DNA of 64,000 nucleotides, taken from positions 33,956 through 97,955 of the forward strand of contig CAYORV010000001.1 of the NCBI GenBank assembly GCA_964406515.1, read 5' to 3'. The notes below the pieces were generated by a model. That model worked only from the letters and a program-made list of their open reading frames with translations, ran no database searches and had not been told where the DNA came from. A program made the position numbers and the translations under genes. This stretch comes from Candidatus Woesearchaeota archaeon (GTDB lineage Archaea > Nanobdellota > Nanobdellia > Pacearchaeales > GW2011-AR1). Position 1 is the first letter of the stretch. Every line of letters begins with the position of its first letter. Of this stretch, positions 1 through 64,000 are shown piece after piece.

Positions 1-266
1 TTATCGCAATTTATCCTATCGCCACCTTGGTCGCACAGATACCTATCACCATTAGTGGATTGGGTACAAGGGAAGCCACCTTGATTGGATTATTTGGATT
101 ATTTGGGATTGAGGCTGTCAAAATCTTTTCAATGTCCATCATAGGTTTATTTATAATGGCTATTATTCCTTCATTGATAATTATCCCTTTTATATTGAAA
201 GAGAGAAATAAAAATGAAATACACAAAATCAAAGAAAGCAGACGAAAAAGTAGAGAAGGATCTTGA
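1..266 (+). CDS. Partial CDS (5' end outside the window). C-terminal piece of a membrane protein with a flippase-like / lysyl-PG-synthase-TM type region.
   Basis: Open frame from the window edge. Hydrophobic segments and an 'ISGLGTREATLIGLFG' (GxGxRE) motif typical of the PF03706-like TM domain. Overlaps the next gene by ~50 nt. Confidence 0.4.
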   Translation, partial: IAIYPIATLVAQIPITISGLGTREATLIGLFGLFGIEAVKIFSMSIIGLFIMAIIPSLIIIPFILKERNKNEIHKIKESRRKSREGS

Positions 267-1416
267 AATAATTAAGAAGATACTTGTTGAAGAATTAAAA
301 CCTATTTCCATTGTACTTTTTGGGGGTTTTGGAAGAGGTGAAGGAAGTTATGAAACTGTTGGTGGAAATATTGTTCCATTAAACGATTATGATCTTTATG
401 TTGTTACAAAGAAAGAAATTTCTGATAAGGAATTAGAAAGGGTTGGGATGTTATGTTCTAAAGCAATTGAAAGGGGTGGGGGGGAATTTGTTGAAAATTT
501 TAGAGATGGAATTTATGATAAGAATAAATTCTTTCATGTGGATTTGAGATGGCTTAATTATTCTAAGCTTGGAAAAATGAGAAGAATCAATCGGACTTAT
601 GAATTAAAACATGGTAGTACGGTTATTTATGGAGAAAATATTAAAGAAAAAATAAATGATATTTCTGTTCCCTTGTCAGAAGCTTTTCGTTATTTGATAA
701 ATCCTGCTTGTCATCTTTTGTTGGTTATGGACGAGCGAAGATTAAAGGGTGAATGGAAAAAAGATGAGGAGTTTTACGCTCAACACCATATTGTCAAAAC
801 ATATTTGGCCATAGCTTCTTCTCTTATTATTTCTGAAAGAAGTTTTAAACCAAATTATACAGAGACTGTAAAAGAATTTTCCAGATTGTATGAGAAGGAA
901 TTTCCCGGATTAGTAAAAAAAGTTGAAGAAGCTTTAAAATTGAAAACAGAATCTCGAAAAGATTTGAAAAATATTGGGAAAAGATGGTTTGATGCTAGGG
1001 ATGATTTGATTTTTGCCTTAAAGTATATTTCAAAGAAACATTTAAACATTAAAGAAACTGAACTTAAGAAATTAATAAAAAAATTATATAAAAAACTTCC
1101 TTATGTTTATTTTGCTCCTTATCTTCCTCTTCCCAGATTTCTTGCAAAGCTTGCTTTTCCTTCGCAATATTTTTTAAATATAATTTATGCTAAAAGGTCT
1201 AAATTTTTTAGAGTTTTATTGAATTGGAAGGACGTTGGTTTAAGGATAGCACTATCTGCTTTTCTTTTACTTTATGCTAAAGATGACGAAAAATTGCTTG
1301 ATGAAAGTTATTCTTATATCAAAACTTTTGCTCCAATTAAGAGTAAAACTTGGGAAAATTTAAGAATGGCTTTATTGTACTCGTTTGATAGATATTATTC
1401 GCAAAAATTAATTTAA
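214..1416 (+). CDS. Pol-beta superfamily nucleotidyltransferase-domain protein
   Basis: ATG at 214. N-terminal 'LFGGFGRGEGS...NDYDLYVV' (G[GS]x9-13Dx[DE] minimal NTase motif). 400 aa, rest of the protein uncharacterised. Confidence 0.5.
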   Translation: MKYTKSKKADEKVEKDLEIIKKILVEELKPISIVLFGGFGRGEGSYETVGGNIVPLNDYDLYVVTKKEISDKELERVGMLCSKAIERGGGEFVENFRDGIYDKNKFFHVDLRWLNYSKLGKMRRINRTYELKHGSTVIYGENIKEKINDISVPLSEAFRYLINPACHLLLVMDERRLKGEWKKDEEFYAQHHIVKTYLAIASSLIISERSFKPNYTETVKEFSRLYEKEFPGLVKKVEEALKLKTESRKDLKNIGKRWFDARDDLIFALKYISKKHLNIKETELKKLIKKLYKKLPYVYFAPYLPLPRFLAKLAFPSQYFLNIIYAKRSKFFRVLLNWKDVGLRIALSAFLLLYAKDDEKLLDESYSYIKTFAPIKSKTWENLRMALLYSFDRYYSQKLI

Positions 1417-1417
1417 A

Positions 1418-2506
1418 ATGTTATGTATTTTTATAGACGCCTTAAATCCATCATACCTTAAGCATATGCCTTTTTTGAATTCCTTGAGGGAAAATTCGTT
1501 GCATGGATTTCTTGAAGTTCCTTTGGGATATACTGGAATTATTGCATCTTTTATGACTGGTGTGTGGCCGGATAAACACAAAATATTTGATTTGTTTGTT
1601 CCAGATAAAGAAATAAAGAAAAAAATAAAGAACAAGTATTTGCTCGCAGCGATGAGATTATTGCAAGATAAGAGACTTTTTTATACGCCTTCAAAACTAA
1701 AAGCAATGGATTATTTTAAACCTAGTTTGAATAAAAATTGGGCTCAGAAGGATTGTCTTTCTTATCCTACTATTTTTGATTTTTTAGAAAAAAGCGGAAA
1801 AAGTTTTGAAGTTATAGATTGGCCAAATCATTTCAAAAATAGAAAAGCAAACATCCTTTTTTCAAAATCTTATCCTTCTGCATTAAAATTAGTAAAAAAA
1901 TCAAAAGCAGATTTTACTTTTGTTCATTTTTTAGATTTAGAAGTAGCTCATAAATTTGGGGTGGAATCTAAGGAAGTGATAAGAACAGCTAGAGAAATCG
2001 ATAATGCAGTTAAACAACTTTATGAAAAAGATGAAGATATTCTTATATTCTCTGACCATGGTATGGAAGATATTAAAAAAGAAGTGAATATTTTATTAGA
2101 AATTAAAAAATTGGGATTGAAATTTGGTGATGATTTTATATATATCATTGGTTCCACAACAGTGGAATTTTGGTTTAAGAACAAATATTCTGAAGAAAAG
2201 ATAATAAATATGTTGGAGAAATTAAATTACGGGAAGATTATAGATAAAAAAGAATTTCATATTGATACTGATTCTAATATTATTTTTTTGGCTAACTTAG
2301 GAATAGGATTTTATCCCAATTTTTTTTCTAGTCAACATTTTAAAGCTATGCACGGTTGGAATCCAAAAATTCAGAGAACCTATTATGTTTTAAAAAATCC
2401 TTTTAAAAAAGGTAGAAAAAATGCTAGGATGGTTGACTTCTTTCCTACAATTCTAAAGATAATGAATATTCCTGGAGCAGAATGTGATGGAAAATCAATC
2501 ATATAA
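1418..2506 (+). CDS. Alkaline-phosphatase-superfamily metalloenzyme (type I phosphodiesterase/NPP-like)
   Basis: 'IFIDALNPSY', 'GIIASFMTGVWPDKHKIF' and 'FSDHGM' motifs, i.e. the AP-superfamily metal-ligand pattern. Starts 2 nt after the upstream stop. Confidence 0.5.
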   Translation: MLCIFIDALNPSYLKHMPFLNSLRENSLHGFLEVPLGYTGIIASFMTGVWPDKHKIFDLFVPDKEIKKKIKNKYLLAAMRLLQDKRLFYTPSKLKAMDYFKPSLNKNWAQKDCLSYPTIFDFLEKSGKSFEVIDWPNHFKNRKANILFSKSYPSALKLVKKSKADFTFVHFLDLEVAHKFGVESKEVIRTAREIDNAVKQLYEKDEDILIFSDHGMEDIKKEVNILLEIKKLGLKFGDDFIYIIGSTTVEFWFKNKYSEEKIINMLEKLNYGKIIDKKEFHIDTDSNIIFLANLGIGFYPNFFSSQHFKAMHGWNPKIQRTYYVLKNPFKKGRKNARMVDFFPTILKIMNIPGAECDGKSII

Positions 2507-2508
2507 AA

Positions 2509-3033
2509 ATGGAAAATAACAAACTAGATGATACCTATAGTAGTGCAAATCCTTTAACTAAAGCTTATTTTAAAACCAAAGTTTGGCTGGCTATCAAAAT
2601 GGCTAAACTTTCAAAAAAAGACATAATTCTAGATTTTGGATGTGGGGGAGGATGGTTAGAAAAAAAATTGCAAAACTACAAAATTTATGGATATGATTCA
2701 AATCCGGAAAAAACATTCATTAAAAATTATAAAATTATAAATCCCACAAAAATTTTTGTTTTGGATGTTTTTGAGCACATCCCTCAAAATGAAATAAAAA
2801 AAATAATAAATGAATTTAAAAAATTAAATTCCAAATTTGAAATTATTGTTTCTATTCCTACTGAAAATTTTATTTCGAGAAAAATACGAAAATTTGTTGG
2901 AAAAGATGAAATTCCAAAAGAACACATTACAAAATATAAAGAAATCTTAGAAATATTGAAAAGTAATTTTAAAATAAAAAGGAAGATTAACTTTTTTACT
3001 GTAAGTCATATATTTTTATTTGAACACTCATGA
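2509..3033 (+). CDS. Class I SAM-dependent methyltransferase
   Basis: 'ILDFGCGGGWL' glycine-rich SAM-binding motif I. Confidence 0.6.
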   Translation: MENNKLDDTYSSANPLTKAYFKTKVWLAIKMAKLSKKDIILDFGCGGGWLEKKLQNYKIYGYDSNPEKTFIKNYKIINPTKIFVLDVFEHIPQNEIKKIINEFKKLNSKFEIIVSIPTENFISRKIRKFVGKDEIPKEHITKYKEILEILKSNFKIKRKINFFTVSHIFLFEHS

Positions 3034-4602
3034 AAAGTTTGATTCAAAAATAATTACTACTGGTTGTTCTCCTTGATTATATACTTGAACTGATTTCCAA
3101 AGGCTATTGTTTTGCAGATAATCTGTTACCCATTCTTCATGAGATTGGAAAACAGACCAAACTAAATATCTTGGTTTCACATCTTCCACATATGCATAAA
3201 ATTCTTCTTCAGAACAAGCAGGTTTATGATCTTCTGGACCATTATAACAATTATTGAACGTCGTTACTTTTCTTTCAGAATAATAAGATATTTGCGGGAA
3301 GGAATTAGTTATAACTCTGTCTCCTGGTTGGGAATTTGCTTTTATCCACTCTCCAGCAGGTTTAAGTTCATAATAAGACATTTTCTTATTTTCTGTTAAT
3401 TGATTTGCCCATAAAAGATTGGGTATAAGGGCTAAAATGAAAATAATCAAGATCAAAATAGCCATAATTTTTTTGTTAATCTTAAGATGTTTTTTGATTA
3501 ATCCTCCTATCTTGAACAAAGATATAATTGCTATTAAAAATAAAAAAGGATGCTGAGCCAGAGTGTATCTTTGTTCTGCAATTCCATTAACTCCGCCAAG
3601 ATATCCTAAAAATAAAAATGGAACAACTATCCATAAAAAAATAAAGAATTTCTTTTGAATTTTTTTATTTTTAAATATTTTATCAAATCCCAAAAAAAGA
3701 TCTGCGAAAAAATAAGGTATTCCGATTAAAAACAAAATTAATATGGGTTTAGTCAAATTATATGATAAATCCTTGAAATAGATTAGAACATTGGAAAAAT
3801 CTCGTTTTGCAACAGTTAATGCTGTTTCAGATTTAACACCAAAGATATATGACATTATATCTACCACCGGATTTCCAAAATGTTGAGAATACATGATAAC
3901 GAGGGGCAATAAAATTAGAGCAAATATGCCAAGTGCTATCCACAATGGCTTATTTTTTAATAATTTTAATTTGTCTTTTATGAACATAAAAAGTAAAAAA
4001 ATTGGAGCAAAAATCCAATTCTGCATTCTTGTTAAAATTGCAAGAGCAAAGAAAATTGCAAAGAGATAAATAAATTTGTTTCCTTGTTTAAGTTCGTATC
4101 CTTTCCAAAAAAATAGTAGACTTAACAGAATAAAAAAAGTTGAGGGAATTGAAGTCATTGGCCTTCCAGTGAAAAAAAGAGATACCCAAGACAAAGATAA
4201 TCCAATGCAGGCATAGAGAGCATATTTTTTGTTAAACATGTTTTTTATTAAGAAATATGAAACTGCTACTATCCCTGTAGAAAATAATACTGTAACAAAT
4301 CGAATGGTTGCGTCTCCTAACCCAATTCTAAAGAAAAGTGAACCTAAAAACGGCCATAAAAACCCCCTACGATAATACCAAATATCGCTCATCTCTCCAA
4401 TCCCTGCCCAATATTTTGCAGTAGACATATATTCTGCAGCGTCAAACCACATTGCTTGATCTTTTGTTGCTATGAAAACTAAAATCCTTATTATAAAAGC
4501 AGCCAATAATACTATAAGAAAAGCTTTGTCATAATTATTTTTTACCCATCCAAAAATATTTTTTTTAATCCAATTTTTTCTTTTTTCTAAAAATTCTTCC
4601 AT
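3028..4602 (-). CDS. GT-C fold polytopic membrane glycosyltransferase (ArnT/PMT-like, GT39/GT83 type)
   Basis: More than 10 predicted TM helices. N-terminal 'RILVFIATKDQAMWFDAAEYM' loop with acidic residues, as in lipid-linked-sugar-dependent GT-C enzymes. Confidence 0.55.
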   Translation of the reverse strand: MEEFLEKRKNWIKKNIFGWVKNNYDKAFLIVLLAAFIIRILVFIATKDQAMWFDAAEYMSTAKYWAGIGEMSDIWYYRRGFLWPFLGSLFFRIGLGDATIRFVTVLFSTGIVAVSYFLIKNMFNKKYALYACIGLSLSWVSLFFTGRPMTSIPSTFFILLSLLFFWKGYELKQGNKFIYLFAIFFALAILTRMQNWIFAPIFLLFMFIKDKLKLLKNKPLWIALGIFALILLPLVIMYSQHFGNPVVDIMSYIFGVKSETALTVAKRDFSNVLIYFKDLSYNLTKPILILFLIGIPYFFADLFLGFDKIFKNKKIQKKFFIFLWIVVPFLFLGYLGGVNGIAEQRYTLAQHPFLFLIAIISLFKIGGLIKKHLKINKKIMAILILIIFILALIPNLLWANQLTENKKMSYYELKPAGEWIKANSQPGDRVITNSFPQISYYSERKVTTFNNCYNGPEDHKPACSEEEFYAYVEDVKPRYLVWSVFQSHEEWVTDYLQNNSLWKSVQVYNQGEQPVVIIFESNFS

Positions 4603-4642
4603 GATTAGTTTTGGGGAAAAGGGTTTTTATTTGTTATTGTGA

Positions 4643-5671
4643 TTATAAATCTATGAACGTCTCTTTATTTGTTCCTGGACAATCTTTACAAAGTGGGATT
4701 TCTTTTTTATTTTTTAGAATCATCTTCCTAAAATTTGTATATTTTTGATTATTCCAAATTTCTTTGATTGGACTTTTGAATGCATTTCCAAAAACAAAAA
4801 GATTGTTCATATCAAAACAACATGGGACTACTGTTCCATCCCAATTTATTACTATTTCTTCCCAAATAAAATCACACCAATTTTTTACCTTAACTTTTGA
4901 TTTCACTCCCTCTTCTTGGATTTCATATCTTGAGTATTTTTTGTTTGTTGGAATGTATTTTTTTATATCCTTTTTAGAAAAATAATCCATAATCCCCACT
5001 GTTTTGAAAACCAATTCATCTATGCCTATTTTTTTTGCAAGAAATTTTATTTTGTTAATCTCATGTTCATTGTGTTTCATAATTATAAATTGTAACTTGA
5101 TATAAGGAGATTTTTTATTCAGTCTCTTTTTTTCTTCTACTAAAAGTTTTATTGATTCTATAATCTTGTTAAAATCCCCTCCTTTTCTATATTTTTTGTA
5201 AGTTTCTTCAGAGGCCCCATCTAAGGAGATTATTAATTCGTCTAAACCAGATTTGATTAAGTTCTTTGCTATTTCATCATTTAAAAAATAACTATTGGTA
5301 CTTAGGTTGGTGAATATTTTCTTTTCTTTAGCATAGGCAATCATTTTGAAAATATCTTTATTCAATAAAGGCTCACCCCAATTCCACATTCTTAGATGGA
5401 TTACATAATCTGCCATTTCATCAATTATTTTCTTAAAATTTGGGAAGGTTAGGAAACCTTTTGCTCGTTTCACTAAACCAGCCCCCGTTGGACACAAAGG
5501 ACATTTAAGATTACAGATGTTTGTTGGTTCAATCATTATTGTCGTGGGATATCCTTTGATTTTAGAAAGTTTTAGATATTTTGAAACATTTATCATAATA
5601 AGATTCATTAATCTTTTCTTACTAAAAAGGACGTATTTTAAAAAATAATTTATTTTTCTTTTTAATTTCAT
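4643..5671 (-). CDS. Radical SAM enzyme with C-terminal SPASM/twitch Cys cluster
   Basis: 'EPTNICNLKCPLCP' CxxxCxxC motif. C-terminal 'CDFIWEEIVINWDGTVVPCCFD...CKDCPG' cysteine cluster. Confidence 0.75.
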   Translation of the reverse strand: MKLKRKINYFLKYVLFSKKRLMNLIMINVSKYLKLSKIKGYPTTIMIEPTNICNLKCPLCPTGAGLVKRAKGFLTFPNFKKIIDEMADYVIHLRMWNWGEPLLNKDIFKMIAYAKEKKIFTNLSTNSYFLNDEIAKNLIKSGLDELIISLDGASEETYKKYRKGGDFNKIIESIKLLVEEKKRLNKKSPYIKLQFIIMKHNEHEINKIKFLAKKIGIDELVFKTVGIMDYFSKKDIKKYIPTNKKYSRYEIQEEGVKSKVKVKNWCDFIWEEIVINWDGTVVPCCFDMNNLFVFGNAFKSPIKEIWNNQKYTNFRKMILKNKKEIPLCKDCPGTNKETFIDL

Positions 5672-6588
5672 TTTTTATAATCCAAGGTTTTTGTTGATTC
5701 TGAACGAGACCATTGTGCAACATATGTGGTTTTTTTAATTTTTATTTCATAAAATGTTTTTAACCAAACATATAATCTTGGAGGATATAATAAAAAAGTC
5801 CAATAAAACTCCTTTATAGTCTTAGGGAAAGAAAGTGCAAAAGAAAATCCGTAGAAAATTTCATTGATTAAGGACTTTTGTTTAATTTCTTTTGAGGTAA
5901 CATACTTGTTCATAGCTTCATGAGATTTTGCAGAACGAACTTTTTGTTTTACCCAATCAGAAAAATTTCGTGGGTACATCACATATACTTTTGCATTTGG
6001 TTGGTAGATATTTTTATAACCTTTTTGTATAATCAAATAAGGGATTATTGCATCTTCTGCAACATCATTTGGGATTTCTTTCAAAAGATTATTTTTCATT
6101 GCTAAAAGGTTCGCACATTGTTCTACAAATTTTCCCTTGTGAAATCGCATTTCCCTTAATTTATGGGCTGCGTTTGTTAGAAGGTGTGCCCAAAATCCAA
6201 AAATATTGTCTCGATTATTTTGTGGACAAGGTTTTCCACCAACACATCCAACAGAGGGGTCTTCAAATTCTTTCAAAATTATTTTAATAGCATCTTTTTC
6301 AACAAATTTATTTCCATCTGTCCAAATTAAAATTTCCCCTTTAGCTAATTTAAGAATTTTGTTCATTAATTTATTTTTGTCAGGGTCGTCTTGTTTAACA
6401 TAACGAATTATAGAAGGATATCTCTTTTTGTAATCCATTATTACTTTTTTTGTGGGTTCATCAGGACAAGCCACGATAAGTTCAAATTTTTCATTGAAAT
6501 CCTCTTGATTAAGAAGTCGTTTAATACACTCGTTTGTTGATTTTGGGTCGTTATATGCTGTAACAATTAGTGAAATCATTTCAGTCAT
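5668..6588 (-). CDS. Family 2 glycosyltransferase
   Basis: 'ISLIVTAYNDP' GT2 N-terminus, 'ILIWTDGNKF' DxD-like region. Paralog of 12545..13462. 4-nt overlap with the downstream radical SAM gene. Confidence 0.7.
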   Translation of the reverse strand: MTEMISLIVTAYNDPKSTNECIKRLLNQEDFNEKFELIVACPDEPTKKVIMDYKKRYPSIIRYVKQDDPDKNKLMNKILKLAKGEILIWTDGNKFVEKDAIKIILKEFEDPSVGCVGGKPCPQNNRDNIFGFWAHLLTNAAHKLREMRFHKGKFVEQCANLLAMKNNLLKEIPNDVAEDAIIPYLIIQKGYKNIYQPNAKVYVMYPRNFSDWVKQKVRSAKSHEAMNKYVTSKEIKQKSLINEIFYGFSFALSFPKTIKEFYWTFLLYPPRLYVWLKTFYEIKIKKTTYVAQWSRSESTKTLDYKK

Positions 6589-6640
6589 AATCAGACTGTT
6601 TTTAAAAGGTTTATGAAGGTTAAACAGATGATATAGAGTT

Positions 6641-6662
6641 TATCTACAAAATTCTTATAAAG
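6641..6662 (+). promoter_or_regulatory. Archaeal-type TATA-like element (cTTATAAAg) ~22 bp upstream of the ATG at 6684
   Basis: Weaker member of the recurrent upstream motif family. Confidence 0.35.
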
Positions 6663-6683
6663 TGAGGTCTATAAATAATAAGA

Positions 6684-7430
6684 ATGAGAGCAATTTTACT
6701 TTCTGCTGGAAGGGGGGAAAGATTAAAACCCTTAACAGATACTATGCCAAAAGTCATGATTCCAATAAATGGTAAGCCACTTCTTCAATATTGGATAGAA
6801 TTTTTGAAGAAATATGGAATTGAAGAGATAGCAATTAATGTATGGTACCTGGGCGAACAAATAATGAATTATTTTGGAGATGGTTCTAAATTTGGTGTAA
6901 AGATAAAATACTCAAAAGAAGAAGCTCTTCTTGGAACAGCTACGCCCATTAAAAGGATTGAAGAATTATATCCTGGGTTTTGTTCAGAAGATAAATTTTT
7001 GGTAATTTATGCAGATAATTTAACAGATATGGATTTGAAAAAAGTTTTTGAATTTCATGAATTACATAAACCTCTTGTTACATTAACTTTGCATAAACAT
7101 GATGAACCTTGGACAAGAGGGATTGTTAGCACAACAGAAGAAGGTAAAGTTACAGGTTTTATAGAAAAACCACAAAAAGAAGATATTTTATCTGGAAAAT
7201 ATCCTGGAGAATCTGCATCATGTGTTTATATTCTTGAGCCAGGCGTATTAAAATATTTGAAAGATGAGAAAGAAGACCTTGGGACAGATTTGTTCCCTCG
7301 ATTATTGGAAAATAATTGCGAATTATATGCTTTTAATCCTCATGCATGTGTAATGGATACTGGAACCTCAGAAAGATATAAAAGAGCAAAAAAAGAAGTT
7401 GCAGAAAATCCTGAGAGGTTTAATTTCTAA
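6684..7430 (+). CDS. Sugar-1-phosphate nucleotidyltransferase, HddC-like (D-glycero-alpha-D-manno-heptose-1-P guanylyltransferase candidate)
   Basis: 'MRAILLSAGRGERLKPLT...PKVMIPINGKPLL' G-x-G-x-R-L pyrophosphorylase motif. ~250 aa and adjacent to HddA/GmhA homologs. Confidence 0.65.
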   Translation: MRAILLSAGRGERLKPLTDTMPKVMIPINGKPLLQYWIEFLKKYGIEEIAINVWYLGEQIMNYFGDGSKFGVKIKYSKEEALLGTATPIKRIEELYPGFCSEDKFLVIYADNLTDMDLKKVFEFHELHKPLVTLTLHKHDEPWTRGIVSTTEEGKVTGFIEKPQKEDILSGKYPGESASCVYILEPGVLKYLKDEKEDLGTDLFPRLLENNCELYAFNPHACVMDTGTSERYKRAKKEVAENPERFNF

Positions 7431-7450
7431 CTATAAAATATATATTTTCT

Positions 7451-7470
7451 CTTCATAATCCTTAAAAAAG
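7451..7470 (+). promoter_or_regulatory. BRE/TATA-like promoter motif (cttcataatcCTTAAAAAAG) upstream of 7493
   Basis: Matches the recurrent motif. ~23 bp to the ATG. Confidence 0.45.
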
Positions 7471-7492
7471 AATTATATTTTATAAAAAAGAG

Positions 7493-9217
7493 ATGATAAT
7501 ATCAAGAACACCTTACAGAGTTGATTTGATTGGAGATGGCACAGATATCGGAAGTTTTTGTAATAAAGAAAGAGGGTGTATTGTTAATGCAACTATTCAA
7601 AAATATATTTATGTTATTGTTCATCCTTCAAAAGATAAAAAGATTAATGTTAGTTGCGGAGGAGAAACAGAAATAGTTGGTAATGTAGAAGAATTAAAAA
7701 ATGGCCGTGTGAAGGAAGCGATGAAAATGGTGGGGGTTTTTGGAGGAATTGAGATTCATTCTATTGCAGATGCGCAAACAGGGACAGGTCTTGGAGGTTC
7801 AAGTTCTTTTACTGTGGGAGTGTTAAATGCTCTCCATAAATACAAGGGAGAAGAAGTAACCCAAGAAGTATTAGCAAAAGAAGCATCTCAAGTAGAAATT
7901 GACATTTTAAAAGAACCAATAGGAAGGCAGGACCAATATGCTGCTGCTTATGGGGGATTTAATCAAATGGAATTTGTTAATGAAAAAGTAGTTGTTTCAA
8001 AATTAATAAATAATTTAGAATTAAAAAAAGAGGTAGAGGAAAAAATGATGATGTTTTCTCTTGGTGAAGATAGGTCGGCCACTTCAATTCTCTCAGAACA
8101 AAATAAAGAAATGCAAACAAATCAGAGAGTTTTTGATGCTATGAGGGATATGAGGAACCTTGCAGATTATTCTTCTTTTGAAATTAAAAGTGGGGAAATT
8201 GAAAATTTTGGGAAATTTTTGCAAAAAAATTGGAATCTTAAAAAAGAACTTATTCAGAATATAAATAATCCTTCTATTGAAGAATATTATAATCTTGCAA
8301 TAGAAAATGGGGCAGAAGGAGCAAAACTCTCTGGTGCAGGGGGAAGTGGTTTTCTTTTAGTTTATGCTCCCTTAGAAAAACAGGAGAGGATAAGATATGC
8401 TCTTCATGATTTAGAAGAACACAAATTTGAACTTGAAGAAAAAGGAAGTTCAATTATTTATTCTAAAGAAGATGATGGAGAACAATTAACTTTAAATAAA
8501 AATTCCGAGAAAGAAATTAATAATATGGTAAAAGGTATAGCATTTGATTTGGAAGGGACTGTAGTTAATTTAGACCCCCTTCATATTTCTGCGCACTTAG
8601 AAGTTTTTAGAAGGGTTGGATTAAATTTATCTAGTGAAGAGGCTATGGAAAAAATTGAACATTTTATTGGAGGCCCAGATAGTGCAATAATGGAAGATGT
8701 TTACAATTTAGGTTATACTAATATGTCAATTGAAGAAATGGTAAAGTTAGATAAACAATTGTATGAAGAACAACTTAATGTGGCTGAAATTTCTCCTCGT
8801 CCAGGATTTTTAGAATTTCTTGAAAAAATAAAAGAATTGGAAATCCCCTATTCTATAGGTTCATTAACTGCAACTGAACAAGCAGATTTCATCTTAGAAA
8901 AATCTGGGCTCTATAATCATTTTAAGAAAGATAAAATTGTTTTAAAAGAAAATGTGAAAAATCTTAAACCCTCTCCGGATGTTTATTTAGAGACCGCGAG
9001 AAAGATGGGAATTCCCCCAGAAAATCAATTAGTATTTGAAGATTCCCACAATGGAGTAAAAGCTGCATTGGCTGCAGGATCAAAAGTAATTGGGATGCCA
9101 GTTTATCAAACTAAATTTATAATCAATAGATTAAATAAAACCGGAGCACATAAAGTTCTTTTAGGATGGGAAGGGGTGAATATTATTCAACTCTCTGAGG
9201 AAATTTTTAAGCATTAA
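7493..9217 (+). CDS. Bifunctional GHMP sugar kinase (HddA-like heptose-7-P kinase) fused to a HAD-superfamily phosphatase (GmhB-like role)
   Basis: N-term 'MIISRTPYRVDLIGDGTD' and 'GTGLGGSSSFTVG' (GHMP motifs). C-term 'IAFDLEGTVVN' (HAD DxD/E motif I) and 'VFEDSHNG' (HAD motif III/IV). Confidence 0.7.
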   Translation: MIISRTPYRVDLIGDGTDIGSFCNKERGCIVNATIQKYIYVIVHPSKDKKINVSCGGETEIVGNVEELKNGRVKEAMKMVGVFGGIEIHSIADAQTGTGLGGSSSFTVGVLNALHKYKGEEVTQEVLAKEASQVEIDILKEPIGRQDQYAAAYGGFNQMEFVNEKVVVSKLINNLELKKEVEEKMMMFSLGEDRSATSILSEQNKEMQTNQRVFDAMRDMRNLADYSSFEIKSGEIENFGKFLQKNWNLKKELIQNINNPSIEEYYNLAIENGAEGAKLSGAGGSGFLLVYAPLEKQERIRYALHDLEEHKFELEEKGSSIIYSKEDDGEQLTLNKNSEKEINNMVKGIAFDLEGTVVNLDPLHISAHLEVFRRVGLNLSSEEAMEKIEHFIGGPDSAIMEDVYNLGYTNMSIEEMVKLDKQLYEEQLNVAEISPRPGFLEFLEKIKELEIPYSIGSLTATEQADFILEKSGLYNHFKKDKIVLKENVKNLKPSPDVYLETARKMGIPPENQLVFEDSHNGVKAALAAGSKVIGMPVYQTKFIINRLNKTGAHKVLLGWEGVNIIQLSEEIFKH

Positions 9218-9240
9218 TAGTAAAAGTAATGTATATAGTA

Positions 9241-9261
9241 TTCCTCAACAATCTTTAAAAG
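9241..9261 (+). promoter_or_regulatory. BRE/TATA-like promoter motif (ttcctcaacaatcTTTAAAAG)
   Basis: ~27-34 bp upstream of the ATG at 9288. Near-identical copies at 11977 and 42262. Confidence 0.55.
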
Positions 9262-9287
9262 AAAAGAGTATCTAAATAATAAAAAGG

Positions 9288-10259
9288 ATGATAATTTCAA
9301 AAACACCATTGAGGATAAATTTTTCTGGAGGAGCGACAGACTTAAAAGATTATAGGCAGGTTCATGGAGGGGCAGTTCTTAATGTTTCTATTAATCAGTA
9401 TGCATATATTATTGCAAAAGAAAGAGTTGATAATGACCTCTGGTTAAAATATTCAAAAAATGAAATTGTGAAAAATGTAGACCAGGTACAAAATGAAGTA
9501 TGGAAAGAATGCTTGATGGCTACAGGAGTCACTAAAGGGGCAGAGATCGTTGCAATGGCAGATATTCCTAAAGGATTTGGACTTGGAGGATCAAGTGCCT
9601 TTACAGTTGGTTCATTAAATGCCCTTCATGCTTTAACTGGAAAACATAAATCTGGAAAAGAGCTTGCTGAAGAAGCTGTAGAAATTGGGAAAAAGATATC
9701 AAAGGCATATGGGTCTCAAGATTATTATGCTTCATCTCATGGAGGCCTTAATCTTATTGAATTTGGAAAAGAAGAGGGGGTTTTTGTTAATCCAATAATC
9801 ATTCCTCCTTCATTGAAGAAAAGTCTTTCTCAGAATTTGTTATTATTTGACATGAGAACGCAAAAGGCAATAGATCCCTTATCAAATTTAAATACAGGAA
9901 TGCAAACAAATGAAGGAACACTTCATAAAATTAAAGAGATTGTTTATGCTACTAGAGATTCATTGCATTCTTTAGATTTAAGGAGGTTTGGAGAATTATT
10001 ACATGAAAATTGGGAGTATAAAAAGACAGTTCTAAAGAATATCTCTAATTCAGAAATTGATAGATATTATAATCTAGCGAGAGAGGCTGGGGCGATAGGT
10101 GGAAAAATGTGTTGCAGTCCAGAATCTGGAGGATTCTTATTAGTTTATGGGGAACCAGAAAAACAAGACCAAATTAGAGCAGCATTAAATCTTAAGGAAG
10201 TTCCATTTGAATTTGAATCTGGACAATCAGGAAGTAAAATTATTTATGTTGGAGAGTAA
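9288..10259 (+). CDS. GHMP kinase, second HddA-like paralog (no phosphatase domain)
   Basis: 'MIISKTPLRINFSGGATD', 'GFGLGGSSAFTVGS' and 'GGKMCCSPESGGFLLVYG' motifs. Paralogous to the N-terminal half of 7493..9217. Confidence 0.7.
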   Translation: MIISKTPLRINFSGGATDLKDYRQVHGGAVLNVSINQYAYIIAKERVDNDLWLKYSKNEIVKNVDQVQNEVWKECLMATGVTKGAEIVAMADIPKGFGLGGSSAFTVGSLNALHALTGKHKSGKELAEEAVEIGKKISKAYGSQDYYASSHGGLNLIEFGKEEGVFVNPIIIPPSLKKSLSQNLLLFDMRTQKAIDPLSNLNTGMQTNEGTLHKIKEIVYATRDSLHSLDLRRFGELLHENWEYKKTVLKNISNSEIDRYYNLAREAGAIGGKMCCSPESGGFLLVYGEPEKQDQIRAALNLKEVPFEFESGQSGSKIIYVGE

Positions 10260-10871
10260 ATGAATTTTGCAAAAGAATATTTCCGGGAATTATATGAGGG
10301 ATTAGACAAAATTGATCCAGACAAAATAGAAAAAGTAACAGATGTTTTGTTAAACGCTTGGAAGAATGGTCAACAGGTTTTTATTTTAGGTAATGGGGGG
10401 AGTGCGGCTACTGCATCTCATATGGCATGTGATTTTGGAAAGGGAACTTTGAAAAAAATGTATGACCCTGTAGAAAAAAGATTTAAAGTTATATCCTTGA
10501 CAGATAATGCTCCTTTATTAACTGCATTGGCAAATGATGTCGGTTATGAAAATATTTTTGCCCAGCAGTTATATAATCAAATTAAGATGGGAGATATAGT
10601 TATAGTTATAACAGGTAGTGGGAACAGTGAAAATGTATTAAGGGCAATTAAAGTAGCTCAAGATAAAAAAGCCACCATCATAGCATTTTTGGGTGCTGAT
10701 GGCGGTAAGGCAAAAGACATGGTGGATTATTGCATAATCTATGAAGAATTACATTATGGGAGAATAGAAGATGCACATAGTATTCTTTCACATTTAATTA
10801 CTAATTGGTTAAAAGAAAAATTAGATAGTCTAAAAGGTTCTGGGGAATTTTTTAAGGAAGAAGCAAAATGA
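10260..10871 (+). CDS. gmhA: Sedoheptulose-7-phosphate isomerase (SIS domain, GmhA)
   Basis: 'FILGNGGSAATASHMACDF' and 'VITGSGNSENVLRAIKVAQDKKATIIAFLGADGG' align colinearly with E. coli GmhA signature blocks. Start abuts the upstream stop. Confidence 0.8.
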   Translation: MNFAKEYFRELYEGLDKIDPDKIEKVTDVLLNAWKNGQQVFILGNGGSAATASHMACDFGKGTLKKMYDPVEKRFKVISLTDNAPLLTALANDVGYENIFAQQLYNQIKMGDIVIVITGSGNSENVLRAIKVAQDKKATIIAFLGADGGKAKDMVDYCIIYEELHYGRIEDAHSILSHLITNWLKEKLDSLKGSGEFFKEEAK

Positions 10872-11965
10872 AAGTGTTAATAACTGGTGGAGCAGGATTT
10901 ATTGGAAGTCATACAGCAGATTTACTTTCATCAAAAGGATATTCAATAAAGATTTTAGATAATCTTAGTCCTCCAGTCCATGATGGAGATTGGCCAGATT
11001 ATGTTAAAAATAAAGGATATGAGCTAATCAGAGGGGATGTTACTGATAAAGAGGTTTTTACTGAAGCAATGAGGGATGTTAATTATATATTTCATCTTGC
11101 TGCATATCAAGATCAAATGCCAGATTTTAGTAAATTTTTTAGAGTAAATACAGTAAGCACGGCTCTTATCTTTGAAATTATTTTAGAAAATAAGTTTCCT
11201 GTTAAAAAGATAGTTTATGCAAGTTCTCAATTTGTATATGGGGATGGAGTTTATATTTCAAGTGATGGAAAAGAATTTTATCCTGAATTAAGATCAGAAG
11301 AACAATTTAAAAATAAAATATGGAATATATTGGATGCAAAAGGGGAGCTTGCAAAATTTATTCCGTTCAAAGAAGAGCAAAAGGTTAATCCGACAAATTG
11401 TTATGGATTATCAAAGATGGCTTCTGAGAATTTATCTATAAGATTGGGAAAAACTTATGGAATTCCTGTTTCAATTGTGAGATATTCTATTGTCCAGGGT
11501 TCAAGACAATCCCCAAAAAATATGTACTCTGGAGCATTAAGAATTTTTGTGACGCAAGCACTTGCTGAACAACCCATCACAGTTACTGAAGATGGAAATC
11601 AAGTGAGGGATTTTGTGAATGTTGAAGATGTTGCAAGAGCAAATGTTTTAATGATAGAGGAACCAAGAACAGATTTTGAAATATATAATGTTGGAGGTGG
11701 ACAGGGGTACAAGATTAAGGATTTTGCAGAGATGGTCAAAAGAATAACAAATTCTAATTCTGAAATTTTAATTGATGGAAGATTTAGAAGAACAGATGCA
11801 AGAGATTCTATATCAAATATATCAAAATTAAGAAATTTGGGTTGGAATCCGATTCATACTCCTGAAAAATCAATTAAAGATTATACTAATTGGATTAAAA
11901 CAGCAGGATTTGATGTTGGAGAAATTGCAAAAGGAGTGAATGAAGGACAGAAAAAATTAGTTTGA
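10868..11965 (+). CDS. NAD-dependent sugar-nucleotide epimerase/dehydratase (extended SDR), possible heptose epimerase
   Basis: 'VLITGGAGFIGSH' Rossmann motif and 'YGLSKMASE' YxxxK. ATGA overlap with gmhA. Confidence 0.7.
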   Translation: MKVLITGGAGFIGSHTADLLSSKGYSIKILDNLSPPVHDGDWPDYVKNKGYELIRGDVTDKEVFTEAMRDVNYIFHLAAYQDQMPDFSKFFRVNTVSTALIFEIILENKFPVKKIVYASSQFVYGDGVYISSDGKEFYPELRSEEQFKNKIWNILDAKGELAKFIPFKEEQKVNPTNCYGLSKMASENLSIRLGKTYGIPVSIVRYSIVQGSRQSPKNMYSGALRIFVTQALAEQPITVTEDGNQVRDFVNVEDVARANVLMIEEPRTDFEIYNVGGGQGYKIKDFAEMVKRITNSNSEILIDGRFRRTDARDSISNISKLRNLGWNPIHTPEKSIKDYTNWIKTAGFDVGEIAKGVNEGQKKLV

Positions 11966-11976
11966 AATATGTATTC

Positions 11977-11997
11977 TTCCTCAACAATATTTAAAAC
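11977..11997 (+). promoter_or_regulatory. BRE/TATA-like promoter motif (ttcctcaacaatATTTAAAAC)
   Basis: ~34 bp upstream of the ATG at 12030. Confidence 0.5.
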
Positions 11998-12029
11998 AAT
12001 TAGATTTTTAAAGAAAATAATAACATAAA

Positions 12030-12593
12030 ATGTTCCCAATAAATAATATTGAAATTTATTCTTCAGGAAAAATCATCAAACCAGAAGAAGTAGCTGTTTT
12101 TGTCTCAAAGTTGAAAAGTTTTGGGAAAAAAGTCGGTCTTTGTCTCGGATGTTTTGACCTGTTACATCCAGGTCATGTGAAACATTTAGAATCTGCTAAA
12201 AAATTATGTGATTATTTGATTGTTGCTGTAACTGCAGACAAATTTATAATCTCAAGAAAAGGTTCAGAAAGACCAATATTTAACGAACAGTTAAGAGCTT
12301 ATATGCTTGCAACCTTAGAAGTTGTAGATTGCGTGGTTATTCAAAATTTTGAAAAAGGAACAGAACTTCTAGAATTGATTAAACCTTCTTTTTATATTAA
12401 AGGACCTGATATAATTAATCTTGATACTCCTGCAATAAATGAAGAACGTGAGATGACTAAAAAAGTTGGTGGAGAGATGAGATATACTCGCGATCCTAAA
12501 TGGGCCACAACAGACATTATAGAATTTATGAGTAATTTAAATAATCAGGAAGGTTCAAGTTCTGGAACATCTCCTCTCCATATGGGAACATAA
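12030..12593 (+). CDS. Cytidylyltransferase-fold nucleotidyltransferase, HldE domain-II-like (heptose-1-P adenylyltransferase candidate)
   Basis: 'LGCFDLLHPGHVKHLESAKKLCDYLIVAVTAD...RP...LEVVDCVV' is colinear with the RfaE/HldE domain II HxGH family. Confidence 0.6.
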   Translation: MFPINNIEIYSSGKIIKPEEVAVFVSKLKSFGKKVGLCLGCFDLLHPGHVKHLESAKKLCDYLIVAVTADKFIISRKGSERPIFNEQLRAYMLATLEVVDCVVIQNFEKGTELLELIKPSFYIKGPDIINLDTPAINEEREMTKKVGGEMRYTRDPKWATTDIIEFMSNLNNQEGSSSGTSPLHMGT

Positions 12594-13435
12594 TGTCTTT
12601 TTCTAATTCTTAGCGAATAATATCCTCTCAATTGAACATATATCAGAAAGAAAATAAATGATAAAGACCAAAAAAATTCTTTAAAAGTATCTTTTATCGT
12701 TGAAAAGATTATTCTATTGTAAAAACTATGATATTTAATCTGGCTATTTTTTGTATATTTCAATAATTCCATATGTGCTTTTGTACTACGGGCTCTTTGT
12801 TTAAACAAATCAATAAAGTTTTTTGGATGCGAGACATAAACCTTTGCTCCTTCAACATAAGAATTTTTGTATCCTTTGTTACTTATTAAAAAAGATATTA
12901 TGGCGCCCTCTGCGACCTCTAAGGGAATTTTTTTAATTATTCCGTTTCTCATTGCAAGTATATTTATTGTGTGTTCTATAAATTCATTTTTATTGAATAG
13001 GTTTTTCCTCATCTTGTGTAATCCTTCTGTTAAAAGATGCGCCCAAAAACCGTATAGGGTGTTTCTATCTCCCATTGGAATAATCCTGCCTCCAACAATT
13101 CCTACTGCCTCATCCTCAAATGGTTCAAGTAGTAATTTAATAGAATTTTTTTCAAAAAATTTATTTCCATCTGTCCAAATCAAGATTCTGCCTTTAGCAA
13201 TTTTGAATATTTCATTCATTAGTTGATTTTTTGAACAAGTATACTCTTGATGTACATATTTTACTATTCTTGGGCATTTCTTTTTACAATCCATTATTGC
13301 TTTTTTTGTTGGTTCATCTGGACAAGCCACAATAATCTCGAATTCTTCATTTAAACCTTCTTGATTAAGAATTCTTTCTATACATTCTTTAGTCAAATCT
13401 GGACATTCAAATGCAGTTACAATTATACTTATCAT
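12545..13435 (-). CDS. Family 2 glycosyltransferase (paralog of 5668..6588)
   Basis: 'MISIIVTAFECPDLTKECIERILNQEGLNEEFEIIVACPDEPTKK' is ~60% identical to the other GT2. The ATG at 13435 is preferred by homology with the paralog; the track ORF extends to 13462. Confidence 0.7.
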   Translation of the reverse strand: MISIIVTAFECPDLTKECIERILNQEGLNEEFEIIVACPDEPTKKAIMDCKKKCPRIVKYVHQEYTCSKNQLMNEIFKIAKGRILIWTDGNKFFEKNSIKLLLEPFEDEAVGIVGGRIIPMGDRNTLYGFWAHLLTEGLHKMRKNLFNKNEFIEHTINILAMRNGIIKKIPLEVAEGAIISFLISNKGYKNSYVEGAKVYVSHPKNFIDLFKQRARSTKAHMELLKYTKNSQIKYHSFYNRIIFSTIKDTFKEFFWSLSFIFFLIYVQLRGYYSLRIRKRHYVPIWRGDVPELEPS

Positions 13436-13483
13436 TTTTGTGTTTATTATGAAGGAGAACACAGATTTAAAAGGATTATCAAT

Positions 13484-15022
13484 CTACACCCTATATCTTG
13501 TTTTGTCATACCAGATTTTGAAATTTACAGGCAAAGAGCGGTAGAGGGGTTTTGCTATTCTTTCTCTTATGATATCCAACAAACGTATTATTCTCAAGAT
13601 TATAAAAGTCGGAAATTGATTTCTTAAATTTTTTCTCACTCTCTCTGGTTTTAATAAATAATTTAGAAGAGAATTGGGCATAACCCCAAATCTTGATTTT
13701 GTAACAGAACCTCTCATGAGGTTTAGAATTAAATTGAGATATCTATTATTCTTTTTTAACAAAATATGTGCACTTCTGTCCCAATAATTAAGATTTTCTG
13801 CTGAATCTTTTTTTGATTTTATCAGGCCTTCTTTCTTTGCTCTGTCGTATAATTTTGTTCCTGGGAAGAAAACTAGATTATTAACAGATAGGTAATATGG
13901 TTTTGGAAGTTTTTGCAAAAGACGAATTAAGTTTATGACATCTTCGGGTTTTTCATAAGGGTTGCAGGTGATTACATCATACATAACTGCAAGCTTGTCT
14001 TTGTATTTGTTCAATATTCTAGCTGCATTTAAAACATCTTTGTCTGTTTGATTTCTATGGTAAATTTCCAGATTTATCCTTTCGCTTCCTTGAATTCCTA
14101 TGATTATATCGGTACATCCTGCATCAATCAATAATTTTATTTTTTCTTCTGAAACTGTGTGAGGATCTGCCAAGCATTTGAAACGCATGTTTACTTTTTC
14201 TTTGTAGAGCTTGCAGAATTTTTCTATGTCTTCTATGGGCCGAAGTGAAAATGTGTCATCCCTTATATCAAAATAACCAAGAGTGTTTGGAAATTTTTCC
14301 TTTAGTTTTAGAATTCCTTCTATGATGTATTCTGGTGAGTGCCATCTGAGAATCTTTTTTCTTTTCCCTTCATAAAGTTTATTGAAAAACGAATTGCTAC
14401 AATAGTCACACCCATAAGGGCAGCCCCTACCAGTTAGAAAAAATATTTGTCCGGCCAAATCATATTCTCTGAATTTCCTTATTTTCCTTTTTTCTAGGAT
14501 GAAGTGATTTTCAATATCATAATCTGGGCGTGGAAGAGAATCAATGTTGTCAATTATGTTTCTAACAGGATTTTTTGTTACATTGTTTTCTTGCTTTATC
14601 CAAAAATTTTTTATCTTGTTGAAGTTTTTGTTTTGTTCTATTGCTTTTGCTAAATCTAGTATTGCTTCTTCACTTTCACCTACGCAAACAATATCTGCAT
14701 ATTTTATGCAATCTTCTGGAGAAATTGTTGCATGCACTCCCCCATAAACTATTGGAATGCCGAGATTTTTTTTTAAAAAAGATATTATTCTTGCTGCTCT
14801 TTGAGAAGTTGAAGCAAAAGAATTTATTCCTATAAGTTGGCTGTCTTTGCAGATATTCAATAATTGCTTTAGTTCTTCTATTGAGTAATTTCTTGAATAG
14901 TCTTCTGTCAAGGTCATGAAAATTAATTGCACTTCGTAACCTGCTCTTTTTAAAACAGAAGAAATTGTTCTGATTCCCTGATCGGAAGGAAAAGTAGATG
15001 TTGAAATGAGAGTTATTTTCAT
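13484..15022 (-). CDS. Cobalamin-binding (class B) radical SAM enzyme
   Basis: N-terminal B12-binding Rossmann ('KITLISTS...YEVQLIF', 'VGESEEAI'). 'GRGCPYGCDYCSNS' CxxxCxxC. Confidence 0.75.
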   Translation of the reverse strand: MKITLISTSTFPSDQGIRTISSVLKRAGYEVQLIFMTLTEDYSRNYSIEELKQLLNICKDSQLIGINSFASTSQRAARIISFLKKNLGIPIVYGGVHATISPEDCIKYADIVCVGESEEAILDLAKAIEQNKNFNKIKNFWIKQENNVTKNPVRNIIDNIDSLPRPDYDIENHFILEKRKIRKFREYDLAGQIFFLTGRGCPYGCDYCSNSFFNKLYEGKRKKILRWHSPEYIIEGILKLKEKFPNTLGYFDIRDDTFSLRPIEDIEKFCKLYKEKVNMRFKCLADPHTVSEEKIKLLIDAGCTDIIIGIQGSERINLEIYHRNQTDKDVLNAARILNKYKDKLAVMYDVITCNPYEKPEDVINLIRLLQKLPKPYYLSVNNLVFFPGTKLYDRAKKEGLIKSKKDSAENLNYWDRSAHILLKKNNRYLNLILNLMRGSVTKSRFGVMPNSLLNYLLKPERVRKNLRNQFPTFIILRIIRLLDIIRERIAKPLYRSLPVNFKIWYDKTRYRV

Positions 15023-15090
15023 AAAAACAACAGAAAGAAGTAATTTTTAAAATTACTCTATTGTAAATATATATTTCAGAAGCATATAGT

Positions 15091-15105
15091 TTTCTTATAT
15101 AAATG
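15091..15105 (+). promoter_or_regulatory. TATA-like element (tttcTTATATAAAtg) upstream of 15135
   Basis: AT-rich box ~31 bp upstream of the ATG. Confidence 0.35.
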
Positions 15106-15134
15106 CTTTAAAGAGTTTAAGCCGAAAGATTTGT

Positions 15135-17015
15135 ATGAAGGCTGTGATAATTGCTGGCGGGAAAGGAACAAGATTAAAAGAATTCTCAGAAGATAAAAAT
15201 AAGGCTATGCTAAAAATATATGACAAAACTATTCTAGAATATAACTTAGATAGAGCAATAGAAGCTAAGGTGATTGAAATAATCCTTGTTCTTTGCTATA
15301 AACCTGAAGAAATTATAAAAAAAATAGGAAAAGATTACAATGGAGTTAGGGTGACTTATGTTATTGAAAAAGAAGGGAAGGGAATTGTAAATGCTATTCA
15401 CAATGCAAGAGATGCTATAGGTAAAAGTGATTTTATTCTTATGCTGGGAGATGAAATCCTAATTAATGCAGATATTGTTGGGATGCTAAAAAAATTTAGA
15501 AGAGAAGACCTATTTGCTATTTGTGGCATAGTTAATGAAAAGGATAAGTCTAGTATCAAAAAAACTTACTCTGTTCTATCTAATGAGGATGGAAGAATTT
15601 TTAGATTAATTGAGAAGCCAAGATTTCCGATTAGTGATATAAAGGGCACAGGACATTGTGTTTTCAGAAATGAAATTTTGGATTACATTGACAAAACTCC
15701 AATTAACATGTATAGAAATCAGAAAGAACTTGTAGACATGATTCAATGTGCTGTTGATGATGGAAAAAATATCAAAATCCACAAGATAGCTGAAGGATAT
15801 GCTAATATAAATGAGTTTGAAGATTTAAATATGGCAAAAGAAATGATAAAAAAAATAAAACCTAAAGTTTTGATAATCCATAATCAGATGAAATATTATG
15901 GTGGAGGAGAATTGCTAATTGTTGAACTTGCAAATGAATTAACAAGAAGGGGCATAAAAAATGATATCCTTGCTTTGTCAAAATCAGAGGAAGTTGAAAA
16001 TGCTCTTTTGAACACTGAAATTATAACTCCAAATAATAATATTGACCTCAGACCTCCAGGATATAAAAATATGGGAGATATTTTTAATGCAATAAAAGTT
16101 TTTAGAAAAAAACTAAAAGAGATAGAAAAGAACTATGATGTTATTAATTTCCATGATTTTCCAGTAACGTGGACTTTGTGGCCCCGAAAAAAACCTTGTG
16201 TTTGGTTTATGAATCTCCCCCCAAATCTTTATAGCAAACCCGATGCAGGATTTTTTTATAAAACTCTGAATAAGGTAAGAATTTGGTTAGATAAGTTTAT
16301 TGTTAGACAAAGTGTAGATATAATAACTGTGGCAGAGAGTTTAAATCTGATTAGAGCAAAAAAAAGATATGGTAAACAGGCTAAATTGATTGATTTTGGA
16401 ATTGATTATAATTTCTTCTCCAAGGGAAATGCACAAAGAGCAATAAAGAAATTTAACCTGAAAAATAAGTTTGTTGTTGTTCAATCAGGAATATTATGCG
16501 ATGTTAAAAATCAATTTGAAAGTGTGAAAGCAATTGAAAAAGTAAAAGATAAAATTCCAAACATATTCTTAATCTTCACTGGAAAAGAAGATGCAGAATA
16601 CAGAAAGAAACTTGATGCTTATATAAAAGAAAAAAAACTCGAAGAACATATTTTATTTGCAGGATTTCTTGAAACAAGGAATGAACTAAGAGACATATAC
16701 AAGGCTGCGGATGTTGGATTATTTCCTATAAAGAAACAAGGAGGAGTTTTGGCTCCATTAGAAGCTTTATGTGCTGGAATTCCAATAATTGTATCTGAGG
16801 ACATGGAAACAGCGCCACTAATTAAAAAAGAAAATCTGGGAATTACAACAAAAGAATATGATAAAGTTTTATTAGATGTCTATAATAATAAAGAATCTCA
16901 TAAACAACTAGCAAAAAAAGCTGTTTTGTTTGTTAAAGAAAATTTAAACTGGAAGGCATTTGCAGATAAAATGGTTCAAGCGTATATTGTAGCTTGGAAA
17001 AAGTATAAAAAATAG
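15135..17015 (+). CDS. Fusion of a sugar-1-phosphate nucleotidyltransferase (N-terminal) and a GT4 glycosyltransferase (C-terminal)
   Basis: 'MKAVIIAGGKGTRLKEF' pyrophosphorylase motif. C-terminal 'FAGFLETRNELRDIYKAADVGLFP...GGVLAPLEALCAGIPII' GT4 E-x7-E region. Confidence 0.65.
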   Translation: MKAVIIAGGKGTRLKEFSEDKNKAMLKIYDKTILEYNLDRAIEAKVIEIILVLCYKPEEIIKKIGKDYNGVRVTYVIEKEGKGIVNAIHNARDAIGKSDFILMLGDEILINADIVGMLKKFRREDLFAICGIVNEKDKSSIKKTYSVLSNEDGRIFRLIEKPRFPISDIKGTGHCVFRNEILDYIDKTPINMYRNQKELVDMIQCAVDDGKNIKIHKIAEGYANINEFEDLNMAKEMIKKIKPKVLIIHNQMKYYGGGELLIVELANELTRRGIKNDILALSKSEEVENALLNTEIITPNNNIDLRPPGYKNMGDIFNAIKVFRKKLKEIEKNYDVINFHDFPVTWTLWPRKKPCVWFMNLPPNLYSKPDAGFFYKTLNKVRIWLDKFIVRQSVDIITVAESLNLIRAKKRYGKQAKLIDFGIDYNFFSKGNAQRAIKKFNLKNKFVVVQSGILCDVKNQFESVKAIEKVKDKIPNIFLIFTGKEDAEYRKKLDAYIKEKKLEEHILFAGFLETRNELRDIYKAADVGLFPIKKQGGVLAPLEALCAGIPIIVSEDMETAPLIKKENLGITTKEYDKVLLDVYNNKESHKQLAKKAVLFVKENLNWKAFADKMVQAYIVAWKKYKK

Positions 17016-17019
17016 TTGG

Positions 17020-18018
17020 TTATCTCTTTGCTAGTGTCTTTAATGGATGCTTCCTCAAATTCCTAACCATTTCACAAAGAAGGTAACAATCTTCATAACA
17101 TTTTAGGTTTTTTATCTTCTTAGTATAATCCTTTTGAAGAATTGTAGTTTGTTTGATATTTCCCAATGGAGCAATCTTCCCAACCAAGTTTTCACAAGGG
17201 AATATATCGCCGGTAAAATCTATGTAAATTGAATTTGTTCCTGCATAGCAAACATTTGTTATTGTTTTGTTTTCATAGAATCTTTTGAAAAATAAAAAAT
17301 AAGTATCATCAAAGAATGGTCTTTTTCTCTCTGCATAAATTTTCTTAAGCTGTTCTAATACTTTTTGTTTTTGAGAGTCTGCTAATGCTCTTCCTTCTTC
17401 GGTGTTTAATCTTCCATAATCCATTTCTGGGGAGAACATTATGTTTATGTCCTGTTCTTTAGCAAAATTCCATGCCCATAACAACTGGTCATAATTTTCT
17501 TTTGTCACAGTAAAAATAAAACTCATGTTTTGTCCTAATTTTTTCAGGTTTTCAATTGTTTCTAATAATTTTTTAAAGTTTCCTTTTACTCCTCTTATTT
17601 CATCGTGAGTTTCTTCTTTTCCATTAAAAGAAAGATTTATCAAAACATCTCTGGGCATATTCTTTACTTTTTCGTATATTAATTCTGGGAGCAAAGCATT
17701 TGTTAAGATAGCTAGGTGTAAATTGGGATTCTTTTGTTTGAACATATTTACAATTTCGTCTATATCTTTTCTCAAAAATGGCTCTCCTCCTGTCAAGGCC
17801 AAAAATCTAGCTTCTTTAAATATGGGAGTTTCAGCAAATTTTTTTAAATCGCCCGTGTTTGGTTCAATCTTCTTTTTGTTTTTCCATAAAAAACAAGTTT
17901 TACACCTTGAATTGCACAAATTGGTTAAAGCCAAGATTATCCTTCTTCGTTTTTTTATTGGAAGAATATTTTCTAGAGCATATAAATAATCAGTTTTCAT
18001 TTTTCCCCTCTTTCTCAT
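17020..18018 (-). CDS. Radical SAM enzyme with SPASM/twitch domain
   Basis: 'LTNLCNSRCKTCF' CxxxCxxC. C-terminal 'CYAGTNSIYIDFTGDIFPCENL...CYEDCYLLCE'. Confidence 0.7.
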   Translation of the reverse strand: MRKRGKMKTDYLYALENILPIKKRRRIILALTNLCNSRCKTCFLWKNKKKIEPNTGDLKKFAETPIFKEARFLALTGGEPFLRKDIDEIVNMFKQKNPNLHLAILTNALLPELIYEKVKNMPRDVLINLSFNGKEETHDEIRGVKGNFKKLLETIENLKKLGQNMSFIFTVTKENYDQLLWAWNFAKEQDINIMFSPEMDYGRLNTEEGRALADSQKQKVLEQLKKIYAERKRPFFDDTYFLFFKRFYENKTITNVCYAGTNSIYIDFTGDIFPCENLVGKIAPLGNIKQTTILQKDYTKKIKNLKCYEDCYLLCEMVRNLRKHPLKTLAKR

Positions 18019-19129
18019 AAGCTGGACACAATTTACACTCTTCAGGACATTTATTTTTCCTTATTGCTTTTCTCATTGCTTTGTATTTTGGAGAATACCA
18101 AATTTCCTTGAATGGTTTTTCTAATGCGTTGCCTAATGCCATTTTTTTCTGCCATTCTCGAGCATTTGCTTCGTTTTGACTACAACAAGGAGTAACATCT
18201 CCTGTAACAAAAATAAACGGCATTATATATTCCTTGCAGTTTTTCATTTTGGGCTTTTTTTCCAAACCTTCTGCTCCTTGTTTCGCAGACATATTAATTG
18301 TTATGGGGATTTTGTATTTTCTTGCTCTTTCTTTTATTAAATTCACATAATTTTCATCTATTTCGACAGCATACTTTTCAGCTTCTTTAAAACTGTGTAA
18401 CAAGGGAGTTACAAGAACTTCTCCAACTTCTGTGTTTAGTGAATGAACAAAATCTAAAAAGTCCAGAACCTCTGGTTTTGATTCACTTGTGATTATATAA
18501 TGAAAATTCAGTAGAGGAAATCTTTTTTTCATTTCTTTTTTTAGTCTAACAAAAGTTTTTATGTTTTTTTCAACTTCATCATAATTGCTTCCAGCACAAA
18601 TTTTTTCAAAACTTTTTTTGCTTGCTCCGTAGGTTGAAACAAATTGGAAATCTGGGCCAATCTCTATTAATTCCCTAATTTGATTATCGTCCTTAAAATG
18701 CGCGAAATGGTCCATCACTTCTATGATTGTTCCTTTTGATTTTGCATACCTCAACATTTTATGGAAATCCTTATTGAGATAAGAAGAGCCAATACCTGTA
18801 AGTCCAAGCCATTTTGGTTTACCATTCCCAAAATTGTCAATTATTCTTTTAAATTGTTCAAAACTCATATTTTTTGGTGGCTCTTTCCAATAAGTATGCT
18901 CGCAACAAACACACTTAAAGTTGCAGATTGTTGTTGGTTCTATTTCAAGGAATGGGGGGAACAAATCAATTCCGATTCTTGGGAAAATTTTATTTAATAA
19001 AAAAGATGCCATTTTTCTATTCCACCAAAATGGATAAACCCAAAACATGTTTAGTATTTCCTTCCATCTCCCAGCTAAAATATAATTAGAAAATAATCTC
19101 ATCTTATGGGTCAAAGGCATAGTTGGCAT
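17990..19129 (-). CDS. Radical SAM enzyme with SPASM domain
   Basis: 'EPTTICNFKCVCCEH' with Cys at 0, 4 and 7. C-terminal 'CCSQNEANA...CPEECKLCPAYE'. Confidence 0.7.
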   Translation of the reverse strand: MPTMPLTHKMRLFSNYILAGRWKEILNMFWVYPFWWNRKMASFLLNKIFPRIGIDLFPPFLEIEPTTICNFKCVCCEHTYWKEPPKNMSFEQFKRIIDNFGNGKPKWLGLTGIGSSYLNKDFHKMLRYAKSKGTIIEVMDHFAHFKDDNQIRELIEIGPDFQFVSTYGASKKSFEKICAGSNYDEVEKNIKTFVRLKKEMKKRFPLLNFHYIITSESKPEVLDFLDFVHSLNTEVGEVLVTPLLHSFKEAEKYAVEIDENYVNLIKERARKYKIPITINMSAKQGAEGLEKKPKMKNCKEYIMPFIFVTGDVTPCCSQNEANAREWQKKMALGNALEKPFKEIWYSPKYKAMRKAIRKNKCPEECKLCPAYEKEGKNEN

Positions 19130-19230
19130 TTTAGAAAATGGGAGTGGAGGTTTTTAAAGATTATCTAGTTTTTATCTTATATCCCACCTTAATTAAATTT
19201 ATAAATCTCGTCTTTTTCAAAGTCCTACTT

Positions 19231-20784
19231 ATGAAAAATAAAATTCTTTTTTTGAAGGCAAGAACGGGGATTGATGATCCTTCCCCCCCATTATCATTTG
19301 GTTATTTGGGTGGAATCGCGAAAGAAAAAGGATTTGAAGTTCTTGTTGAAAATCTTAATGCTCAATATAATAATTTTTCAAACCAAGATATTATAGAACT
19401 AATAAAGAAAGAGAAACCAGATATTGTGGGGGTTCATATTTTTACAAATGCGGCTAGGGATTCTTATAAATTAATAAAAATGATAAGACCGCATAGTAAA
19501 ATGATTATTGCAGGGGGGCCTCATGCAACTGCTTATCCTGAAGAAATATTAGAAAGAGGAGTTGATATTGCTTTTGTAGGAGAGGCAGACATTTCTTTTG
19601 GAAAATTTTTAGATTCTATCTTATCCAAAAAATCTCTTAAAAAAGTAAAGGGGATTGTCTATAAAGAAAAAGGGAAAGTAATAAAAACAAAACCAGCAGA
19701 TTCAGTTGTTAATCTTGATGTCATTCCATTACAGGATAAATCAATTCATAGGAAATCTGATTATGTAAAAGTAAAGGATGAAATAAATAACTTTGGGCAA
19801 ATTTTGTCTACAAGGGGTTGTCCTGGAAGATGCACATATTGTTTTTCTTTGTTTAATAAATGTTATAGATATATGTCTGCTAAAAAAGTATTTGATGAAA
19901 TTCTGCAACTGCATAAGGATTATGACATTAATTTTTTTAATTTTATCGACGACGCATTTACAATAGATAAAAAAAGATTAAATGAACTTTGCGATTTGTT
20001 TATAAATTCTGATTTAAATCTTAAATGGTCTTGTGGGACAAGAGTTGATTTTTTAGATGAGGAGATAATCTCTAAAATGAAGGAAGCTGGATGTGAAATG
20101 ATTACGCTTGGAATTGAAACTTGTCTTCCTAAAACATTAAAAGAGATGGATAAAGTAATTGGAGCAAATGGGATAACAACACCTCAACTTTATACCAAAC
20201 GTGCTGATGATATCTTAAAATGGTGTTATAGAAAAAATATCAGAGTGGGGGTTAATGCCTTAACAGGATTTCCCTGGGAAACAGCAAAGGATATGAGAGA
20301 AATGCAAGATTACATAAACAGGATAAAAAAATATGTGACTCAGGGATTTTATGGAGGGATTTTACAGCCACAACCTGGAACAAAAATGTATAATGAATAT
20401 GCAAAAGAATATGGTTTTGAAGAATGGTGGATACACAAAAAACCGCTTTTTGAAGACACAAGTTACCATCCTTTCTTTATGACATACTATCATCAATATT
20501 GGGACCATCTCCATAATGATTTTTTTAAATTTGATAAGGAGATGTTCAAGGAATTAGATAAATTATACAGATTGATGGGAAGATGGAACATATATATTTT
20601 TTCTAGAAGAAGATTTGGTAAGAATTTTTTATCATATGGAATCTATCAAGGAGTTCTTTTTTTGAGCAAGATTTCTTATTTGATTTTCAAAGTTTCTCCA
20701 AAAATAGAAAGAATACTTATGGAAAGAGTAAAAAAATTTAGTTATCAATTTAAGTTTAGAAAAGGAAATAAAAATCTGAATTAA
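19231..20784 (+). CDS. Cobalamin-binding radical SAM enzyme
   Basis: 'STRGCPGRCTYCFS'. B12-binding N-terminus begins at 'MKNKILFLKARTG'. The internal ATG at 19231 is preferred over the track start at 19138 because it leaves a ~100 bp divergent intergenic region containing 'aaaTTTATAAAtc' 28 bp upstream. Confidence 0.7.
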   Translation: MKNKILFLKARTGIDDPSPPLSFGYLGGIAKEKGFEVLVENLNAQYNNFSNQDIIELIKKEKPDIVGVHIFTNAARDSYKLIKMIRPHSKMIIAGGPHATAYPEEILERGVDIAFVGEADISFGKFLDSILSKKSLKKVKGIVYKEKGKVIKTKPADSVVNLDVIPLQDKSIHRKSDYVKVKDEINNFGQILSTRGCPGRCTYCFSLFNKCYRYMSAKKVFDEILQLHKDYDINFFNFIDDAFTIDKKRLNELCDLFINSDLNLKWSCGTRVDFLDEEIISKMKEAGCEMITLGIETCLPKTLKEMDKVIGANGITTPQLYTKRADDILKWCYRKNIRVGVNALTGFPWETAKDMREMQDYINRIKKYVTQGFYGGILQPQPGTKMYNEYAKEYGFEEWWIHKKPLFEDTSYHPFFMTYYHQYWDHLHNDFFKFDKEMFKELDKLYRLMGRWNIYIFSRRRFGKNFLSYGIYQGVLFLSKISYLIFKVSPKIERILMERVKKFSYQFKFRKGNKNLN

Positions 20785-20785
20785 T

Positions 20786-21958
20786 ATGAAAATCAAAGCT
20801 GTTCTTATTTCGCATGCATCTGTTTCAGTATATATGAAAGGTCAGAAACCACTCAGACAGATGATTCTTGACGATTGGTATTCTTTAACTGCCCAGCAAA
20901 TTAAAAAATTTTATCCTGAAATTGATGTTGAATGTTGGACTCCAGAGAGGGCGTTCAAAAAACCCCAAGAATTCAAAGAAAAAAATATAACCTACAGGCA
21001 ATTTCCTACAACTTTTTCTCCAAAATATGGTCTTGATTTTTCTATTCAAATGTTAAGAGAAATGAAAGAAGAAATGAAAAGAGCGGAGAAAGAGAATTAT
21101 AAAGTTATATTCCATTTACATGAATATCATAATTTACATGGTTTGATGATTGCCACGTTGTTTAAGAAAGGAAATATAATCGGGCAACACCATGGAGGAA
21201 GCTGGCCATTGAAACATCTAAAAGAAAATAAAAAATATCGTTTTTTCTTTCCTTTCTTTTTACTAGCACAAGTTTGGGAGAAGAAGGTCTTAAAGAATAT
21301 CAAATATTTTTATGCTTTGGGAAAAGAAGAAATAAATTATTTAGAAAAAATTGCTCCGAATTCTAAAACAAGATTTCAGACAATGGGAATTGAAGATTAT
21401 TATTATGAAAATATGGAAAAAGATGTTGCAAGAAAAAAGTTGAAATGGCCTCTTAATAAAAAAATACTCCTTTTTTTAGGGAGGCTTATTCCTGTAAAAG
21501 GTATTACCTATTTAATGGATGCTATGAAAGATTTGAAAGACGTTGAGTTAAAGGTTATTGGATGGGGAGATCAGGAACAAGAATACAAAGATTATGCTAA
21601 AATTAGAAAATTAGAAAATGTGGAATTTTTGGGTTCTTTTTTTTATAAGGAAAAGCTTCCCTACCTAAGTGGTGCTGATATTTTTATACTTCCCTCATCT
21701 AAGGAGGGAGCATCTGTGTCTGTTATGGAAGCTATGGCAAGAAATCTTCCGATTATCACGACAGACATTGGGGGAATGCCATTAATGGTGAAAAATGATA
21801 GAGAAGGTATAGTAATAGAGCAAAGAAATCCAAAAGATATTGTTAAAGCGGTTAGAAAAATATTAAATTGGAAAATAAAAAATGTTAAAAAATATGCGGA
21901 AAGGTATCGATGGAAAAAGATTATTGATGATACTGTGAAAGATTATGAAAATATATAA
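20786..21958 (+). CDS. GT4 family glycosyltransferase
   Basis: 'PSSKEGASVSVMEAMARNLPIITTDIGG' E-x7-E motif. A truncated paralog copy lies at 24927..25428. Confidence 0.7.
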   Translation: MKIKAVLISHASVSVYMKGQKPLRQMILDDWYSLTAQQIKKFYPEIDVECWTPERAFKKPQEFKEKNITYRQFPTTFSPKYGLDFSIQMLREMKEEMKRAEKENYKVIFHLHEYHNLHGLMIATLFKKGNIIGQHHGGSWPLKHLKENKKYRFFFPFFLLAQVWEKKVLKNIKYFYALGKEEINYLEKIAPNSKTRFQTMGIEDYYYENMEKDVARKKLKWPLNKKILLFLGRLIPVKGITYLMDAMKDLKDVELKVIGWGDQEQEYKDYAKIRKLENVEFLGSFFYKEKLPYLSGADIFILPSSKEGASVSVMEAMARNLPIITTDIGGMPLMVKNDREGIVIEQRNPKDIVKAVRKILNWKIKNVKKYAERYRWKKIIDDTVKDYENI

Positions 21959-21996
21959 TCTTGGATAGAAATTCTTAAAAACTTTTTATTTTTAAG

Positions 21997-22968
21997 ATGA
22001 AAATGAGAATAGGCCTTATTGGGATTGGGGATATTGCAAATGAACATATTTATGCAATCGAAAAAGTAGATGGACTAGAATTAAAAGCATTATCTGATTT
22101 AGATGAAAAAAGAAATCCAAATATTTCGGGGGTTAAATTTTACAGAGATTATAAAGAAATGCTAAAAGATTCTGATTTAGGGGCTGTTACCATAGCAACT
22201 CCAAATTACCTTCATGAGCAGATGACTATAGACTCCTTAGATTCAGGAAAGCATGTTTTAGTGGAAAAGCCTATGGCTGCAACAATAGAACAGGCAGAAA
22301 GGATGACTGAAGCCGCAAAAAAATCAGACAAGAGTTTAATTGTTTCTTATCATTTTCAATTCAAACCAGAGATTCTTCATTTCCTTGGATCAATAAAAGA
22401 ATATGGAAAAATAAATGGGTTTAAAGTGCATATCAGCACTCCTCCACCTACATATAGACAATGGCTTTTAAAAAAAGAGCAATCGGGTGGCGGGCCTTGG
22501 ATCGATAATGGAACAAATTGTATAAGCATGATAAGATTATTTGTTAATGATTTGAAAGTTACTAAAGCTGAATTTGGTTATGAACAACAAGATGTTATCT
22601 GTAACAAAAAGATTGAAGATTATGCAAGAGTTGAGCTTTCTGGGAAGGGAGTTCAGGGAACAGCAGTATCTGATTGGAGAATGAATAGTAATCAACTAAA
22701 ACTAATCTCTCACTATGAAACATCAAAAGGTTCTGTTGTTCTAGATCATTTAGATAATACTGTTTCCTTTAATGGAAAAGAAGTTTTTAGAGGTATGAAT
22801 AGAAAAACAAAGGGGGGTGCTCTTGAGAAAGATCGGAGATATGAAATGGTTTATCAAGATTTTTTAAATAGAATTAGTAACAGAACAGGCAACATTGATG
22901 ATTCACTAAAATGTATGCGACTTGTTGTCGAAGCATATGAGTTGGGAAATAAAAATATTATTCTGTAA
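21997..22968 (+). CDS. Gfo/Idh/MocA-family NAD(P)-dependent oxidoreductase (sugar or sugar-nucleotide dehydrogenase type)
   Basis: 'MRIGLIGIGDIANEHI' N-terminal Rossmann, 'EKPMAAT' motif. Confidence 0.65.
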   Translation: MKMRIGLIGIGDIANEHIYAIEKVDGLELKALSDLDEKRNPNISGVKFYRDYKEMLKDSDLGAVTIATPNYLHEQMTIDSLDSGKHVLVEKPMAATIEQAERMTEAAKKSDKSLIVSYHFQFKPEILHFLGSIKEYGKINGFKVHISTPPPTYRQWLLKKEQSGGGPWIDNGTNCISMIRLFVNDLKVTKAEFGYEQQDVICNKKIEDYARVELSGKGVQGTAVSDWRMNSNQLKLISHYETSKGSVVLDHLDNTVSFNGKEVFRGMNRKTKGGALEKDRRYEMVYQDFLNRISNRTGNIDDSLKCMRLVVEAYELGNKNIIL

Positions 22969-22994
22969 ATCTTATCAGTTTTTATTCTATCTCA

Positions 22995-23022
22995 AGATTA
23001 TACCTCAATAATCTTTATAAAT
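22995..23022 (+). promoter_or_regulatory. BRE/TATA-like promoter (agattatacctcaataatcTTTATAAAt)
   Basis: 28-bp element identical to 23839..23866. ~21 bp to the ATG at 23043. Confidence 0.55.
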
Positions 23023-23042
23023 AATATTTTTGATTTAAGTTA

Positions 23043-23810
23043 ATGTTAGGGAATTATACACCCATAGATTATCGGAAATGGGTTCTTGGAGATAAAACAA
23101 GAGAAGGAGTTAATATAAAGAGGCTAAATTTGTTGACCCCCAATGAATTAAAAGTTTGGAAAGAAGCAGTTCCTTATCAAGATCAGAGAAATGATCCTGG
23201 GCATGGAGAGCTTGCTACTTATTTTGCAATAAAATCTCTTGATTATCTTCCTGGAAAAAGAGAGATTGCTATTCCTGCTGTAATTTGCCATGATACTGGT
23301 TGGCATGGAAATGATCCTGAAGCATGGAAAAGATTAACTGAAGCAAATAAAGATAACCCTCAAGCTCTTGATAGTGAAGAAAATCGAAGACCTCACCAAA
23401 ATAGAGGGATTTTATTAGCAGGAAGAATTTTAGAAAGAGCAGGATATTTTGAAAATTATCCTGTTGAAAACTGGTTGGAAATCGCAGATGCTATTGGAGA
23501 CCATGATACAAGAAAACTTCCAGTAACAGAAAATGGAAAAATTCTTAGAACAGGGGATTTTTTATGGAGAGTTACTTATCCTTGCATAGAAATGTATCTG
23601 AGCGATTTGAATTCTGAGGAATTGTTTGAAAGGGTGAAAAAAACGTGCTTAAATGATCCCACATCTCCATTAGAAGGAATTAGTTTTGAAATAGCCAAAT
23701 TTGAATTAGCAAATACAATGTATTTTAAGTTTGGAGAAGAACAAGCAAGACAAACTCTTGGTGAGGAATATAGTGAAGAATTAATGCAAGTTAAAGATTT
23801 TTACAAATAA
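23043..23810 (+). CDS. Hypothetical protein, possible HD-domain metal-dependent phosphohydrolase
   Basis: Spaced 'PGHGE ... VICHDTGWHG ... IGDHDTRK' His/Asp pattern reminiscent of the HD domain. Weak. Confidence 0.35.
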   Translation: MLGNYTPIDYRKWVLGDKTREGVNIKRLNLLTPNELKVWKEAVPYQDQRNDPGHGELATYFAIKSLDYLPGKREIAIPAVICHDTGWHGNDPEAWKRLTEANKDNPQALDSEENRRPHQNRGILLAGRILERAGYFENYPVENWLEIADAIGDHDTRKLPVTENGKILRTGDFLWRVTYPCIEMYLSDLNSEELFERVKKTCLNDPTSPLEGISFEIAKFELANTMYFKFGEEQARQTLGEEYSEELMQVKDFYK

Positions 23811-23838
23811 CTAACCTCAAAAGATAAAATTGTTATAA

Positions 23839-23866
23839 AGATTATACCTCAATAATCTTTATAAAT
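23839..23866 (+). promoter_or_regulatory. BRE/TATA-like promoter, second copy of the 28-bp element
   Basis: Identical to 22995..23022. ~21 bp to the ATG at 23886. Confidence 0.55.
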
Positions 23867-23885
23867 TAAGTTAATAAAAAATTTC

Positions 23886-24863
23886 ATGAGTGTAATTAAT
23901 TTAGAACAAGCGAGTAAGGGTTTGTTAGATTTTCACAATCATTCAACTTATTCTGATGGAGGAGATACTCCCTCACAACTTGTAGAAAGAGCAAAAGAAT
24001 ATGGAGTTAGTGCTATGGCATTAACAGACCATCATGTTATAGGTGGCTTACCTGAATTTAGAAATGCTTGTGAAGAATTAGATATTTTGGGTATTCCTTT
24101 TGGAACAGAAATTGGGGTAGAACTTCCTCAAGAGATTTTAGAGGAAGGAGATAATGATTCTCCAGACATGGTTATTTTAGGGAGAAATCCAAGAAATGTG
24201 GAAGCAAAAATACAAGAGTATCAAGCCATTTTACAAGAAGACAGAGCAAATAGATTTTTACCAGAAACTTTTGAAAGAATGATAGAAAGGGGGTTTGATA
24301 TTCCCAGATTACCTTCAGATATAAAAACTGCTAATCCTGAAAGGCTAAACGAGTTAACAGAAGATTTGAAAAGAAATATGGCCAAAGGAGAGAATCTTGG
24401 AAAATTAATTGATTATATTCATAGCGTTGATTCTTCTATTAGGAGAGAAGATATTGAAGAACAACCAGGGAAATATGCAAATAAATTTTTTGCCATAGGT
24501 CAACCAGGATATGTAAAAAGATTGGAAGGATTTAGTTTAAGTGACGCAAAGACTTTATCAGAGGCGATGAATTGTAAATTGGGCATCGCACATCCAGGAG
24601 GAGAATACGGATTCCTATCAGATTCAGTATTATATCATATGATTGAAAAAGGAACCCACATAATAGAAACCCGAAATTATTTTAACACTCCTGAGCAAAA
24701 TGTCAGGTTTGATAAGATAGCAGGCGAACATAATTTAACCAGGTCTGGTGGTTCAGATTGTCATGGGGATAATAGCCCATTTAAAATTGGCATGTATGAT
24801 CGTCCTCAAAATCAGGTTCCTAAAGAGGTTCTAGAAGAATTGTGGGAAAGTTTGCCTGAATAA
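23886..24863 (+). CDS. PHP-domain metal-dependent phosphoesterase
   Basis: 'LDFHNHSTYSDGGDTP...MALTDHH' PHP signature. Confidence 0.6.
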   Translation: MSVINLEQASKGLLDFHNHSTYSDGGDTPSQLVERAKEYGVSAMALTDHHVIGGLPEFRNACEELDILGIPFGTEIGVELPQEILEEGDNDSPDMVILGRNPRNVEAKIQEYQAILQEDRANRFLPETFERMIERGFDIPRLPSDIKTANPERLNELTEDLKRNMAKGENLGKLIDYIHSVDSSIRREDIEEQPGKYANKFFAIGQPGYVKRLEGFSLSDAKTLSEAMNCKLGIAHPGGEYGFLSDSVLYHMIEKGTHIIETRNYFNTPEQNVRFDKIAGEHNLTRSGGSDCHGDNSPFKIGMYDRPQNQVPKEVLEELWESLPE

Positions 24864-24869
24864 TTGGTT

Positions 24870-24925
24870 AAATAAAATTCACATCGCCACCATAACAATC
24901 TATTGTTGAATTGATTAAAATGGCC
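24870..24925. repeat. Displaced ~55-bp copy (2-3 mismatches) of the 3' end of the radical SAM gene at 26934..28016
   Basis: 'aaataaaattcacatcgccaccataacaatctattgttgaattgattaaaat' here versus 'aaataaaattcacatcatcaccataacaatctattgttgaattgattagaat' at 26936..26988. Confidence 0.7.
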
Positions 24926-24926
24926 A

Positions 24927-25428
24927 ATGGATAAAAAGATTATCATTTATTTGGGTAGGGTTGGTTATCTTAAAGGTACTAATTATTTAATAGAAGCTAT
25001 GAAAAAATTAAAAGATGTTGATTTAAAATTAATAGGGTGGCTTCAAGATGCAAATTTCAAAGAACTTGAATTATCTAAAGAAATGAAAAATGTTGAGTAT
25101 TTTGGAGCAATTTTTGGAAAAAAGAAACTTGTTTATACAAGTGCATGTGATGCTTTTGTTTTGCCTTCAACAAAAGAAGGAGCTTCAATTGTTGTAATGG
25201 AAGCTCTTGCAAGAAATTTGCCAGTTGTTTCAACAGATGTTGGAGTAATAAAATTAGTAATAGAAGGTGGTTTAAATGGTAAAATAATTCCCCGGAGATA
25301 GTGATGCCATTGTCAAAGCTGTAAAAGAAATTTTGATATGGAAGAAAAAAATGTGAAACAATATGCAGAAAAATATAGGTGGGAAAAAATAATTGATGAT
25401 ACTATAGAAGATTATGAAAATATTTAAT
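24927..25428 (+). pseudogene. N-terminally truncated and frameshifted GT4 glycosyltransferase fragment (paralog of 20786..21958)
   Basis: The 124-aa ORF matches only the C-terminal third of the GT4 ('LGRVGYLKGTNYLIEAMKKLKDVDLKLIGW...PSTKEGASIVVMEALARNLPVVSTDVG'). The remainder ('...AIVKAVKEILIWKKKNVKQYAEKYRWEKIIDDTIEDYENI*') continues in another frame to 25428. Confidence 0.65.
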
Positions 25429-25432
25429 ATGT

Positions 25433-25460
25433 GAGATTATAACTCAATAAATTTTATAAA
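25433..25460 (+). promoter_or_regulatory. BRE/TATA-like promoter (gagattataactcaataaatTTTATAAA)
   Basis: ~22 bp upstream of the ATG at 25482. Confidence 0.5.
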
Positions 25461-25481
25461 CTAAGTTATGTCTTTCTTTTT

Positions 25482-26909
25482 ATGGTGCAAAGAAAAAAAG
25501 TTATATTGATGTATCCTAATTTTGAATGGGCAGAATTTATGGAGAGAACAAAATGGATTACACATCCTTATAATATTGGGATTCTTGCAGCAATGATTGA
25601 AGATAAATATGATGTGAGTATAATTGATGCAAATATGGATAATTTATCTAAAAACGAATTTGCTGAATTAATAAAAAATTCACAACCAGATGTTCTTGGA
25701 ATATCTGTAGCTACAAACGAATATACCAAATCTGGATTAATTGCAGCTGAGATAGCAAAAAAAAATAATCCGAACACAAAGATCATCATGGGGGGTGTTG
25801 CAGTAACATCTAATCATAAACCTTTCATTGAAAACCCTCATGTAGATGGTGTAATTATTGGGGAAGGAGAATATGCTTTCAAAAAGTTTTGTAGTTTTTT
25901 ATGTGGGAAAGACGATTTTCCAGAAAAAGGAATTTTGTATAAAAAAGATGGTGAGATCATGGGAAGTGGCAGGGTAGATTTTATTCAAGATTTAGATAAA
26001 CTCCCTCTACCTGCATATCATCTAGTTGATTTTAAGAAATATACTACCCAAACACCAAGGGAGGGTATTGATAGACCAAGAGACAGACCTTATGCACGAA
26101 TTCTCACTTCTAGAGGTTGCCCACATAATTGCTGTTTTTGTGAAGTCGGTTCTATATCTGGAAAAAAAGTAAGATTTAGAAGTGTGGAAAATATTATCAA
26201 GGAGATTGAATGGTTAATCAAGGAATATGGTATAAAGGCGTTGATTTTTGATGATGATAATCTTACTATTGATAAAGAGAGAGCTAAGAAATTATTTAGA
26301 ACAATGATTGATAGAAAGTATAATTTAAAATGGCATGATTCTGCGATAGCCATAGGCACTTTGGATGATGAAATGCTCAGTCTGATGAAAGAAAGCGGTT
26401 GTGAATTTATAAATGTAGCAATTGAAAGTGGGAATCCAAGAGTGTCTAAAGAAATTGTACACAAACCTATTAATTTAGGATCTGTCAAAGAAATGATAAA
26501 GAAAATAAAGGATCCTGGGATTGATGTGGGTGCTAATTTTATAATAGGGTTTCCTGGAGAAACCTGGGAAGAGATAAGAGAAACTATTAAGTTTGCTGAA
26601 GACATAGATGTTGATTATGTAAGAATATTTATTGCAACTCCTCTCCCCAACACAGAACTCTATAGAATGGCAAGAGAAGGTGGATATTTAAAAGAAGGTT
26701 TTGATTTTAACAGGCATTTATGGACAGATGGGTGGATTGAAACCAATGAATTTCGTGCGCAGGATTTGAAAATTTTAAGAGCCTATGAATGGGACAGAAT
26801 TAATTTCTCAGACCCAGAGAAGAGGAAAAAGATAGCAAGAATGATGGGAATGAATGAAGAAAGGCTAAATGAAATTAGAAAAGATACCTTAAAGAGAGCT
26901 AATCCTTAG
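25482..26909 (+). CDS. Cobalamin-binding radical SAM enzyme
   Basis: 'KVILMYPNFEW...' B12-binding N-terminus. 'TSRGCPHNCCFCEVG' CxxxCxxC. Confidence 0.75.
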   Translation: MVQRKKVILMYPNFEWAEFMERTKWITHPYNIGILAAMIEDKYDVSIIDANMDNLSKNEFAELIKNSQPDVLGISVATNEYTKSGLIAAEIAKKNNPNTKIIMGGVAVTSNHKPFIENPHVDGVIIGEGEYAFKKFCSFLCGKDDFPEKGILYKKDGEIMGSGRVDFIQDLDKLPLPAYHLVDFKKYTTQTPREGIDRPRDRPYARILTSRGCPHNCCFCEVGSISGKKVRFRSVENIIKEIEWLIKEYGIKALIFDDDNLTIDKERAKKLFRTMIDRKYNLKWHDSAIAIGTLDDEMLSLMKESGCEFINVAIESGNPRVSKEIVHKPINLGSVKEMIKKIKDPGIDVGANFIIGFPGETWEEIRETIKFAEDIDVDYVRIFIATPLPNTELYRMAREGGYLKEGFDFNRHLWTDGWIETNEFRAQDLKILRAYEWDRINFSDPEKRKKIARMMGMNEERLNEIRKDTLKRANP

Positions 26910-26933
26910 TTTAAGAATTGTTTTGGAAAAATA

Positions 26934-28016
26934 TCAAATAAAATTCACATCATCACCATAACAATCTATTGTTGAATTGATTAGAATATTTTTTGCATTA
27001 TTTGCACAATGATGCTTGCATTGTTCTTGAGGATTAAATGTTTCAAATATCTTTTTTGCTTCTTCGCTAAACCATAGCTCTTTGAAAGATTTATCTTTTA
27101 TTGAACCAAGAATTCCTGTTGATGAATAAGCTTTGTCATGACAAAAATAAACATTGCAATCAGCGCCAATCACAGGAACAGTCTGCATTATCCAACATCG
27201 ATTATAATTTCTTTCAGAAACACTTGCTCCTGAGAAGTCTCCTTCATATGTATCATAAACATTAAAACTTTCATCTTGGAATTCTTTTTTTGCTCTTTCA
27301 ATTTGTTCTAAAACTTGAGAATTTATTGGTGCATGATATTCTTTGAAATTCTGTATCCACATTGGAGTAATTTTTATATGGTTGCATCCCAAATCTTTAA
27401 AGTGTTTCACACTTCGATAAACTTGGTCAGCATTATCTTTATGGACGACAAAGTTTATTCCTAGTTCGCAGTTAGGGTCTTTTATTTGAGCAAATTTTCT
27501 TATGTTTTCTGTTAGCTTGTGAAACCATTCCTCAGGAACTCGTCTTATTTTTGAAAAAGATGCTGCATCACTTGCATCTGAAGATATTCTGACCCAATGC
27601 GCACGAGAAAGAATTTCTGCTTTTTTTCCTTCTAAACCTTGCCCGTTTGTTATAATTGATAGATTAATACCTGCATCAAGAATTTTCTGCATTGCTTCTT
27701 CAATATATGGATAAATCAAAGGTTCTCCTCCTCCAGAAAAAGTTACAGATTTAACTCCCATTTCTTTAAAGTCATTTATTATTTCCATTGTTTTTTCACG
27801 GGGAATTTCATCTAATCTATCTTTCATTTTATCCCTAACTTCTGTGTCCCCAGTATCAGGGGCATAAGAACAAAAAGCGCAATGATGATTACATCTATTG
27901 GTTGGTTTAAATCTAACATAAATTGGAGGAGTAATCTTTCCATCTACAAAAGATTTAAGTTTTTCATGATGCCAGAGAATCTTAAGCCCACCGTATCTTT
28001 GTTTTATTTCAGTCAT
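26934..28016 (-). CDS. Radical SAM enzyme with C-terminal SPASM/twitch-like Cys cluster
   Basis: 'KPTNRCNHHCAFCSY'. C-terminal 'CWIMQTVPVIGADCNVYFCHDK...CKHHCAN'. The ATG at 28016 (MTEIKQ) is preferred: it removes the overlap with the aminotransferase and sits ~25 bp downstream of a 'TTTATAAAtt' box. The track start is at 28079. Confidence 0.7.
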   Translation of the reverse strand: MTEIKQRYGGLKILWHHEKLKSFVDGKITPPIYVRFKPTNRCNHHCAFCSYAPDTGDTEVRDKMKDRLDEIPREKTMEIINDFKEMGVKSVTFSGGGEPLIYPYIEEAMQKILDAGINLSIITNGQGLEGKKAEILSRAHWVRISSDASDAASFSKIRRVPEEWFHKLTENIRKFAQIKDPNCELGINFVVHKDNADQVYRSVKHFKDLGCNHIKITPMWIQNFKEYHAPINSQVLEQIERAKKEFQDESFNVYDTYEGDFSGASVSERNYNRCWIMQTVPVIGADCNVYFCHDKAYSSTGILGSIKDKSFKELWFSEEAKKIFETFNPQEQCKHHCANNAKNILINSTIDCYGDDVNFI

Positions 28017-28050
28017 CTTATAAAAGGATAATTTTAATTTATAAATATTA

Positions 28051-29235
28051 TTATCTTTTTTCCCTATCTTCAAGAACATTCCTCATTCTTTCTATTCCTT
28101 TCTCAATATTCTTAATAGAATTAGCGTAACATAATCTAACATAACCTTCACCTTGTTCTCCAAAAAAATTCCCCGGGCATATAGCAACTCCTGCTTTTTC
28201 AAGCATAAGATCAGAAAATTCTCCACTTGTAAGTCCGGTCTCCTTTATATTTGGGAAAACATAAAACGCTCCTTTTGGATTTAAACAACTAATGCCGGGT
28301 AAACTATTTAATTTTTCAACAATAACATCTCTCCTTTTTCTAAATTCATCTATCATATCACTAATCGGTTCTTGACTGCCTTTCATAGCTTCTATTCCTG
28401 CCCTTTGTATGAATGGTGAAACGCATGAACTTGTTGTTTCAAGCAACAACCCCATTTTTTCAATTAAATCCGAAGGTCCTGTCACAGCTCCAAGACGCCA
28501 ACCAGTCATAGCATAAGTTTTGCTAAAAGCATGAACCACAATTGTTCTTTTTTTACATTGGTCATATTTGCTTGGAGAACAAAAATGAGTTTCTGAATCA
28601 GGATAAACCATTCTGCCATAAACTTCATCACTTAATAAGTATAAATCATATTTTTCAGCGATATTATAAATTCTTTCCATTTCTTTTTCTGTCATAACAG
28701 AACCTGTAGGATTGTGCGGGGAATTAATTATAATCATCCTTGTTTTATCTGTTATCATTTTTTCAACATCATCAGGATTTAATCTAAATTCATTTTTTTC
28801 ATAAAGAGGAATCTTTACTGGCTTAACTCCTAGAACTTTAAGTATTGAATTATATGAAACAAAACTGGGATCAGGAATAATAACTTCTTCCCCGGGATTT
28901 ACTGCACATGATACAGCATAATAAATTTGTATATTTGCTCCTGCAGTAACTAAAATTTGATTTAATTCAGGTTTAAATTTTCTAGACCTTTCTGTCATCT
29001 CTACTGCAATTTTTTTAAATTCTAATAACCCAGAAGAATTTGTATAATGGGTATCTCCTTTTTTTAAGGCTTCACAAGCAGCTTCAACAATACTTTTTGG
29101 AGTATCAAAATCAGGGTCCCCTATTTCAAAATGAATAATTTCCTTTCCTTGCCTTTCAAGCTCTTGAGCCTTGGCAAGTATTTGAAACATTTTTTGCCCT
29201 TCTATTTTATGTGCAACATCGGATAATCTTCTCAT
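28051..29235 (-). CDS. PLP-dependent aminotransferase, class I/II fold (AspAT family)
   Basis: 'AFSKTYAMTGWRLG' Lys motif, 'INSPHNPTG'. Confidence 0.75.
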   Translation of the reverse strand: MRRLSDVAHKIEGQKMFQILAKAQELERQGKEIIHFEIGDPDFDTPKSIVEAACEALKKGDTHYTNSSGLLEFKKIAVEMTERSRKFKPELNQILVTAGANIQIYYAVSCAVNPGEEVIIPDPSFVSYNSILKVLGVKPVKIPLYEKNEFRLNPDDVEKMITDKTRMIIINSPHNPTGSVMTEKEMERIYNIAEKYDLYLLSDEVYGRMVYPDSETHFCSPSKYDQCKKRTIVVHAFSKTYAMTGWRLGAVTGPSDLIEKMGLLLETTSSCVSPFIQRAGIEAMKGSQEPISDMIDEFRKRRDVIVEKLNSLPGISCLNPKGAFYVFPNIKETGLTSGEFSDLMLEKAGVAICPGNFFGEQGEGYVRLCYANSIKNIEKGIERMRNVLEDREKR

Positions 29236-29368
29236 TTTAATATAAAAGTTTAATGAAATTTGTATATAAATATTCCCTAAGATACCTCTTCATAATTTAG
29301 GTTATTGTAAGAAATAGCTATTAAAGATATATAAATTTTAAAAAGCTAGTAATTTTTATTATATTTCA

Positions 29369-30154
29369 ATGGATTTAGAGATAAAAAATAAAAAAGCCCT
29401 TGTGACTGGTGCAGGAAGAGGGCTTGGAAAATCAATAGCAATTAATTTAGCAAAAGAAGGGGTAAAAGTTGTAGTTGTATCTAGAACAGAATCTTATTTA
29501 AAAGAAGTTCTAGAAGAAATGGGTGGAGAAAACGAAGGGCATTATATGATTGTATGTGATTTAATGGGAGAAGGAGCACCACAAAAAGTTTTTGAAGAAA
29601 TTAAAGAAAAATTTGGAGAACCAGATATTTTAGTAAATAATTTAGGTGGAGTATTAGATATCAGAGACCCTTTTTGTTCATTAGATGATTGGAAGAAGAC
29701 CTATAGAATTAATTTGGAAGTTGCTATTGAGTTAAATAATTTAGTTATACCTTATATGGAAAGTAAAGGGTGGGGACGAATTGTTAATGTTTCTTCAACT
29801 GCAGGAATGGAAAATAATGGTCCAATAACTTACTGCACAATGAAAGCGGCTCTTACAGCATATACTCGATCTTTAGGAAGAGTTTTAGCAAAATCAGGGA
29901 TTGTGATGTCGGCTATTATGCCAGGAGCAGTCCTCACAAAAGGGGGCGATTGGGATAAAGTGTTGAAGGAAAGACCAGAACATGCAGAAAAATATCTAGC
30001 TGAAAGATGTCCTATGGGAAAATTTGGAGAACCCGATGATATAGGAACTATGGTAACCATATTATGCTCAAAACAAGCAAAATTTTGTCAGGGATCGATT
30101 TTTCCAGTAGATGGAGGACAAAGTAGACATTATTTTTGGACACGAGATGACTGA
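29369..30154 (+). CDS. Short-chain dehydrogenase/reductase (classical SDR)
   Basis: 'VTGAGRGLGKSIA', 'NVSSTAG', 'YCTMKAAL' (YxxxK). Confidence 0.75.
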   Translation: MDLEIKNKKALVTGAGRGLGKSIAINLAKEGVKVVVVSRTESYLKEVLEEMGGENEGHYMIVCDLMGEGAPQKVFEEIKEKFGEPDILVNNLGGVLDIRDPFCSLDDWKKTYRINLEVAIELNNLVIPYMESKGWGRIVNVSSTAGMENNGPITYCTMKAALTAYTRSLGRVLAKSGIVMSAIMPGAVLTKGGDWDKVLKERPEHAEKYLAERCPMGKFGEPDDIGTMVTILCSKQAKFCQGSIFPVDGGQSRHYFWTRDD

Positions 30155-30178
30155 AATTAAAAAACAAAACTAAACAAA

Positions 30179-31969
30179 ATGAAATTATCAGATTATGTTG
30201 CAGAATTTTTAGCTAAACAAGAAGTGAAACATGTATTTGGAATAACCGGAGGAGCAATAGTACATATTTTTGATTCTTTAGGAAAAAGAGAGGACATTTC
30301 ATATATTTGTCCACAGCATGAACAAGCAGCTGCAATGGCTGCAGATGCATATGCAAGAATTACAGGAAATTTAGGGGTGGCAATAGCTACAACAGGCCCA
30401 GGAGCAACAAATTTAATCACGGGAGTTGCTTGTGCTTATTTTGATTCTATCCCAACACTTTTCATAACAGGGCAAGTAGCAAGATTTAGATTAAATAAAG
30501 ATAAAAAAGCAAGACAAATCGGGTTTCAAGAAATTGATGTGGTAAGTATGTTTAAACCAATAACAAAATATGCTGTTCTTGTTGAAGATCCAAAAAAAAT
30601 AAGATATGAATTAGAAAAAGCAGTTTATTTGGCAAAATCTGGAAGGCCTGGTTCTGTATTAGTGGATATTCCAGATGATGTGCAAAGAGAAGAAATTAAT
30701 CCAGATGAATTATCCTCTTATGTTCCGGAAAAAGAAATTAGAAGTGATAAAGAATTAGATAGGCAAATTGAGGAATGTATCTCTTTAATTAAAAAAGCAA
30801 AAAGACCAATAATCATCCCGGGAGCAGGAGTTAAATTAGGGAAGGTTCAAGAAGAAACAAAAAAATTTATTGAGAAACTTAATTTTCCAGTTGCACTAAC
30901 CTGGGCAACACTAGATATGTATTCATATGATGACCCCATTAATGCTGGGGGTTTTGGAATAACTTCTCCAAGAACAGGAAATTTCGCTGTACAGAATTCA
31001 GATTTAATTATTGCACTTGGTTCAAAATTAGATACGCACCATACAGGAACTCCAATAAATACTTTTGCACGAGAAGCCAAAAAAATAGTTTTAGACATTG
31101 ATAAAAGTGAATTAGATAAATTTGAAAAGTATGGTGTGGAAGTTGATATTTTAATTAACTCGGATATTAAACCTTTCATAAATAAAATAAATGAAAAAAT
31201 AGAAAATATAGAAACACAAGATGTTTCTGAATGGATTAAAAAAATAGGAGAATGGAAAGAAAAATACAAGGCATACCAAAAAAAAGACTTTGATATAGAA
31301 GATTCTCTCGATGCTTATATTTTCTTAGATGAACTATCAGAACAATCTTCTGAAGGAGATATAATTATCCCTGATGCTGGGGGGAATTTAACTCAAACTT
31401 TTGCAGGATATAGACCAAAACAAAACCAAACAATCTTCAGCGCTTTTAATAATTCTCCAATGGGTTATTCACTTCCTGCAAGTATTGGGGCTTGTTTTGC
31501 AAATGAGAAGAAACAAGTAATTTGTATAATTGGTGATGGAGGAATCCAAATGAATATACAAGAATTAGCAACTATTGTCAAACATAAATTGCCAATAAAA
31601 ATCTTTGTTTTTAACAATAAAGGGTATGGTATGATAAAACAAACCCAAGATGATTGGCTTAGTTCAAATTATCAAGCATCTTCTACTGAAGGGGGAGTAG
31701 CAATACCTAATTTTGTAGAAATTGCAAACGCTTATGGATTAAAAACAGAAAAAATATCTAATTATCAAGAATTAAAATCAAAGATGAGGGCTATTTTAGA
31801 TAGTGAAGAAGCTATCCTTTGCGACGTCAATATTTCGAAAGATCAAAGAACAATACCAATGCTAAAATTTGGGAGACCTATAGAAGATTCAAAACCCCTA
31901 TTAGATAGAAAAGAATTTCTTGAAAACATGATTGTTAAACCTTTAGATGCTTCTTTAGAAGAAGAGTAA
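30179..31969 (+). CDS. Thiamine-diphosphate enzyme of the acetolactate-synthase/YerE-like family
   Basis: N-terminal 'HVFGITGGAI...AAAMAADAYAR' pyrimidine domain. 'IGDGGIQMNIQELATIV...FVFNNKGYGMI' GDG-x(24-27)-NN TPP motif. Confidence 0.75.
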   Translation: MKLSDYVAEFLAKQEVKHVFGITGGAIVHIFDSLGKREDISYICPQHEQAAAMAADAYARITGNLGVAIATTGPGATNLITGVACAYFDSIPTLFITGQVARFRLNKDKKARQIGFQEIDVVSMFKPITKYAVLVEDPKKIRYELEKAVYLAKSGRPGSVLVDIPDDVQREEINPDELSSYVPEKEIRSDKELDRQIEECISLIKKAKRPIIIPGAGVKLGKVQEETKKFIEKLNFPVALTWATLDMYSYDDPINAGGFGITSPRTGNFAVQNSDLIIALGSKLDTHHTGTPINTFAREAKKIVLDIDKSELDKFEKYGVEVDILINSDIKPFINKINEKIENIETQDVSEWIKKIGEWKEKYKAYQKKDFDIEDSLDAYIFLDELSEQSSEGDIIIPDAGGNLTQTFAGYRPKQNQTIFSAFNNSPMGYSLPASIGACFANEKKQVICIIGDGGIQMNIQELATIVKHKLPIKIFVFNNKGYGMIKQTQDDWLSSNYQASSTEGGVAIPNFVEIANAYGLKTEKISNYQELKSKMRAILDSEEAILCDVNISKDQRTIPMLKFGRPIEDSKPLLDRKEFLENMIVKPLDASLEEE

Positions 31970-31980
31970 GTTAATTCAAA

Positions 31981-32637
31981 ATGACAGAAATAAACTTGAT
32001 GGAGAGATATCCTCAAACTAAAAGAAATTTGAGTGAAAGGAGTCAAGAAAAAACAGAAGAAGACAGGGTTATTGCAGGGAAATTTGGGAAAGAATACTTT
32101 GATGGCGATAGAAAATATGGTTATGGGGGCTATAGTTATCATCCAAGATTTTTTTCTGAAGTTGTGGAGGATATGGTAAGACATTATGGACTTTCTGAGG
32201 GAAGCAAAATTCTTGATGTGGGATGTGCTAAAGGATTTATGTTACATGATTTTAAGAGATTGCATCCTGAAATAATTGTGAGAGGTATTGATATTTCTGA
32301 GTATTCTATTGAAAATTCTAAGCCAGAAGTTAGAGAATTTTTAAGTGTCGGAAATGCAAGAGATTTGAGTGAATTTGGAGATGATGAATTTAATTTAGTA
32401 ATCTCAATAAATACTATTCATAATCTTCCTTTAGAAGAATGTAAGCAAGCACTTAAAGAAATTCAAAGAGTTGGAAAAAATTCATTCATTACAGTTGATG
32501 CGTGGAGGGATGATGCTGGAAAAGAAGACATGAATACTTGGAATTTGACAGCAAAAACATTCATGCAAGTAGATGATTGGAAAAATTTATTTGATGGGGT
32601 AGGATATACTGGAGATTATTATTGGTTTATTCCCTGA
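31981..32637 (+). CDS. Class I SAM-dependent methyltransferase
   Basis: 'KILDVGCAKGFMLHD' motif I. Confidence 0.6.
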   Translation: MTEINLMERYPQTKRNLSERSQEKTEEDRVIAGKFGKEYFDGDRKYGYGGYSYHPRFFSEVVEDMVRHYGLSEGSKILDVGCAKGFMLHDFKRLHPEIIVRGIDISEYSIENSKPEVREFLSVGNARDLSEFGDDEFNLVISINTIHNLPLEECKQALKEIQRVGKNSFITVDAWRDDAGKEDMNTWNLTAKTFMQVDDWKNLFDGVGYTGDYYWFIP

Positions 32638-32677
32638 TTTTCATAAGGAATGACAAAAAATAATTTTACTAGTCTTA

Positions 32678-32697
32678 CTACATAAATCTTTATAAAT
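32678..32697 (+). promoter_or_regulatory. BRE/TATA-like promoter (ctacataaatcTTTATAAAt)
   Basis: ~21 bp upstream of the ATG at 32717. Confidence 0.5.
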
Positions 32698-32716
32698 TAA
32701 ATTAATAATAAAATTT

Positions 32717-33331
32717 ATGGAAAAAGAAGAGTTAATCAGCTTTACAAAAGAGATAGAAGAATTGTGGAATCAAGCAAAAATAAGAGCCCCTATTCATCTT
32801 TCTGGAGGAAACGAGGAACAATTAATTGAACTTTTTAGAGAAATAAAAAAGGGGGATTATATTTTTTCAACTTGGCGTTCTCATTACCATTATCTTTTAG
32901 CTGGAGGCTCTAAAGAAAAACTTAAACAAATGATTTTAGATGGGCATAGCATGCATATTAATGATAAAGAATTAAATTTTATTACTTCTTCAATTGTCGC
33001 AGGAACTCCGCCAATAGCTGCAGGAGTTGCCCTTGCTTTGAAAAAGAAAGGGAGCGACAAGCATGTTTGGTGCTTTATAGGGGATGGTGCAGAAGATGAA
33101 GGACATGTATATGAAGCAATACGATATGTGGATGGGCATAATTTACCTTGTACTTTTGTAATAGAGGATAATAATCGGGCTGTTGAAACACCCAAAAATG
33201 AAAGATATGGGAGTTCAGAAATGCCTTGGCCCAAATGTGTAAAAAGATATCATTATGTTCCAACTTATCCTCATTTAGATAATGGAGCATGGGTTAATTT
33301 TTCAGGTCAAAAAGCAGGAGGCTTATTATGA
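32717..33331 (+). CDS. TPP-binding alpha subunit of a split E1/transketolase-like enzyme
   Basis: 'CFIGDGAEDEGHVYEAIRYVDGHNLPCTFVIEDNNRAVETP' GDG-x(25)-NN motif. Only 204 aa. Confidence 0.55.
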   Translation: MEKEELISFTKEIEELWNQAKIRAPIHLSGGNEEQLIELFREIKKGDYIFSTWRSHYHYLLAGGSKEKLKQMILDGHSMHINDKELNFITSSIVAGTPPIAAGVALALKKKGSDKHVWCFIGDGAEDEGHVYEAIRYVDGHNLPCTFVIEDNNRAVETPKNERYGSSEMPWPKCVKRYHYVPTYPHLDNGAWVNFSGQKAGGLL

Positions 33332-34872
33332 AATATAAAGATGCTTTAATAAAATCTATGAATATGCTTGCAGAAGATAAAAATACAATTTTTTTAGGAT
33401 ATAATCTTAATTTTGGTACAAAATGTTATGGTACCTTGGAAGGAATTTCTAATGAACAAAGGTTGGAAACACCTTTGGCAGAAAATTTAATGACAGGCCT
33501 ATGTACAGGATTAGCATTAGAAGGATTTAGACCAGTTTTATTTTTTGAAAGGCATGATTATATTTTACTGGCCCTTGATGCCATAGTAAATCATTTAGGC
33601 AAATTAAAGGAAATGACTAATGGACAATTCAAAGCTCCAGTTATAATTAGAGCAACAGTAGGTTCTTCAAAACCAATTCATCCAGGCCCTCAACATATAC
33701 AAGATTTTTCAGAAGAATTAAAGAAAATGATATCTTTTCCAGTTTATGAACCAAAAAATTCACAAGAAGTATTAGACGTTTATGAAAAAATAAAAAACAT
33801 TGAAACTCCTGTATTAATTCTAGAAAGAAAAGAACTGTATGGGCAAGATACATCTGTATCTGGTGAAGAAAAAGAAATTAAACAAAAAGTTTTAGTTACA
33901 GGAGGAGCAGGTTATGTTGGAAGTGTTTTAGTTCCAAATCTTTTAGAAAAAGGCTATGAAGTCAGGGTTTTAGATTCTATGCTTTTTAGCTCACAAGGTT
34001 TAGATTCTGTAAAAGATAAATGTGAAATTGTGGAAGGAGATATAAGAGATTATAATTTGGTAGAAAAATGTTTAGAAGATATAGATTTTGTTATTCATCT
34101 TGCAGCAATTTCTAATGACCCTTGTTCTGATTTAGATCCAGAACTAACAAAGCAAGTTAATTTTGAAGCCACTAAAAATTTAGTTAAATTATCAAAAGAA
34201 AAAAAGGTTAAAAGATTTATTTATGCGTCAAGTAGCAGTGTTTATGGAATCAAACAAGATCCAAATGTTACAGAAGATCTACCTTTAGATCCCTTGACAA
34301 TTTATTCTAAAACAAAAGAATGGTCAGAACAGGTTGTAAGGCAAAGCAATGATAATGACTTTACAGCAGTAGTTCTAAGACCTGCTACAGTTTGTGGATA
34401 TTCTCCAAGAATGCGTTTGGATTTAACAGTAAATATTCTAACAGACCATGCAATTAACAAGGGAAAAATAACAGTTTTTGGAGGATCTCAAAAAAGGCCA
34501 AATATCCATATAGAAGATATAACTAATTATTACATAGAATTATTAAAAATTCCTAAAGAGAAAATAGCTGGAGAAACATTTAATGCAGGCTATGAAAACC
34601 ACACAGTTATTGAAATTGCAGAAATGATAAAAGAAATTATTGGAAACAACGTGACAATTGAGAGAACAGAATCAGATGATTTAAGATCTTATCATATTTC
34701 CTCTGAAAAAATAAAAAAGATGTTAGGTTTAGCTCCAAAAAAGACAATAAAAGATGCGGTAAGTGATTTGAAAATTGCTTTTGAAAAAGGACTTATCCCA
34801 AACCCCTTAGACTCTAATTATAAAAATATTGAAAAAATGAAAGAGATTGGGATAGAAAATTTAACAGAATAA
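33328..34872 (+). CDS. Fusion of an E1-beta/transketolase pyrimidine-binding domain (N-terminal) with an NAD-dependent sugar epimerase/dehydratase (C-terminal)
   Basis: 'ETPLAENLMTGLCTGLALEGFRPVL' (E1beta-like), then 'VLVTGGAGYVGSVLVPNLLEKGYEVRVLD' and 'YSKTKEWSE' (YxxxK). ATGA overlap with the alpha gene. Confidence 0.6.
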   Translation: MKYKDALIKSMNMLAEDKNTIFLGYNLNFGTKCYGTLEGISNEQRLETPLAENLMTGLCTGLALEGFRPVLFFERHDYILLALDAIVNHLGKLKEMTNGQFKAPVIIRATVGSSKPIHPGPQHIQDFSEELKKMISFPVYEPKNSQEVLDVYEKIKNIETPVLILERKELYGQDTSVSGEEKEIKQKVLVTGGAGYVGSVLVPNLLEKGYEVRVLDSMLFSSQGLDSVKDKCEIVEGDIRDYNLVEKCLEDIDFVIHLAAISNDPCSDLDPELTKQVNFEATKNLVKLSKEKKVKRFIYASSSSVYGIKQDPNVTEDLPLDPLTIYSKTKEWSEQVVRQSNDNDFTAVVLRPATVCGYSPRMRLDLTVNILTDHAINKGKITVFGGSQKRPNIHIEDITNYYIELLKIPKEKIAGETFNAGYENHTVIEIAEMIKEIIGNNVTIERTESDDLRSYHISSEKIKKMLGLAPKKTIKDAVSDLKIAFEKGLIPNPLDSNYKNIEKMKEIGIENLTE

Positions 34873-34890
34873 CACCATAATTTTTATAAA
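34871..34890 (+). promoter_or_regulatory. TATA-like promoter (aacaccataaTTTTTATAAAt)
   Basis: ~23 bp upstream of the ATG at 34913. Confidence 0.45.
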
Positions 34891-34912
34891 TTAAAATAAG
34901 TAAAGCCATTAT

Positions 34913-35311
34913 ATGGAAAAAGATCTTTTAAACCAAGAATTAGATAAAAATGCTGTAAAGACTTGTTTAGATACTATCAAACTTGTAACAACATGGCAGG
35001 TAAATCCTTCTCCTGCAGAAGAATTAAAAGAAGGACAAGCAATTTTAGCTTACTCTTTTGGAATAGGTAAAAGAAGGGATGGGCAAGAAGAGAGAGAAGA
35101 TCCTTCAAAGATACGATACTCTCATAAAGTTTATTCTCCGGGCTTAAGTAATATTAAATTGGCAAGAAGTATTTCAAATCTTCATCATAAGGGGGGATTG
35201 AATGTCCCAACATTTGTTCAATGGGAAATTGGAGAAGCCCTACAAGAAATAGCTTCAAGGATCCACAATGTTTTTTTTAAAAAAACTCTGGCAGTAAAAG
35301 ATTTTGATTAA
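34913..35311 (+). CDS. Hypothetical protein
   Basis: ORF with a promoter-like box upstream. No recognisable motif. Confidence 0.3.
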   Translation: MEKDLLNQELDKNAVKTCLDTIKLVTTWQVNPSPAEELKEGQAILAYSFGIGKRRDGQEEREDPSKIRYSHKVYSPGLSNIKLARSISNLHHKGGLNVPTFVQWEIGEALQEIASRIHNVFFKKTLAVKDFD

Positions 35312-35314
35312 AAA

Positions 35315-36505
35315 ATGAAAGAGGAGTTAAATAAGAAACAAATTGTGTTCATTGAACCAAAACCAACTGTGACTATGTATCGTGTAGCGAGGAGCTTAAA
35401 ACAAACAGGAAAATATGAAACGATTCTTTTTTCTTTTTCTGAACTTGATAGAGAATTTTATGAAAAAGCTTATGATAAAATTTTTATTTTAGATTTAAGT
35501 CATAAAATTAAAACCAAAGATTTATTTGATTTTTCTAAAAGGATATTAAATGGGAAAGTTAAATCATTTCTTGAAAAAATAAAGAAAATGAGGCCATATC
35601 TTTTTAATATTACTGGACCAGATTTATTCGTTTTTATGGCAATGTCTTCTTTGATAAAAAATCCGAGTCCAAAGATTTATTATCCTAATGATATTTGGGG
35701 GGCACTTAAAAAAAATTACTTTTTTACAAAAGAATTTTGGATAAAGGGGGAATTTCAAAAATTCTTTGAAAAGATTTGTTTTAAAATGGCTGATGGAGTT
35801 CTAAATAAAGGAGCTCCACAACACTTAGATTTGTTGAATTATAGTATAAGTGTTCCAAGGATGGCCCTTCCTTCTTATTGCCTTGATGCTTGGATGTTTC
35901 CTCCAAGAAAAAAGAAAAATAAAGAGATTCATGTTGCTTTTGGGGCGAGCCCAGCACATCCATTATTCTTGGGTGAATTGTCCCACATAGAAATTATAAA
36001 AACCATCACTTCACAGAAGATTCACCTTCATACATATGGGCCTTGTTTTGATGAAAAAGAAAATAAAATCTTTGTTAAAGAATCAAAAAAGAACAAATAT
36101 TATCATTTTCATGGGCTAGTAAAACCTGGTGTGTTAAATAAAGAAATGTCAAAATACAATTATGGTATTTTTTTATTCTTTATGGATCCTGTAAAGGGAA
36201 TCCCATTCACAAAATTAGCAAAACCCATGCTTAATTCAAAGATGATAAACTATCTTGAATCAGGATTGCCAATAATTATAAACAAACAATATGAATATAT
36301 GGCTGGAATAATTGAAAAACATGGTCTAGGGTTGGCAATAGATGCTGAAGATTTAAAAAATCTCAGGAAGATTCTGGAACAAAAAGATTATTCTCAATTT
36401 CAAAAAAATATTAAAAAGTTTCAAAAAGAATTTTGCTTGAGTAAAAAAATAAAAGAAATAGAAGCATTTTATGATAAGATTGTGAAAATTAAAACTCCTT
36501 CTTGA
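35315..36505 (+). CDS. Hypothetical protein, possible GT-B-fold glycosyltransferase-like
   Basis: C-terminal 'KMINYLESGLPIIINK...GLGLAID' resembles the GT-B nucleotide-sugar-binding half. Weak. Confidence 0.3.
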   Translation: MKEELNKKQIVFIEPKPTVTMYRVARSLKQTGKYETILFSFSELDREFYEKAYDKIFILDLSHKIKTKDLFDFSKRILNGKVKSFLEKIKKMRPYLFNITGPDLFVFMAMSSLIKNPSPKIYYPNDIWGALKKNYFFTKEFWIKGEFQKFFEKICFKMADGVLNKGAPQHLDLLNYSISVPRMALPSYCLDAWMFPPRKKKNKEIHVAFGASPAHPLFLGELSHIEIIKTITSQKIHLHTYGPCFDEKENKIFVKESKKNKYYHFHGLVKPGVLNKEMSKYNYGIFLFFMDPVKGIPFTKLAKPMLNSKMINYLESGLPIIINKQYEYMAGIIEKHGLGLAIDAEDLKNLRKILEQKDYSQFQKNIKKFQKEFCLSKKIKEIEAFYDKIVKIKTPS

Positions 36506-36518
36506 GATTTATATACTT

Positions 36519-36540
36519 CACCTAATAAATCTTTAAAAAC
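36519..36540 (+). promoter_or_regulatory. BRE/TATA-like promoter (cacctaataaatcTTTAAAAAC)
   Basis: ~21 bp upstream of the ATG at 36561. Confidence 0.5.
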
Positions 36541-36560
36541 TATCTTCAAAATAAAACTTC

Positions 36561-38771
36561 ATGGAAATCTTGGATAATTTCTCCGACAAAAATTATACAA
36601 CTAGGGAAACATGTAGGGTTTGTGGTTCAGAAAATTTAACTCCTCTTTTTTCATTAGGAGATTTATATATTTCTACTTTTGTTAAAAATCCTTACGAGAG
36701 CATTGGAAAGGCTCCTCTTGAATTAGTATGGTGTGAAAATTGTACATTAGTACAGCTTAAGCATACTGCACCCCAAGAACTTATGTATTCAAAGCATTAT
36801 TGGTATCATTCTAAATTAAATAAGGTTATTGTAGAGGATTTAAGAGAAATAACAGAGATTGCTAATAAAATGGTTGACCTAAAAGAAGGAGATGTTATTC
36901 TTGACATTGGAGCGAATGACGGAACATTGTTGAGTTTTTATCCTTCAAGATACCTTCGAGTTGGATGTGAACCTGCAACAAATTTAATTGAAGATATGAG
37001 AAAACATTGTAATATTGCGATGAATGACTTCTGGACTTATGAGAATTACAAAAATGCTGTTGGAGAAAGAAAAGCAAAAATAATTACTGCTATTGGAATG
37101 TTTTATGATATGGAGGATCCAAATCAGTTTATCCGTGATTCTGCCGAGGCACTTGAAGAAGATGGTGTTTTTATTGCTCAATTGATGACTTCAAAAAAAA
37201 TGTTAGAACAAAATGATATAGGGAATATTTGCCATGAGCATATTGAATATTATTCTTACGAGTCTCTTAAATATCTTTTTGAAAAAAATGGTTTAGAAAT
37301 ATTTAAGGTTGAAGAAAATGCGATTAATGGAGGAAGTTATAGATTGTTTGCAAGAAAATACAAAACAGGAAGTGTTCATTATCCTGAAAACATAACTAAA
37401 GAAAATTATTTAGATTTTGCCAAGAAAATAGAAGAAAACAGACAAAATTGTTTGAATTTACTCAATGAACTCAATAAGCAAGGTAAAAAAATCTATGGTT
37501 ATGGAGCCTCTACAAAAGGGAATACAATTCTCCAATATTATGGTATAGGTACTGGTTTGATTAAAGGAATTGCAGAAATAAGTGAAGAAAAATTTGGCAA
37601 ATATACTGTTGGATCAGGAATTCCAATAATTGAGGAAAAAGAAGCAAAAAAAGATGCAGATTATTTTTTAATCTTGCCTTATGCATTTAGAGATTCTTTT
37701 ATTGAAAAAGAGCAGGAATGGATTAAGAATGGAGGAAAATTTATTTTTGCTTTGCCAGAAGTAGAAATTTATCCTAAGGAAGATTTTGAAAAAAAGAAAA
37801 AAGCTTTAATTTTGGGAATTACTGGGCAGGATGGAAGTTATCTTGCAGAATTTCTTTTAGAAAAAGGATATGAAGTTCATGGGATGATAAGAAAATCTGC
37901 TACAGGAAATACAAAAAATATAAAGCATATTATGGGCAAGATTGTTCTGCATAAGGGGAACTTAACAGACCCTGTTTCAATTTATAAAATCATTGATGAC
38001 GTTAGACCTGAAGAGATTTATAATGAAGCCGATCAAGATCACGTAAGTTGGAGTTTTGATATGGCAGGTTATAGTTATGATGTTACAGGGGCTGCTGTTG
38101 GGAGAATTCTTGAAATAATAAAACAAATTAATCCTAAAATAAAATATTTTCAACCTTTATCATCAAATATTTTTGGAATTCCTGAAGAGACACCCCAGAC
38201 AGAAGAAACTAATGTAAGGCCTCAGAGCCCATATGCTTGTGGAAAAGTGTTAGCCCAAGTTTTGTGTAAATATTATCGGGATGTTTATGGTATGTTTATT
38301 TCTACTGCAATTTTCTACAATCACGAATCTCCAAGAAGAACAGAAGATTATGTGACACATAAAATTACTAAAGCTGCTGTTAAAATCTCAAAAGGATTGC
38401 AAAAAAAATTATCTTTGGGAGATTTATCGACAAGGGTTGATTTTGGTTATGCTCCAGAATACATGGAAGCTGCATGGAATATGATGCAATTAGATAAACC
38501 AGATGATTTTATTATATGTACTGGCGAGACCCATACTGTTCAAGAATTTTTGCAAGAAGCATTTAAAGAAGTGGGATTAAATGCGGATGATTATGTTGAG
38601 TATGACAAACAATTTGAAAGGCCTGGAAAAACAGGAGATCTGATTGGAGATTATTCTAAAGCAAATAGGGCTTTTGGATTTACTCCACGAACTAAATTTA
38701 AAGAGATTGTAAGGATGTTAATTAAAAATGATTTAAAGGAAGTTGAGAGGGAAATGCAGGAAAATGATTGA
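36561..38771 (+). CDS. Fusion of an NDP-hexose C-methyltransferase (TylC3/TcaB9-like, N-terminal Zn ribbon) with a GDP-mannose 4,6-dehydratase
   Basis: N-term 'CRVCGS...CENCTLVQL' Cys4 ribbon plus 'LDIGANDGTLL' MTase. C-term '[31 protein letters not shown]', 'YNEADQDHV', 'PYACGK' (GMD/SDR). Confidence 0.7.
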   Translation: MEILDNFSDKNYTTRETCRVCGSENLTPLFSLGDLYISTFVKNPYESIGKAPLELVWCENCTLVQLKHTAPQELMYSKHYWYHSKLNKVIVEDLREITEIANKMVDLKEGDVILDIGANDGTLLSFYPSRYLRVGCEPATNLIEDMRKHCNIAMNDFWTYENYKNAVGERKAKIITAIGMFYDMEDPNQFIRDSAEALEEDGVFIAQLMTSKKMLEQNDIGNICHEHIEYYSYESLKYLFEKNGLEIFKVEENAINGGSYRLFARKYKTGSVHYPENITKENYLDFAKKIEENRQNCLNLLNELNKQGKKIYGYGASTKGNTILQYYGIGTGLIKGIAEISEEKFGKYTVGSGIPIIEEKEAKKDADYFLILPYAFRDSFIEKEQEWIKNGGKFIFALPEVEIYPKEDFEKKKKALILGITGQDGSYLAEFLLEKGYEVHGMIRKSATGNTKNIKHIMGKIVLHKGNLTDPVSIYKIIDDVRPEEIYNEADQDHVSWSFDMAGYSYDVTGAAVGRILEIIKQINPKIKYFQPLSSNIFGIPEETPQTEETNVRPQSPYACGKVLAQVLCKYYRDVYGMFISTAIFYNHESPRRTEDYVTHKITKAAVKISKGLQKKLSLGDLSTRVDFGYAPEYMEAAWNMMQLDKPDDFIICTGETHTVQEFLQEAFKEVGLNADDYVEYDKQFERPGKTGDLIGDYSKANRAFGFTPRTKFKEIVRMLIKNDLKEVEREMQEND

Positions 38772-39240
38772 GTTAAATGGGAAAAAAGAAAAAATAGTTA
38801 TGGTTAGTGGGGGATTTGATCCATTGCATTTGGGACACTTGCTTTCTTTTCAAGCAGCTAAAAGATTAGGTGATAAGCTTGTAGTAGTTATTGATGGAGA
38901 TGAATATTTAATAAAAAAGAGAGGGCATGTTTTTATGCCGATTGAAGATAGAATTGCCATAATAAGGGAGTTGGAGTGTGTAGATGATGTAATTACTATG
39001 GGTGATGGGGATCTTAGTGAAACAATCTTGCATATGAAACCAGATATCTTTGCAAACGGAGGAGATAAAAATCTTTTAGAAAAAATTCCTTCCTCTGAAA
39101 TAGAGGCCTGTGAAAAAGTAGGATGTAAAATTATTTTTAATGTTGGTGGAGGAAACAAATTGAGATCAAGTTCTGAATTATTAGATAGGTGGGTGACATT
39201 AAATAAAAATAAACTAATTAAAAATGAAGAAAGATTTTGA
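38764..39240 (+). CDS. Cytidylyltransferase-fold nucleotidyltransferase (HxGH)
   Basis: 'IVMVSGGFDPLHLGHLLSFQAAKRLGDKLVVVI'. The ATG at 38764 gives an ATGA-type 8-nt overlap with the upstream gene. The track start is at 38743. Confidence 0.6.
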   Translation: MIELNGKKEKIVMVSGGFDPLHLGHLLSFQAAKRLGDKLVVVIDGDEYLIKKRGHVFMPIEDRIAIIRELECVDDVITMGDGDLSETILHMKPDIFANGGDKNLLEKIPSSEIEACEKVGCKIIFNVGGGNKLRSSSELLDRWVTLNKNKLIKNEERF

Positions 39241-40102
39241 AATTGAGAAAACACAAGAGAGTATTCCTCTTATTAGAAAGAATATTGAAAATACAAAGAT
39301 TGTGTATTGTTTTGGATTAAGTGCAGCAGATCCTGAAAATCTTGATAGACTAAGAGAAAGTAAAAAATATTTAGAACATGTTCTTAATCCTATGATTGAG
39401 AAAGGAGAGGTTGGAGATGGCGTTAAAAGTAAATGGGATGATAGAAAGTTTAGGTTTCATTCAGCTAATTTAAAAGATAGCAAATTAGAATTAAATTTAG
39501 GGATAACACATTATCAAGAATGTGCTAATTGTAGATGTTGGGATGAAGAAAAAAGAATTAAAATGATTAAAGAGGGTGAAAAGATATTTAGTGACCCCAA
39601 CGCATTTTTTACAAGAGGATGTGGGATAGGAGTCACACCTATAACCTCTGAAGGTTCTATTTTTGTAGGAAAAAGACAAACTGAAGATAGTTCATATTCT
39701 GGAGAATTGGGTGCGATTAATGGATGGGTTGATTATGTGGAAAGAGTAGATGAGATTGATTTTACATTAGATGTTTTAAGAGAGATGAAAGAAGAATATG
39801 GTATACTTGAAAAAGATATTGATAAATTAATTTTTTCAGCAATAATCTCTCCACCTTCAAGGGCCGACACTGATTTTAGTTATCTTGCTTTATTGAGAAT
39901 TAATGATGAAAAATTCTTAGAAAGATTTCAAACAAGGCAAGATAGAGAACATGGTGAACTTGTTCAAATAGCAAATTATAGTGACATGCAAATATTATTA
40001 CAAACAGGAAGGTTGCCTAAAATTGAAGAAAAATTTAATCTTCTTTATTGCTTAAGAGCTTCTTTAGAACAAATAAAACCTAATGAAATGGTTCTAAATT
40101 AG
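39224..40102 (+). CDS. Hypothetical protein (degenerate Nudix-like segment at best)
   Basis: 'GWVDYVERVDEIDFTLDVLREMKEEYGI' loosely resembles a Nudix box but is not canonical. Confidence 0.3.
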   Translation: MKKDFEIEKTQESIPLIRKNIENTKIVYCFGLSAADPENLDRLRESKKYLEHVLNPMIEKGEVGDGVKSKWDDRKFRFHSANLKDSKLELNLGITHYQECANCRCWDEEKRIKMIKEGEKIFSDPNAFFTRGCGIGVTPITSEGSIFVGKRQTEDSSYSGELGAINGWVDYVERVDEIDFTLDVLREMKEEYGILEKDIDKLIFSAIISPPSRADTDFSYLALLRINDEKFLERFQTRQDREHGELVQIANYSDMQILLQTGRLPKIEEKFNLLYCLRASLEQIKPNEMVLN

Positions 40103-40155
40103 AATATATTCCCTACCTTCTAAAAACTTATAAAACAATTCTCTTTATTCTCCAA

Positions 40156-41301
40156 ATGGTAAAAGAAAAGGACTTATACAAAATACGAGCGGAAATTTCT
40201 CCTGGTTTTAATTACTATTTTGATAAGTTTACTTCTCTTTTTGTAAAAAGTAAGACACATCCAATAAAGAATCCTAAAAAGATTTTGTTTATACGAAATG
40301 ATCATATCGGAGACATGGTTTATTCTACTCAAATTTTTAGAGAAATTAAGAAAATTTTTCCAAATACTAAAATTAGTGTTTTAGCTACAAGGAGCAATAG
40401 AGAAATAATAGAAAAAGATCCTTATGTTGATGAAATTTTGGAGATAGATCTTTTTTGGAGAAGAGGATTAAGGGGGTTTTTAGATTATTTTAAGATACTT
40501 AAAAAAATAAAAAAAGAGAAATTCGACGTAGGTGTTGATCTTAGAAGAAGTAAATTGAATATTATTTTTTTCTTATGGATTCCTAAGATTAAAGCACGAG
40601 CAAGTTTCTATAATTTAAATGGTGGAAAAGCATTTTTGACCCATCCTATTTTGTATGACAAAAAAGCGAATTATGCTCAAGAAAATATTAGATTAATCAA
40701 CAAAGTTTTTGGATTAGATATTAAAAATTATTTGCCGCATGTTATAGCTGATAAAGAAGATGAAAAAGAAGTGGAAAAGTTATTAAAGAAAAATGATTTG
40801 AAAAAATATGTTGTTTTTGCTCCAGGAGCAACTGCAAATTCTAAAAGATGGCCTGAAGAAAAATTCAAAGAGTTAATTGAACGATTTCATGATAAATATC
40901 CCAATCATAAGATTATCTTATCTGGAGCAGGAAGTGACACAAATCTGATAAGGAGATTAGGTGATGATAGAGATTTTTGTGTTCCACTTATTAATTTTAA
41001 TTTAAGATTGATGTCAGTTATTTTCAAAAAGGCAGGAGCTGTTGTTGCTAATGACGGATGCGCAACAGATATATGCTGGGTTGCGGGAGGAAATTTGGTT
41101 GCACTTGTTGGACCAGTCGATTTGGAACTTTGCAAACCTTTAAAGAAAAGTAAAATAATTCATCACAAGGTAGATTGTTATCCTTGTTTTTGGGCAAGAG
41201 AATGTGAAAAGCCTAAAAAAGAATGGTGTATGAATTTAATCACTACTGACGAAGTTATAAAAGCTATTCATGAATTTATGGGAGAAAATAAATTATCTTA
41301 G
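40156..41301 (+). CDS. GT9-family glycosyltransferase (ADP-heptose:acceptor heptosyltransferase-like)
   Basis: 'KKILFIRNDHIGDMVYSTQIFREIKKIFPNTKISVLA' and 'VVFAPGATANSKRWPEEKFKELIERF' match RfaC/RfaF/WaaQ conserved blocks. Confidence 0.65.
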   Translation: MVKEKDLYKIRAEISPGFNYYFDKFTSLFVKSKTHPIKNPKKILFIRNDHIGDMVYSTQIFREIKKIFPNTKISVLATRSNREIIEKDPYVDEILEIDLFWRRGLRGFLDYFKILKKIKKEKFDVGVDLRRSKLNIIFFLWIPKIKARASFYNLNGGKAFLTHPILYDKKANYAQENIRLINKVFGLDIKNYLPHVIADKEDEKEVEKLLKKNDLKKYVVFAPGATANSKRWPEEKFKELIERFHDKYPNHKIILSGAGSDTNLIRRLGDDRDFCVPLINFNLRLMSVIFKKAGAVVANDGCATDICWVAGGNLVALVGPVDLELCKPLKKSKIIHHKVDCYPCFWARECEKPKKEWCMNLITTDEVIKAIHEFMGENKLS

Positions 41302-42159
41302 ACATAACACATTTTTTGCGAAGGGGTTTAAATTAATTATTTCTTTTCCTTCCATTAATATTAAATCTTTTTTGTCTTCGTCAAGATAATAAAAATTAAA
41401 ATTAAGTTTCTTTAAAAGTTTCAGATATTTTTCTTGCCCAAATTTAGAACGTTCAAGTCCTCCAGGAAATAATTCAGTAATTAGTTTAATCTTAGGGTTC
41501 TCTTTTAGTAAATTTTCTCCCCCCATAACAACATAGGGTTCAGCACCTTCTACATCCATCTTAATGAAATTTATTTTCTTATCCAAATTCTTAAAATAAT
41601 CATCTAAACTTATGGCTTCAACTTCAACAGAAGAATGAAAAGATTTGGATTCGAATAAACTACTTGATGCGGAATGTATATTATCTGAATGTAACTTCTT
41701 TTTTTCAAATTTATCTGAAACTGCTTTTTGTTCAAGAATAACATTCTGGTATTTATTTATTTCAACATTTTTCTTCAATAAAGAAAAATTGCTTGGGTCT
41801 GGTTCAAAAGCATAAACTTTACCCTCGTCCCCAACTAACTTTGCAAGAAGCAGAGTATAAAAACCAATATTAGCGCCCAGATCAATAACAATATCTCCTT
41901 TTTTAACAAGGCTTTTTATTGTTTCTGCTTCTAATTCCTCTCTTTCCCAATTAGTATGAACACTTAAATGTAATGCATCATATTTATCTAAGAATAATTT
42001 ATGCCCTTCGGAAGTAATAATAAATTCTGGTTTTAATTTCTTGCGGATATTATCATTTAACTTCATAATCTTTTTTGATTTAGTTAAGAAAGTATTGTTA
42101 AACATATTTACTAATTTTTTATAACTTTTTGCTAATAATTCTTTAGTTTTGATACCCAT
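41293..42159 (-). CDS. FkbM-family SAM-dependent methyltransferase
   Basis: 'IVIDLGANIGFYTLLLAK' FkbM motif. Confidence 0.6.
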   Translation of the reverse strand: MGIKTKELLAKSYKKLVNMFNNTFLTKSKKIMKLNDNIRKKLKPEFIITSEGHKLFLDKYDALHLSVHTNWEREELEAETIKSLVKKGDIVIDLGANIGFYTLLLAKLVGDEGKVYAFEPDPSNFSLLKKNVEINKYQNVILEQKAVSDKFEKKKLHSDNIHSASSSLFESKSFHSSVEVEAISLDDYFKNLDKKINFIKMDVEGAEPYVVMGGENLLKENPKIKLITELFPGGLERSKFGQEKYLKLLKKLNFNFYYLDEDKKDLILMEGKEIINLNPFAKNVLCLR

Positions 42160-42260
42160 TATATTATTTAATTAATGTCCCTTATAAATTTTTATATAAA
42201 ACATAATAAAAAATTAATAAATGCTAATGAATTTATGAGTAAAAAATAGTAATATATATT

Positions 42261-42282
42261 TTCCCTCAATAATCTTTAAAAG
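42261..42282 (+). promoter_or_regulatory. BRE/TATA-like promoter (ttccctcaataatcTTTAAAAG)
   Basis: ~22 bp upstream of the ATG at 42304. Confidence 0.55.
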
Positions 42283-42303
42283 ACATCATCTTCTTTTGCA
42301 TTA

Positions 42304-43377
42304 ATGAAAAGAGCGTTAATAACTGGAATTACAGGACAGGATGGAAGTTATCTTGCTGAATTTTTAATCAATTTAGGTTATGAGGTTCATGGAATTGTTA
42401 GAAGAAGCAGTTCACATAATCGTGGGAGGATAGATCATCTCACAAGTGCAGACAAACACACTTCTATAGCGCAAGAAAATCCAATTTTGCATCACGGAGA
42501 TTTGACGGATTCTTCTTCTGTTGAAAATATTATAAGAGAAGTTAAACCTGACGAAGTTTATAATCTCGGTGCGCAAAGCCATGTTCGGATTAGTTTTGAT
42601 ATCCCCGAAAACACTGCGAATATTGTGGCTTTAGGAACACAGAGAGTTCTAGAAGCTATTAGAAAATTCTGCCCTGATGCAAAATTTTACCAAGCTAGCT
42701 CTTCTGAAATGTTCGGAAAAGTCACAGAAACTCCCCAAACAGAAGAAACTCCCTTTCATCCTAGGAGCCCTTATGGATGCGCCAAAGTCCATGCCCATTA
42801 TATTACTATAAACTACAGGGAAGCTTATGGAATTCACGCATCAAATGGAATTTTATTTAATCATGAAAGTGAAAGACGAGGAGAAAATTTTGTTACAAGA
42901 AAAATTACAAGAAATCTTTCCAGAATTAAAGTAGGAATCCAAAAAAATTTCTCTCTTGGAAATCTTAATGCTGAGAGAGATTGGGGACATGCTCAAGATT
43001 ATGTAAGAGCCATGTGGATGATGCTCCAACAAGAAAATCCAGATGATTATGTTATTGGTACAGGAGAAAAACATTCTGTGAGGGAATTTATTAAAGAAAC
43101 AGCGAAATGTCTTGGAATGGACCTCAAATCAAATGGAGAGGAAGGAGTAAATGAAAAATATATCGATGAGAAAGGAAATGTTGTCATAGAAATTAACCCA
43201 TTATATTTTAGACCGTCAGAAGTAGATTTACTTTTTTCTAATCCTTCTAAAGCAAAAAATGTGTTAGGCTGGGAACCCAAAATTAGATTTAAGGAACTTG
43301 TTAAAAAGATGGTGGATGCTGATTTGACTCTTGCTGAAAAAGAAGCGCAAATAAATCAAAGAATTAAAACATTTTAA
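42304..43377 (+). CDS. gmd: GDP-mannose 4,6-dehydratase
   Basis: '[37 protein letters not shown]', 'YNLGAQSHV', 'SPYGCAKV...Y' and 'NHESERRG' are all GMD hallmark blocks. Confidence 0.8.
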
Positions 43378-44448
43378 ATGGAATATAAATATCCTATAGC
43401 AAAACCCTGCTTAAAGGGAAACGAATTGGAATATGTCACAAATGCCGTTAAAACCGGATGGATTTCTTCTCAAGGAGATTATGTGAAAAGATTTGAAGAA
43501 AAATTTGCTGAATGGAACAGCACTAAATATGGGGTTTCATGTTCTTCAGGAACAGCAGCACTTCTCATAGCATTAAGGGCATTAGGGATCAAACAAGGAG
43601 ATGAGGTTATTGTTCCAGAATTTACAATGATTGCTTCTGCTTGGGCGGTTAGTTATACTGGAGCAACTCCTGTTTTTGTGGATTGTAAGGATGACTTGAA
43701 CATCAATGAAAAACTTATAGAAGAAAAGATAACTGAAAAAACAAAAGCTATAATGCCTGTTCATATTTATGGGAGAAGGTGCAACATGGAAAAGATTATG
43801 GATCTTGCTTATAACTACAATTTGTTTGTTGTTGAAGATTCTGCAGAAGGCCATGGAATAAAACCTGTTGGAGATATTGCTTGCTTTTCTCTTTTTGCTA
43901 ATAAAATCATAACTTCGGGAGAAGGGGGAATTTGCGTAACAAATAACAAACGATTAGCAGAACAAATGGTTCATTTGAGAGGTATGGCTTTTACTCCAGA
44001 ACATGATTTTATACATAAAAAACTTGCTTATAATTTTAGGATAACTAATTTACAAGCAGCGGTTGCACTTGCTCAGACAGAAAAGATAAATGAATTTCTG
44101 CAAAAGAGAAAACAAATAGAATTTTGGTATGATGAAAATTTAAGGAATATCCCTCAAATTCAATTAATGCCCAATCGCGAGGTCTTATGGATGTATGATG
44201 TTTTAGTTAAAGATAGAGATAAATTAATGGAATATTTAAAGGAAAATGGAATTGAAACAAGGAAATTTTTTAGACCAATGAGTCAACAACCAATGTATTT
44301 TGATGAAAATTGGAAGAACCTCAATGCTGTTAAATTTAGTGATAGTGGAATTTATCTTCCAACTTATTTTGAACTAAAAGAGGAGGATATAAGATTTATT
44401 GCTAATAAAATAAGGGAATTTTATTCTGGAGTAGAAAATGTCCAATAA
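43378..44448 (+). CDS. DegT/DnrJ/EryC1-family PLP sugar aminotransferase (GDP-perosamine synthase-like)
   Basis: 'KAIMPVHIYGRRCNMEKIMDLAYNYNLFVVEDSAEGHG', 'SLFANKIITSGEGG'. Immediately follows gmd. Confidence 0.75.
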   Translation: MEYKYPIAKPCLKGNELEYVTNAVKTGWISSQGDYVKRFEEKFAEWNSTKYGVSCSSGTAALLIALRALGIKQGDEVIVPEFTMIASAWAVSYTGATPVFVDCKDDLNINEKLIEEKITEKTKAIMPVHIYGRRCNMEKIMDLAYNYNLFVVEDSAEGHGIKPVGDIACFSLFANKIITSGEGGICVTNNKRLAEQMVHLRGMAFTPEHDFIHKKLAYNFRITNLQAAVALAQTEKINEFLQKRKQIEFWYDENLRNIPQIQLMPNREVLWMYDVLVKDRDKLMEYLKENGIETRKFFRPMSQQPMYFDENWKNLNAVKFSDSGIYLPTYFELKEEDIRFIANKIREFYSGVENVQ

Positions 44449-44893
44449 GATATCTAATGAATTGTACGATCAGATTTTAGAGAACATTCCTATTTGTTGT
44501 GTTGATATTATAGTATCTCATAATGGCAAAGTTTTACTAATACATCGTAAAGAAGAACCTGCTAAGGATAAATGGTGGGTTGTTGGAGGAAGAATTTTGA
44601 AAGGAGAAAAATTTATAGAGGCGGTCAAACGAAAAGTAAAAGAAGAGGTTGGATTAGAAATTGAGGTCGAAAAAAGGGTTGGTGTTTACGAACTTATTTT
44701 TGAACAGGGGGATTCTTTAGAGGTAAGAGATGGCACTCATGCTGTAACAATTGTGTATTTGGTTAAACCTTCTAAAGAACAAGATATAAAAATTGATGCA
44801 ACAAGTTCAGACCATAAATGGATTAATGGTATTGAAGAAGACTTAGATCCTTATATTAAACAAATTTTAAAAGATTCAGAGGTTTTTGATTAA
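44438..44893 (+). CDS. Nudix hydrolase (GDP-mannose mannosyl hydrolase Gmm/NudD-like)
   Basis: 'GGRILKGEKFIEAVKRKVKEEVGLEI' canonical Nudix box Gx5Ex7REUxEExGU. Confidence 0.6.
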   Translation: MSNKISNELYDQILENIPICCVDIIVSHNGKVLLIHRKEEPAKDKWWVVGGRILKGEKFIEAVKRKVKEEVGLEIEVEKRVGVYELIFEQGDSLEVRDGTHAVTIVYLVKPSKEQDIKIDATSSDHKWINGIEEDLDPYIKQILKDSEVFD

Positions 44894-47083
44894 ATGGAAG
44901 TATCTCCTGCAGAAATAATCGATAGAATGAGCATTGTTCGATTAAAAATAGAACGAATAGGAAATCCTGAATTAAATTTAGAGATGACTGCGCTGAAACA
45001 AGCACTTGAAGAATTTAGAGAGGGAGAGATTCATATTGAAGATGGGTGGCTTGATGAACTTTATGATATAAATTCAAAAGAATGGGATTTATTAGATAAG
45101 ATGAATGAAGAGAAAAACAAAGGGAATTATGAGGAGGTTGGAAAATTATACTTGGAAACAGAGATGTTGAATAAAAAGAGAAGCAATGTTAAAAATAAAA
45201 TTGTCGAAAAAACAGAAAAGGGATTTAGGGAAATTAAAAAAGGTCATATTTCTGATATGGATAATAAGGAACTAGAAGAAGAAAATAAAAAAGTTCTTCA
45301 AGAAGAGTGTGTAAAAGTTTCTCTTGAAACAGCTAGGGGGGGAATTAAAGAATCCTGTGTGCTTCCAGAACATTTAAGTCAATATGAGGTGGATATTAGT
45401 CCGGAGACTAAAGCCGTGCTTATTACTCCAGACATGGGAAAAGTGAGTAATAAAGATGAAATCATAATTCCAAATCTTCATAATGGTCTCTTTCGGATTC
45501 ATGCATTTCTTCATGAAAAAAATATCTCCTCAGTTACATTGGATACTAGCCTTGATAATGTAAAAAGAGCGTGGGAGTTAATTGGTCGGCACAAGCCCCC
45601 TTTTATTGCATTTAGTCCTTATTATGATAGCATACGTAATGATTTAAACAACGTTGTAAAGGTTCTTGAACTTTCTCCCAATTCTATTATTGTAGCTGGA
45701 GGATTTGAAGCATCACTTAACCCTCAATGGGAAACTCTCGGGGGATTGATAGATATTCTTGTCAAAGGCGAAGGAGAATGGGCTTTAACAGAATTGATTC
45801 AAAGGCATCAAAAGTTTTTTCAGGATAATCCTTATGCAGACAAATTAAAATTTTTAGAGTATTTAAAAAAAGACTTTGAAATTCATCCAATTCCAGGAGT
45901 TTCTATTTTGAGTGCAGATGGCACAATACAAACATCTCCTGTAAAAAAGAGAATTGACCCTAATTTGTATCAGGAAATAAATCTCAATGCATTTCAAAAG
46001 TATCTATCTCTTTCACCAATCGAAAAATATTGGAAGATTAATCGGTGGTTATTTGGGGGTAAAAAGGATGCGTATTTTCGTTTTGTTTCTAGTGATCACT
46101 GCCCCTATAAGTGTGTTTTTTGCCAAAGTTCTGTTTATTATTCAAAAATTATGGGGAAAAAATTTTCTCCTGTTCGTTATATCAATCCTGAAAATATATT
46201 AAAAATAATCAAAGCTGTTTCAGACCAACTTCCATTTATTAATGGTATGTATATAGATGATGAGAATTTTATAATCAATCGTGAGCGTGCAATTGAAGCA
46301 TTAAATTTGATCATTGATGGACGGGAAACTGGAGAAATACGAAAGGACATAGTATTTCAGTGTAGAACAAGAACAGATAATATTGATTCGGAGATTTGCA
46401 GACTCTTGAAACAAGCAGGTTTTGAAACAGTATCTGTAGGATCCGAAAGTTATTCTTCTAAGGAATTGGAATATTTAAATAAAAATACTTCTCCCGAACA
46501 AAATTTGAAAGCAATTAAAATTATACTGGATAGTGGACTCAATGTAGCGGAGAATTATATTTTGTTTACTCCTGCCACAACTGCAGATACATTTTATGAT
46601 AATGCTTTGAGAATTTGTCAGAATATTGGGGAATTGGGTGTTGATGGAACTGCTACATTATTTTTAACTCCTCTTCCCGGGACTAAATTGTGGGGGGATG
46701 GAAATTATGAAATAGTGAGAGATTTTCCTTACAAACAAGAATTATTTAAAAATAAAGTGATGTTTTATAATCCAAAAACAGGATATGATTATATCGGAGA
46801 AGAAATTAAAGTTCCGGGAACAAATAGTATTCTTCCTCACCCTGAAATTATGTTGGTAAATAATCCTTTAATGCGTAAAGTTTCCTTGGAATTTCTCCAG
46901 CATCTCCCAAAAACTATTAATTATTTTAGAGAACTTGCAGGTGGAGAACATTCTCTTTCTAGAGAATTTATTACCTTGGCCAATCTCTCGGCAGCTTCAG
47001 AAATCTTATATGGATTAACAAAAGAACAACGTTGGAAGGATTTAAACAATAGAATTGAAGAGATTGTGAGAAAGAAATCCTAA
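44894..47083 (+). CDS. Cobalamin-binding radical SAM enzyme with a ~250-aa N-terminal extension
   Basis: 'SSDHCPYKCVFCQSS'. B12-binding segment 'VLELSPNSIIVAGGFEAS'. N-terminal charged / coiled-coil-like region has no known motif. Confidence 0.65.
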   Translation: MEVSPAEIIDRMSIVRLKIERIGNPELNLEMTALKQALEEFREGEIHIEDGWLDELYDINSKEWDLLDKMNEEKNKGNYEEVGKLYLETEMLNKKRSNVKNKIVEKTEKGFREIKKGHISDMDNKELEEENKKVLQEECVKVSLETARGGIKESCVLPEHLSQYEVDISPETKAVLITPDMGKVSNKDEIIIPNLHNGLFRIHAFLHEKNISSVTLDTSLDNVKRAWELIGRHKPPFIAFSPYYDSIRNDLNNVVKVLELSPNSIIVAGGFEASLNPQWETLGGLIDILVKGEGEWALTELIQRHQKFFQDNPYADKLKFLEYLKKDFEIHPIPGVSILSADGTIQTSPVKKRIDPNLYQEINLNAFQKYLSLSPIEKYWKINRWLFGGKKDAYFRFVSSDHCPYKCVFCQSSVYYSKIMGKKFSPVRYINPENILKIIKAVSDQLPFINGMYIDDENFIINRERAIEALNLIIDGRETGEIRKDIVFQCRTRTDNIDSEICRLLKQAGFETVSVGSESYSSKELEYLNKNTSPEQNLKAIKIILDSGLNVAENYILFTPATTADTFYDNALRICQNIGELGVDGTATLFLTPLPGTKLWGDGNYEIVRDFPYKQELFKNKVMFYNPKTGYDYIGEEIKVPGTNSILPHPEIMLVNNPLMRKVSLEFLQHLPKTINYFRELAGGEHSLSREFITLANLSAASEILYGLTKEQRWKDLNNRIEEIVRKKS

Positions 47084-47388
47084 ATATACCCTCTATCTCC
47101 AAGATGTTTTTTTAACTTCGCCTCTTCCCGCTCAGTATACGGATCCACTTCTTCTTCCTCGGCGTCTATTTTTTGTATTTGATTTCCTATAGCAGTTGCA
47201 AATTCTGCCTCTTCATCTTTAGTATATATTTCCTTTCTTTCATCTTCTTCATTTTCAAAAACTACTTGTTCTAAAACAAAAGTGATATATTGTTGAATAG
47301 ATTCAAAACTTGTTTCTTTTGTTTTCTTTTCTAATTTTTGTTTTAATTCCTTAGAAATTGAAAGATTTATTTTATTTGCCATCTTCAC
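47080..47388 (-). CDS. Small acidic protein with an RHH (CopG/Arc)-like N-terminus (family member 1 of 3)
   Basis: 'INLSISKELKQKLEKK...SIQQYITFVLEQ' beta-alpha-alpha pattern. Acidic tail with two 'YTxEEA' repeats, ending '...LKKHLGDRGYI'. 4-nt overlap with the upstream sulfatase-family gene. Confidence 0.4.
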   Translation of the reverse strand: MKMANKINLSISKELKQKLEKKTKETSFESIQQYITFVLEQVVFENEEDERKEIYTKDEEAEFATAIGNQIQKIDAEEEEVDPYTEREEAKLKKHLGDRGYI

Positions 47389-48815
47389 AATAATTTATTT
47401 TGCTTTATAAGAATTTGTATTCTTCTTTTTTCATTTAGTGTTTTCAGATCTCTTAAGGTTTTGTCTAATTTTGATTTCATTTCTCTTGTAATCTCTTTAT
47501 TTTTTTCAGCTAAATTTATATTTTCGTCCGGATCTTTTTCTAAATCATATAATGCGGTAATTGGTCCGTGCGTTGTATTACAGAGACAACACACAGAATT
47601 CTCTTTTTCAGGAGATTCCATATATTTATATTTTTTTGTTCTAATCGCTCTTCTTTTTATTCCTGCTGCATTTCCCTCTAAAATGATAGATTCTCTAATC
47701 TCTTCATCTTTTCCAAATAAGAGTGGAAATAAACTTTTACCATCAAATAATAAGGGGTCATATTTTATGCCGATTAAATCTAAAACTGTTGGAGCAAGAT
47801 CTTTTGATTGAATTAATGCTTCAACTTTTTTATTTTTTGGAATTTCTCCCCCAAAAATTATTAAGGGTATGCTAAAATTTGCATCGTATACTCCAGTATT
47901 ACTCAAACACAACACATGCTCACAAGGATCCATTCCATGATCTGCAAACAAGAAAACTATTGTGTCTTTTAGCAAGTTTTCATTTTTTAAGGTGTCAATT
48001 ATTTTTTCTATTAAAAAATCATCATAAAAAATGGCTGTATCATATTTTGCTATTAATCCTTCAAAAGTTTCATCAGACTTAAAACTATTCTTAGTCATCT
48101 CTATCGCTTTTTTATTATAACCTTCTGCAGAGTTTAATGCTTCAAATATCTTTTTACCTTCTTTAGTTGAAGTAAATTTATTATTCAACCAATGAGGAAA
48201 CATGTATGGGCCATGAGTCTCTTGATAATGTAAACAAAGAAAAAAATTATTTTCTTTATTTTGTTTTATTATCTCTATTGCATTGTTTGTGATTATTTCT
48301 CCATTATTATTGAATCGAATTTTGCTTTCCAATTTTTTTGGAACAATGTGGGTGTTGTGCAAAATAGATTTAAATAAATTGTACATCAATGGTTTTTTTT
48401 TGATAGATCTAATTAAACCCCATTTTTTTGATATGTCTAAATTATTTTGCTCAAAATAATAATCAAACCCCATTTTTTGCCAACCCCACAATTTTCTTGG
48501 AAAATGTGTTTTATAACCATTTTTTTGAAGTATTTCTGATAAGAAAACCCCTCCTGTCTCGAAAAAATAATCCATTTCCCTTTGTGTTGGATAATGCATA
48601 AAATCTTGTAATAAAAGATGTCTTCCACTGAGAATTGAGAAAAAAGATTTATGGGTGCCATTAGATACTGAGAAAAAATTTTTGAATAATACTCCTTGAC
48701 TTGCATAAGAATCTATATTTGGAGAAGTATTTCTTTCATATCCATAACAACCTAAGTTTTTTGGTCTTAAACCATCTATTGATAAAAAGATTATGTTTGG
48801 TTTTTTATTTTCCAT
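47385..48815 (-). CDS. Sulfatase-family (PF00884-type, AP superfamily) enzyme with Gly-Thr at the FGly position (Thr-nucleophile phosphotransferase/hydrolase type)
   Basis: 'PNIIFLSIDGLRPKNLGCYG...SVSNGTHKSFFSILSGRH' aligns with the sulfatase 'C-T-P-S-R' block but reads G-T-H-K-S. 'FADHGM'. Start taken at ATG 48815 (MENKKPN, matches the paralog); the track start at 48830 is a TTG. Confidence 0.65.
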   Translation of the reverse strand: MENKKPNIIFLSIDGLRPKNLGCYGYERNTSPNIDSYASQGVLFKNFFSVSNGTHKSFFSILSGRHLLLQDFMHYPTQREMDYFFETGGVFLSEILQKNGYKTHFPRKLWGWQKMGFDYYFEQNNLDISKKWGLIRSIKKKPLMYNLFKSILHNTHIVPKKLESKIRFNNNGEIITNNAIEIIKQNKENNFFLCLHYQETHGPYMFPHWLNNKFTSTKEGKKIFEALNSAEGYNKKAIEMTKNSFKSDETFEGLIAKYDTAIFYDDFLIEKIIDTLKNENLLKDTIVFLFADHGMDPCEHVLCLSNTGVYDANFSIPLIIFGGEIPKNKKVEALIQSKDLAPTVLDLIGIKYDPLLFDGKSLFPLLFGKDEEIRESIILEGNAAGIKRRAIRTKKYKYMESPEKENSVCCLCNTTHGPITALYDLEKDPDENINLAEKNKEITREMKSKLDKTLRDLKTLNEKRRIQILIKQNKLL

Positions 48816-48816
48816 T

Positions 48817-49104
48817 TCACATATATCCAAGATCTTCTAAACTTTCCTTCAAATCTGCTTCTTCCTCTCCGCTGTACCCCTTTCTCTTCTTATCTTCTTC
48901 ATCCCACCGAACATTTCCCTTAATGCCTGCTTCCTCTTCTTTTGTATATCCTTTTCTTTCTGTTTCCCTTCCAGAAAACATCTGTTCTAAAATAAAAAGC
49001 AAGTAATCTTGAATTGATTTAAAATTTGTTTGTTTTATCCTCTCGTCTAATTTTTGTTTTAATTCTTCGGGGATTGAAATAATTATTTCAGCTGTCATCT
49101 TCAC
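48817..49104 (-). CDS. Small acidic RHH-like protein (family member 2)
   Basis: 'IIISIPEELKQKLDERIKQTNFKSIQDYLLFILEQ'. 'GYTKEEEA...GYSGEEEADLKESLEDLGYM' repeats. Confidence 0.4.
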   Translation of the reverse strand: MKMTAEIIISIPEELKQKLDERIKQTNFKSIQDYLLFILEQMFSGRETERKGYTKEEEAGIKGNVRWDEEDKKRKGYSGEEEADLKESLEDLGYM

Positions 49105-50531
49105 AATAATTTATTTTTCTTTATAAGAATTTGTATTCTTCTTTTTTCATTTAATTTTTTCAAATCTCCTAAAGTTTTATCTAATTTTGATTTCATTTCT
49201 CTTGTAACTTTTTTATTTTTTTCAGCTAAATTTATATTTTCGTCCGGATCTTTTTCTAAATCATATAATGCGGTAATTGGTCCGTGCGTTGTATTACAGA
49301 TTCCACATACAGTGTGCTCTTTTTCAGGGGATTCCATATATTTATATTTTTTTGTTCTAATTGCTCTTCTTTTTATTCCTGCATTTTGTTCTTCCATAAT
49401 GATAGAATCTCTAATCTCTTTATCCCGACCAAATAAAAGCGGGAATAAACTTTTACCATCAAATGATAAAGAATCGTACTTTATTCCAATTAAATCAAGA
49501 ACTGTTGGAGCAAGATCTTCTAACTGGGTCAGTGCTTTAACATTTTTGTTTTGGGGAATTCCACTGCCAAAAATTATTAGGGGGATATTAAAAGAGACAT
49601 CATACACCCCCTCATTGTTGAAATAAACTTCATGTTCTCCAAGGCTTATCCCATGATCAGCGAATAAAAAAATGATAGTATCCTTTAGTAAATTCTCTTT
49701 TTTCAAAGTCTCAATTATTCTTCCTATCAATAAATCATCATAAAAAATGGCTGTATCATATTTTGTGGTTAATCCTTCGATGGTCTCATCAAATTTCCAA
49801 CAACCCCTTGAAAAATCTATATCTTTTTTATTATACCCTTCCATAGAATTTAATACCTCAAAGATTTTTTTACCCCCCGAGGGGATAGTGAATTTTTTAC
49901 TAAGAGCATAGGGAAACATATGGGGAACATGAGCATCATCATAATGTAACCATAAAAAAAAGTTGTTGTTTTTATTTTGTTTTATTATTTCTATTGCTTC
50001 ATTTGTCATTCTTTCTCCATTATTATTAAATCTTATTTTGCTTTCCAACCTTTTTGGGGTAAGATGAGTATTATGCAAAATAAATTTGAAGAAATTGTAT
50101 ATTAATGGTTTTTTTTGGAGAGATTTTATTAAATTCCATTTTTTTGATGCTTCTAAACTATCTTGTTCAAAAAAATAATCAAATCCTTTTTTTTGCCAAC
50201 CGAATAATTTTTCTAAAAAATGTGTTTTATAACCATGTTTTTGGAGTATTTCTGATAAGAGAACCCCCCCTGTATCAAAAAAAGAATTCATTTCTCTTTT
50301 AGAGGCATAATTCCCAAAATCTCTTGCTAAAATATGCCTTCCTCCGAGAATAGAGGAGAAAGATTTGTGAGTAACTGAGTAATACGAAAAAAAATTTTCG
50401 AATAATACTCCTTGGCTTGCATAAGAATCTATATTTGGGGAAGTATCTCTTTTATATCCATAACAACCAAGATTCCTTGGCCTTAAACCATCTACAGATA
50501 AAAAAATTATATTTGGTTTTTTATTTTCCAT
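49101..50531 (-). CDS. Sulfatase-family enzyme, tandem paralog of 47385..48815
   Basis: 'MENKKPNIIFLSVDGLRPRNLGCYG...' ~70% aa identity to the paralog, including long identical nucleotide runs. Confidence 0.65.
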   Translation of the reverse strand: MENKKPNIIFLSVDGLRPRNLGCYGYKRDTSPNIDSYASQGVLFENFFSYYSVTHKSFSSILGGRHILARDFGNYASKREMNSFFDTGGVLLSEILQKHGYKTHFLEKLFGWQKKGFDYFFEQDSLEASKKWNLIKSLQKKPLIYNFFKFILHNTHLTPKRLESKIRFNNNGERMTNEAIEIIKQNKNNNFFLWLHYDDAHVPHMFPYALSKKFTIPSGGKKIFEVLNSMEGYNKKDIDFSRGCWKFDETIEGLTTKYDTAIFYDDLLIGRIIETLKKENLLKDTIIFLFADHGISLGEHEVYFNNEGVYDVSFNIPLIIFGSGIPQNKNVKALTQLEDLAPTVLDLIGIKYDSLSFDGKSLFPLLFGRDKEIRDSIIMEEQNAGIKRRAIRTKKYKYMESPEKEHTVCGICNTTHGPITALYDLEKDPDENINLAEKNKKVTREMKSKLDKTLGDLKKLNEKRRIQILIKKNKLL

Positions 50532-50616
50532 TCATCTTAATATTTTAATCTATTTTTAAATTTTATGGACCTGGAATAGTAGAAATGTTTTAATACCTTA
50601 ATTTCATTTGTGAAGC

Positions 50617-50835
50617 ATGGATAAAAAAAGAGAATATGGAACAGTATCATTACCCTTGCCACTAATAACTTCTATTAAAGATAAGATTGAAGGAACAGGA
50701 ATACATTCTGTTTCTGCTTATATTTGTTTTATTCTTAGACAGATTCTTTCTTCTCCAGAAGAGAGTGATACTCCTTTAGACCGAAAAACAGAAGAAGAGA
50801 TTAAAAAGAGATTAAAAAAATTAGGCTATATCTAA
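50617..50835 (+). CDS. Small RHH-like protein (family member 3, single C-terminal repeat)
   Basis: 'VSAYICFILRQILSSPEES...KTEEEIKKRLKKLGYI' shares the helix and the C-terminal 'EEE.xK.L.xLGYI' with the other two. Confidence 0.35.
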   Translation: MDKKREYGTVSLPLPLITSIKDKIEGTGIHSVSAYICFILRQILSSPEESDTPLDRKTEEEIKKRLKKLGYI

Positions 50836-50898
50836 TAAAATTTATTACCGAGGAATACTAAATAAGATTTAAAAAGTAATTATATATAATTATATACA

Positions 50899-52317
50899 AT
50901 GGCAGAGGTTTCAAAAAAGAACGTGAGTAAAATAATGTTTCTAACTCCTAGATATACTTTGTTTAAAAATGATGTTAGAAGATGTGTGACTCCTCTTGGA
51001 TTAGCTTATTTAGGAGCATACTTGGAAAGAGAAGGTTATGAAGTAAAAATTCTTGATGTTGCTAATGAAGGGTATAATAATATTAAACCCAATTGTGAGT
51101 TTATTACTTTTGGTTTAAATGATGAAGAAATTAAAGAAAAAATCAAAGAATTTCAACCAGATATTGTTGGAGTTTCTTGTATATTTTCGACACAAGCAGA
51201 GAATGCAAAAGAGATTCTTAAGCTTGTTAAAGAAATTGATTCTGAAATTTTTACGATGATTGGGGGTTCTCATCCAACTTATGATTTATTAAATATTTTA
51301 GATAAAAATTATGTTGATTTTGTGGTGATGGGAGAAGGAGAATTGCCTGTTTCCCAATTACTGCTTGCATTAAATGAAGGAAAAGACCTATCTAAAATTG
51401 GGGGTCTTGCATACAAGTCAAACGGAAATAAAATAATAAACACCAACAAACAATATGTTGAAAACTTAGATGAATTAGCCTTTCCTGCGAGACATCTCTT
51501 AAATATGGATATGTATTTTAAGATTAATGCTCCACAAAACCCATATCCACAGGGAAAAAGGGTTGCTCAAATAATTACATCAAGGGGTTGCTCAGCGAAA
51601 TGTGTTTTTTGTACAACTACTAATTTTTGGGGGAATCGCCATAGAGGAAGAAGTGCTGAAAAAGTAATTGAAGAAATAAAGGAAATGAAGGAAAAATATA
51701 ATATAGATGAAATTCAAATCACAGATGATAATTTTACATTGAACAAAGAAAGAGCTATGCAAATTTTAGAAGGTATTAAGAATTTGAATTTATATTGGTG
51801 TGCTCCCCAAGGGATTGCTGTTTGGGCCCTAGACGAAGAATTATTGGAAAAGATGAAGGAAAGTGGTTGTTATCAATTGACTTTTGCTGTTGAAAGTGGT
51901 AATCAAAAAGTGCTGAATGAAATTGTGAAAAAGCCATTAAATCTTCAAAAAGTTAAACCTCTTGTCAAAAAAGCCAAGGAACTTGGAATTAAAGTTCATT
52001 CTTTTGCTATTTGTGGCTTACCTGGAGAAACAATAGAAAATATGCAAGAAACCTATGATTTTGTAAAAAATTGTAATTTTGATAGTGCTTCTTTTTTTGT
52101 TGCTACTCCCCTAATTGGTTCTGAATTATTGGAAACTTGTAAAAGAGAAGGTTGCTTAAGAAAAGAAATGACTTGTAAGGACCAATTGTTTAAGATTGGG
52201 AATATCTCAACTAAAGAATTTACTGCTAAACAAGTTCAGGAAATTTGTGCTAAGTTTAACAAGGAATATAATAAAAATGATACCAGGGAGAAAAAATTTG
52301 AAGATGAAAAATATTGA
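50899..52317 (+). CDS. Cobalamin-binding radical SAM enzyme (Fom3/PhpK-like position in a phosphonate operon)
   Basis: 'KIMFLTPRY...' B12-binding N-terminus. '[15 protein letters not shown]'. Overlaps the cytidylyltransferase-PEP mutase fusion gene by 14 nt. Confidence 0.7.
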
Positions 52318-53638
52318 AAATAAAAAAAGTGAAGATAAACCAAAAAAGATTTATGTGGCTATGTGTGCAGATTTGTTGCATCATGGACATATTAACATTA
52401 TAAAAGAAAGTAGGAAATTGGGAGAAGTTGTAGTTGGTTTGCTTACAGATGAGGCCATTGCGAGTTATAAAAGAGTTCCTCTTATCCCTTATGAACAAAG
52501 GAAAATAATTGTTGAGAATATAAAAGGTGTAAAAGAAGTTGTGGCTCAGGAAAATTTTGATTATGTTCCTACACTTAAAAAAGTGAGACCAGATTATGTT
52601 GTTCACGGAGATGATTGGAAAACAGGAATTCAAAGGAAGGTTCGGCAAAGAATTATAGATGTGCTTAATGAATGGGGAGGTAAAATTGTAGAAATACCTT
52701 ATACCAAAGGCATGTCCTCCACAGGACTACAAGGAAATGTAAAAGAAATAGGAATCACTCGAGAAATGAGAACGAAAAGATTAAGGAGGTTGCTTGAATT
52801 TAAACCACTGGTAAAAATTTTAGAATCCCATAATGGGTTGACAGCTATGATCGTAGAAAATACATTCATTGAAGAAAATAATGTAAAAAAAGAATTTGAT
52901 GGTGTATGGGTAAGTAGTTTAACTGACTCTGTCTCCAAAGGAAAGCCAGACACAGGAATTGTAGATTTGACTTCTAGATTGAGTACAATAAATCATATTT
53001 TAGAAGTGACTACAAAACCAATAATTCTTGATGGAGACAATGGGGGGGAAATTGAACATTTTTCATCCATGGTAAGAACATTGGAAAGATTGGGAGTTTC
53101 TGCAGTAATAATTGAAGATAAAATTGGATTCAAAAGAAATTCTTTATTTGGAACAGAAGCAAACCAATCACAAGAAGAGGTTTCAAAATTTGCAGAGAAA
53201 ATTTCTGCAGGGAAAAAAGTACAATTAGAAGATGATTTTATGATTATCTCGAGGATTGAAAGTTTAATTTTAGGAAAAGGAATTTATGATGCTCTTATTA
53301 GGGCAAAAGCATATATTGAAGCTGGAGCAGATGCCATAATGATTCACAGTAAAGAAAGAGATGGGAAAGAAATTTTAGAATTTTGTAAACAATATTCTCA
53401 AATTGAAAATAAAGTGCCCTTGGTCGTTGTGCCCTCTACATATAGCCATATTAAGGAAGAAGAATTAATCAATGCTGGAGTAAATATGGTTATCTATGCC
53501 AACCATTTATTAAGAAGTGCATATCCTGCAATGAAAAAAACAGCTGAAAAAATTTTATTGAATGAGAGAGCGTATGAGTGTGAAGAAGATTGCATGCCTA
53601 TCAAAGATCTTCTAAATTTAATTTCTGAAGGAAGATGA
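52304..53638 (+). CDS. Bifunctional cytidylyltransferase (HxGH) / phosphoenolpyruvate phosphomutase (Fom1-like architecture)
   Basis: N-term '[35 protein letters not shown]'. C-term '[15 protein letters not shown]', '[11 protein letters not shown]', '[18 protein letters not shown]', '[15 protein letters not shown]' and '[14 protein letters not shown]' match PepM/ICL-superfamily blocks. The ATG at 52304 is preferred; the track start at 52196 would lie inside the upstream gene. Confidence 0.8.
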
Positions 53639-54756
53639 TATCCTGCTCTGATTTAGCACACGTGTTTAAGGAAAATGATTTGACTTATTTTGCCGGTGTG
53701 CCTGATTCTACTTTTAAGGACTGGATGAGTTTTTTAGCAGATAGAAATAATTTAACAAACCGAATTGCATGTAATGAATGTGAGGCTATTGCTCTTGCAA
53801 CGGGATATCATCTTTCAACAAAAAATGTTGGAGTTGTTTATATGCAAAATTCTGGTTTAGGAAAAACAGTGAATCCTTTGACATCTTTAGCATCAAAAGA
53901 AGTTTATGGAATTCCTCTTATTTTAATGATTGGTTGGAGAGGAGAACCTGGAAAAAAGGATGAACCCCAACATAAAATGATGGGGAGAATTATGGAATCT
54001 CAACTTAAAACACTAGAAATTCCTTATTCAGTTCTCCCAGATAATATTGAAGATGTAGAAGAAACAATACGATGGGCTAAACAGACTGCAAAACAAAACA
54101 ACTATGCTTCAGCAATAATTATTAAAAAAAATACCTTGGAAAAATATGTCTCTGAGAATTCTACTGAAACAAATTATGAAATGTCAAGGGAAGAGGCAAT
54201 AAAAACTGTGATTGATAATTTGGAAGGAAATGAGGCAATTGTTTCAACAACAGGAAAAACTTCAAGAGAATTATTTGAATATCGGATTGCTCAAGGAGAA
54301 AAAGTCAGAGATTTTTTGACTCTTGGAAGCATGGGATGTTCTGCTTCAATTGTAGCAGAAGTGGCTTTGCAAAAACCTGATAAAAAGATTTATTGTTTTG
54401 ATGGAGATGGAGCCGTGTTGATGCAAATGGGGGCATTGTCCACTATTGGAAAATATAAACCAAAAAACTTTACTCATGTGATTTTTGATAATGCTTCTTA
54501 TGATTCAACAGGAGGGCAACCAACGAATTCAAGGAATGTTGATTTTGCACAGGTGGCAGAATCTTGTGGATATGTTAATACAAGAGTTGTTAAGACAAAA
54601 AGTGATTTAGGAAGAGTTGTTGAGAAATTAAGAAATTTAGAAGGGCCTAACATAGTTGTTGTTAATATTAATAAAGGATCGAGGAAGAATCTTGGAAGAC
54701 CCACAACAACACCCGAAGAAGATAAAACATCATTTATGGAATTTTTAGAAAAATGA
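53635..54756 (+). CDS. ppd: Phosphonopyruvate decarboxylase (TPP-dependent)
   Basis: '[16 protein letters not shown]' (Ppd N-terminal block). '[18 protein letters not shown]...[16 protein letters not shown]' TPP motif. ATGA overlap with the PepM fusion gene. Confidence 0.8.
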
Positions 54757-55856
54757 AACAACAAGAGTATTTTGACTTTGGAAGTTTAGAGAATCTTAGA
54801 GATATTTTGGAATATGAAAAATCAAGGAATGTTTTTCTTGTTACTGGAAGAGATTCTTATGAAAAATGTGGAGCTAAAGAAAAAATAGAAACGATCTTAG
54901 GAAATTCAGAAATTGGTTTTACAAGATTTTGTGATTTTTTTTCTAATCCTAACATAAAAGATATACAAAAAGGGTGTGATTCATTTAAGAAGAAAAACTA
55001 TGATCTTATTATGGGTGTTGGTGGTGGAAGTGTTATTGATACTGCAAAAGCCATTAAATTATTCAATTGCCCAAAAGCAGAGAAAATTCCTTTGATCGCG
55101 ATACCAACGACTGCCGGAAGCGGAAGTGAAGCTACGTGGTTTGTTGTTTTTTACAAAGGAAAAGAAAAACAATCTTGGGGAAATGAAACAATTACATTGC
55201 CCAATTATTCAGTCATTGACCCAAAATTAACAATGTCTCTGTCAAGAAAGGTTGCTGCGAGTACTGGTATGGATGCATTGGCTCAAGCAGTTGAATCATA
55301 TTGGTGCATTAATTCAACAGATGAATCAAAAAGAATTGCAAGACAATCGATAAAATTAACCTTAAAAAATTTGGAAAGAGCTGTTAATGGGAAAGGTAAG
55401 AGAGCAAGAGGAAATATGGCGTTATCTTCGAATCTTGCAGGAAAGGCCATTAACCTCACAAGGACTACTGCTTGTCATTCAATAGCTTATCCCATTACTT
55501 CTTATTTTGATGTTGCCCATGGGCATGCTGTTGGTTTAACTTTAGGAGAAATGCTGACTTATAATTCTAAAGTAACTGAAGGAGATTGTAATGATGGTAG
55601 GGGATTTGAGTATGCTAGAAAAACGATTAATGAATTAGTTGAGATATTTGAAGTAGGGTGTGTTGATGGAACTTCTCGTAGAATTAAAAATTTGATGGAT
55701 TCAATTGGATTAGAGACACGATTATCTGAAATAGAAATTGGCGAACAAGGAAGGGAGATTATAATCGACAAAGGATTTAAACCAGAAAGGGTTAAAAACA
55801 ATCCAAGGATATTAACAAGGAATGGATTGAGGAAAATTTTGGAGAAGATTGCTTAA
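54753..55856 (+). CDS. Iron-containing (group III) alcohol dehydrogenase (phosphonoacetaldehyde reductase, PhpC/FomC-like)
   Basis: 'DLIMGVGGGSVIDTAKAI' Fe-ADH glycine motif plus His-rich C-terminus ('CHSIAYP...HGHAVG'). ATGA overlap with ppd. Confidence 0.75.
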   Translation: MKQQEYFDFGSLENLRDILEYEKSRNVFLVTGRDSYEKCGAKEKIETILGNSEIGFTRFCDFFSNPNIKDIQKGCDSFKKKNYDLIMGVGGGSVIDTAKAIKLFNCPKAEKIPLIAIPTTAGSGSEATWFVVFYKGKEKQSWGNETITLPNYSVIDPKLTMSLSRKVAASTGMDALAQAVESYWCINSTDESKRIARQSIKLTLKNLERAVNGKGKRARGNMALSSNLAGKAINLTRTTACHSIAYPITSYFDVAHGHAVGLTLGEMLTYNSKVTEGDCNDGRGFEYARKTINELVEIFEVGCVDGTSRRIKNLMDSIGLETRLSEIEIGEQGREIIIDKGFKPERVKNNPRILTRNGLRKILEKIA

Positions 55857-57235
55857 TGAAAAAAGTATTTGTGTTTGGAATTGATGGTGCAATGCCTGAA
55901 AAGATTTTTGGCGAGTGGTTAGATGAGTTGCCAACCATCAAAAAACTTATGGGAGAAGGATGTTATGCTAAATTGAATTCGACTATTCCTCCTTTAACTG
56001 CTGTGGCTTGGACCTCTATGAGAACAGGTAAACCACCTGCTGAACATGGTCTTTTTGAATATATCTTTAGAAAAAAGAACTCTTACACAGATATGGGAGT
56101 TATATCTGCAAATAATATCCAAGAAAAATCTATTTGGCATATTGTATCTGAACACAATAAAAAATCAATAGTTTGTCTTGTTCCAATAACTTGGCCAATT
56201 AAACCTTTCACTGGAACAATTGTATCTGGATTTCTCACTCCAGATATTGAATCTGAATATACTTTTCCACGGGAATTCAAAAAAGAAATAAAATCTCTTT
56301 TTGACGAACCATTTATTATAGATCTCTATGATCATAGAAAACTATCTAAAAAAGAACTCTTAGAAAAATGTATTAAAATTACTGAAATGCATTTTAAATT
56401 AATGAAATATTTAATTCGAAAAAAGGAATGGGATTTATTTTTTGGAATAATTGCCGCGAGTGATTGGGTAAATCATAGTTTTTTCAAATATATGGATAAA
56501 GAACATAGAAATTATGAACCAGATTCTGAATTTAAAAATACTTTAAAAAATTATTATAAATTTGTAGATAAGAATCTTGGAGAATTGATAGAACTACTTC
56601 CAAAAGATACTACTATCATTATTGTTTCTGATCATGGTATAAAAAGGATGCATAATAGATTTAACTTGAGTGATTGGCTTTTGAAAAAAGGTTATTTGGT
56701 TTTAAAAGAAAAATTTGAAACAAAACTCCCTCTCAACTTAGAAATGATTGATTGGGAAAAAACAAGGGCTTGGGCGATTGGAGCATATGAAGGGCAGATA
56801 TTTATTAATTTAAAGAATCGAGAACCTGGAGGAATTGTAGACGAAAAAGATTATGATGAATTGGTGGAAGAGATTCAAGAAGGATTGTCTCAAATAAAAG
56901 GAGATCGAGGAGAGGAATTAGATACAAAATTCTTCAAGAAGAAAAAAGATTTTGTTGGGAAAAATAACCAACACGCTCCAGATCTGATGGTTTATTTTGA
57001 TGATTTGCAATATGGATGTAATAATTCTTTTGTCCACAATGAAACAATGTGGAATATTGAGACTCTGAAGGGGAAGGATGATGCGGGACATTCGAGACAA
57101 GGAATGTTTATAATGAACAAGTCTAATCAAAAGGGGTATATTGGAGAAATTGATATTTTAGATGTTGCTCCTACAATATTAAACCTATTAAAAGTAACAA
57201 TGCCCAGAGATCTTAAAGGAAAAATCATAAAATGA
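55856..57235 (+). CDS. Nucleotide pyrophosphatase/phosphodiesterase (NPP, PF01663-type) AP-superfamily enzyme
   Basis: 'VFGIDGAMPE', 'NSTIPPLTAVAWTSMRTGKPPAEHGLF' (T-x-P...TG..P..HG NPP block), 'VSDHGI'. TAATG overlap with the Fe-ADH. Confidence 0.6.
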   Translation: MKKVFVFGIDGAMPEKIFGEWLDELPTIKKLMGEGCYAKLNSTIPPLTAVAWTSMRTGKPPAEHGLFEYIFRKKNSYTDMGVISANNIQEKSIWHIVSEHNKKSIVCLVPITWPIKPFTGTIVSGFLTPDIESEYTFPREFKKEIKSLFDEPFIIDLYDHRKLSKKELLEKCIKITEMHFKLMKYLIRKKEWDLFFGIIAASDWVNHSFFKYMDKEHRNYEPDSEFKNTLKNYYKFVDKNLGELIELLPKDTTIIIVSDHGIKRMHNRFNLSDWLLKKGYLVLKEKFETKLPLNLEMIDWEKTRAWAIGAYEGQIFINLKNREPGGIVDEKDYDELVEEIQEGLSQIKGDRGEELDTKFFKKKKDFVGKNNQHAPDLMVYFDDLQYGCNNSFVHNETMWNIETLKGKDDAGHSRQGMFIMNKSNQKGYIGEIDILDVAPTILNLLKVTMPRDLKGKIIK

Positions 57236-57310
57236 TTTCTAAGCCTCCAAAATTTCATTGCCTATGAATACTCAATAAACTTTAAATAGTATTCCTAAAT
57301 AATTATTTTT

Positions 57311-58687
57311 ATGAGAAATAAAAAGGTGTTTGTTTTAGGGATTGATGGTGCTCCTCCCGAACTAATCTTCAATGAATGGTTGGATGATTTACCCGTAATT
57401 AAAAAATTAATGCTAGAAGGAACTTATGCAAAATTAAATAGCACCATTCCTCCTGTGTCTGCGGTTGCTTGGATATCGATGTGTACTGGAAAGTTGCCTT
57501 CTGATCATGGGGTTTTTGATTATATATGTAGAAAAAATAATTCCTATGAGGACATAAGTGTAGTTTCAACTAATAATGTTCAGGAAGAATCTGTTTGGGA
57601 AATTCTTTCTAGATATAATAAAAAATCAATTTTTTGTTTAATTCCAGTAACTTGGCCAATTAAACCCTTTGATGGCATTGGGGTTAGCGGATTTCTCACT
57701 CCGAGAGTTAAAAGAGATTATGTTTATCCTTCGCACCTACAACAAGAAGTTGAATCTCTTTTTGATGAACCTTTTATAATAGACATAGAAAAACATAGAG
57801 ATTTATCAAAAGAAGATTTGCTTGAAAAAATTTATAAAATGACTGAAATGCATTTTAAATTGATGAAGCATATGATAAAAAATAAACAATGGGATTTGTT
57901 CTGGGGAGTGATTATGGGAAGCGATAGAATGAATCATAACTTTTGGAGGTTCTTTGATAAGGGGCATAGAAGATATGAAAATAATCTTGAATTTGAAACT
58001 GCATTAAAAGATTATTATAAATTCCTGGATAAAAATCTTGGAGAATTAATTCAATTACTTGATGATGATACAACAATCATTGTAGTCTCGGACCATGGAA
58101 TACAGAAAATGGATACTAGGGTGAATTTAAGTGATTGGCTTATTAAAGAAGGATACTTGGTCCTTAAAGAACCTGTTAAAGAAAAAATGAAATTTACTAT
58201 GGATATGGTTAATTGGGACGAAACAAGGGTTTTTGCAAGGGGTGCATGGGATGGACAAATTTTTCTTAATTTAAAAGGCAGAGAAGAAAAAGGAATTGTG
58301 AATGAGGACGAATATGAAAATCTTATTGAAGAGTTAGAAATGAAATTAAAACAAATAAAAGGGGATGATGAAAAAGTTTTGGATACAAAGATTTTCAAGA
58401 AAAAAGATTATAGCGGGAAATTTGATAACATTGCGCCAGACATGATTATTTATTTTGATAATTTGAATTATGGATGTAATACAACTTTAATAGGAAATCC
58501 TACTTTTTGGTCTCCTCAAACAGCAATTGGTAGTGATGATGTCACTCATTCGAAAAAAGGGATATTTATTACTAATAATTCTCAGAAAGGAAACATTGGA
58601 GAAATTGGAATTATAGACATTGCTCCAACAATCCTAAATGAATTAGAAGTGCCAATCCCCAAAGATATGAAGGGGGAGATCTTATGA
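57311..58687 (+). CDS. NPP-family AP-superfamily enzyme, tandem paralog
   Basis: 'VLGIDGAPPE...NSTIPPVSAVAWISMCTGKLPSDHGVF...VSDHGI'. ~50% identical to 55856..57235. Confidence 0.6.
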   Translation: MRNKKVFVLGIDGAPPELIFNEWLDDLPVIKKLMLEGTYAKLNSTIPPVSAVAWISMCTGKLPSDHGVFDYICRKNNSYEDISVVSTNNVQEESVWEILSRYNKKSIFCLIPVTWPIKPFDGIGVSGFLTPRVKRDYVYPSHLQQEVESLFDEPFIIDIEKHRDLSKEDLLEKIYKMTEMHFKLMKHMIKNKQWDLFWGVIMGSDRMNHNFWRFFDKGHRRYENNLEFETALKDYYKFLDKNLGELIQLLDDDTTIIVVSDHGIQKMDTRVNLSDWLIKEGYLVLKEPVKEKMKFTMDMVNWDETRVFARGAWDGQIFLNLKGREEKGIVNEDEYENLIEELEMKLKQIKGDDEKVLDTKIFKKKDYSGKFDNIAPDMIIYFDNLNYGCNTTLIGNPTFWSPQTAIGSDDVTHSKKGIFITNNSQKGNIGEIGIIDIAPTILNELEVPIPKDMKGEIL

Positions 58688-59139
58688 AAGTTGTTTATAC
58701 ATATGTTGTTGCAGATTTATTGCATATGGGGCATGTTCTTTATTTAGAAAATGCTAGAACCTTCGGAGATAAATTAATTGTGGGGGTTTTAACAGACAAA
58801 GCTGCAATGGAAAAAAAACCAAAACCTGCCTTGGCTTTTAGTGAAAGAATGAGATTAGTAAAGGCACTTAAGTGTGTTGATTGTGTTGTTGCTCAAGATG
58901 ATTATTCTCCAATAAATAACATAAAATCAATTAAACCCGATGTCTTAATTGAGAGTTCTAGTCATTCTGAAGAAAATTTGCTGAAAGTAAAAGAACTTGC
59001 GAATGCAATTTCATGTAAGGTTATTGTAATGCCTTATTATCCTGGTCAAAGTTCAACTCAGATTAAGGAAGGTATAAGAAACAATATTGCAGATTCAGGA
59101 AATCAAGATAGTTTGAATAAGGAACCAAGAAGGGAGTGA
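58684..59139 (+). CDS. Cytidylyltransferase (TagD/LicC-like, HxGH)
   Basis: 'VVYTYVVADLLHMGHVLYLENARTFGDKLIVGVLTD'. ATGA overlap with the upstream NPP gene. Confidence 0.65.
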   Translation: MKVVYTYVVADLLHMGHVLYLENARTFGDKLIVGVLTDKAAMEKKPKPALAFSERMRLVKALKCVDCVVAQDDYSPINNIKSIKPDVLIESSSHSEENLLKVKELANAISCKVIVMPYYPGQSSTQIKEGIRNNIADSGNQDSLNKEPRRE

Positions 59140-59140
59140 A

Positions 59141-60340
59141 ATGGGAAAAGATAAATTCTGGCAGATTTGGAGTTCTTATGCAACCTATTATTTTGGCAGA
59201 GTTAATTTATCTATTGTAATTCCTGTTTTACTTGCTACTTATGGTTTAACGAAATATCATCTTGGACTTGTGGCAAGTGGTTTCTTTTTTGCATATGCTA
59301 TAGGGCAATTTTTACATGGCCAATTATCTGAAAGATTTAATCCCTATACTTATTTGGCAATTGGTTTAATTGGTTCTGCTATAATGAATTTATTTTTGGG
59401 ATTTTCCATGGGATTTTTTTGGATATTATTTATTGGAGAAATAATGGATGGAAGTTTTCAGTCTATGGGTTGGAGTTCTGCTGTAAGGGCTAATGCGGAA
59501 AATTCAAGGAAATTGGGAAAGAATATAGAAAAAAGATCTTGTGCTCTTGGGACTTCTTATCAAATTGGAAATTCAATAACTTGGTTGGTCTCTTCATTAG
59601 TTGTTGGGTTATTTGGATGGCAATGGGGATTCTTGACAGCGAGCGGATTTATGTTCTTGAGAGGTATAACATTATTGATAAATAGGCCAAGAATGAAATT
59701 TGAAAAACAGAAAGTTCAAAAACAATTAAAGAAAACTATTCAACCACCCATAGTCATTGCTGGATTTGCAATGATGCTATTGAATATTGTGAGATATGGT
59801 ATTATTGTGTGGATTCCAACCTATTTAATTGAAGTTCAGGGCTCAAGTATTATTGGTGCAGGATTGAAGATTTTCTTAATCCCTGTCGCAGGGGTTTTTG
59901 GAACCCTTATTTATAATAAATCGAAGATGAACAGGGATTTTTTAACAATTATCTTTTTAGCTGTTTTAAGCTCCATATTCATATTTTATGGCTATTTATC
60001 TAACTTAATGTCTGTTGTTGTATTAATCCTAAGTGGATTTTTCTTATATGGTCCCCATGTTTTTTTAGTTTCAACCTTTCCAAGCAAATTTTTAAAGGAT
60101 AATGTTGTTGGAGCTTCTACTGGATTCATAGATGGTATGGCTTATGTTGGGGCTATTATTGTTGGATTGCTTGTTCCTTTTTTGCTGGATATTAGTAATT
60201 GGGCATTAGTATTCTTATCTTGGTCAACTTGCTGTTTAATGATTATCTTATTAGTCATGTTCTTATATGTTGATGCACAAGTAGATGGGAAAAAAGCAAA
60301 AGAAAGAGATATATTGAATCTTAAAGAAGCCATAGAATAA
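59141..60340 (+). CDS. Major facilitator superfamily transporter
   Basis: ~12 TM segments. 'GQLSERFNPY' MFS motif A-like loop. Confidence 0.55.
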   Translation: MGKDKFWQIWSSYATYYFGRVNLSIVIPVLLATYGLTKYHLGLVASGFFFAYAIGQFLHGQLSERFNPYTYLAIGLIGSAIMNLFLGFSMGFFWILFIGEIMDGSFQSMGWSSAVRANAENSRKLGKNIEKRSCALGTSYQIGNSITWLVSSLVVGLFGWQWGFLTASGFMFLRGITLLINRPRMKFEKQKVQKQLKKTIQPPIVIAGFAMMLLNIVRYGIIVWIPTYLIEVQGSSIIGAGLKIFLIPVAGVFGTLIYNKSKMNRDFLTIIFLAVLSSIFIFYGYLSNLMSVVVLILSGFFLYGPHVFLVSTFPSKFLKDNVVGASTGFIDGMAYVGAIIVGLLVPFLLDISNWALVFLSWSTCCLMIILLVMFLYVDAQVDGKKAKERDILNLKEAIE

Positions 60341-60341
60341 T

Positions 60342-61895
60342 CTATTTTAAGTGTTTGTTTCTTTTGAATTTTTTAAAAATAGTTTTTATTATATACAAAT
60401 CATGTTCATCTAAACATTTTGTTGTTAAGAGTAAAAGAGTATAAACCGCTAGGAAAAAAATACCGCAAAGGATTAGAGATAGCAAGTTTGTTTCCATAAA
60501 AGATTTAACAATCAGGAGTAATATCGCAGACACGATTGTTATTAATGTTATTCTAACCATCTTTTTTCTTAATGGAATAATTGAAAGATATTTTTTAGCT
60601 TGTATTAGGAACAATACATTTAGGATTACTAAAGAGGTCATTGTGGCAAAACCTGCTCCTGTAATTCCATACAATGGTACTAATACGAAATTAAGGATTG
60701 CGTTTAGAATCCCTGCGAAAATTAAATCTATCAAAAGAAGTTTAGATTTTCCTTTCATAGAGAGGAGTTCTTGCGAAATTCCGAAAAGTGTTGAGAATAA
60801 AACTCCAATAGATAAAAATCTTAGAGCATTTACTGCTACAAGATACTCCTGACCAAAAAGGAGATTAATAACTGCTCCGGGAAAAATAATAAAAAGAACA
60901 AAAATTGGCAGAACCATCATAAAAACCCATTTACCAACCTGTTGACTTAATTGTTTTACTATTTCAAGTCTTCCTTTAGAGAATTCTTTTGTTACAAGAG
61001 GGAAAAAAAGTTGGGAAAAAAACATCATTGGCAAAGACAATAACATGGCTATTGGGATAGCAGCATTATAAAAACCAACATCTTTTGCAGTTTGGAATAT
61101 TCCAATCATAAAAGAATCAACCCAATAAAAAATGAATGTGACAACGCCATAAAAAACTAATGGCCAAGAATAAGAAAACATTTCTTTAAAGGCTTTTTTA
61201 GTTTCTAAGTTTTTTATTTTCTTCTTTGAACTAAAGATTTCAGAAAGTGTAATCTTACAAACAAAATAAGAGGCGATGAATATTGAGAGGGTTCCAATTA
61301 AATAAGATATTGGAACAGATTTTGAATTTATCCCAAAAAAGATTAACAGAATTAAAATTGCTAGTTTGATAAAATTTCCTAAAATATTTGCGATAAAAGA
61401 GAACCACCCTATTTTTTCATAAGCTCTTAAAACAGATAATAAAGTTTCTCCTAAAACCGCTAGAGGAACAGTAATACTAAAAATTTTTAGAAAAATAATT
61501 AAATTAGGATCAGAGAATATTTTCAATGCAATAAATTCGGAAAAAAAGAATAATAAAATACCTGCTATGATACTTGTAATGATTAAGATAATAAAGGAGA
61601 TTTTTATTAAACCTCGAATTTTCCCTTTTTCTCCTTTCCCCCTTAGTAGAGAGACATGTCTTAGAAGTCCTTGTTTAATTCCCAAATTAGAAATGACTCT
61701 AAACCAACTAAATAGCATAACTGATAAGGCAAATAAACCATAGATTTCTGGACCATAATGCCGAGCAATTACTATCCTATATCCATAAAAAATTATCTTT
61801 GATAAAAAAAGTCCAATAAAAACTATTATTGAAGATTTGGCCAGTAATTTTAATCCGGTTTTTATCCCTGCTTCATTGTCTTTCTCTAAGTTCAT
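60342..61895 (-). CDS. Wzx-like polysaccharide/oligosaccharide flippase (MOP superfamily)
   Basis: 517 aa, 12-14 TM helices. N-terminal 'LLAKSSIIVFIGLFLSKIIFYGYRIVIARHYGPEIYGLF', typical of polysaccharide-biosynthesis (Wzx) proteins. Confidence 0.65.
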   Translation of the reverse strand: MNLEKDNEAGIKTGLKLLAKSSIIVFIGLFLSKIIFYGYRIVIARHYGPEIYGLFALSVMLFSWFRVISNLGIKQGLLRHVSLLRGKGEKGKIRGLIKISFIILIITSIIAGILLFFFSEFIALKIFSDPNLIIFLKIFSITVPLAVLGETLLSVLRAYEKIGWFSFIANILGNFIKLAILILLIFFGINSKSVPISYLIGTLSIFIASYFVCKITLSEIFSSKKKIKNLETKKAFKEMFSYSWPLVFYGVVTFIFYWVDSFMIGIFQTAKDVGFYNAAIPIAMLLSLPMMFFSQLFFPLVTKEFSKGRLEIVKQLSQQVGKWVFMMVLPIFVLFIIFPGAVINLLFGQEYLVAVNALRFLSIGVLFSTLFGISQELLSMKGKSKLLLIDLIFAGILNAILNFVLVPLYGITGAGFATMTSLVILNVLFLIQAKKYLSIIPLRKKMVRITLITIVSAILLLIVKSFMETNLLSLILCGIFFLAVYTLLLLTTKCLDEHDLYIIKTIFKKFKRNKHLK

Positions 61896-61960
61896 ATGGA
61901 AAACAGAAAAAATTAGCTTTTAATCTTTATGTAACAAATGTATATTTGAAAACCATAGTT

Positions 61961-61982
61961 ATAATAAATAAATCTTTATAAG
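61961..61982 (+). promoter_or_regulatory. TATA-like promoter (ataataaataaatcTTTATAAG)
   Basis: ~22 bp upstream of the ATG at 62004. Confidence 0.5.
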
Positions 61983-62003
61983 AAGATTCACGATAGGAAT
62001 TAA

Positions 62004-63809
62004 ATGGATGAAGAGGAAATAGAATTATTTGTTCCTGGGAGATTATGTCTATTTGGAGAACATTCTGATTGGGCTGGAGGACATAGAAGGCAGAATCCAG
62101 CTATTGAAAAAGGTTATACCATTGTGGCTCCGACTAATCAAGGAAATTATGCTAGAGTTAAGAAAATTGATGAGCCAATTTTTCGTTTTAAGAGCTCTTT
62201 ATCTGATGAGAAGATGGAGGTTCGATTAGAACCACAAGCATTATTGAAAATTGCGGAAGAGGGTGGGTTGTTTAGTTATGTTGCAGGTGTTGTGCATGAA
62301 ATAATTTGTAGTTATCATGGTTTTATGGAACAAGGAATTGAAATAGATAATTACAAAACCGATTTGCCAACCAAAAAGGGAATTTCAAGTTCTGCTTCTA
62401 TTTGTGTTTTAGTGGCTAAAGCATTTAATGAAATTTACAATTTAGGATTTACTAACAAAAGGATTATGGAACTTGCATATTTTGGAGAAATAACAACTCC
62501 TTCAAGATGTGGAAAGATGGATCAAGCTTGTGCTTATAATAAACCTATTTTGATGACTTTTGATGGAGATAAATTAAATGTTGAAGAGTTGAAATTAGAG
62601 AAGGAGATTAATATTTTGGTAGTTGATTTAAACAGGGGGAAAGATACTGTGAAGATTCTTGCTGATTTAAATGAGGGGTTTCCTTGGCCGAATAGTGAAG
62701 TGGAGAGGAGTATTCACCAATATCTCGGAAAAATGAATAAGAGCATTGTTATTTCGGCAAAAAAGGCATTAGAAAAAGGAGATGCTGTTAAGGTTGGTTG
62801 TATGATGGAATTGGCCCAAAACTTTTTTGATGAATATTTAATTCCTGCTTCTGGTGAACTTGAAGCTCCAACACTTCATTCTGTTTTAGGGATGCAAGAA
62901 ATAAAAGAATTTATTTATGGTGGGAAATGTGTTGGGAGTGGGGGAGATGGAAGTGCTCAATTAATCTGTAAATCTATTAGAGTTAGAGAGAAGGTTAAAG
63001 AAATTTTGACAATGAAAGGGTTTAATTGTTTTGATTTAGATTTAAAGAGTTCGATAGAACCCCCTAATAATAAAATCACTGCTGTAATCCCTGCAGGAGG
63101 TTTTGGATTAAGATTATACCCTTTGACTGAAAATCAACCGAAATCATTATTAGAAATTCAAGGAAAACCATTAATAGATTATACGATTGATAAGATAAAT
63201 GAAATTGAAAACATTGATAAGATAATTATAACAACAAACAATAAGTTTTATGAGAAATTTAAAGAATGGGGCAAAGAAAAAGGAGAAAAAATAAAAATAA
63301 TTAATAATGGTGTGAACAATGAACAGGAAGCCCTAAGTGGATTTGGAGACTTAATGCTTGCCATAAATAATGAAAAAGTTGAAGGGGATATCTTAGTCCT
63401 TGGCGGGGATAATCTTTTTGACTGTTCTCTAAAAGAGATTTATAAAATTTTTAGGGGCGAGGAAAAAGATCTCGCGGTTTGCTATGATGTAATGAATATT
63501 GAAAAAGCAAAAAGTTTGGGTGTTGCAGAAATTAAAGATAACTTAATCAGAAATTTTAAAGAAAAACCAGAAAATCCAAAATCCACCATATGTTCTACAA
63601 GCGCTTACTTCTACAAAAAAGAAACCCTACAATTGATTAAAGAGTTTGCAGAAAAACATCCTCGTGGACATTTAGGCACTATTTTAGAATATCTTTTCCA
63701 AAGAGTTCCAATTTATGCATATATCATAAAAGATAAATGGATAGATATAAATGATAAGACTGCTTTGAAATTAGCTGATTCCATTACTTATCGGGATTTA
63801 TCTTTTTGA
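62004..63809 (+). CDS. Bifunctional GHMP sugar-1-kinase (N-terminal) / sugar-1-phosphate nucleotidyltransferase (C-terminal)
   Basis: 'LFVPGRLCLFGEHSDWAGG' and 'LPTKKGISSSASICVLVAKA' (galactokinase-like GHMP motifs). C-term 'AVIPAGGFGLRLYPLTENQPKSLLEIQGKPLI'. Confidence 0.65.
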   Translation: MDEEEIELFVPGRLCLFGEHSDWAGGHRRQNPAIEKGYTIVAPTNQGNYARVKKIDEPIFRFKSSLSDEKMEVRLEPQALLKIAEEGGLFSYVAGVVHEIICSYHGFMEQGIEIDNYKTDLPTKKGISSSASICVLVAKAFNEIYNLGFTNKRIMELAYFGEITTPSRCGKMDQACAYNKPILMTFDGDKLNVEELKLEKEINILVVDLNRGKDTVKILADLNEGFPWPNSEVERSIHQYLGKMNKSIVISAKKALEKGDAVKVGCMMELAQNFFDEYLIPASGELEAPTLHSVLGMQEIKEFIYGGKCVGSGGDGSAQLICKSIRVREKVKEILTMKGFNCFDLDLKSSIEPPNNKITAVIPAGGFGLRLYPLTENQPKSLLEIQGKPLIDYTIDKINEIENIDKIIITTNNKFYEKFKEWGKEKGEKIKIINNGVNNEQEALSGFGDLMLAINNEKVEGDILVLGGDNLFDCSLKEIYKIFRGEEKDLAVCYDVMNIEKAKSLGVAEIKDNLIRNFKEKPENPKSTICSTSAYFYKKETLQLIKEFAEKHPRGHLGTILEYLFQRVPIYAYIIKDKWIDINDKTALKLADSITYRDLSF

Positions 63810-63810
63810 G

Positions 63811-63828
63811 CATATAACTTTATAAAAT
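63811..63828 (+). promoter_or_regulatory. TATA-like promoter (catataacTTTATAAAat)
   Basis: ~21 bp upstream of the ATG at 63848. Confidence 0.45.
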
Positions 63829-63847
63829 TGTTTTTCAAATAAATTTC

Positions 63848-64000
63848 ATGTCAGATGAAAAAGTGTCGATAATTATTCCGTGTAAGGAAATTGATTCTTT
63901 GACTGAAAAATGTCTTGAAGAATGTCTAAAATTAGATTATGATGATTTTGAAATCTTGGTTCTACCAGATGAATCGAATCAAGAAAATCAAAAAAGGTTT
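63848..64000 (+). CDS. Partial family 2 glycosyltransferase (3' end outside the window)
   Basis: 'VSIIIPCKEIDSLTEKCLEECLKLDYDDFEILVLPDE' GT2 N-terminus. Confidence 0.5.
   Translation, partial: MSDEKVSIIIPCKEIDSLTEKCLEECLKLDYDDFEILVLPDESNQENQKRF

What the first reader, a model, noticed from the sequence alone, without database searches (positions are those of the whole stretch)
36561..44893. C-methyltransferase-GMD fusion plus a second stand-alone Gmd/Per/Gmm module: predicted C-methylated GDP-6-deoxy(amino)hexose
36561..38771 fuses a TylC3/TcaB9-type NDP-ketosugar C-methyltransferase (Cys4 Zn ribbon plus MTase) to a full GDP-mannose 4,6-dehydratase. These are normally separate proteins, so the product of the dehydratase (a 4-keto-6-deoxy intermediate) would be handed directly to the C-methylase. 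Four kb downstream, a canonical gmd, a DegT-family aminotransferase and a Gmm-like Nudix form a GDP-perosamine-type module. With the neighbouring HxGH nucleotidyltransferase (38764..39240), FkbM methyltransferase and GT9, this predicts branched or C-methylated 6-deoxy(amino)hexoses on the glycan.
Basis: partly seen in the sequence, partly recalled or inferred. Interest (0 to 1): 0.6.

Follow-up and report, generated by a model that had tools for sequence, protein, structure and literature searches.

The report
Sugar C-methyltransferase fused to disabled dehydratase
The fused gene is real, but its "dehydratase" half lacks the residue that does the dehydration, so it is probably a plain C4 redox enzyme serving the methyltransferase; this uncharacterised pair occurs in many microbial lineages (tiny DPANN archaea, CPR bacteria, the ocean bacterium Pelagibacter) and is labelled an ordinary dehydratase in the few source annotations that name it.

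Summary
ORF 36561..38771 fuses a complete TylC3/TcaB9/MtmC-type sugar C-methyltransferase (C-MT) to a domain 44-50% identical to GDP-mannose 4,6-dehydratase (GMD). That second domain is not a full dehydratase. The glutamate that removes the C5 proton is Asn536. The domain scores below NCBI's gmd cut-off (328 vs 415 bits). It belongs to a monophyletic Glu-less clade, here called GMD*, with 107-109 members, none with Glu.

GMD* keeps the NADP site and the Ser/Tyr/Lys triad. It has its own signature: the second RR-loop Arg is Asn, and Ala115 and Ser117 (MUR1 numbering) are Asp.

The fusion is not unique. At least 44 proteins share this layout, and many bacteria carry the two halves as adjacent genes. 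Fusions in the opposite order (GMD then C-MT) keep the Glu.

The downstream Gmd/DegT/Nudix genes are not a separate module. In a Nanoarchaeia relative all the genes form one compact operon. Across 160 loci, a DegT gene accompanies 22 of 25 well-flanked C-MT+GMD* pairs.

Best reading: GMD* is a non-dehydrating C4 oxidoreductase. It most likely opens the 4-keto group that the methyltransferase needs, on the way to a GDP-linked C-methyl amino sugar. A finishing 4-ketoreductase role is nearly as likely. This is a new variant of a known kind.

The parts
36561..38771 (+). 736-aa fusion protein: sugar C-methyltransferase (aa 1-403), short linker (aa about 404-412), Glu-less GMD paralogue 'GMD*' (aa 413-727)
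   Evidence: ORF and translation. Pfam domains. Solved-structure matches for each half. Identical protein on 5 contigs. AlphaFold mean pLDDT 86.9, pTM 0.55, linker residues 407-410 disordered.
36612..37757 (+). C-methyltransferase half: Cys4 zinc ribbon (C18, C21, C58, C61), SAM-binding domain (LDIGANDGT) and C-terminal C-MT domain, with an invariant H225-E226-H227 motif
   Evidence: PF08421 49.9 bits, PF13489 53.3 bits, PF08484 124.7 bits, all above cut-off. Full-length alignment to MtmC (144 bits), KijD1 and TcaB9. Invariant columns in alignment A1.
37797..38741 (+). GMD* domain. It keeps GxxGxxG, R444 of the GxxRR motif, S534, Y558, K562 and NHESPRR. It has lost the dehydration Glu (N536), the second RR-loop Arg (N453), and has D491 and D493 where GMDs have Ala and Ser.
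   Evidence: PF16363 325 bits. TIGR01472 328 bits, below the 415 cut-off. Alignment to MUR1 and human GMD. Clade-wide residue counts.
38166..38168 (+). Codon AAT = Asn536, at the position of the catalytic Glu of GMDs (MUR1 E164, human E157)
   Evidence: Changing a Glu codon (GAA/GAG) to AAT needs two base changes. In the clade this position is N in 93, T in 11, H in 3 and E in 0.
38764..39240 (+). HxGH (GGFDPLHLGH) nucleotidyltransferase, closest to the RfaE domain II heptose-1-P adenylyltransferase and cytidylyltransferase families. It overlaps the end of the fusion gene.
   Evidence: PF01467 50.9 bits. TIGR02199 71 bits, below cut-off. Its orthologue is fused to a 73%-identical C-MT in P0045. 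It lies in the L002 operon.
39224..40102 (+). orf292: a divergent two-domain Nudix protein (REMKEEYGI box), candidate NDP-sugar pyrophosphatase
   Evidence: No Pfam or PDB sequence match. AlphaFold model (pLDDT 66 overall, about 90 in the C-terminal half). Best Foldseek match is human NUDT22 at E=4e-9, followed by Nudix hydrolases that include NUDT12 and NudC as well as NDP-sugar and ADP-ribose pyrophosphatases. Conserved next to the fusion in L002, L003, L004, L009, L019 and L094.
40156..41301 (+). GT9-family (heptosyltransferase-like) glycosyltransferase
   Evidence: PF01075 68 bits. Heptosyltransferase II model 93 bits, below cut-off. Orthologues lie next to the C-MT gene in L002 (486 bits) and L166 (469 bits).
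41293..42159 (-). FkbM-family methyltransferase (probable sugar O-methylation); membership in the pathway is uncertain
   Evidence: PF05050 78 bits, TIGR01444 107 bits. FkbM homologues appear in some related loci: L038, L077, L085.
42304..43377 (+). Canonical GDP-mannose 4,6-dehydratase (QASSSEMFG, YxxxK, NHESERR); the real dehydratase of the locus
   Evidence: TIGR01472 516 bits, above the 415 cut-off. PF16363 465 bits. Motifs checked.
43378..44448 (+). DegT-family PLP aminotransferase, closest to GDP-perosamine synthase (a C4 aminotransferase); the PLP lysine context 'NKIIT' is kept
   Evidence: PF01041 332 bits. Best solved matches are the Caulobacter perosamine synthases 3bn1 and 3dr4 at 261 bits. 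ColD-type dehydratases score only about 89 bits. A DegT gene accompanies 22 of 25 well-flanked C-MT+GMD* loci.
44438..44893 (+). Gmm-like Nudix hydrolase (GDP-sugar hydrolase family)
   Evidence: PF00293 53 bits. The NF011963 Gmm model is the best NCBIfam hit but scores 52 bits, below the 146 cut-off. Best solved match is E. coli Gmm 1rya, aligned over almost its full length. Homologues are fused to the C-MT in P0054, P0056, P0057, P0059, P0060 and P0034.
44894..47083 (+). 729-aa B12-binding radical SAM enzyme (possible second, radical methylation step); a possible member only
   Evidence: PF04055 and PF02310. Its start follows the Nudix stop codon directly. Free-standing ORFs matching its N-terminal part sit next to the GT9 gene in L002 and L166.
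35315..36505 (+). 396-aa putative glycosyltransferase directly upstream of the fusion gene
   Evidence: The source record lists Gtf3_C for it. Weak NCBIfam sugar-transferase hits. An orthologue (334 bits) lies in the related island L166.

Best explanation
The protein combines two enzymes. The N-terminal half is a SAM-dependent NDP-ketosugar C-methyltransferase of the TylC3/TcaB9/MtmC kind. It needs a 4-keto sugar nucleotide so that the neighbouring carbon (C3 or C5) can be deprotonated and methylated. The C-terminal half, GMD*, descends from GDP-mannose 4,6-dehydratase. It keeps the NADP(H) pocket and the Ser/Tyr/Lys machinery that oxidises or reduces C4. It has lost the glutamate that removes the C5 proton, so it can perform C4 redox chemistry but not the 4,6-dehydration.

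The fusion is one component of a conserved cassette: C-MT + GMD* + Per-like DegT aminotransferase, often with a Gmm-like Nudix and a WbuC-like cupin. In this window the cassette also includes a genuine Gmd, a nucleotidyltransferase, a second Nudix (orf292) and a GT9.

My preferred mechanism is 'oxidation first'. GMD* oxidises C4 of a GDP-hexose (GDP-mannose) with NADP+ and stops there, leaving the 6-OH in place. The tethered C-MT methylates the adjacent carbon. DegT then transaminates C4, giving a GDP-4-amino-4-deoxy-C-methyl-hexose. Where no aminotransferase takes the keto sugar, GMD*-NADPH re-reduces C4. The stand-alone Gmd supplies the 6-deoxy series (GDP-perosamine and possibly its C-methyl form) to the same downstream enzymes.

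Shown: the domain identities, the loss of the Glu, the clade signature, the gene associations and the wide distribution. Inferred: the direction of the redox step, the GDP-mannose substrate, the position of methylation, the order of steps and the final product.

I put about 0.8 on the general claim 'C4 redox partner, not a dehydratase', and about 0.4 on the specific oxidation-first mechanism.
For: 1. The catalytic Glu is absent. MUR1 E164 aligns with N536 in an ungapped motif (YYQAGSSEMFG against YFQPLSSNIFG). The role of this Glu as the C5 base in dehydration is stated in PMC2792337 and PMC3584063.

2. The loss is a conserved family trait, not decay. The Glu-less domains form one monophyletic clade (76 tips with no Glu inside; 109 tips). 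Mean identity within the clade is 63%. Across 107 members, Ser/Thr is kept in 107, Tyr in 106, Lys in 107, the N-H of NHES in 107 and the first Arg of GxxRR in 107. The Glu position is N in 93, T in 11, H in 3 and E in 0. Clade-specific changes are the second RR-loop Arg to Asn (107/107), Ala115 to Asp (107/107) and Ser117 to Asp (106/107). The Glu position co-varies with the NHES motif: N pairs with NHE (93) and T with NHD (10). These patterns indicate a selected, working active site with altered cofactor surroundings.

3. The domain fails NCBI's gmd equivalog cut-off (328 vs 415 bits), while the neighbouring stand-alone Gmd passes (516 bits).

4. The contrast between architectures is informative. 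The 25 fusions in the opposite order (GMD then C-MT) keep the Glu. All 44 proteins in the C-MT~GMD* order lack it, the only exception in that order being P0099.

5. The cassette logic favours a keto-generating role. Among C-MT+GMD* loci with at least 5 kb on both sides (n=25), 22 have DegT, 14 have a Nudix and only 9 have a Glu-type Gmd within 10 kb. C-MT loci whose partner is a genuine Gmd have DegT in 1 of 7 and a small RMD/GMER-like reductase directly adjacent in 4 of 7. C-MT loci with other partner SDRs have DegT in 1 of 28.

6. A related island, L166, carries [Gmd(Glu)-C-MT]-Nudix-DegT with no reductase beside it. In aminotransferase-type cassettes the SDR therefore sits in the keto-generating position.

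7. A precedent exists for a GDP-sugar SDR that releases a 4-keto product without 6-deoxygenation: Cj1427 of Campylobacter jejuni (PMC10680097).

8. The genes form a single unit. L002 has the compact operon GT9, C-MT~GMD*, Nudix, nucleotidyltransferase, orf292, Gmd, DegT. Close C-MT relatives are fused to the Nudix, the nucleotidyltransferase, a cupin, or 2x Nudix plus GMD*.
Against: No enzyme was assayed, so the direction of the redox step rests only on gene context.

This window, L002 and about a third of well-flanked loci do carry a genuine Gmd close by. That is what a 'Gmd, then C-MT, then ketoreductase' route would need.

Absence of gmd within 10 kb is weak evidence, because the gene may lie elsewhere in the genome. 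I could not scan whole genomes.

GMD* keeps an NADP(H)-type pocket, and NADPH-linked enzymes usually run in the reductive direction in cells.

GMDs of several bacteria are reported to have 4-ketoreductase side activity (PMC3539893).

Three well-flanked loci (L017, L029, L053) have neither DegT nor Gmd nearby.

4-Amino-4-deoxy hexoses that keep the 6-OH are, to my knowledge, rare in known glycans.

GDP as the nucleotide is inferred only from homology. Two canonical GMD motifs differ in GMD* (RDWG becomes [IV]D.G and RPxEV becomes RPxKT). I could not verify what those residues contact.
Confidence: 0.4

Rival explanations
1. Methylate, then reduce. The stand-alone Gmd makes GDP-4-keto-6-deoxymannose. 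The C-MT half methylates C3 or C5. GMD* uses NADPH to reduce the 4-keto group, giving a GDP-6-deoxy-C-methyl-hexose of the evalose or virenose type. DegT, working with Gmd, separately makes GDP-perosamine for the same glycan, or aminates another position.
For: A Glu-type Gmd lies in the same gene cluster here and in L002, L012, L027, L033 and L043, among others. Classical cassettes are Gmd + C-MT + reductase: L007, L011, L013, L035 and L164, and the cyanophage DSL-LC02, which carries Gmd, C-MT and GDP-fucose synthase in a row. The proposed GDP route to virenose in Coxiella has the same logic (PMC3539893). The three-gene cassettes L014, L047 and L055 are Gmd, C-MT and a Glu-less GMD-like SDR, with no DegT. 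GMDs are reported to have reductase side activity, and MtmC, the closest solved C-MT, is reported to be a bifunctional methyltransferase and 4-ketoreductase. GMD* keeps an NADP(H) pocket and has lost an RR-loop Arg, which would fit an exchangeable cofactor.
Against: This reading does not explain why DegT accompanies 88% of C-MT+GMD* pairs but only 4-14% of C-MT pairs with other partners. A 4-keto group can be reduced or transaminated, not both. The cassette [Gmd(Glu)-C-MT]-Nudix-DegT in L166 has no reductase beside it. The His/Gln/Leu/Lys-type partner SDRs form a separate clade, so the inference from them is by analogy only. GMD* is far closer to GMDs (298 bits) than to the solved reductase RMD (95 bits).
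Confidence: 0.3
2. One reading: the C-terminal half is still a working 4,6-dehydratase that hands its product to the fused methylase. Another residue, for example the clade-specific Asp491 or Asp493, would have taken over the role of the lost Glu.
For: Everything else that marks a GMD is kept: 44-50% identity, NHESPRR, Ser/Tyr/Lys and the NADP motif. GMD* occupies the same place in DegT-type cassettes as a genuine Gmd does in L166. Two new, essentially invariant acidic residues (Asp in 107/107 and 106/107 members) appear in the loop after strand beta-4 near the cofactor, and a third position is Glu in 76 of 107.
Against: The Glu is described as the conserved C5 base of GMDs. No Glu or Asp occurs at that position in 107 sequences, and the residue varies among N, T and H. 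To my knowledge, the acid/base residues of sugar-nucleotide 4,6-dehydratases lie in the beta-5 loop, not the beta-4 loop. By my own alignment with GalE, the new Asp residues fall at the position of the GalE residue that contacts the nicotinamide ribose. A genuine Gmd sits nearby in this window and in a third of related loci, which would be redundant. The domain scores below the gmd cut-off.
Confidence: 0.12
3. The GMD* half is catalytically silent. It acts as a docking or substrate-binding module, for example pairing with the genuine Gmd in a mixed oligomer so that the methyltransferase is held next to the real dehydratase.
For: GMDs work as dimers or tetramers. The catalytic Glu is lost. A Gmd is present in the cluster here.
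Against: Tyr, Lys, Ser and the NADP motif are kept in 106-107 of 107 members, and active-site positions co-vary. Pure scaffolds usually let such residues drift. The second RR-loop Arg, thought to contribute to oligomer contacts, is lost. Most loci have no Gmd within 10 kb.
Confidence: 0.05

Closest known systems
TylC3 / TcaB9 / KijD1 / MtmC NDP-hexose C-methyltransferases (solved: 4rv9, 5t64, 3ndi)
   Same: The same three-part architecture: Cys4 zinc ribbon, SAM domain and C-terminal domain. The alignment runs full length, and the Glu-His pair in the ...HEH... motif is conserved.
   Different: Those enzymes stand alone and act on dTDP-sugars in actinomycete antibiotic pathways. Here the enzyme is fused to an SDR and sits among GDP-sugar genes. 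Identity is low (144 bits to MtmC). The regiochemistry (C3 or C5) is unknown.
GDP-mannose 4,6-dehydratase (E. coli Gmd, A. thaliana MUR1 1n7g, human GMDS 6gpj)
   Same: The fold, 44-50% identity, GxxGxxG, the first Arg of GxxRR, Ser/Thr, YxxxK and NHESPRR.
   Different: The catalytic Glu is Asn. The second RR-loop Arg is Asn. Ala115 and Ser117 are Asp. RDWG and RPxEV are altered. The domain scores below the TIGR01472 cut-off. It works like the first (oxidative) or a reversed (reductive) half-reaction of a GMD, not like a GMD.
Gmd + C-methyltransferase + reductase as separate genes: the proposed GDP route to virenose in Coxiella burnetii (PMC3539893), the sugar C-methyltransferase TiaS2 of tiacumicin biosynthesis (PMC6963833), and the cassette of Synechococcus phage DSL-LC02
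   Same: C-methylation of a mannose-derived 4-keto sugar nucleotide, followed by processing of the keto group.
   Different: In those systems the dehydratase has its Glu, the enzymes are separate proteins and the keto group is reduced. Here the SDR next to the C-MT cannot dehydrate, is fused to the C-MT, and is tied to an aminotransferase.
[quoted passage not shown]
   Same: An SDR that oxidises C4 of a GDP-sugar and releases the 4-keto product without removing the 6-OH, feeding downstream tailoring enzymes. This is the activity proposed here.
   Different: It does not appear among solved-structure matches at E <= 1e-10, so it is not a close relative. It uses tightly bound NAD(H) that is recycled by alpha-ketoglutarate, and it acts on a heptose.
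ArnA / ArnB of the 4-amino-arabinose pathway (own knowledge, not tested here)
   Same: An SDR domain that oxidises C4 of a sugar nucleotide is fused to a second tailoring domain, and a DegT-family aminotransferase then aminates C4. Some related loci also carry an ArnC-like GT2 gene (L005).
   Different: ArnA also decarboxylates, keeps the Glu and uses UDP-glucuronate. Its fused partner is a formyltransferase, not a C-methyltransferase.
EvaA-E route to epivancosamine (own knowledge, not tested here)
   Same: A fold-for-fold parallel with the full bacterial cassette: Nudix-fold enzyme, DegT aminotransferase, TylC3-type C-MT, cupin and SDR ketoreductase.
   Different: The Nudix here is a small Gmm-like hydrolase with a largely intact Nudix box, not an EvaA-type 2,3-dehydratase. 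It is absent from the SAR11-type cassettes. The DegT is closest to a C4 (perosamine) aminotransferase rather than a C3 one.

Membership tests
TylC3/TcaB9-type NDP-ketosugar C-methyltransferase | N-terminal Cys4 zinc-binding domain (PF08421) | tested here: met
   PF08421 49.9 bits against a cut-off of 31.3. C18, C21, C58 and C61 are invariant in 26 members.
TylC3/TcaB9-type NDP-ketosugar C-methyltransferase | Class I SAM-binding domain plus the family-specific C-terminal domain (PF08484) | tested here: met
   PF13489 53.3 bits (cut-off 27) and PF08484 124.7 bits (cut-off 23.5). End-to-end alignment to MtmC, KijD1 and TcaB9.
TylC3/TcaB9-type NDP-ketosugar C-methyltransferase | Conserved active-site Glu-His (Y-x-E-H in MtmC and KijD1) | tested here: met
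   H225-E226-H227 is invariant and aligns with the 'YHEH' of MtmC and 'YDEH' of KijD1. The catalytic role of these residues is from my own knowledge.
TylC3/TcaB9-type NDP-ketosugar C-methyltransferase | SAM-dependent C-methylation of a 4-keto sugar nucleotide | not testable with these tools
   Needs an enzyme assay.
GDP-mannose 4,6-dehydratase (TIGR01472 gmd): fused C-terminal half | Score at or above the curated equivalog cut-off | tested here: not met
   328.2 bits against a cut-off of 415. The stand-alone 42304..43377 scores 516.3 bits.
GDP-mannose 4,6-dehydratase (TIGR01472 gmd): fused C-terminal half | Glu that abstracts the C5 proton (MUR1 E164, human E157) | tested here: not met
   N536. 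The clade has 0 Glu in 107 members. The residue's role is given in PMC2792337 and PMC3584063.
GDP-mannose 4,6-dehydratase (TIGR01472 gmd): fused C-terminal half | SDR triad Ser/Thr + YxxxK, and the GxxGxxG cofactor motif | tested here: met
   S534, Y558, K562 and GITGQDG.
GDP-mannose 4,6-dehydratase (TIGR01472 gmd): fused C-terminal half | GxxRR motif and the RR loop | tested here: not met
   The first Arg is kept (GMIRK). The second RR-loop Arg (MUR1 R69) is Asn in 107 of 107 clade members. The feature is defined in PMC3584063.
GDP-mannose 4,6-dehydratase: stand-alone 42304..43377 | Equivalog score, the Glu, the triad and NHES | tested here: met
   516 bits (cut-off 415). [16 protein letters not shown] and NHESERR.
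GDP-4-keto-6-deoxymannose reductase (RMD) | Closer to RMD than to GMD | tested here: not met
   RMD 2pk3 scores 95 bits against 298 bits for GMD. A ketoreductase activity is nevertheless not excluded.
GDP-perosamine synthase (Per): 43378..44448 | DegT fold with the PLP lysine; closest to Per among solved structures | tested here: inconclusive
   3bn1 261 bits, lysine context NKIIT kept. The best NCBIfam model is the LegC family at 296 bits, below its 420 cut-off. C4 regiochemistry and GDP specificity were not tested.
GDP-mannose mannosyl hydrolase (Gmm): 44438..44893 | Score at or above the NF011963 cut-off | tested here: not met
   52 bits against a cut-off of 146, although it is the best NCBIfam hit and the best solved match (1rya, 41.5 bits). 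By eye the Nudix box keeps EE but has RK in place of RE. This is a family-level resemblance only.

The most novel reading that the evidence does not exclude
GMD* is a previously unrecognised enzyme activity: a GDP-hexose C4-dehydrogenase evolved from GMD by deleting the dehydration step. Together with its fused or adjacent C-methyltransferase and a Per-like aminotransferase, it would make a class of GDP-linked C-methyl 4-amino sugars not yet described in cell-surface glycans. The cassette has spread horizontally through DPANN archaea, CPR bacteria, SAR11 and many other phyla. In this archaeal lineage the finished sugar may in addition be moved from GDP onto another nucleotide. The NUDT22-like Nudix (orf292) would cleave the GDP-sugar to sugar-1-phosphate, the RfaE-II-like nucleotidyltransferase would re-activate it, and the GT9 transferase would use the new donor.
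Probability: 0.3. Interest if true: 0.75.

Novelty: new variant of a known kind. Interest (0 to 1): 0.55.

Why it matters
Where a source annotation names these proteins at all, it calls them 'GDP-mannose 4,6-dehydratase'. The sequence evidence says they cannot be that enzyme, so pathway reconstructions that count them as Gmd are wrong.

The C-MT+GMD* pair, with its aminotransferase, marks an uncharacterised surface-sugar pathway. It is found in Pelagibacter (SAR11), which to my knowledge is among the most abundant marine bacteria, and in the little-studied DPANN and CPR lineages. In such organisms surface glycans plausibly govern host attachment, phage recognition and grazing.

Mechanistically, it is a clean natural experiment. 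One substitution, with a small set of co-changes around the cofactor, appears to convert a redox-neutral dehydratase into a plain C4 oxidoreductase. The question can be settled with two simple LC-MS assays.

Tried and rejected
1. Heptose-specific identity for the SDR half. The window has a GDP-heptose-like gene set and a GT9, so I considered this. The solved GDP-heptose 4,6-dehydratase 7us5 scores only 71 bits against 298 for GMD, and Cj1427 is not among matches at E <= 1e-10. Rejected as an orthology claim.

2. RMD orthology. Rejected: 95 bits.

3. A fixed interface or channel between the two halves. AlphaFold gives pTM 0.55 and a disordered linker. No support.

4. The His/Gln/Leu/Lys-type partner SDRs as sisters of GMD*, which would have carried a ketoreductase inference across. 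They form a separate outer clade.

5. orf132 (34913..35311) as the missing WbuC-like cupin. No similarity. No cupin homologue was found anywhere in the window.

6. orf292 by sequence. Nothing in Pfam or the PDB. It was identified only by fold.

7. Literature search for a characterised C-MT/GMD fusion or a Glu-less GMD. None found.

8. Papers I could not read. King 2009 (GMD/RMD), Webb 2004 (P. aeruginosa GMD) and Huddleston 2020 (Cj1427 structure) are not held. I therefore could not verify what RMD and Cj1427 carry at the Glu position, or which GMD residues contact guanine.

9. Whole-genome check for gmd in cassette-bearing genomes.

10. L097, the Glu-retaining sister of the clade, lacks the GMD* signature residues. 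It gives no order of events.

Full report
**1. What is at the coordinates**

ORF 36561..38771 (+) is a single 736-codon reading frame. Pfam finds four domains, all above their cut-offs:
- Methyltransf_13, the zinc ribbon, aa 18-76
- Methyltransf_23, aa 97-247
- Methyltransf_14, aa 279-399
- GDP_Man_Dehyd, aa 416-719, E = 6.8e-97

Each half was searched separately against all PDB sequences. The N-terminal 410 aa align end to end with the sugar 3-C-methyltransferases MtmC (4rv9, 144 bits), KijD1 (5t64) and TcaB9 (3ndi). The C-terminal 326 aa align end to end with GDP-mannose 4,6-dehydratases: A. thaliana MUR1 at 298 bits and human GMDS at 267 bits. The reductase RMD (2pk3) scores 95 bits and the GDP-heptose 4,6-dehydratase 7us5 scores 71 bits.

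The four zinc cysteines (C18, C21, C58, C61), the LDIGANDGT SAM motif and an H225-E226-H227 motif are invariant in 26 family members. That last motif aligns with the Y-x-E-H of MtmC and KijD1.

The exact protein is encoded on five assembled contigs. One is a 213-kb JGI metagenome contig that also carries the neighbouring genes seen in this window. The fusion is therefore real.

- HxGH nucleotidyltransferase, 38764..39240
- GT9, 40156..41301
- FkbM methyltransferase, 41293..42159 (-)
- Canonical gmd, 42304..43377
- DegT, 43378..44448
- Gmm-like Nudix, 44438..44893

**2. The C-terminal half is not a full dehydratase**

In the ungapped alignment to MUR1, the motif YYQAGSSEMFG corresponds to YFQPLSSNIFG in the window protein. 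MUR1 Glu164 (human Glu157) is Asn536, codon AAT at 38166..38168. Two reviews or papers describe this Glu as the base that handles the C5 proton and the C6 hydroxyl in the dehydration step (PMC2792337; PMC3584063).

The rest of the SDR machinery is intact: GITGQDG, the first Arg of GxxRR, S534, Y558-x3-K562 and NHESPRR.

The domain scores 328 bits against NCBI's gmd equivalog model, whose cut-off is 415. The stand-alone Gmd 3.5 kb downstream scores 516 bits and has QASSSEMFG.

**3. A family trait, with an informative contrast**

A search with the whole protein returned 120 listed relatives. Locating the domains in each gave three groups:
- 45 proteins in the order C-MT then GMD, counting the window protein
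- 25 proteins in the order GMD then C-MT
- 51 proteins with the C-MT but no GMD domain

All 25 GMD-then-C-MT fusions keep S/T-S-E. Of the C-MT-then-GMD fusions, 44 lack the Glu; P0099 is the single exception.

I added domains from 160 fetched loci. The Glu-less domains, called GMD* here, form one monophyletic clade in neighbour-joining trees. It has 76 tips in the first tree and 109 in the extended tree, and neither tree places a Glu-bearing sequence inside it. Mean identity is 63% within the clade and 44% to canonical GMDs.

Residue counts in 107 clade members:

| Position | GMD* clade | Canonical GMD (n=68) |
|---|---|---|
| Ser/Thr | 107 | kept |
| Tyr | 106 | kept |
| Lys | 107 | kept |
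| N-H of NHES | 107 | N 68, H 66 |
| Glu position | N 93, T 11, H 3, E 0 | E 68 |
| Second RR-loop Arg (MUR1 R69) | Asn 107 | Arg 64 |
| Ala115 | Asp 107 | Ala 66 |
| Ser117 | Asp 106 | Ser 64 |

The Glu position co-varies with the NHES motif: N pairs with NHE (93 sequences) and T pairs with NHD (10 sequences). This is the pattern of a selected, working active site whose dehydration function was removed and whose cofactor surroundings were remodelled. It does not look like a decaying domain.

**4. Distribution**

The fusion or the adjacent gene pair occurs in the following groups:
- Nanoarchaeia, Woesearchaeota, Iainarchaeum and other archaeal MAGs
- Peribacteria, Saccharibacteria and other Patescibacteria
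- Pelagibacter, including a complete genome, and Pelagibacteraceae single-cell genomes
- OM43, Nitrospinota and Planctomycetales
- Delta- and gammaproteobacterial MAGs

In many bacteria the two halves are separate adjacent genes, for example L005 9968..11179 and 11183..12166.

The nearest relatives of the window protein are archaeal: L002 (Nanoarchaeia) at 68% identity, P0023 ('archaeon') and P0034 (Nanoarchaeota). The window probably comes from a DPANN archaeon. This is an inference; no marker gene lies in the window.

Where a source names these proteins, the name is 'GDP-mannose 4,6-dehydratase'.

**5. One pathway, not two modules**

In L002 the genes lie head to tail in one strand run: GT9, C-MT~GMD*, Nudix, nucleotidyltransferase, orf292, Gmd, DegT. 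These are the same genes as window 36561..44893, in a different order.

Close relatives of the C-MT half (about 70% identical) occur in several other fused forms:
- Fused to the Gmm-like Nudix (P0054, P0056, P0057, P0059, P0060)
- Fused to the orthologue of the window's nucleotidyltransferase (P0045)
- Fused to a roughly 130-aa cupin (P0044, P0048, P0051, P0053)
- As 2x Nudix + C-MT + GMD* in one 1102-aa protein (P0034)

The cupin is WbuC-like. It is present in 51 of 160 loci, usually directly upstream of DegT, but it is absent from this window and from L002.

Typical bacterial gene orders are cupin-DegT-C-MT-Nudix-GMD*-GT2 (L023) and C-MT-GMD*-GT2-cupin-DegT (Pelagibacter L005).

Co-occurrence counts, by the type of SDR partner next to the C-MT:

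| Partner of the C-MT | Loci counted | DegT | Nudix | Glu-type Gmd elsewhere within 10 kb | Small RMD/GMER-like SDR adjacent |
|---|---|---|---|---|---|
| GMD* (>= 5 kb both flanks) | 25 | 22 | 14 | 9 | 3 |
| Genuine Gmd (>= 5 kb both flanks) | 7 | 1 | 0 | 0 | 4 |
| Other divergent SDR (all loci) | 28 | 1 | 0 | 5 | not counted |

The aminotransferase is therefore specifically tied to the GMD* type.

**6. Function of GMD***

Without the Glu, the scaffold can still oxidise C4-OH with NADP+, which is the first half-reaction of GMD. It can also reduce a 4-keto sugar with NADPH, a side activity reported for several GMDs. Two readings compete.

*Oxidation first.* GMD* provides the 4-keto group without 6-deoxygenation, the C-MT methylates, and DegT consumes the keto group. 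Supporting points:
- The DegT association.
- Many cassettes have no Gmd within 10 kb.
- L166 is a related archaeal-type island with orthologous GT9 (469 bits), Gtf3-like glycosyltransferase (334 bits) and Gmd (562 bits). Its cassette is [Gmd(Glu)-C-MT]-Nudix-DegT with no reductase beside it. In aminotransferase-type cassettes the SDR is thus the keto generator.
- Cj1427 is a precedent for a GDP-sugar C4-dehydrogenase that releases its keto product (PMC10680097).

*Ketoreductase.* Gmd makes the keto sugar, the C-MT methylates, and GMD* reduces. Supporting points:
- A genuine Gmd is present in this window and in about a third of well-flanked loci.
- Classical cassettes are Gmd + C-MT + reductase: L007, L011, L013, L035, L164 and the cyanophage DSL-LC02.
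- L014, L047 and L055 carry Gmd, C-MT and a Glu-less GMD-like SDR with no DegT.
- The pocket is of the NADP(H) type.
- The closest solved C-MT, MtmC, is reported to combine methyltransfer with 4-ketoreduction.

The loss of the RR-loop Arg and the new Asp residues fit an exchangeable cofactor. By my own alignment with GalE, those Asp residues fall at the position of the GalE residue that contacts the nicotinamide ribose. This fits either reading.

My estimates are:
- Oxidation first, including a redox-neutral variant where no aminotransferase intervenes: about 0.4
- Ketoreductase: about 0.3
- Residual dehydratase using another base: about 0.12
- Silent docking domain: about 0.05

I put about 0.8 on the common core, 'C4 redox partner of the methyltransferase, not a dehydratase'.

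**7. Other members of the locus**

DegT is closest to Caulobacter GDP-perosamine synthase (261 bits, PLP lysine kept). It is far from the ColD-type dehydratases.

The 151-aa Nudix is closest to E. coli Gmm but scores well below NCBI's cut-off for that family.

orf292 has no sequence-level family. Its AlphaFold model has pLDDT about 90 in the C-terminal half. The best structural match is human NUDT22, followed by other Nudix hydrolases, including NDP-sugar and ADP-ribose pyrophosphatases. It carries a REMKEEYGI Nudix box.

The RfaE-II-like nucleotidyltransferase and the GT9 lie next to orf292. Their orthologues stay with the C-MT in L002 and L166, and weaker homologues of both lie close upstream of the C-MT in L016. 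Together this suggests, but does not show, that the finished sugar is moved from GDP to another nucleotide before transfer.

**8. Structure prediction of the fusion**

AlphaFold gives mean pLDDT 86.9 and pTM 0.55. Residues 407-410 fall below pLDDT 50. The model shows two confidently folded domains on a short flexible tether with no predicted fixed interface. Proximity is plausible; a channel is not supported.

**9. Comparison with what is known, and verdict**

The N-terminal half is a member of the TylC3/TcaB9 family; every sequence-level feature tested was met. The C-terminal half resembles GMD but fails three defining features: the equivalog score, the catalytic Glu and the RR loop. It should not be filed as a Gmd.

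Literature searches found no characterised C-MT/GMD fusion and no Glu-less GMD. The nearest described systems are:
- The proposed GDP route to virenose in Coxiella (PMC3539893)
- The sugar C-methyltransferase TiaS2 of tiacumicin biosynthesis (PMC6963833)
- Cj1427 (PMC10680097)

The finding is a real, widespread, uncharacterised variant of a known kind of sugar-nucleotide tailoring system.

Noticed in passing
window 6684..11965: A run of genes resembling a GDP-D-glycero-manno-heptose pathway: NTP_transferase (6684..7430), a GHMP kinase fused to a HAD phosphatase (7493..9217), a second GHMP kinase (9288..10259), a SIS_2 isomerase (10260..10871) and an SDR (10868..11965). It may relate to the GT9 gene in the finding.
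   Followed up: no
window 52196..59139: A phosphonate-decoration cluster: a cytidylyltransferase fused to PEP mutase (52196..53638), a ThDP decarboxylase (53635..54756), an Fe alcohol dehydrogenase (54753..55856), two type I phosphodiesterase-family proteins (55856..58687) and a second cytidylyltransferase-like gene (58684..59139).
   Followed up: no
window 4643..52317 (scattered): An unusual density of radical SAM genes within 64 kb. Five are B12-binding radical SAM enzymes (13484..15022, 19138..20784, 25482..26909, 44894..47083, 50899..52317). Four are SPASM radical SAM enzymes (4643..5671, 17020..18018, 17990..19129, 26934..28079). All sit among glycosyltransferases.
   Followed up: no
window 30179..34872: An acetolactate-synthase-like ThDP enzyme (30179..31969), an E1_dh protein (32717..33331) and a 514-aa protein (33328..34872). 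The first ~185 aa of the 514-aa protein match a Transket_pyr ORF in L166, and the rest is an SDR. These are candidates for attaching a two-carbon branch to a keto sugar, like YerE or AviB1/B2 (own knowledge). That would be a second kind of branched sugar in the same island.
   Followed up: partly
window 39224..40102: orf292 has no Pfam or PDB sequence match but folds as a two-domain Nudix protein. The best structural match is human NUDT22, a UDP-glucose/galactose hydrolase (its activity is from my own knowledge). Only 14 homologues were found by the word-based search.
   Followed up: yes
window 44894..45460; L002 8348..8716; L166 7066..7488 and 7558..7911: The N-terminal ~190 aa of the 729-aa B12 radical SAM protein form a helical extension with no family assignment. 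Matching free-standing small ORFs sit next to the GT9 gene in two related islands.
   Followed up: partly
relatives P0074 and P0113: In two relatives the C-methyltransferase gene is interrupted by an intein with LAGLIDADG and intein-splicing domains. The methyltransferase matches are split at about residues 220 and 580.
   Followed up: no
L168 5980..9174 (Synechococcus phage DSL-LC02, OR032571.1): A cyanophage carries a classical cassette in a row: Gmd with its Glu (STSEMFG), a TylC3-type C-methyltransferase and a GDP-fucose-synthase-like epimerase/reductase, followed by glycosyltransferases and an FkbM methyltransferase. This suggests a phage-encoded route to a C-methyl 6-deoxyhexose.
   Followed up: partly
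GMD* domain, window aa 624-629 and 687-691 (about 38430..38447 and 38619..38633): Two canonical GMD motifs differ across the GMD* clade. RDWG becomes [IV]D.G (window RVDFG) and RPxEV becomes RPxKT (window RPGKT). If these residues contact the phosphate or guanine, the nucleotide specificity may have changed. I could not verify their roles.
   Followed up: partly
window 47385..50531: Two paralogous sulfatase genes on the minus strand (47385..48830 and 49101..50531), directly after the sugar cluster.
   Followed up: no

What the first reader, a model, noticed from the sequence alone, without database searches (positions are those of the whole stretch)
40156..41301. GT9 (heptosyltransferase-family) glycosyltransferase in an archaeal-type promoter context
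The N-terminal 'KKILFIRNDHIGDMVYSTQIFREIKKIFPNTKISVL' and central 'FAPGATANSKRWPEEKFKELI' blocks match the conserved cores of WaaC/WaaF/WaaQ. GT9 enzymes are essentially a bacterial LPS-core family. Its presence 28 kb from the heptose cassette, inside the same island, argues that the activated heptose is actually incorporated into a glycan here.
Basis: partly seen in the sequence, partly recalled or inferred. Interest (0 to 1): 0.55.

Follow-up and report, generated by a model that had tools for sequence, protein, structure and literature searches.

The report
Archaeal GT9 glycosyltransferase with altered sugar pocket
This is a real glycosyltransferase of the bacterial "heptosyltransferase" family (GT9) sitting in the surface-glycan gene island of a tiny DPANN archaeon, but its sugar-binding pocket and its conserved gene neighbours suggest it transfers a mannose-derived deoxy/amino sugar rather than heptose.

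Summary
The ORF (40156-41301, +, 381 aa) is real and belongs to GT9: Pfam PF01075 scores 68 bits (cut-off 22), the AlphaFold model has pLDDT 94.5, and the best PDB folds are HepII, WaaC and 3TOV. The host is archaeal (Pacearchaeota-like DPANN): the contig carries L21e, Rpb4 and the S13-S4-S11-RpoD operon, and TATA boxes sit about 28 nt before start codons. The island starts with AglB (STT3) and an initiating transferase and holds a Wzx-type flippase.

The heptose inference is not supported. The protein fails all HepI/II/III equivalog cut-offs. It keeps the catalytic Asp and phosphate Lys but has lost the heptose-contacting His (HepI H266 -> D305) and Thr/Ser262 (-> Gly). In related archaeal loci, His-less GT9s have a true GDP-mannose 4,6-dehydratase and a perosamine-synthase-like aminotransferase nearby in 12/13 cases; His-retaining ones have neither (0/20). 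Two further prospective look-ups were also positive. No heptose gene lies within 10 kb in any of 35 archaeal loci.

Best reading: an inverting GT-B enzyme extending a lipid-linked glycan, probably with a GDP-mannose-derived 6-deoxy amino or C-methyl sugar. The donor is inferred, not shown.

The parts
40128..40135 (+). TATA-box-like element (TTATAAAA) 28 nt upstream of the GT9 start codon, with no Shine-Dalgarno motif; implies a leaderless or very short-leader archaeal transcript
   Evidence: Sequence. Positional enrichment of TATA-like motifs at -30..-21 across 32 upstream regions, and SD-like motifs in 2/32.
40156..41301 (+). GT9-family GT-B glycosyltransferase, 381 aa (end coordinate includes the stop codon)
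   Evidence: ORF; PF01075 68.2 bits; AF2 pLDDT 94.5; Foldseek top hits 3TOV/1PSW/WaaC.
40156..40275 (+). N-terminal ~40-aa extension (two helices, aa 4-9 and 16-29, aromatic-rich 'PGFNYYFDKFTSLF') preceding the first Rossmann-like domain; absent from E. coli WaaC/WaaF
   Evidence: Secondary structure. Present in 70/72 close relatives, 8/33 of the 33-44% identity group and 84/113 distant relatives. Hydrophobic moment 0.43. A role in membrane association is inferred only.
40306..40314 (+). I51-G52-D53: catalytic-base motif (equivalent to HepI M11-G12-D13)
   Evidence: Alignment with E. coli WaaC/F/Q/U; D53 conserved in 71/72, 33/33 and 110/113 members of the three identity groups. G52 and D53 are invariant in A1. 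Role of HepI Asp13 from bioRxiv 10.1101/2021.06.16.448588.
40843..40851 (+). K230-R231-W232: pyrophosphate-binding Lys block (HepI K192 / HepII K195)
   Evidence: K in 69/72 close relatives. Role.
41050..41070 (+). N299-D300-G301-C302-A303-T304-D305: donor-sugar loop. D300 equals HepI D261 and is kept. G301 replaces Thr/Ser262. D305 replaces the heptose-contacting His266.
   Evidence: Residue table; locus motifs; tree.
41176..41229 (+). Cys4 motif C341-x2-C344-x5-C350-x7-C358 in a C-terminal loop (probable metal finger)
   Evidence: Complete in 54/72 close relatives, 5/33 of the 33-44% group and 91/113 distant relatives; absent from E. coli WaaC/F/Q/U. Metal binding was not tested.
36561..38771 (+). 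Conserved partner: fusion of a sugar 3-C-methyltransferase (TylC3/TcaB9-like) with a GMD-like 4,6-dehydratase
   Evidence: Pfam; TIGR01472 328 bits, below the 415 cut-off. PDB: 4RV9 142 bits, GMD 1N7G 299 bits, against 71 bits for GDP-heptose dehydratase 7US5. A C-methyltransferase is found in 10/13 His-less GT9 loci.
38743..39240 (+). Cytidylyltransferase-like nucleotidyltransferase. Its best hits are RfaE domain II and 3GLV, but they are weak, and it lacks the (F/L)xxGxSTT motif.
   Evidence: (71 bits against a 181.5 cut-off). The same model scores 63 bits on the PEP-mutase-fused domain.
39224..40102 (+). NUDT22-like two-domain Nudix protein (putative nucleotide-sugar hydrolase), overlapping 38743 by 17 nt
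   Evidence: No Pfam or NCBIfam hit. AF2 pLDDT 79. Foldseek top hit is human NUDT22, E 8e-13. Recurs in L010, L025, L031 and L040.
41293..42159 (-). FkbM-family methyltransferase, convergent with the GT9 and overlapping its 3' end
   Evidence: Pfam; TIGR01444 106.6 bits, above the 37.7 cut-off.
42304..43377 (+). GDP-mannose 4,6-dehydratase (passes the equivalog cut-off)
   Evidence: TIGR01472 516.3 bits against a 415 cut-off. 400-431 bits to solved GMDs against 119 bits to 7US5. Present in 12/13 His-less GT9 loci and 0/20 His-retaining loci.
43378..44448 (+). DegT-family aminotransferase closest to GDP-perosamine synthase
   Evidence: Pfam. PDB top hits 3BN1/3DR7/3DR4 at 258-261 bits. Same 12/13 against 0/20 co-occurrence.
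44438..44893 (+). NUDIX hydrolase with weak similarity to GDP-mannose mannosyl hydrolase
   Evidence: 52 bits against a 146 cut-off.
60342..61895 (-). Wzx/MOP-type flippase of the island
   Evidence: Pfam Polysacc_synt / Polysacc_synt_3 / MatE. A flippase of this type recurs near GT9 in most archaeal loci.
6684..12593 (+). Probably a separate pathway module, flanked by GT2 genes.
   Evidence: all members below equivalog cut-offs; STTR5-like 'RDPKWATT' in 12030; flanking GT2 genes.

Best explanation
The ORF encodes a functional, inverting GT-B glycosyltransferase of CAZy family GT9 in a Pacearchaeota-like DPANN archaeon. It lies inside a glycan island of about 75 kb or more. The island begins with the oligosaccharyltransferase AglB (STT3) and a PF00953 initiating transferase, and it contains a Wzx-type flippase. 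So the enzyme most likely works at the cytoplasmic face of the membrane, adding one sugar to a lipid-linked oligosaccharide that is later flipped and transferred to surface proteins. Catalysis would follow the HepI/HepII scheme: Asp53 deprotonates the acceptor hydroxyl, and Lys230 with the loop at 299-305 holds the nucleotide-sugar pyrophosphate.

The enzyme belongs to a clade of the archaeal GT9s in which the donor-sugar loop has changed from D-(S/T)-G-x-x-H to (D/N)-G-x-x-x-(D/E or other non-His residue). This clade is consistently encoded next to a GDP-mannose 4,6-dehydratase, a perosamine-synthase-like aminotransferase and a 3-C-methyltransferase/dehydratase fusion. [quoted passage not shown] I propose instead a GDP-mannose-derived 6-deoxy sugar: a 4-amino-4,6-dideoxy sugar such as perosamine, or a 3-C-methyl derivative. 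The new acidic residue (Asp305) could pair with the sugar's amino group.

Shown here: family, fold, catalytic residues, archaeal host, island content, residue change and synteny. Inferred: acceptor, donor identity and the role of Asp305.
For: Family and fold.

Catalytic and nucleotide-binding residues conserved (D53, K230, W232, D261, D300): with their roles taken.

Archaeal host: L21e, Rpb4 and the S13-S4-S11-RpoD operon on the same contig. RpoD is 76% identical to a Candidatus Pacearchaeota protein. Promoter register.

Island context: STT3 plus PF00953 transferase upstream, Wzx, many sugar-nucleotide tailoring genes.

Donor-loop change: H266 -> D305, with D44/E8/H8 among 72 close relatives, against H in 108/113 distant relatives and all four E. 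coli enzymes. T/S262 -> Gly in 69/72.

Synteny: GMD 12/13, DegT 12/13 and C-methyltransferase 10/13 in His-less loci, against 0/20, 0/20 and 1/20 in His-retaining archaeal loci. Two prospective look-ups in untested His-less sub-lineages were both positive (L100, L101). An independent His loss (L049), nested among His-retaining sequences, also has GMD and DegT nearby.

Partner identities: GMD passes its equivalog cut-off. It is far closer to solved GMDs (400-431 bits) than to the GDP-heptose 4,6-dehydratase 7US5 (119 bits). The aminotransferase is closest to GDP-perosamine synthase.
Against: No biochemical data exist for any member of this clade.

The synteny signal rests on only two independent evolutionary events: one large clade plus L049. 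Conserved gene order among relatives could be inherited rather than functional.

Glycan islands hold several glycosyltransferases and several sugar pathways, so adjacency does not assign a donor to a particular transferase.

All characterised GT9 enzymes that I know of use ADP-heptose (my own knowledge of CAZy; not checked here). No GT9 using a GDP-sugar is known.

The residue equivalent to the adenine-contacting position (M242 -> F281) gives no positive evidence for guanine.

A plausible NDP-heptose cassette does exist in the same island, and some enzyme must use its product.

The nucleotidyltransferase two genes upstream (38743) best-hits RfaE domain II, although weakly.
Confidence: 0.5

Rival explanations
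1. It is a true heptosyltransferase. It takes nucleotide-activated heptose made by the cassette at 6.7-12.6 kb and adds it to the lipid-linked glycan. The altered loop would reflect a different heptose isomer or nucleotide, for example GDP-D-glycero-alpha-D-manno-heptose, a CDP/UDP-heptose, or a 6-deoxy/4-amino heptose.
For: GT9 is known for heptosyl transfer, and the best NCBIfam hit is HepII (93 bits). The catalytic Asp, the phosphate Lys and the first sugar-contacting Asp are kept. The same island has GmhA-like and HddA-like genes, a HAD phosphatase, and an RfaE-II-like enzyme with an STTR5-like Arg. Functional NDP-heptose enzymes exist in archaea, and their purpose there is an open question (PMC11461863). 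A heptose occurs in the Thermoplasma acidophilum N-glycan (PMC11407970).
Against: The protein is below all HepI/II/III cut-offs. The heptose-contacting His and Thr/Ser are lost. No heptose gene lies within 10 kb of the GT9 in 0/35 archaeal loci, while the control finds them near distant, mostly bacterial GT9s. Every cassette member is below its equivalog cut-off, and the cassette is flanked by its own GT2 genes. The neighbouring dehydratases are GMD-like rather than GDP-heptose-dehydratase-like.
Confidence: 0.3
2. It glycosylates a protein directly, like the autotransporter heptosyltransferases TibC and Aah, rather than a lipid-linked oligosaccharide. The Cys4 loop would act as a metal finger, as in TibC.
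For: A C-terminal CxxC...C...C motif is conserved in 54/72 close relatives. TibC appears among the Foldseek hits (E about 1e-10).
Against: The TM-score to TibC is only about 0.5, against 0.79-0.84 for HepI/HepII/3TOV. The same Cys4 motif is present in 91/113 distant relatives, some of which sit beside WaaA and HldE in LPS-type loci. So the motif does not mark protein acceptors. The island has the full lipid-linked assembly set: an initiating transferase, a flippase and AglB.
Confidence: 0.08
3. It is a catalytically dead or merely structural GT9-fold protein, as in the chloroplast NDH subunit that also has this fold.
For: GT9-like folds without enzyme activity exist: NDH-PSI supercomplex subunits appear among the Foldseek hits.
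Against: The catalytic Asp, G-D motif, phosphate Lys, K-x-W-P block and ribose-binding acidic residue are all conserved across the clade. The protein is strongly conserved (36-83% identity over about 95 clusters). It always sits among sugar-nucleotide genes.
Confidence: 0.03

Closest known systems
E. coli ADP-heptose:LPS heptosyltransferase II (WaaF/HepII, PDB 1PSW) and I (WaaC/HepI, PDB 2H1H, 6DFE)
   Same: Same CAZy/Pfam family and GT-B fold (target-normalised TM 0.79-0.83). The N-terminal G-D catalytic-base motif, the K-R-W-P pyrophosphate block, the acidic ribose ligand and the first sugar-contacting Asp are all shared. The acceptor is probably lipid-anchored in both.
   Different: Only 15-18% identity, and below all equivalog cut-offs. 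The donor loop is NDGCATD instead of DTGLSH/DSGLMH, so the heptose-contacting His and the Thr/Ser are lost. There is an extra 40-aa N-terminal extension and a Cys4 loop. The host is an archaeon with no LPS or Kdo transferase. The neighbours are GDP-mannose-derived sugar genes, not hldD/waaA.
Veillonella parvula GT9 protein (PDB 3TOV, structural-genomics entry, function not determined)
   Same: Best sequence and fold match in the PDB (E 8e-13; Foldseek E 5e-20). Full-length alignment.
   Different: 3TOV keeps the NDSGPMH loop with the His and lacks the Cys4 motif (alignment). It is bacterial.
His-retaining GT9 clade of DPANN archaea (e.g. P0074 in a Pacearchaeota MAG; P0084 and P0090, annotated only as 'glycosyltransferase family 9 protein')
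   Same: Same archaeal GT9 radiation (33-50% identity). They sit in the same kind of glycan island, with Wzx, GT2/GT4 and radical-SAM enzymes.
   Different: They keep DGGPMH, with the His. They lack neighbouring GMD and DegT genes (0/20). They often lack the N-terminal extension and Cys4 loop, and they often occur as two or three paralogues per locus.
GDP-perosamine pathway of bacterial O-antigen clusters (Gmd plus Per/RfbE, with a Gmm-type NUDIX; for example Caulobacter perosamine synthase, PDB 3BN1/3DR4)
   Same: The gene triad directly downstream (42304 GMD, 43378 aminotransferase, 44438 NUDIX) matches this pathway by best hits.
   Different: To my knowledge the known perosaminyltransferases are GT2/GT4 enzymes, not GT9 (own knowledge, not tested). 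Here the pathway also carries a 3-C-methyltransferase/dehydratase fusion.

Membership tests
CAZy GT9 / Pfam PF01075 (Glyco_transf_9) | Significant match to the family HMM above the curated gathering score | tested here: met
   PF01075 68.2 bits against 22, aa 112-352 covering profile positions 2-244 of 247. dbCAN itself was not available.
CAZy GT9 / Pfam PF01075 (Glyco_transf_9) | GT-B fold whose nearest solved structures are GT9 enzymes | tested here: met
   AF2 pLDDT 94.5. The top nine Foldseek PDB hits are all 3TOV, 1PSW or WaaC chains.
CAZy GT9 / Pfam PF01075 (Glyco_transf_9) | N-terminal G-D motif with the catalytic-base Asp (HepI Asp13) | tested here: met
   G52-D53; invariant in A1. D is present in 214 of 218 aligned relatives.
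CAZy GT9 / Pfam PF01075 (Glyco_transf_9) | Pyrophosphate-binding Lys in the K-x-W-P block (HepI K192 / HepII K195) | tested here: met
   K230-R231-W232-P233.
LPS-core heptosyltransferases HepI/HepII/HepIII (NCBIfam equivalogs TIGR02193, TIGR02195, TIGR02201) | Score above the curated equivalog cut-off | tested here: not met
   93.4 against 134.6 (HepII), 69.8 against 170.2 (HepIII), 56.8 against 185.3 (HepI).
LPS-core heptosyltransferases HepI/HepII/HepIII | Donor-sugar loop D-(T/S)-G-x-x-H, whose Asp and His hydrogen-bond the heptose hydroxyls (HepI D261/H266; HepII D269/H274) | tested here: not met
   The query has N299-D300-G301-C302-A303-T304-D305. The Asp is kept, Thr/Ser is Gly, and His is Asp. 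His is present in 108/113 distant relatives and in E. coli WaaC/F/Q/U. Residue roles.
LPS-core heptosyltransferases HepI/HepII/HepIII | Genomic association with ADP-heptose synthesis (GmhA, HldE, GmhB, HldD) and Kdo transferase WaaA | tested here: not met
   No match to E. coli GmhA/HldE/GmhB/HldD/WaaA in the 35 archaeal GT9 loci. 6/15 distant loci do have such matches. The window has a divergent heptose-like cassette 27.6 kb away, with all members below cut-offs.
LPS-core heptosyltransferases HepI/HepII/HepIII | Transfers L-glycero-D-manno-heptose from ADP-heptose | not testable with these tools
   Needs an enzyme assay.
Archaeal N-glycosylation (agl-type) gene cluster glycosyltransferase | Encoded with the oligosaccharyltransferase AglB (STT3), an initiating phosphosugar transferase and a flippase | tested here: met
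   A 947-aa STT3 protein and a PF00953 protein lie just upstream of the window on the same contig. A Wzx-type flippase lies at 60342-61895.
Archaeal N-glycosylation (agl-type) gene cluster glycosyltransferase | Acts on a dolichol-phosphate-linked oligosaccharide that ends up on Asn of surface proteins | not testable with these tools
   Needs genetics or glycan mass spectrometry. No cultured host is available.
Autotransporter heptosyltransferases (TibC/Aah, BAHT) | Close structural similarity to TibC, including its dodecamer-forming additions | tested here: not met
   TM about 0.5 and rmsd above 7 A to 4RAP/4RB4 chains. Oligomeric state was not tested.

The most novel reading that the evidence does not exclude
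A clade of GT9 enzymes in DPANN archaea has switched donor from ADP-heptose to a GDP-mannose-derived 4-amino-4,6-dideoxy or 3-C-methyl-6-deoxy sugar, through replacement of the heptose-sensing His by an acidic residue. It builds the lipid-linked precursor of an archaeal N-glycan. This would be the first non-heptose, GDP-sugar-dependent GT9 and the first functional assignment for GT9 in Archaea.
Probability: 0.4. Interest if true: 0.65.

Novelty: new variant of a known kind. Interest (0 to 1): 0.5.

Why it matters
GT9 is treated as one of the most functionally uniform glycosyltransferase families, and automatic pipelines name these archaeal proteins "ADP-heptose:LPS heptosyltransferase" even though archaea have no LPS. 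The analysis shows that a sizeable DPANN clade keeps the catalytic machinery but has rebuilt the sugar pocket, and that it travels with a GDP-perosamine-type pathway. This gives three things:
- a concrete, testable case of donor switching in GT9;
- a candidate step in the still uncharacterised surface glycosylation of DPANN symbionts, whose cell surface mediates host attachment;
- a warning against inferring heptose in archaeal glycans from GT9 annotations.

It also leaves open which enzyme uses the NDP-heptose that this archaeon may make. That question connects to the recent finding that NDP-heptose enzymes are active in archaea with no known purpose.

Tried and rejected
- **Reference-genome scan:** An alignment query would have reached further.
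- **Literature:** searches for archaeal GT9 or heptosyltransferase found nothing relevant. The 'GT9' hits in the phage DNA-glycosylation preprint were word-start matches to 'GT94'.
- **His266 contacts:** I looked for which heptose atoms His266 contacts. The accessible papers say only 'heptose hydroxyl groups'.
- **RfaE domain II hit on 38743:** I rejected this as heptose evidence. The same model scores 63 bits on the cytidylyltransferase domain fused to PEP mutase, and 38743 lacks the STT motif.
- **GMD as a GDP-heptose dehydratase:** I considered whether the neighbouring GMD could really be one, which would rescue a 6-deoxy-heptose reading. It scores 400-431 bits to GMDs against 119 bits to 7US5, so this is unlikely but not excluded.
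- **Recurring small domain:** Pfam and PDB sequence searches of the N-terminus of ORF 44894 gave only sub-threshold hits.
- **tRNAs:** none in the window, so no taxonomic information from that source.
- **Fisher p-values:** these are not probabilities of association, because the His-less proteins form one clade.
Full report
**Observation.** The ORF at 40156-41301 (+) is present as described: ATG start, 381 aa. The identical protein is called on at least ten contigs from several metagenomes. The longest is JGI 3300025697 contig Ga0208769_1000002 (213 kb), from which the window derives. Pfam assigns it to PF01075 Glyco_transf_9 with 68.2 bits against a gathering score of 22. A 52-sequence alignment (A1) gave an AlphaFold model with mean pLDDT 94.5 and pTM 0.92. 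Its best Foldseek matches in the PDB are all GT9 structures: 3TOV, E. coli HepII 1PSW and E. coli WaaC 6DFE/2H1H/2GT1, with E 1e-17 to 5e-20 and target-normalised TM 0.79-0.84. So the observation and the family assignment are confirmed.

**Host and context.** The contig is archaeal. Ten kilobases beyond the window's right edge lie ribosomal protein L21e, RNA polymerase subunit Rpb4/RpoF and the S13-S4-S11-RpoD operon. RpoD is 76% identical to a protein of Candidatus Pacearchaeota and about 61% identical to Nanoarchaeota proteins. Named homologues of the GT9 itself are also from Nanoarchaeia, Pacearchaeota and Nanoarchaeota. In the window, TATA-like motifs are concentrated 21-30 nt before start codons (33 occurrences against 5-14 in the other 10-nt bins, 32 upstream regions). 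Shine-Dalgarno-like motifs are almost absent (2/32). The GT9 has TTATAAAA at -28. Just upstream of the window the contig encodes a 947-aa STT3/AglB oligosaccharyltransferase and a PF00953 initiating transferase. The window holds a Wzx-type flippase, GT2 and GT4 enzymes, a PMT_2 GT-C protein, nine radical-SAM enzymes, phosphonate genes, sulfatases and many sugar-nucleotide tailoring enzymes. This is a very large surface-glycan, most likely N-glycosylation, island.

**Is it a heptosyltransferase?** The protein scores below every NCBIfam equivalog cut-off for HepI, HepII and HepIII; the best is HepII at 93 against 134.6 bits. I aligned 218 relatives with E. coli WaaC, WaaF, WaaQ and WaaU and read the positions whose roles are described for HepI/HepII in bioRxiv 10.1101/2021.06.16.448588 and 10.1101/2022.06.13.495986.
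- Conserved positions: the catalytic base (HepI D13 = D53), the phosphate Lys (K192 = K230), W194, the ribose-binding acidic residue (E222 = D261) and the first heptose-contacting Asp (D261 = D300).
- Changed positions: the second heptose-contacting residue, His266, is Asp305 in the query. It is Asp/Glu in 52 of 72 proteins that are at least 44% identical to the query, but His in 26/33 of the 33-44% group, in 108/113 more distant relatives and in all four E. coli enzymes. Thr/Ser262 is Gly in 69/72.

The catalytic machinery is therefore intact, but the sugar-recognising loop has been rebuilt.

**Comparative genomics.** I collected 7 loci through exact-protein look-ups, 80 through a metagenome scan and 2 more later. 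I annotated them with phmmer, using the window's own proteins plus E. coli GmhA, GmhB, HldE, HldD and WaaA as markers. The counts below are for de-duplicated archaeal-clade loci with at least 3 kb of flank.

| Marker within the flank | His-less GT9 loci | His-retaining GT9 loci |
|---|---|---|
| GMD orthologue | 12/13 | 0/20 |
| DegT aminotransferase | 12/13 | 0/20 |
| Sugar C-methyltransferase | 10/13 | 1/20 |

No archaeal locus (0/33, then 0/35 with the two later ones) has any heptose-pathway marker within reach. Meanwhile 6 of 15 distant, mostly bacterial loci show WaaA, HldE or GmhB, so the method can see such genes. A neighbour-joining tree shows that the His-less proteins form one clade, sister to a His-retaining clade. 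The nominal Fisher p of 4e-8 therefore overstates the evidence. One further His loss (L049, QDGGTLN) is nested among His-retaining sequences, and it too has GMD and DegT nearby. Two prospective look-ups in His-less sub-lineages not yet examined both found GMD and DegT next to the GT9: P0046 (DGGARE) and P0043 (DGGAAS).

**Identity of the partners.**
- ORF 42304 passes the GMD equivalog cut-off (516 against 415 bits). It scores 400-431 bits to solved GMDs against 119 bits to the Campylobacter GDP-D-glycero-D-manno-heptose 4,6-dehydratase 7US5.
- ORF 43378 is closest to GDP-perosamine synthase (3BN1/3DR4/3DR7, 258-261 bits).
- ORF 36561 fuses a TylC3/TcaB9-like 3-C-methyltransferase to a GMD-like domain (299 bits to GMD, 71 bits to 7US5).
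- ORF 44438 is a NUDIX with weak GDP-mannose mannosyl hydrolase similarity.
- The gene directly upstream (39224) had no family hit, but it folds like human NUDT22, a UDP-hexose hydrolase.
- The cytidylyltransferase-like 38743 best-hits RfaE domain II (71 bits against a 181.5 cut-off). The same model gives 63 bits on the domain fused to PEP mutase, and 38743 lacks the (F/L)xxGxSTT motif, so this hit is not specific evidence for heptose.

**The heptose cassette.** ORFs 6684-12593 encode an NTP-transferase, two HddA-like GHMP kinases (one fused to a HAD phosphatase), a GmhA-like SIS protein, an SDR and an RfaE-II-like enzyme with 'RDPKWATT'. The Arg in that motif sits at the position of the STTR5 signature described for promiscuous NDP-heptose synthases (PMC11461863). 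All members are below their equivalog cut-offs, but as a set they make an NDP-heptose pathway plausible. The cassette is flanked on both sides by GT2 genes.

**Conclusion.** The finding is a genuine, intact GT9 enzyme in a DPANN archaeon's glycan island. The mechanism I consider most likely (confidence about 0.5) has two parts. First, Asp53-assisted inverting transfer of one sugar onto a lipid-linked oligosaccharide at the cytoplasmic membrane face. Second, a donor that is a GDP-mannose-derived 6-deoxy amino or C-methyl sugar rather than ADP-heptose. A true heptosyltransferase role remains a serious rival (about 0.3). Heptose does occur in one archaeal N-glycan (PMC11407970), and the island may make NDP-heptose. 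Protein-directed (TibC-like) glycosylation and loss of activity are unlikely.

The protein belongs to GT9 but should not be filed as an LPS heptosyltransferase, because two defining features (equivalog score and donor-sugar loop) were tested and not met. I found no paper that discusses archaeal GT9 enzymes. The clade is known only through automatic annotation. I rate it a new variant of a known kind and of moderate interest.

Noticed in passing
window 39224-40102 (+): A 292-aa protein with no Pfam or NCBIfam hit and only 14 homologue clusters in 5.8 billion proteins. It folds as a two-domain Nudix most similar to human NUDT22, a UDP-glucose/galactose hydrolase. It overlaps the upstream nucleotidyltransferase gene by 17 nt and recurs near GT9 in L010, L025, L031 and L040.
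   Followed up: yes
L015 1-3153 (contig region just upstream of the window) and window 3028-4602 (-): AglB/STT3 (947 aa) and a PF00953 initiating transferase open the island, and a PMT_2 GT-C enzyme lies inside it. The whole island spans more than 75 kb of a small DPANN genome, which is a very large share for a glycan locus.
   Followed up: partly
window 52196-58687 (+): A phosphonate module: a cytidylyltransferase-PEP mutase fusion (PEP mutase passes its equivalog cut-off, 398 against 319.6 bits), a phosphonopyruvate-decarboxylase-like TPP enzyme, an Fe-alcohol dehydrogenase and two type I phosphodiesterase-family proteins. It suggests a phosphonate-decorated glycan in a DPANN archaeon. The same module lies next to GT9 in L007/L014, L018 and L049.
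   Followed up: partly
window 4643-5671, 13484-15022, 17020-19129, 19138-20784, 25482-28079, 44894-47083, 50899-52317: Nine radical-SAM genes in 64 kb: five with B12-binding domains and four SPASM-type. They are interleaved with sugar genes, and similar densities occur in related loci (L012, L013). This suggests extensive radical methylation or epimerisation of sugars.
   Followed up: no
window 44894-45460 (+), N-terminal ~190 aa of the 729-aa B12 radical-SAM protein: This domain has free-standing homologues of about 125 aa immediately beside GT9 or the GMD-DegT-NUDIX genes in many loci (L009, L010, L011, L018, L025, L027-L030, L100, L101). Only a sub-threshold DUF6165 hit (17 bits) was found, and there is no PDB match. 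Its function is unknown, and it is tightly linked to this GT9 clade.
   Followed up: partly
window 30179-31969, 32717-33331, 33328-34872 (+): An acetolactate-synthase-like TPP enzyme (YerE-like by architecture) plus a split E1 alpha / E1 beta-SDR fusion. This equipment is typical of attaching two-carbon branches to keto-sugars. E1dh/Transket_pyr pairs also recur in L009, L012, L013 and L101.
   Followed up: no
window 12030-12593 (+): An RfaE-domain-II-like nucleotidyltransferase (112.8 bits against a 181.5 cut-off) ending the heptose-like cassette. It carries 'RDPKWATT', with Arg five residues before the S/A-T-T, resembling the STTR5 signature linked to CDP/UDP-heptose synthesis. It is a candidate archaeal NDP-heptose synthase.
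   Followed up: partly
window 41176-41229 (aa 341-358 of the GT9): A Cys4 motif (CxxC-x5-C-x7-C) absent from E. coli WaaC/F/Q/U but complete in 54/72 close and 91/113 distant relatives. It defines a large, mostly uncharacterised GT9 subfamily with a probable metal finger, reminiscent of TibC's iron finger.
   Followed up: partly
proteins P0140, P0141, P0144, P0152, P0155 and others: Many distant relatives are tandem double-GT9 proteins of 650-1080 aa with two matched stretches. Other relatives are fused to acetyltransferase (P0045), FemAB (P0094) or polysaccharide pyruvyl transferase (P0117-P0120) domains.
   Followed up: no
window 24927-25301 (+): A 124-aa ORF matching only the C-terminal half of a GT4 glycosyltransferase (PF00534 positions 14-141). 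It may be a gene fragment or a split gene.
   Followed up: no
window upstream regions, e.g. 23014-23042, 23857-23885, 32688-32716, 42275-42303: A recurring extended promoter-like motif 'cctcaataatcTTTA(t/a)AAA' centred about 29 nt before start codons of many island genes. It is consistent with BRE plus TATA and with leaderless transcripts, and could be used to define transcription units.
   Followed up: partly
window 47385-48830 and 49101-50531 (-); L010 5479-9578, L011 12478-13395: Two sulfatase-family genes lie in the window. Sulfotransferase, ATP-sulfurylase and APS-kinase genes lie beside GT9 in related loci. This hints at sulfated glycans in these archaea.
   Followed up: no
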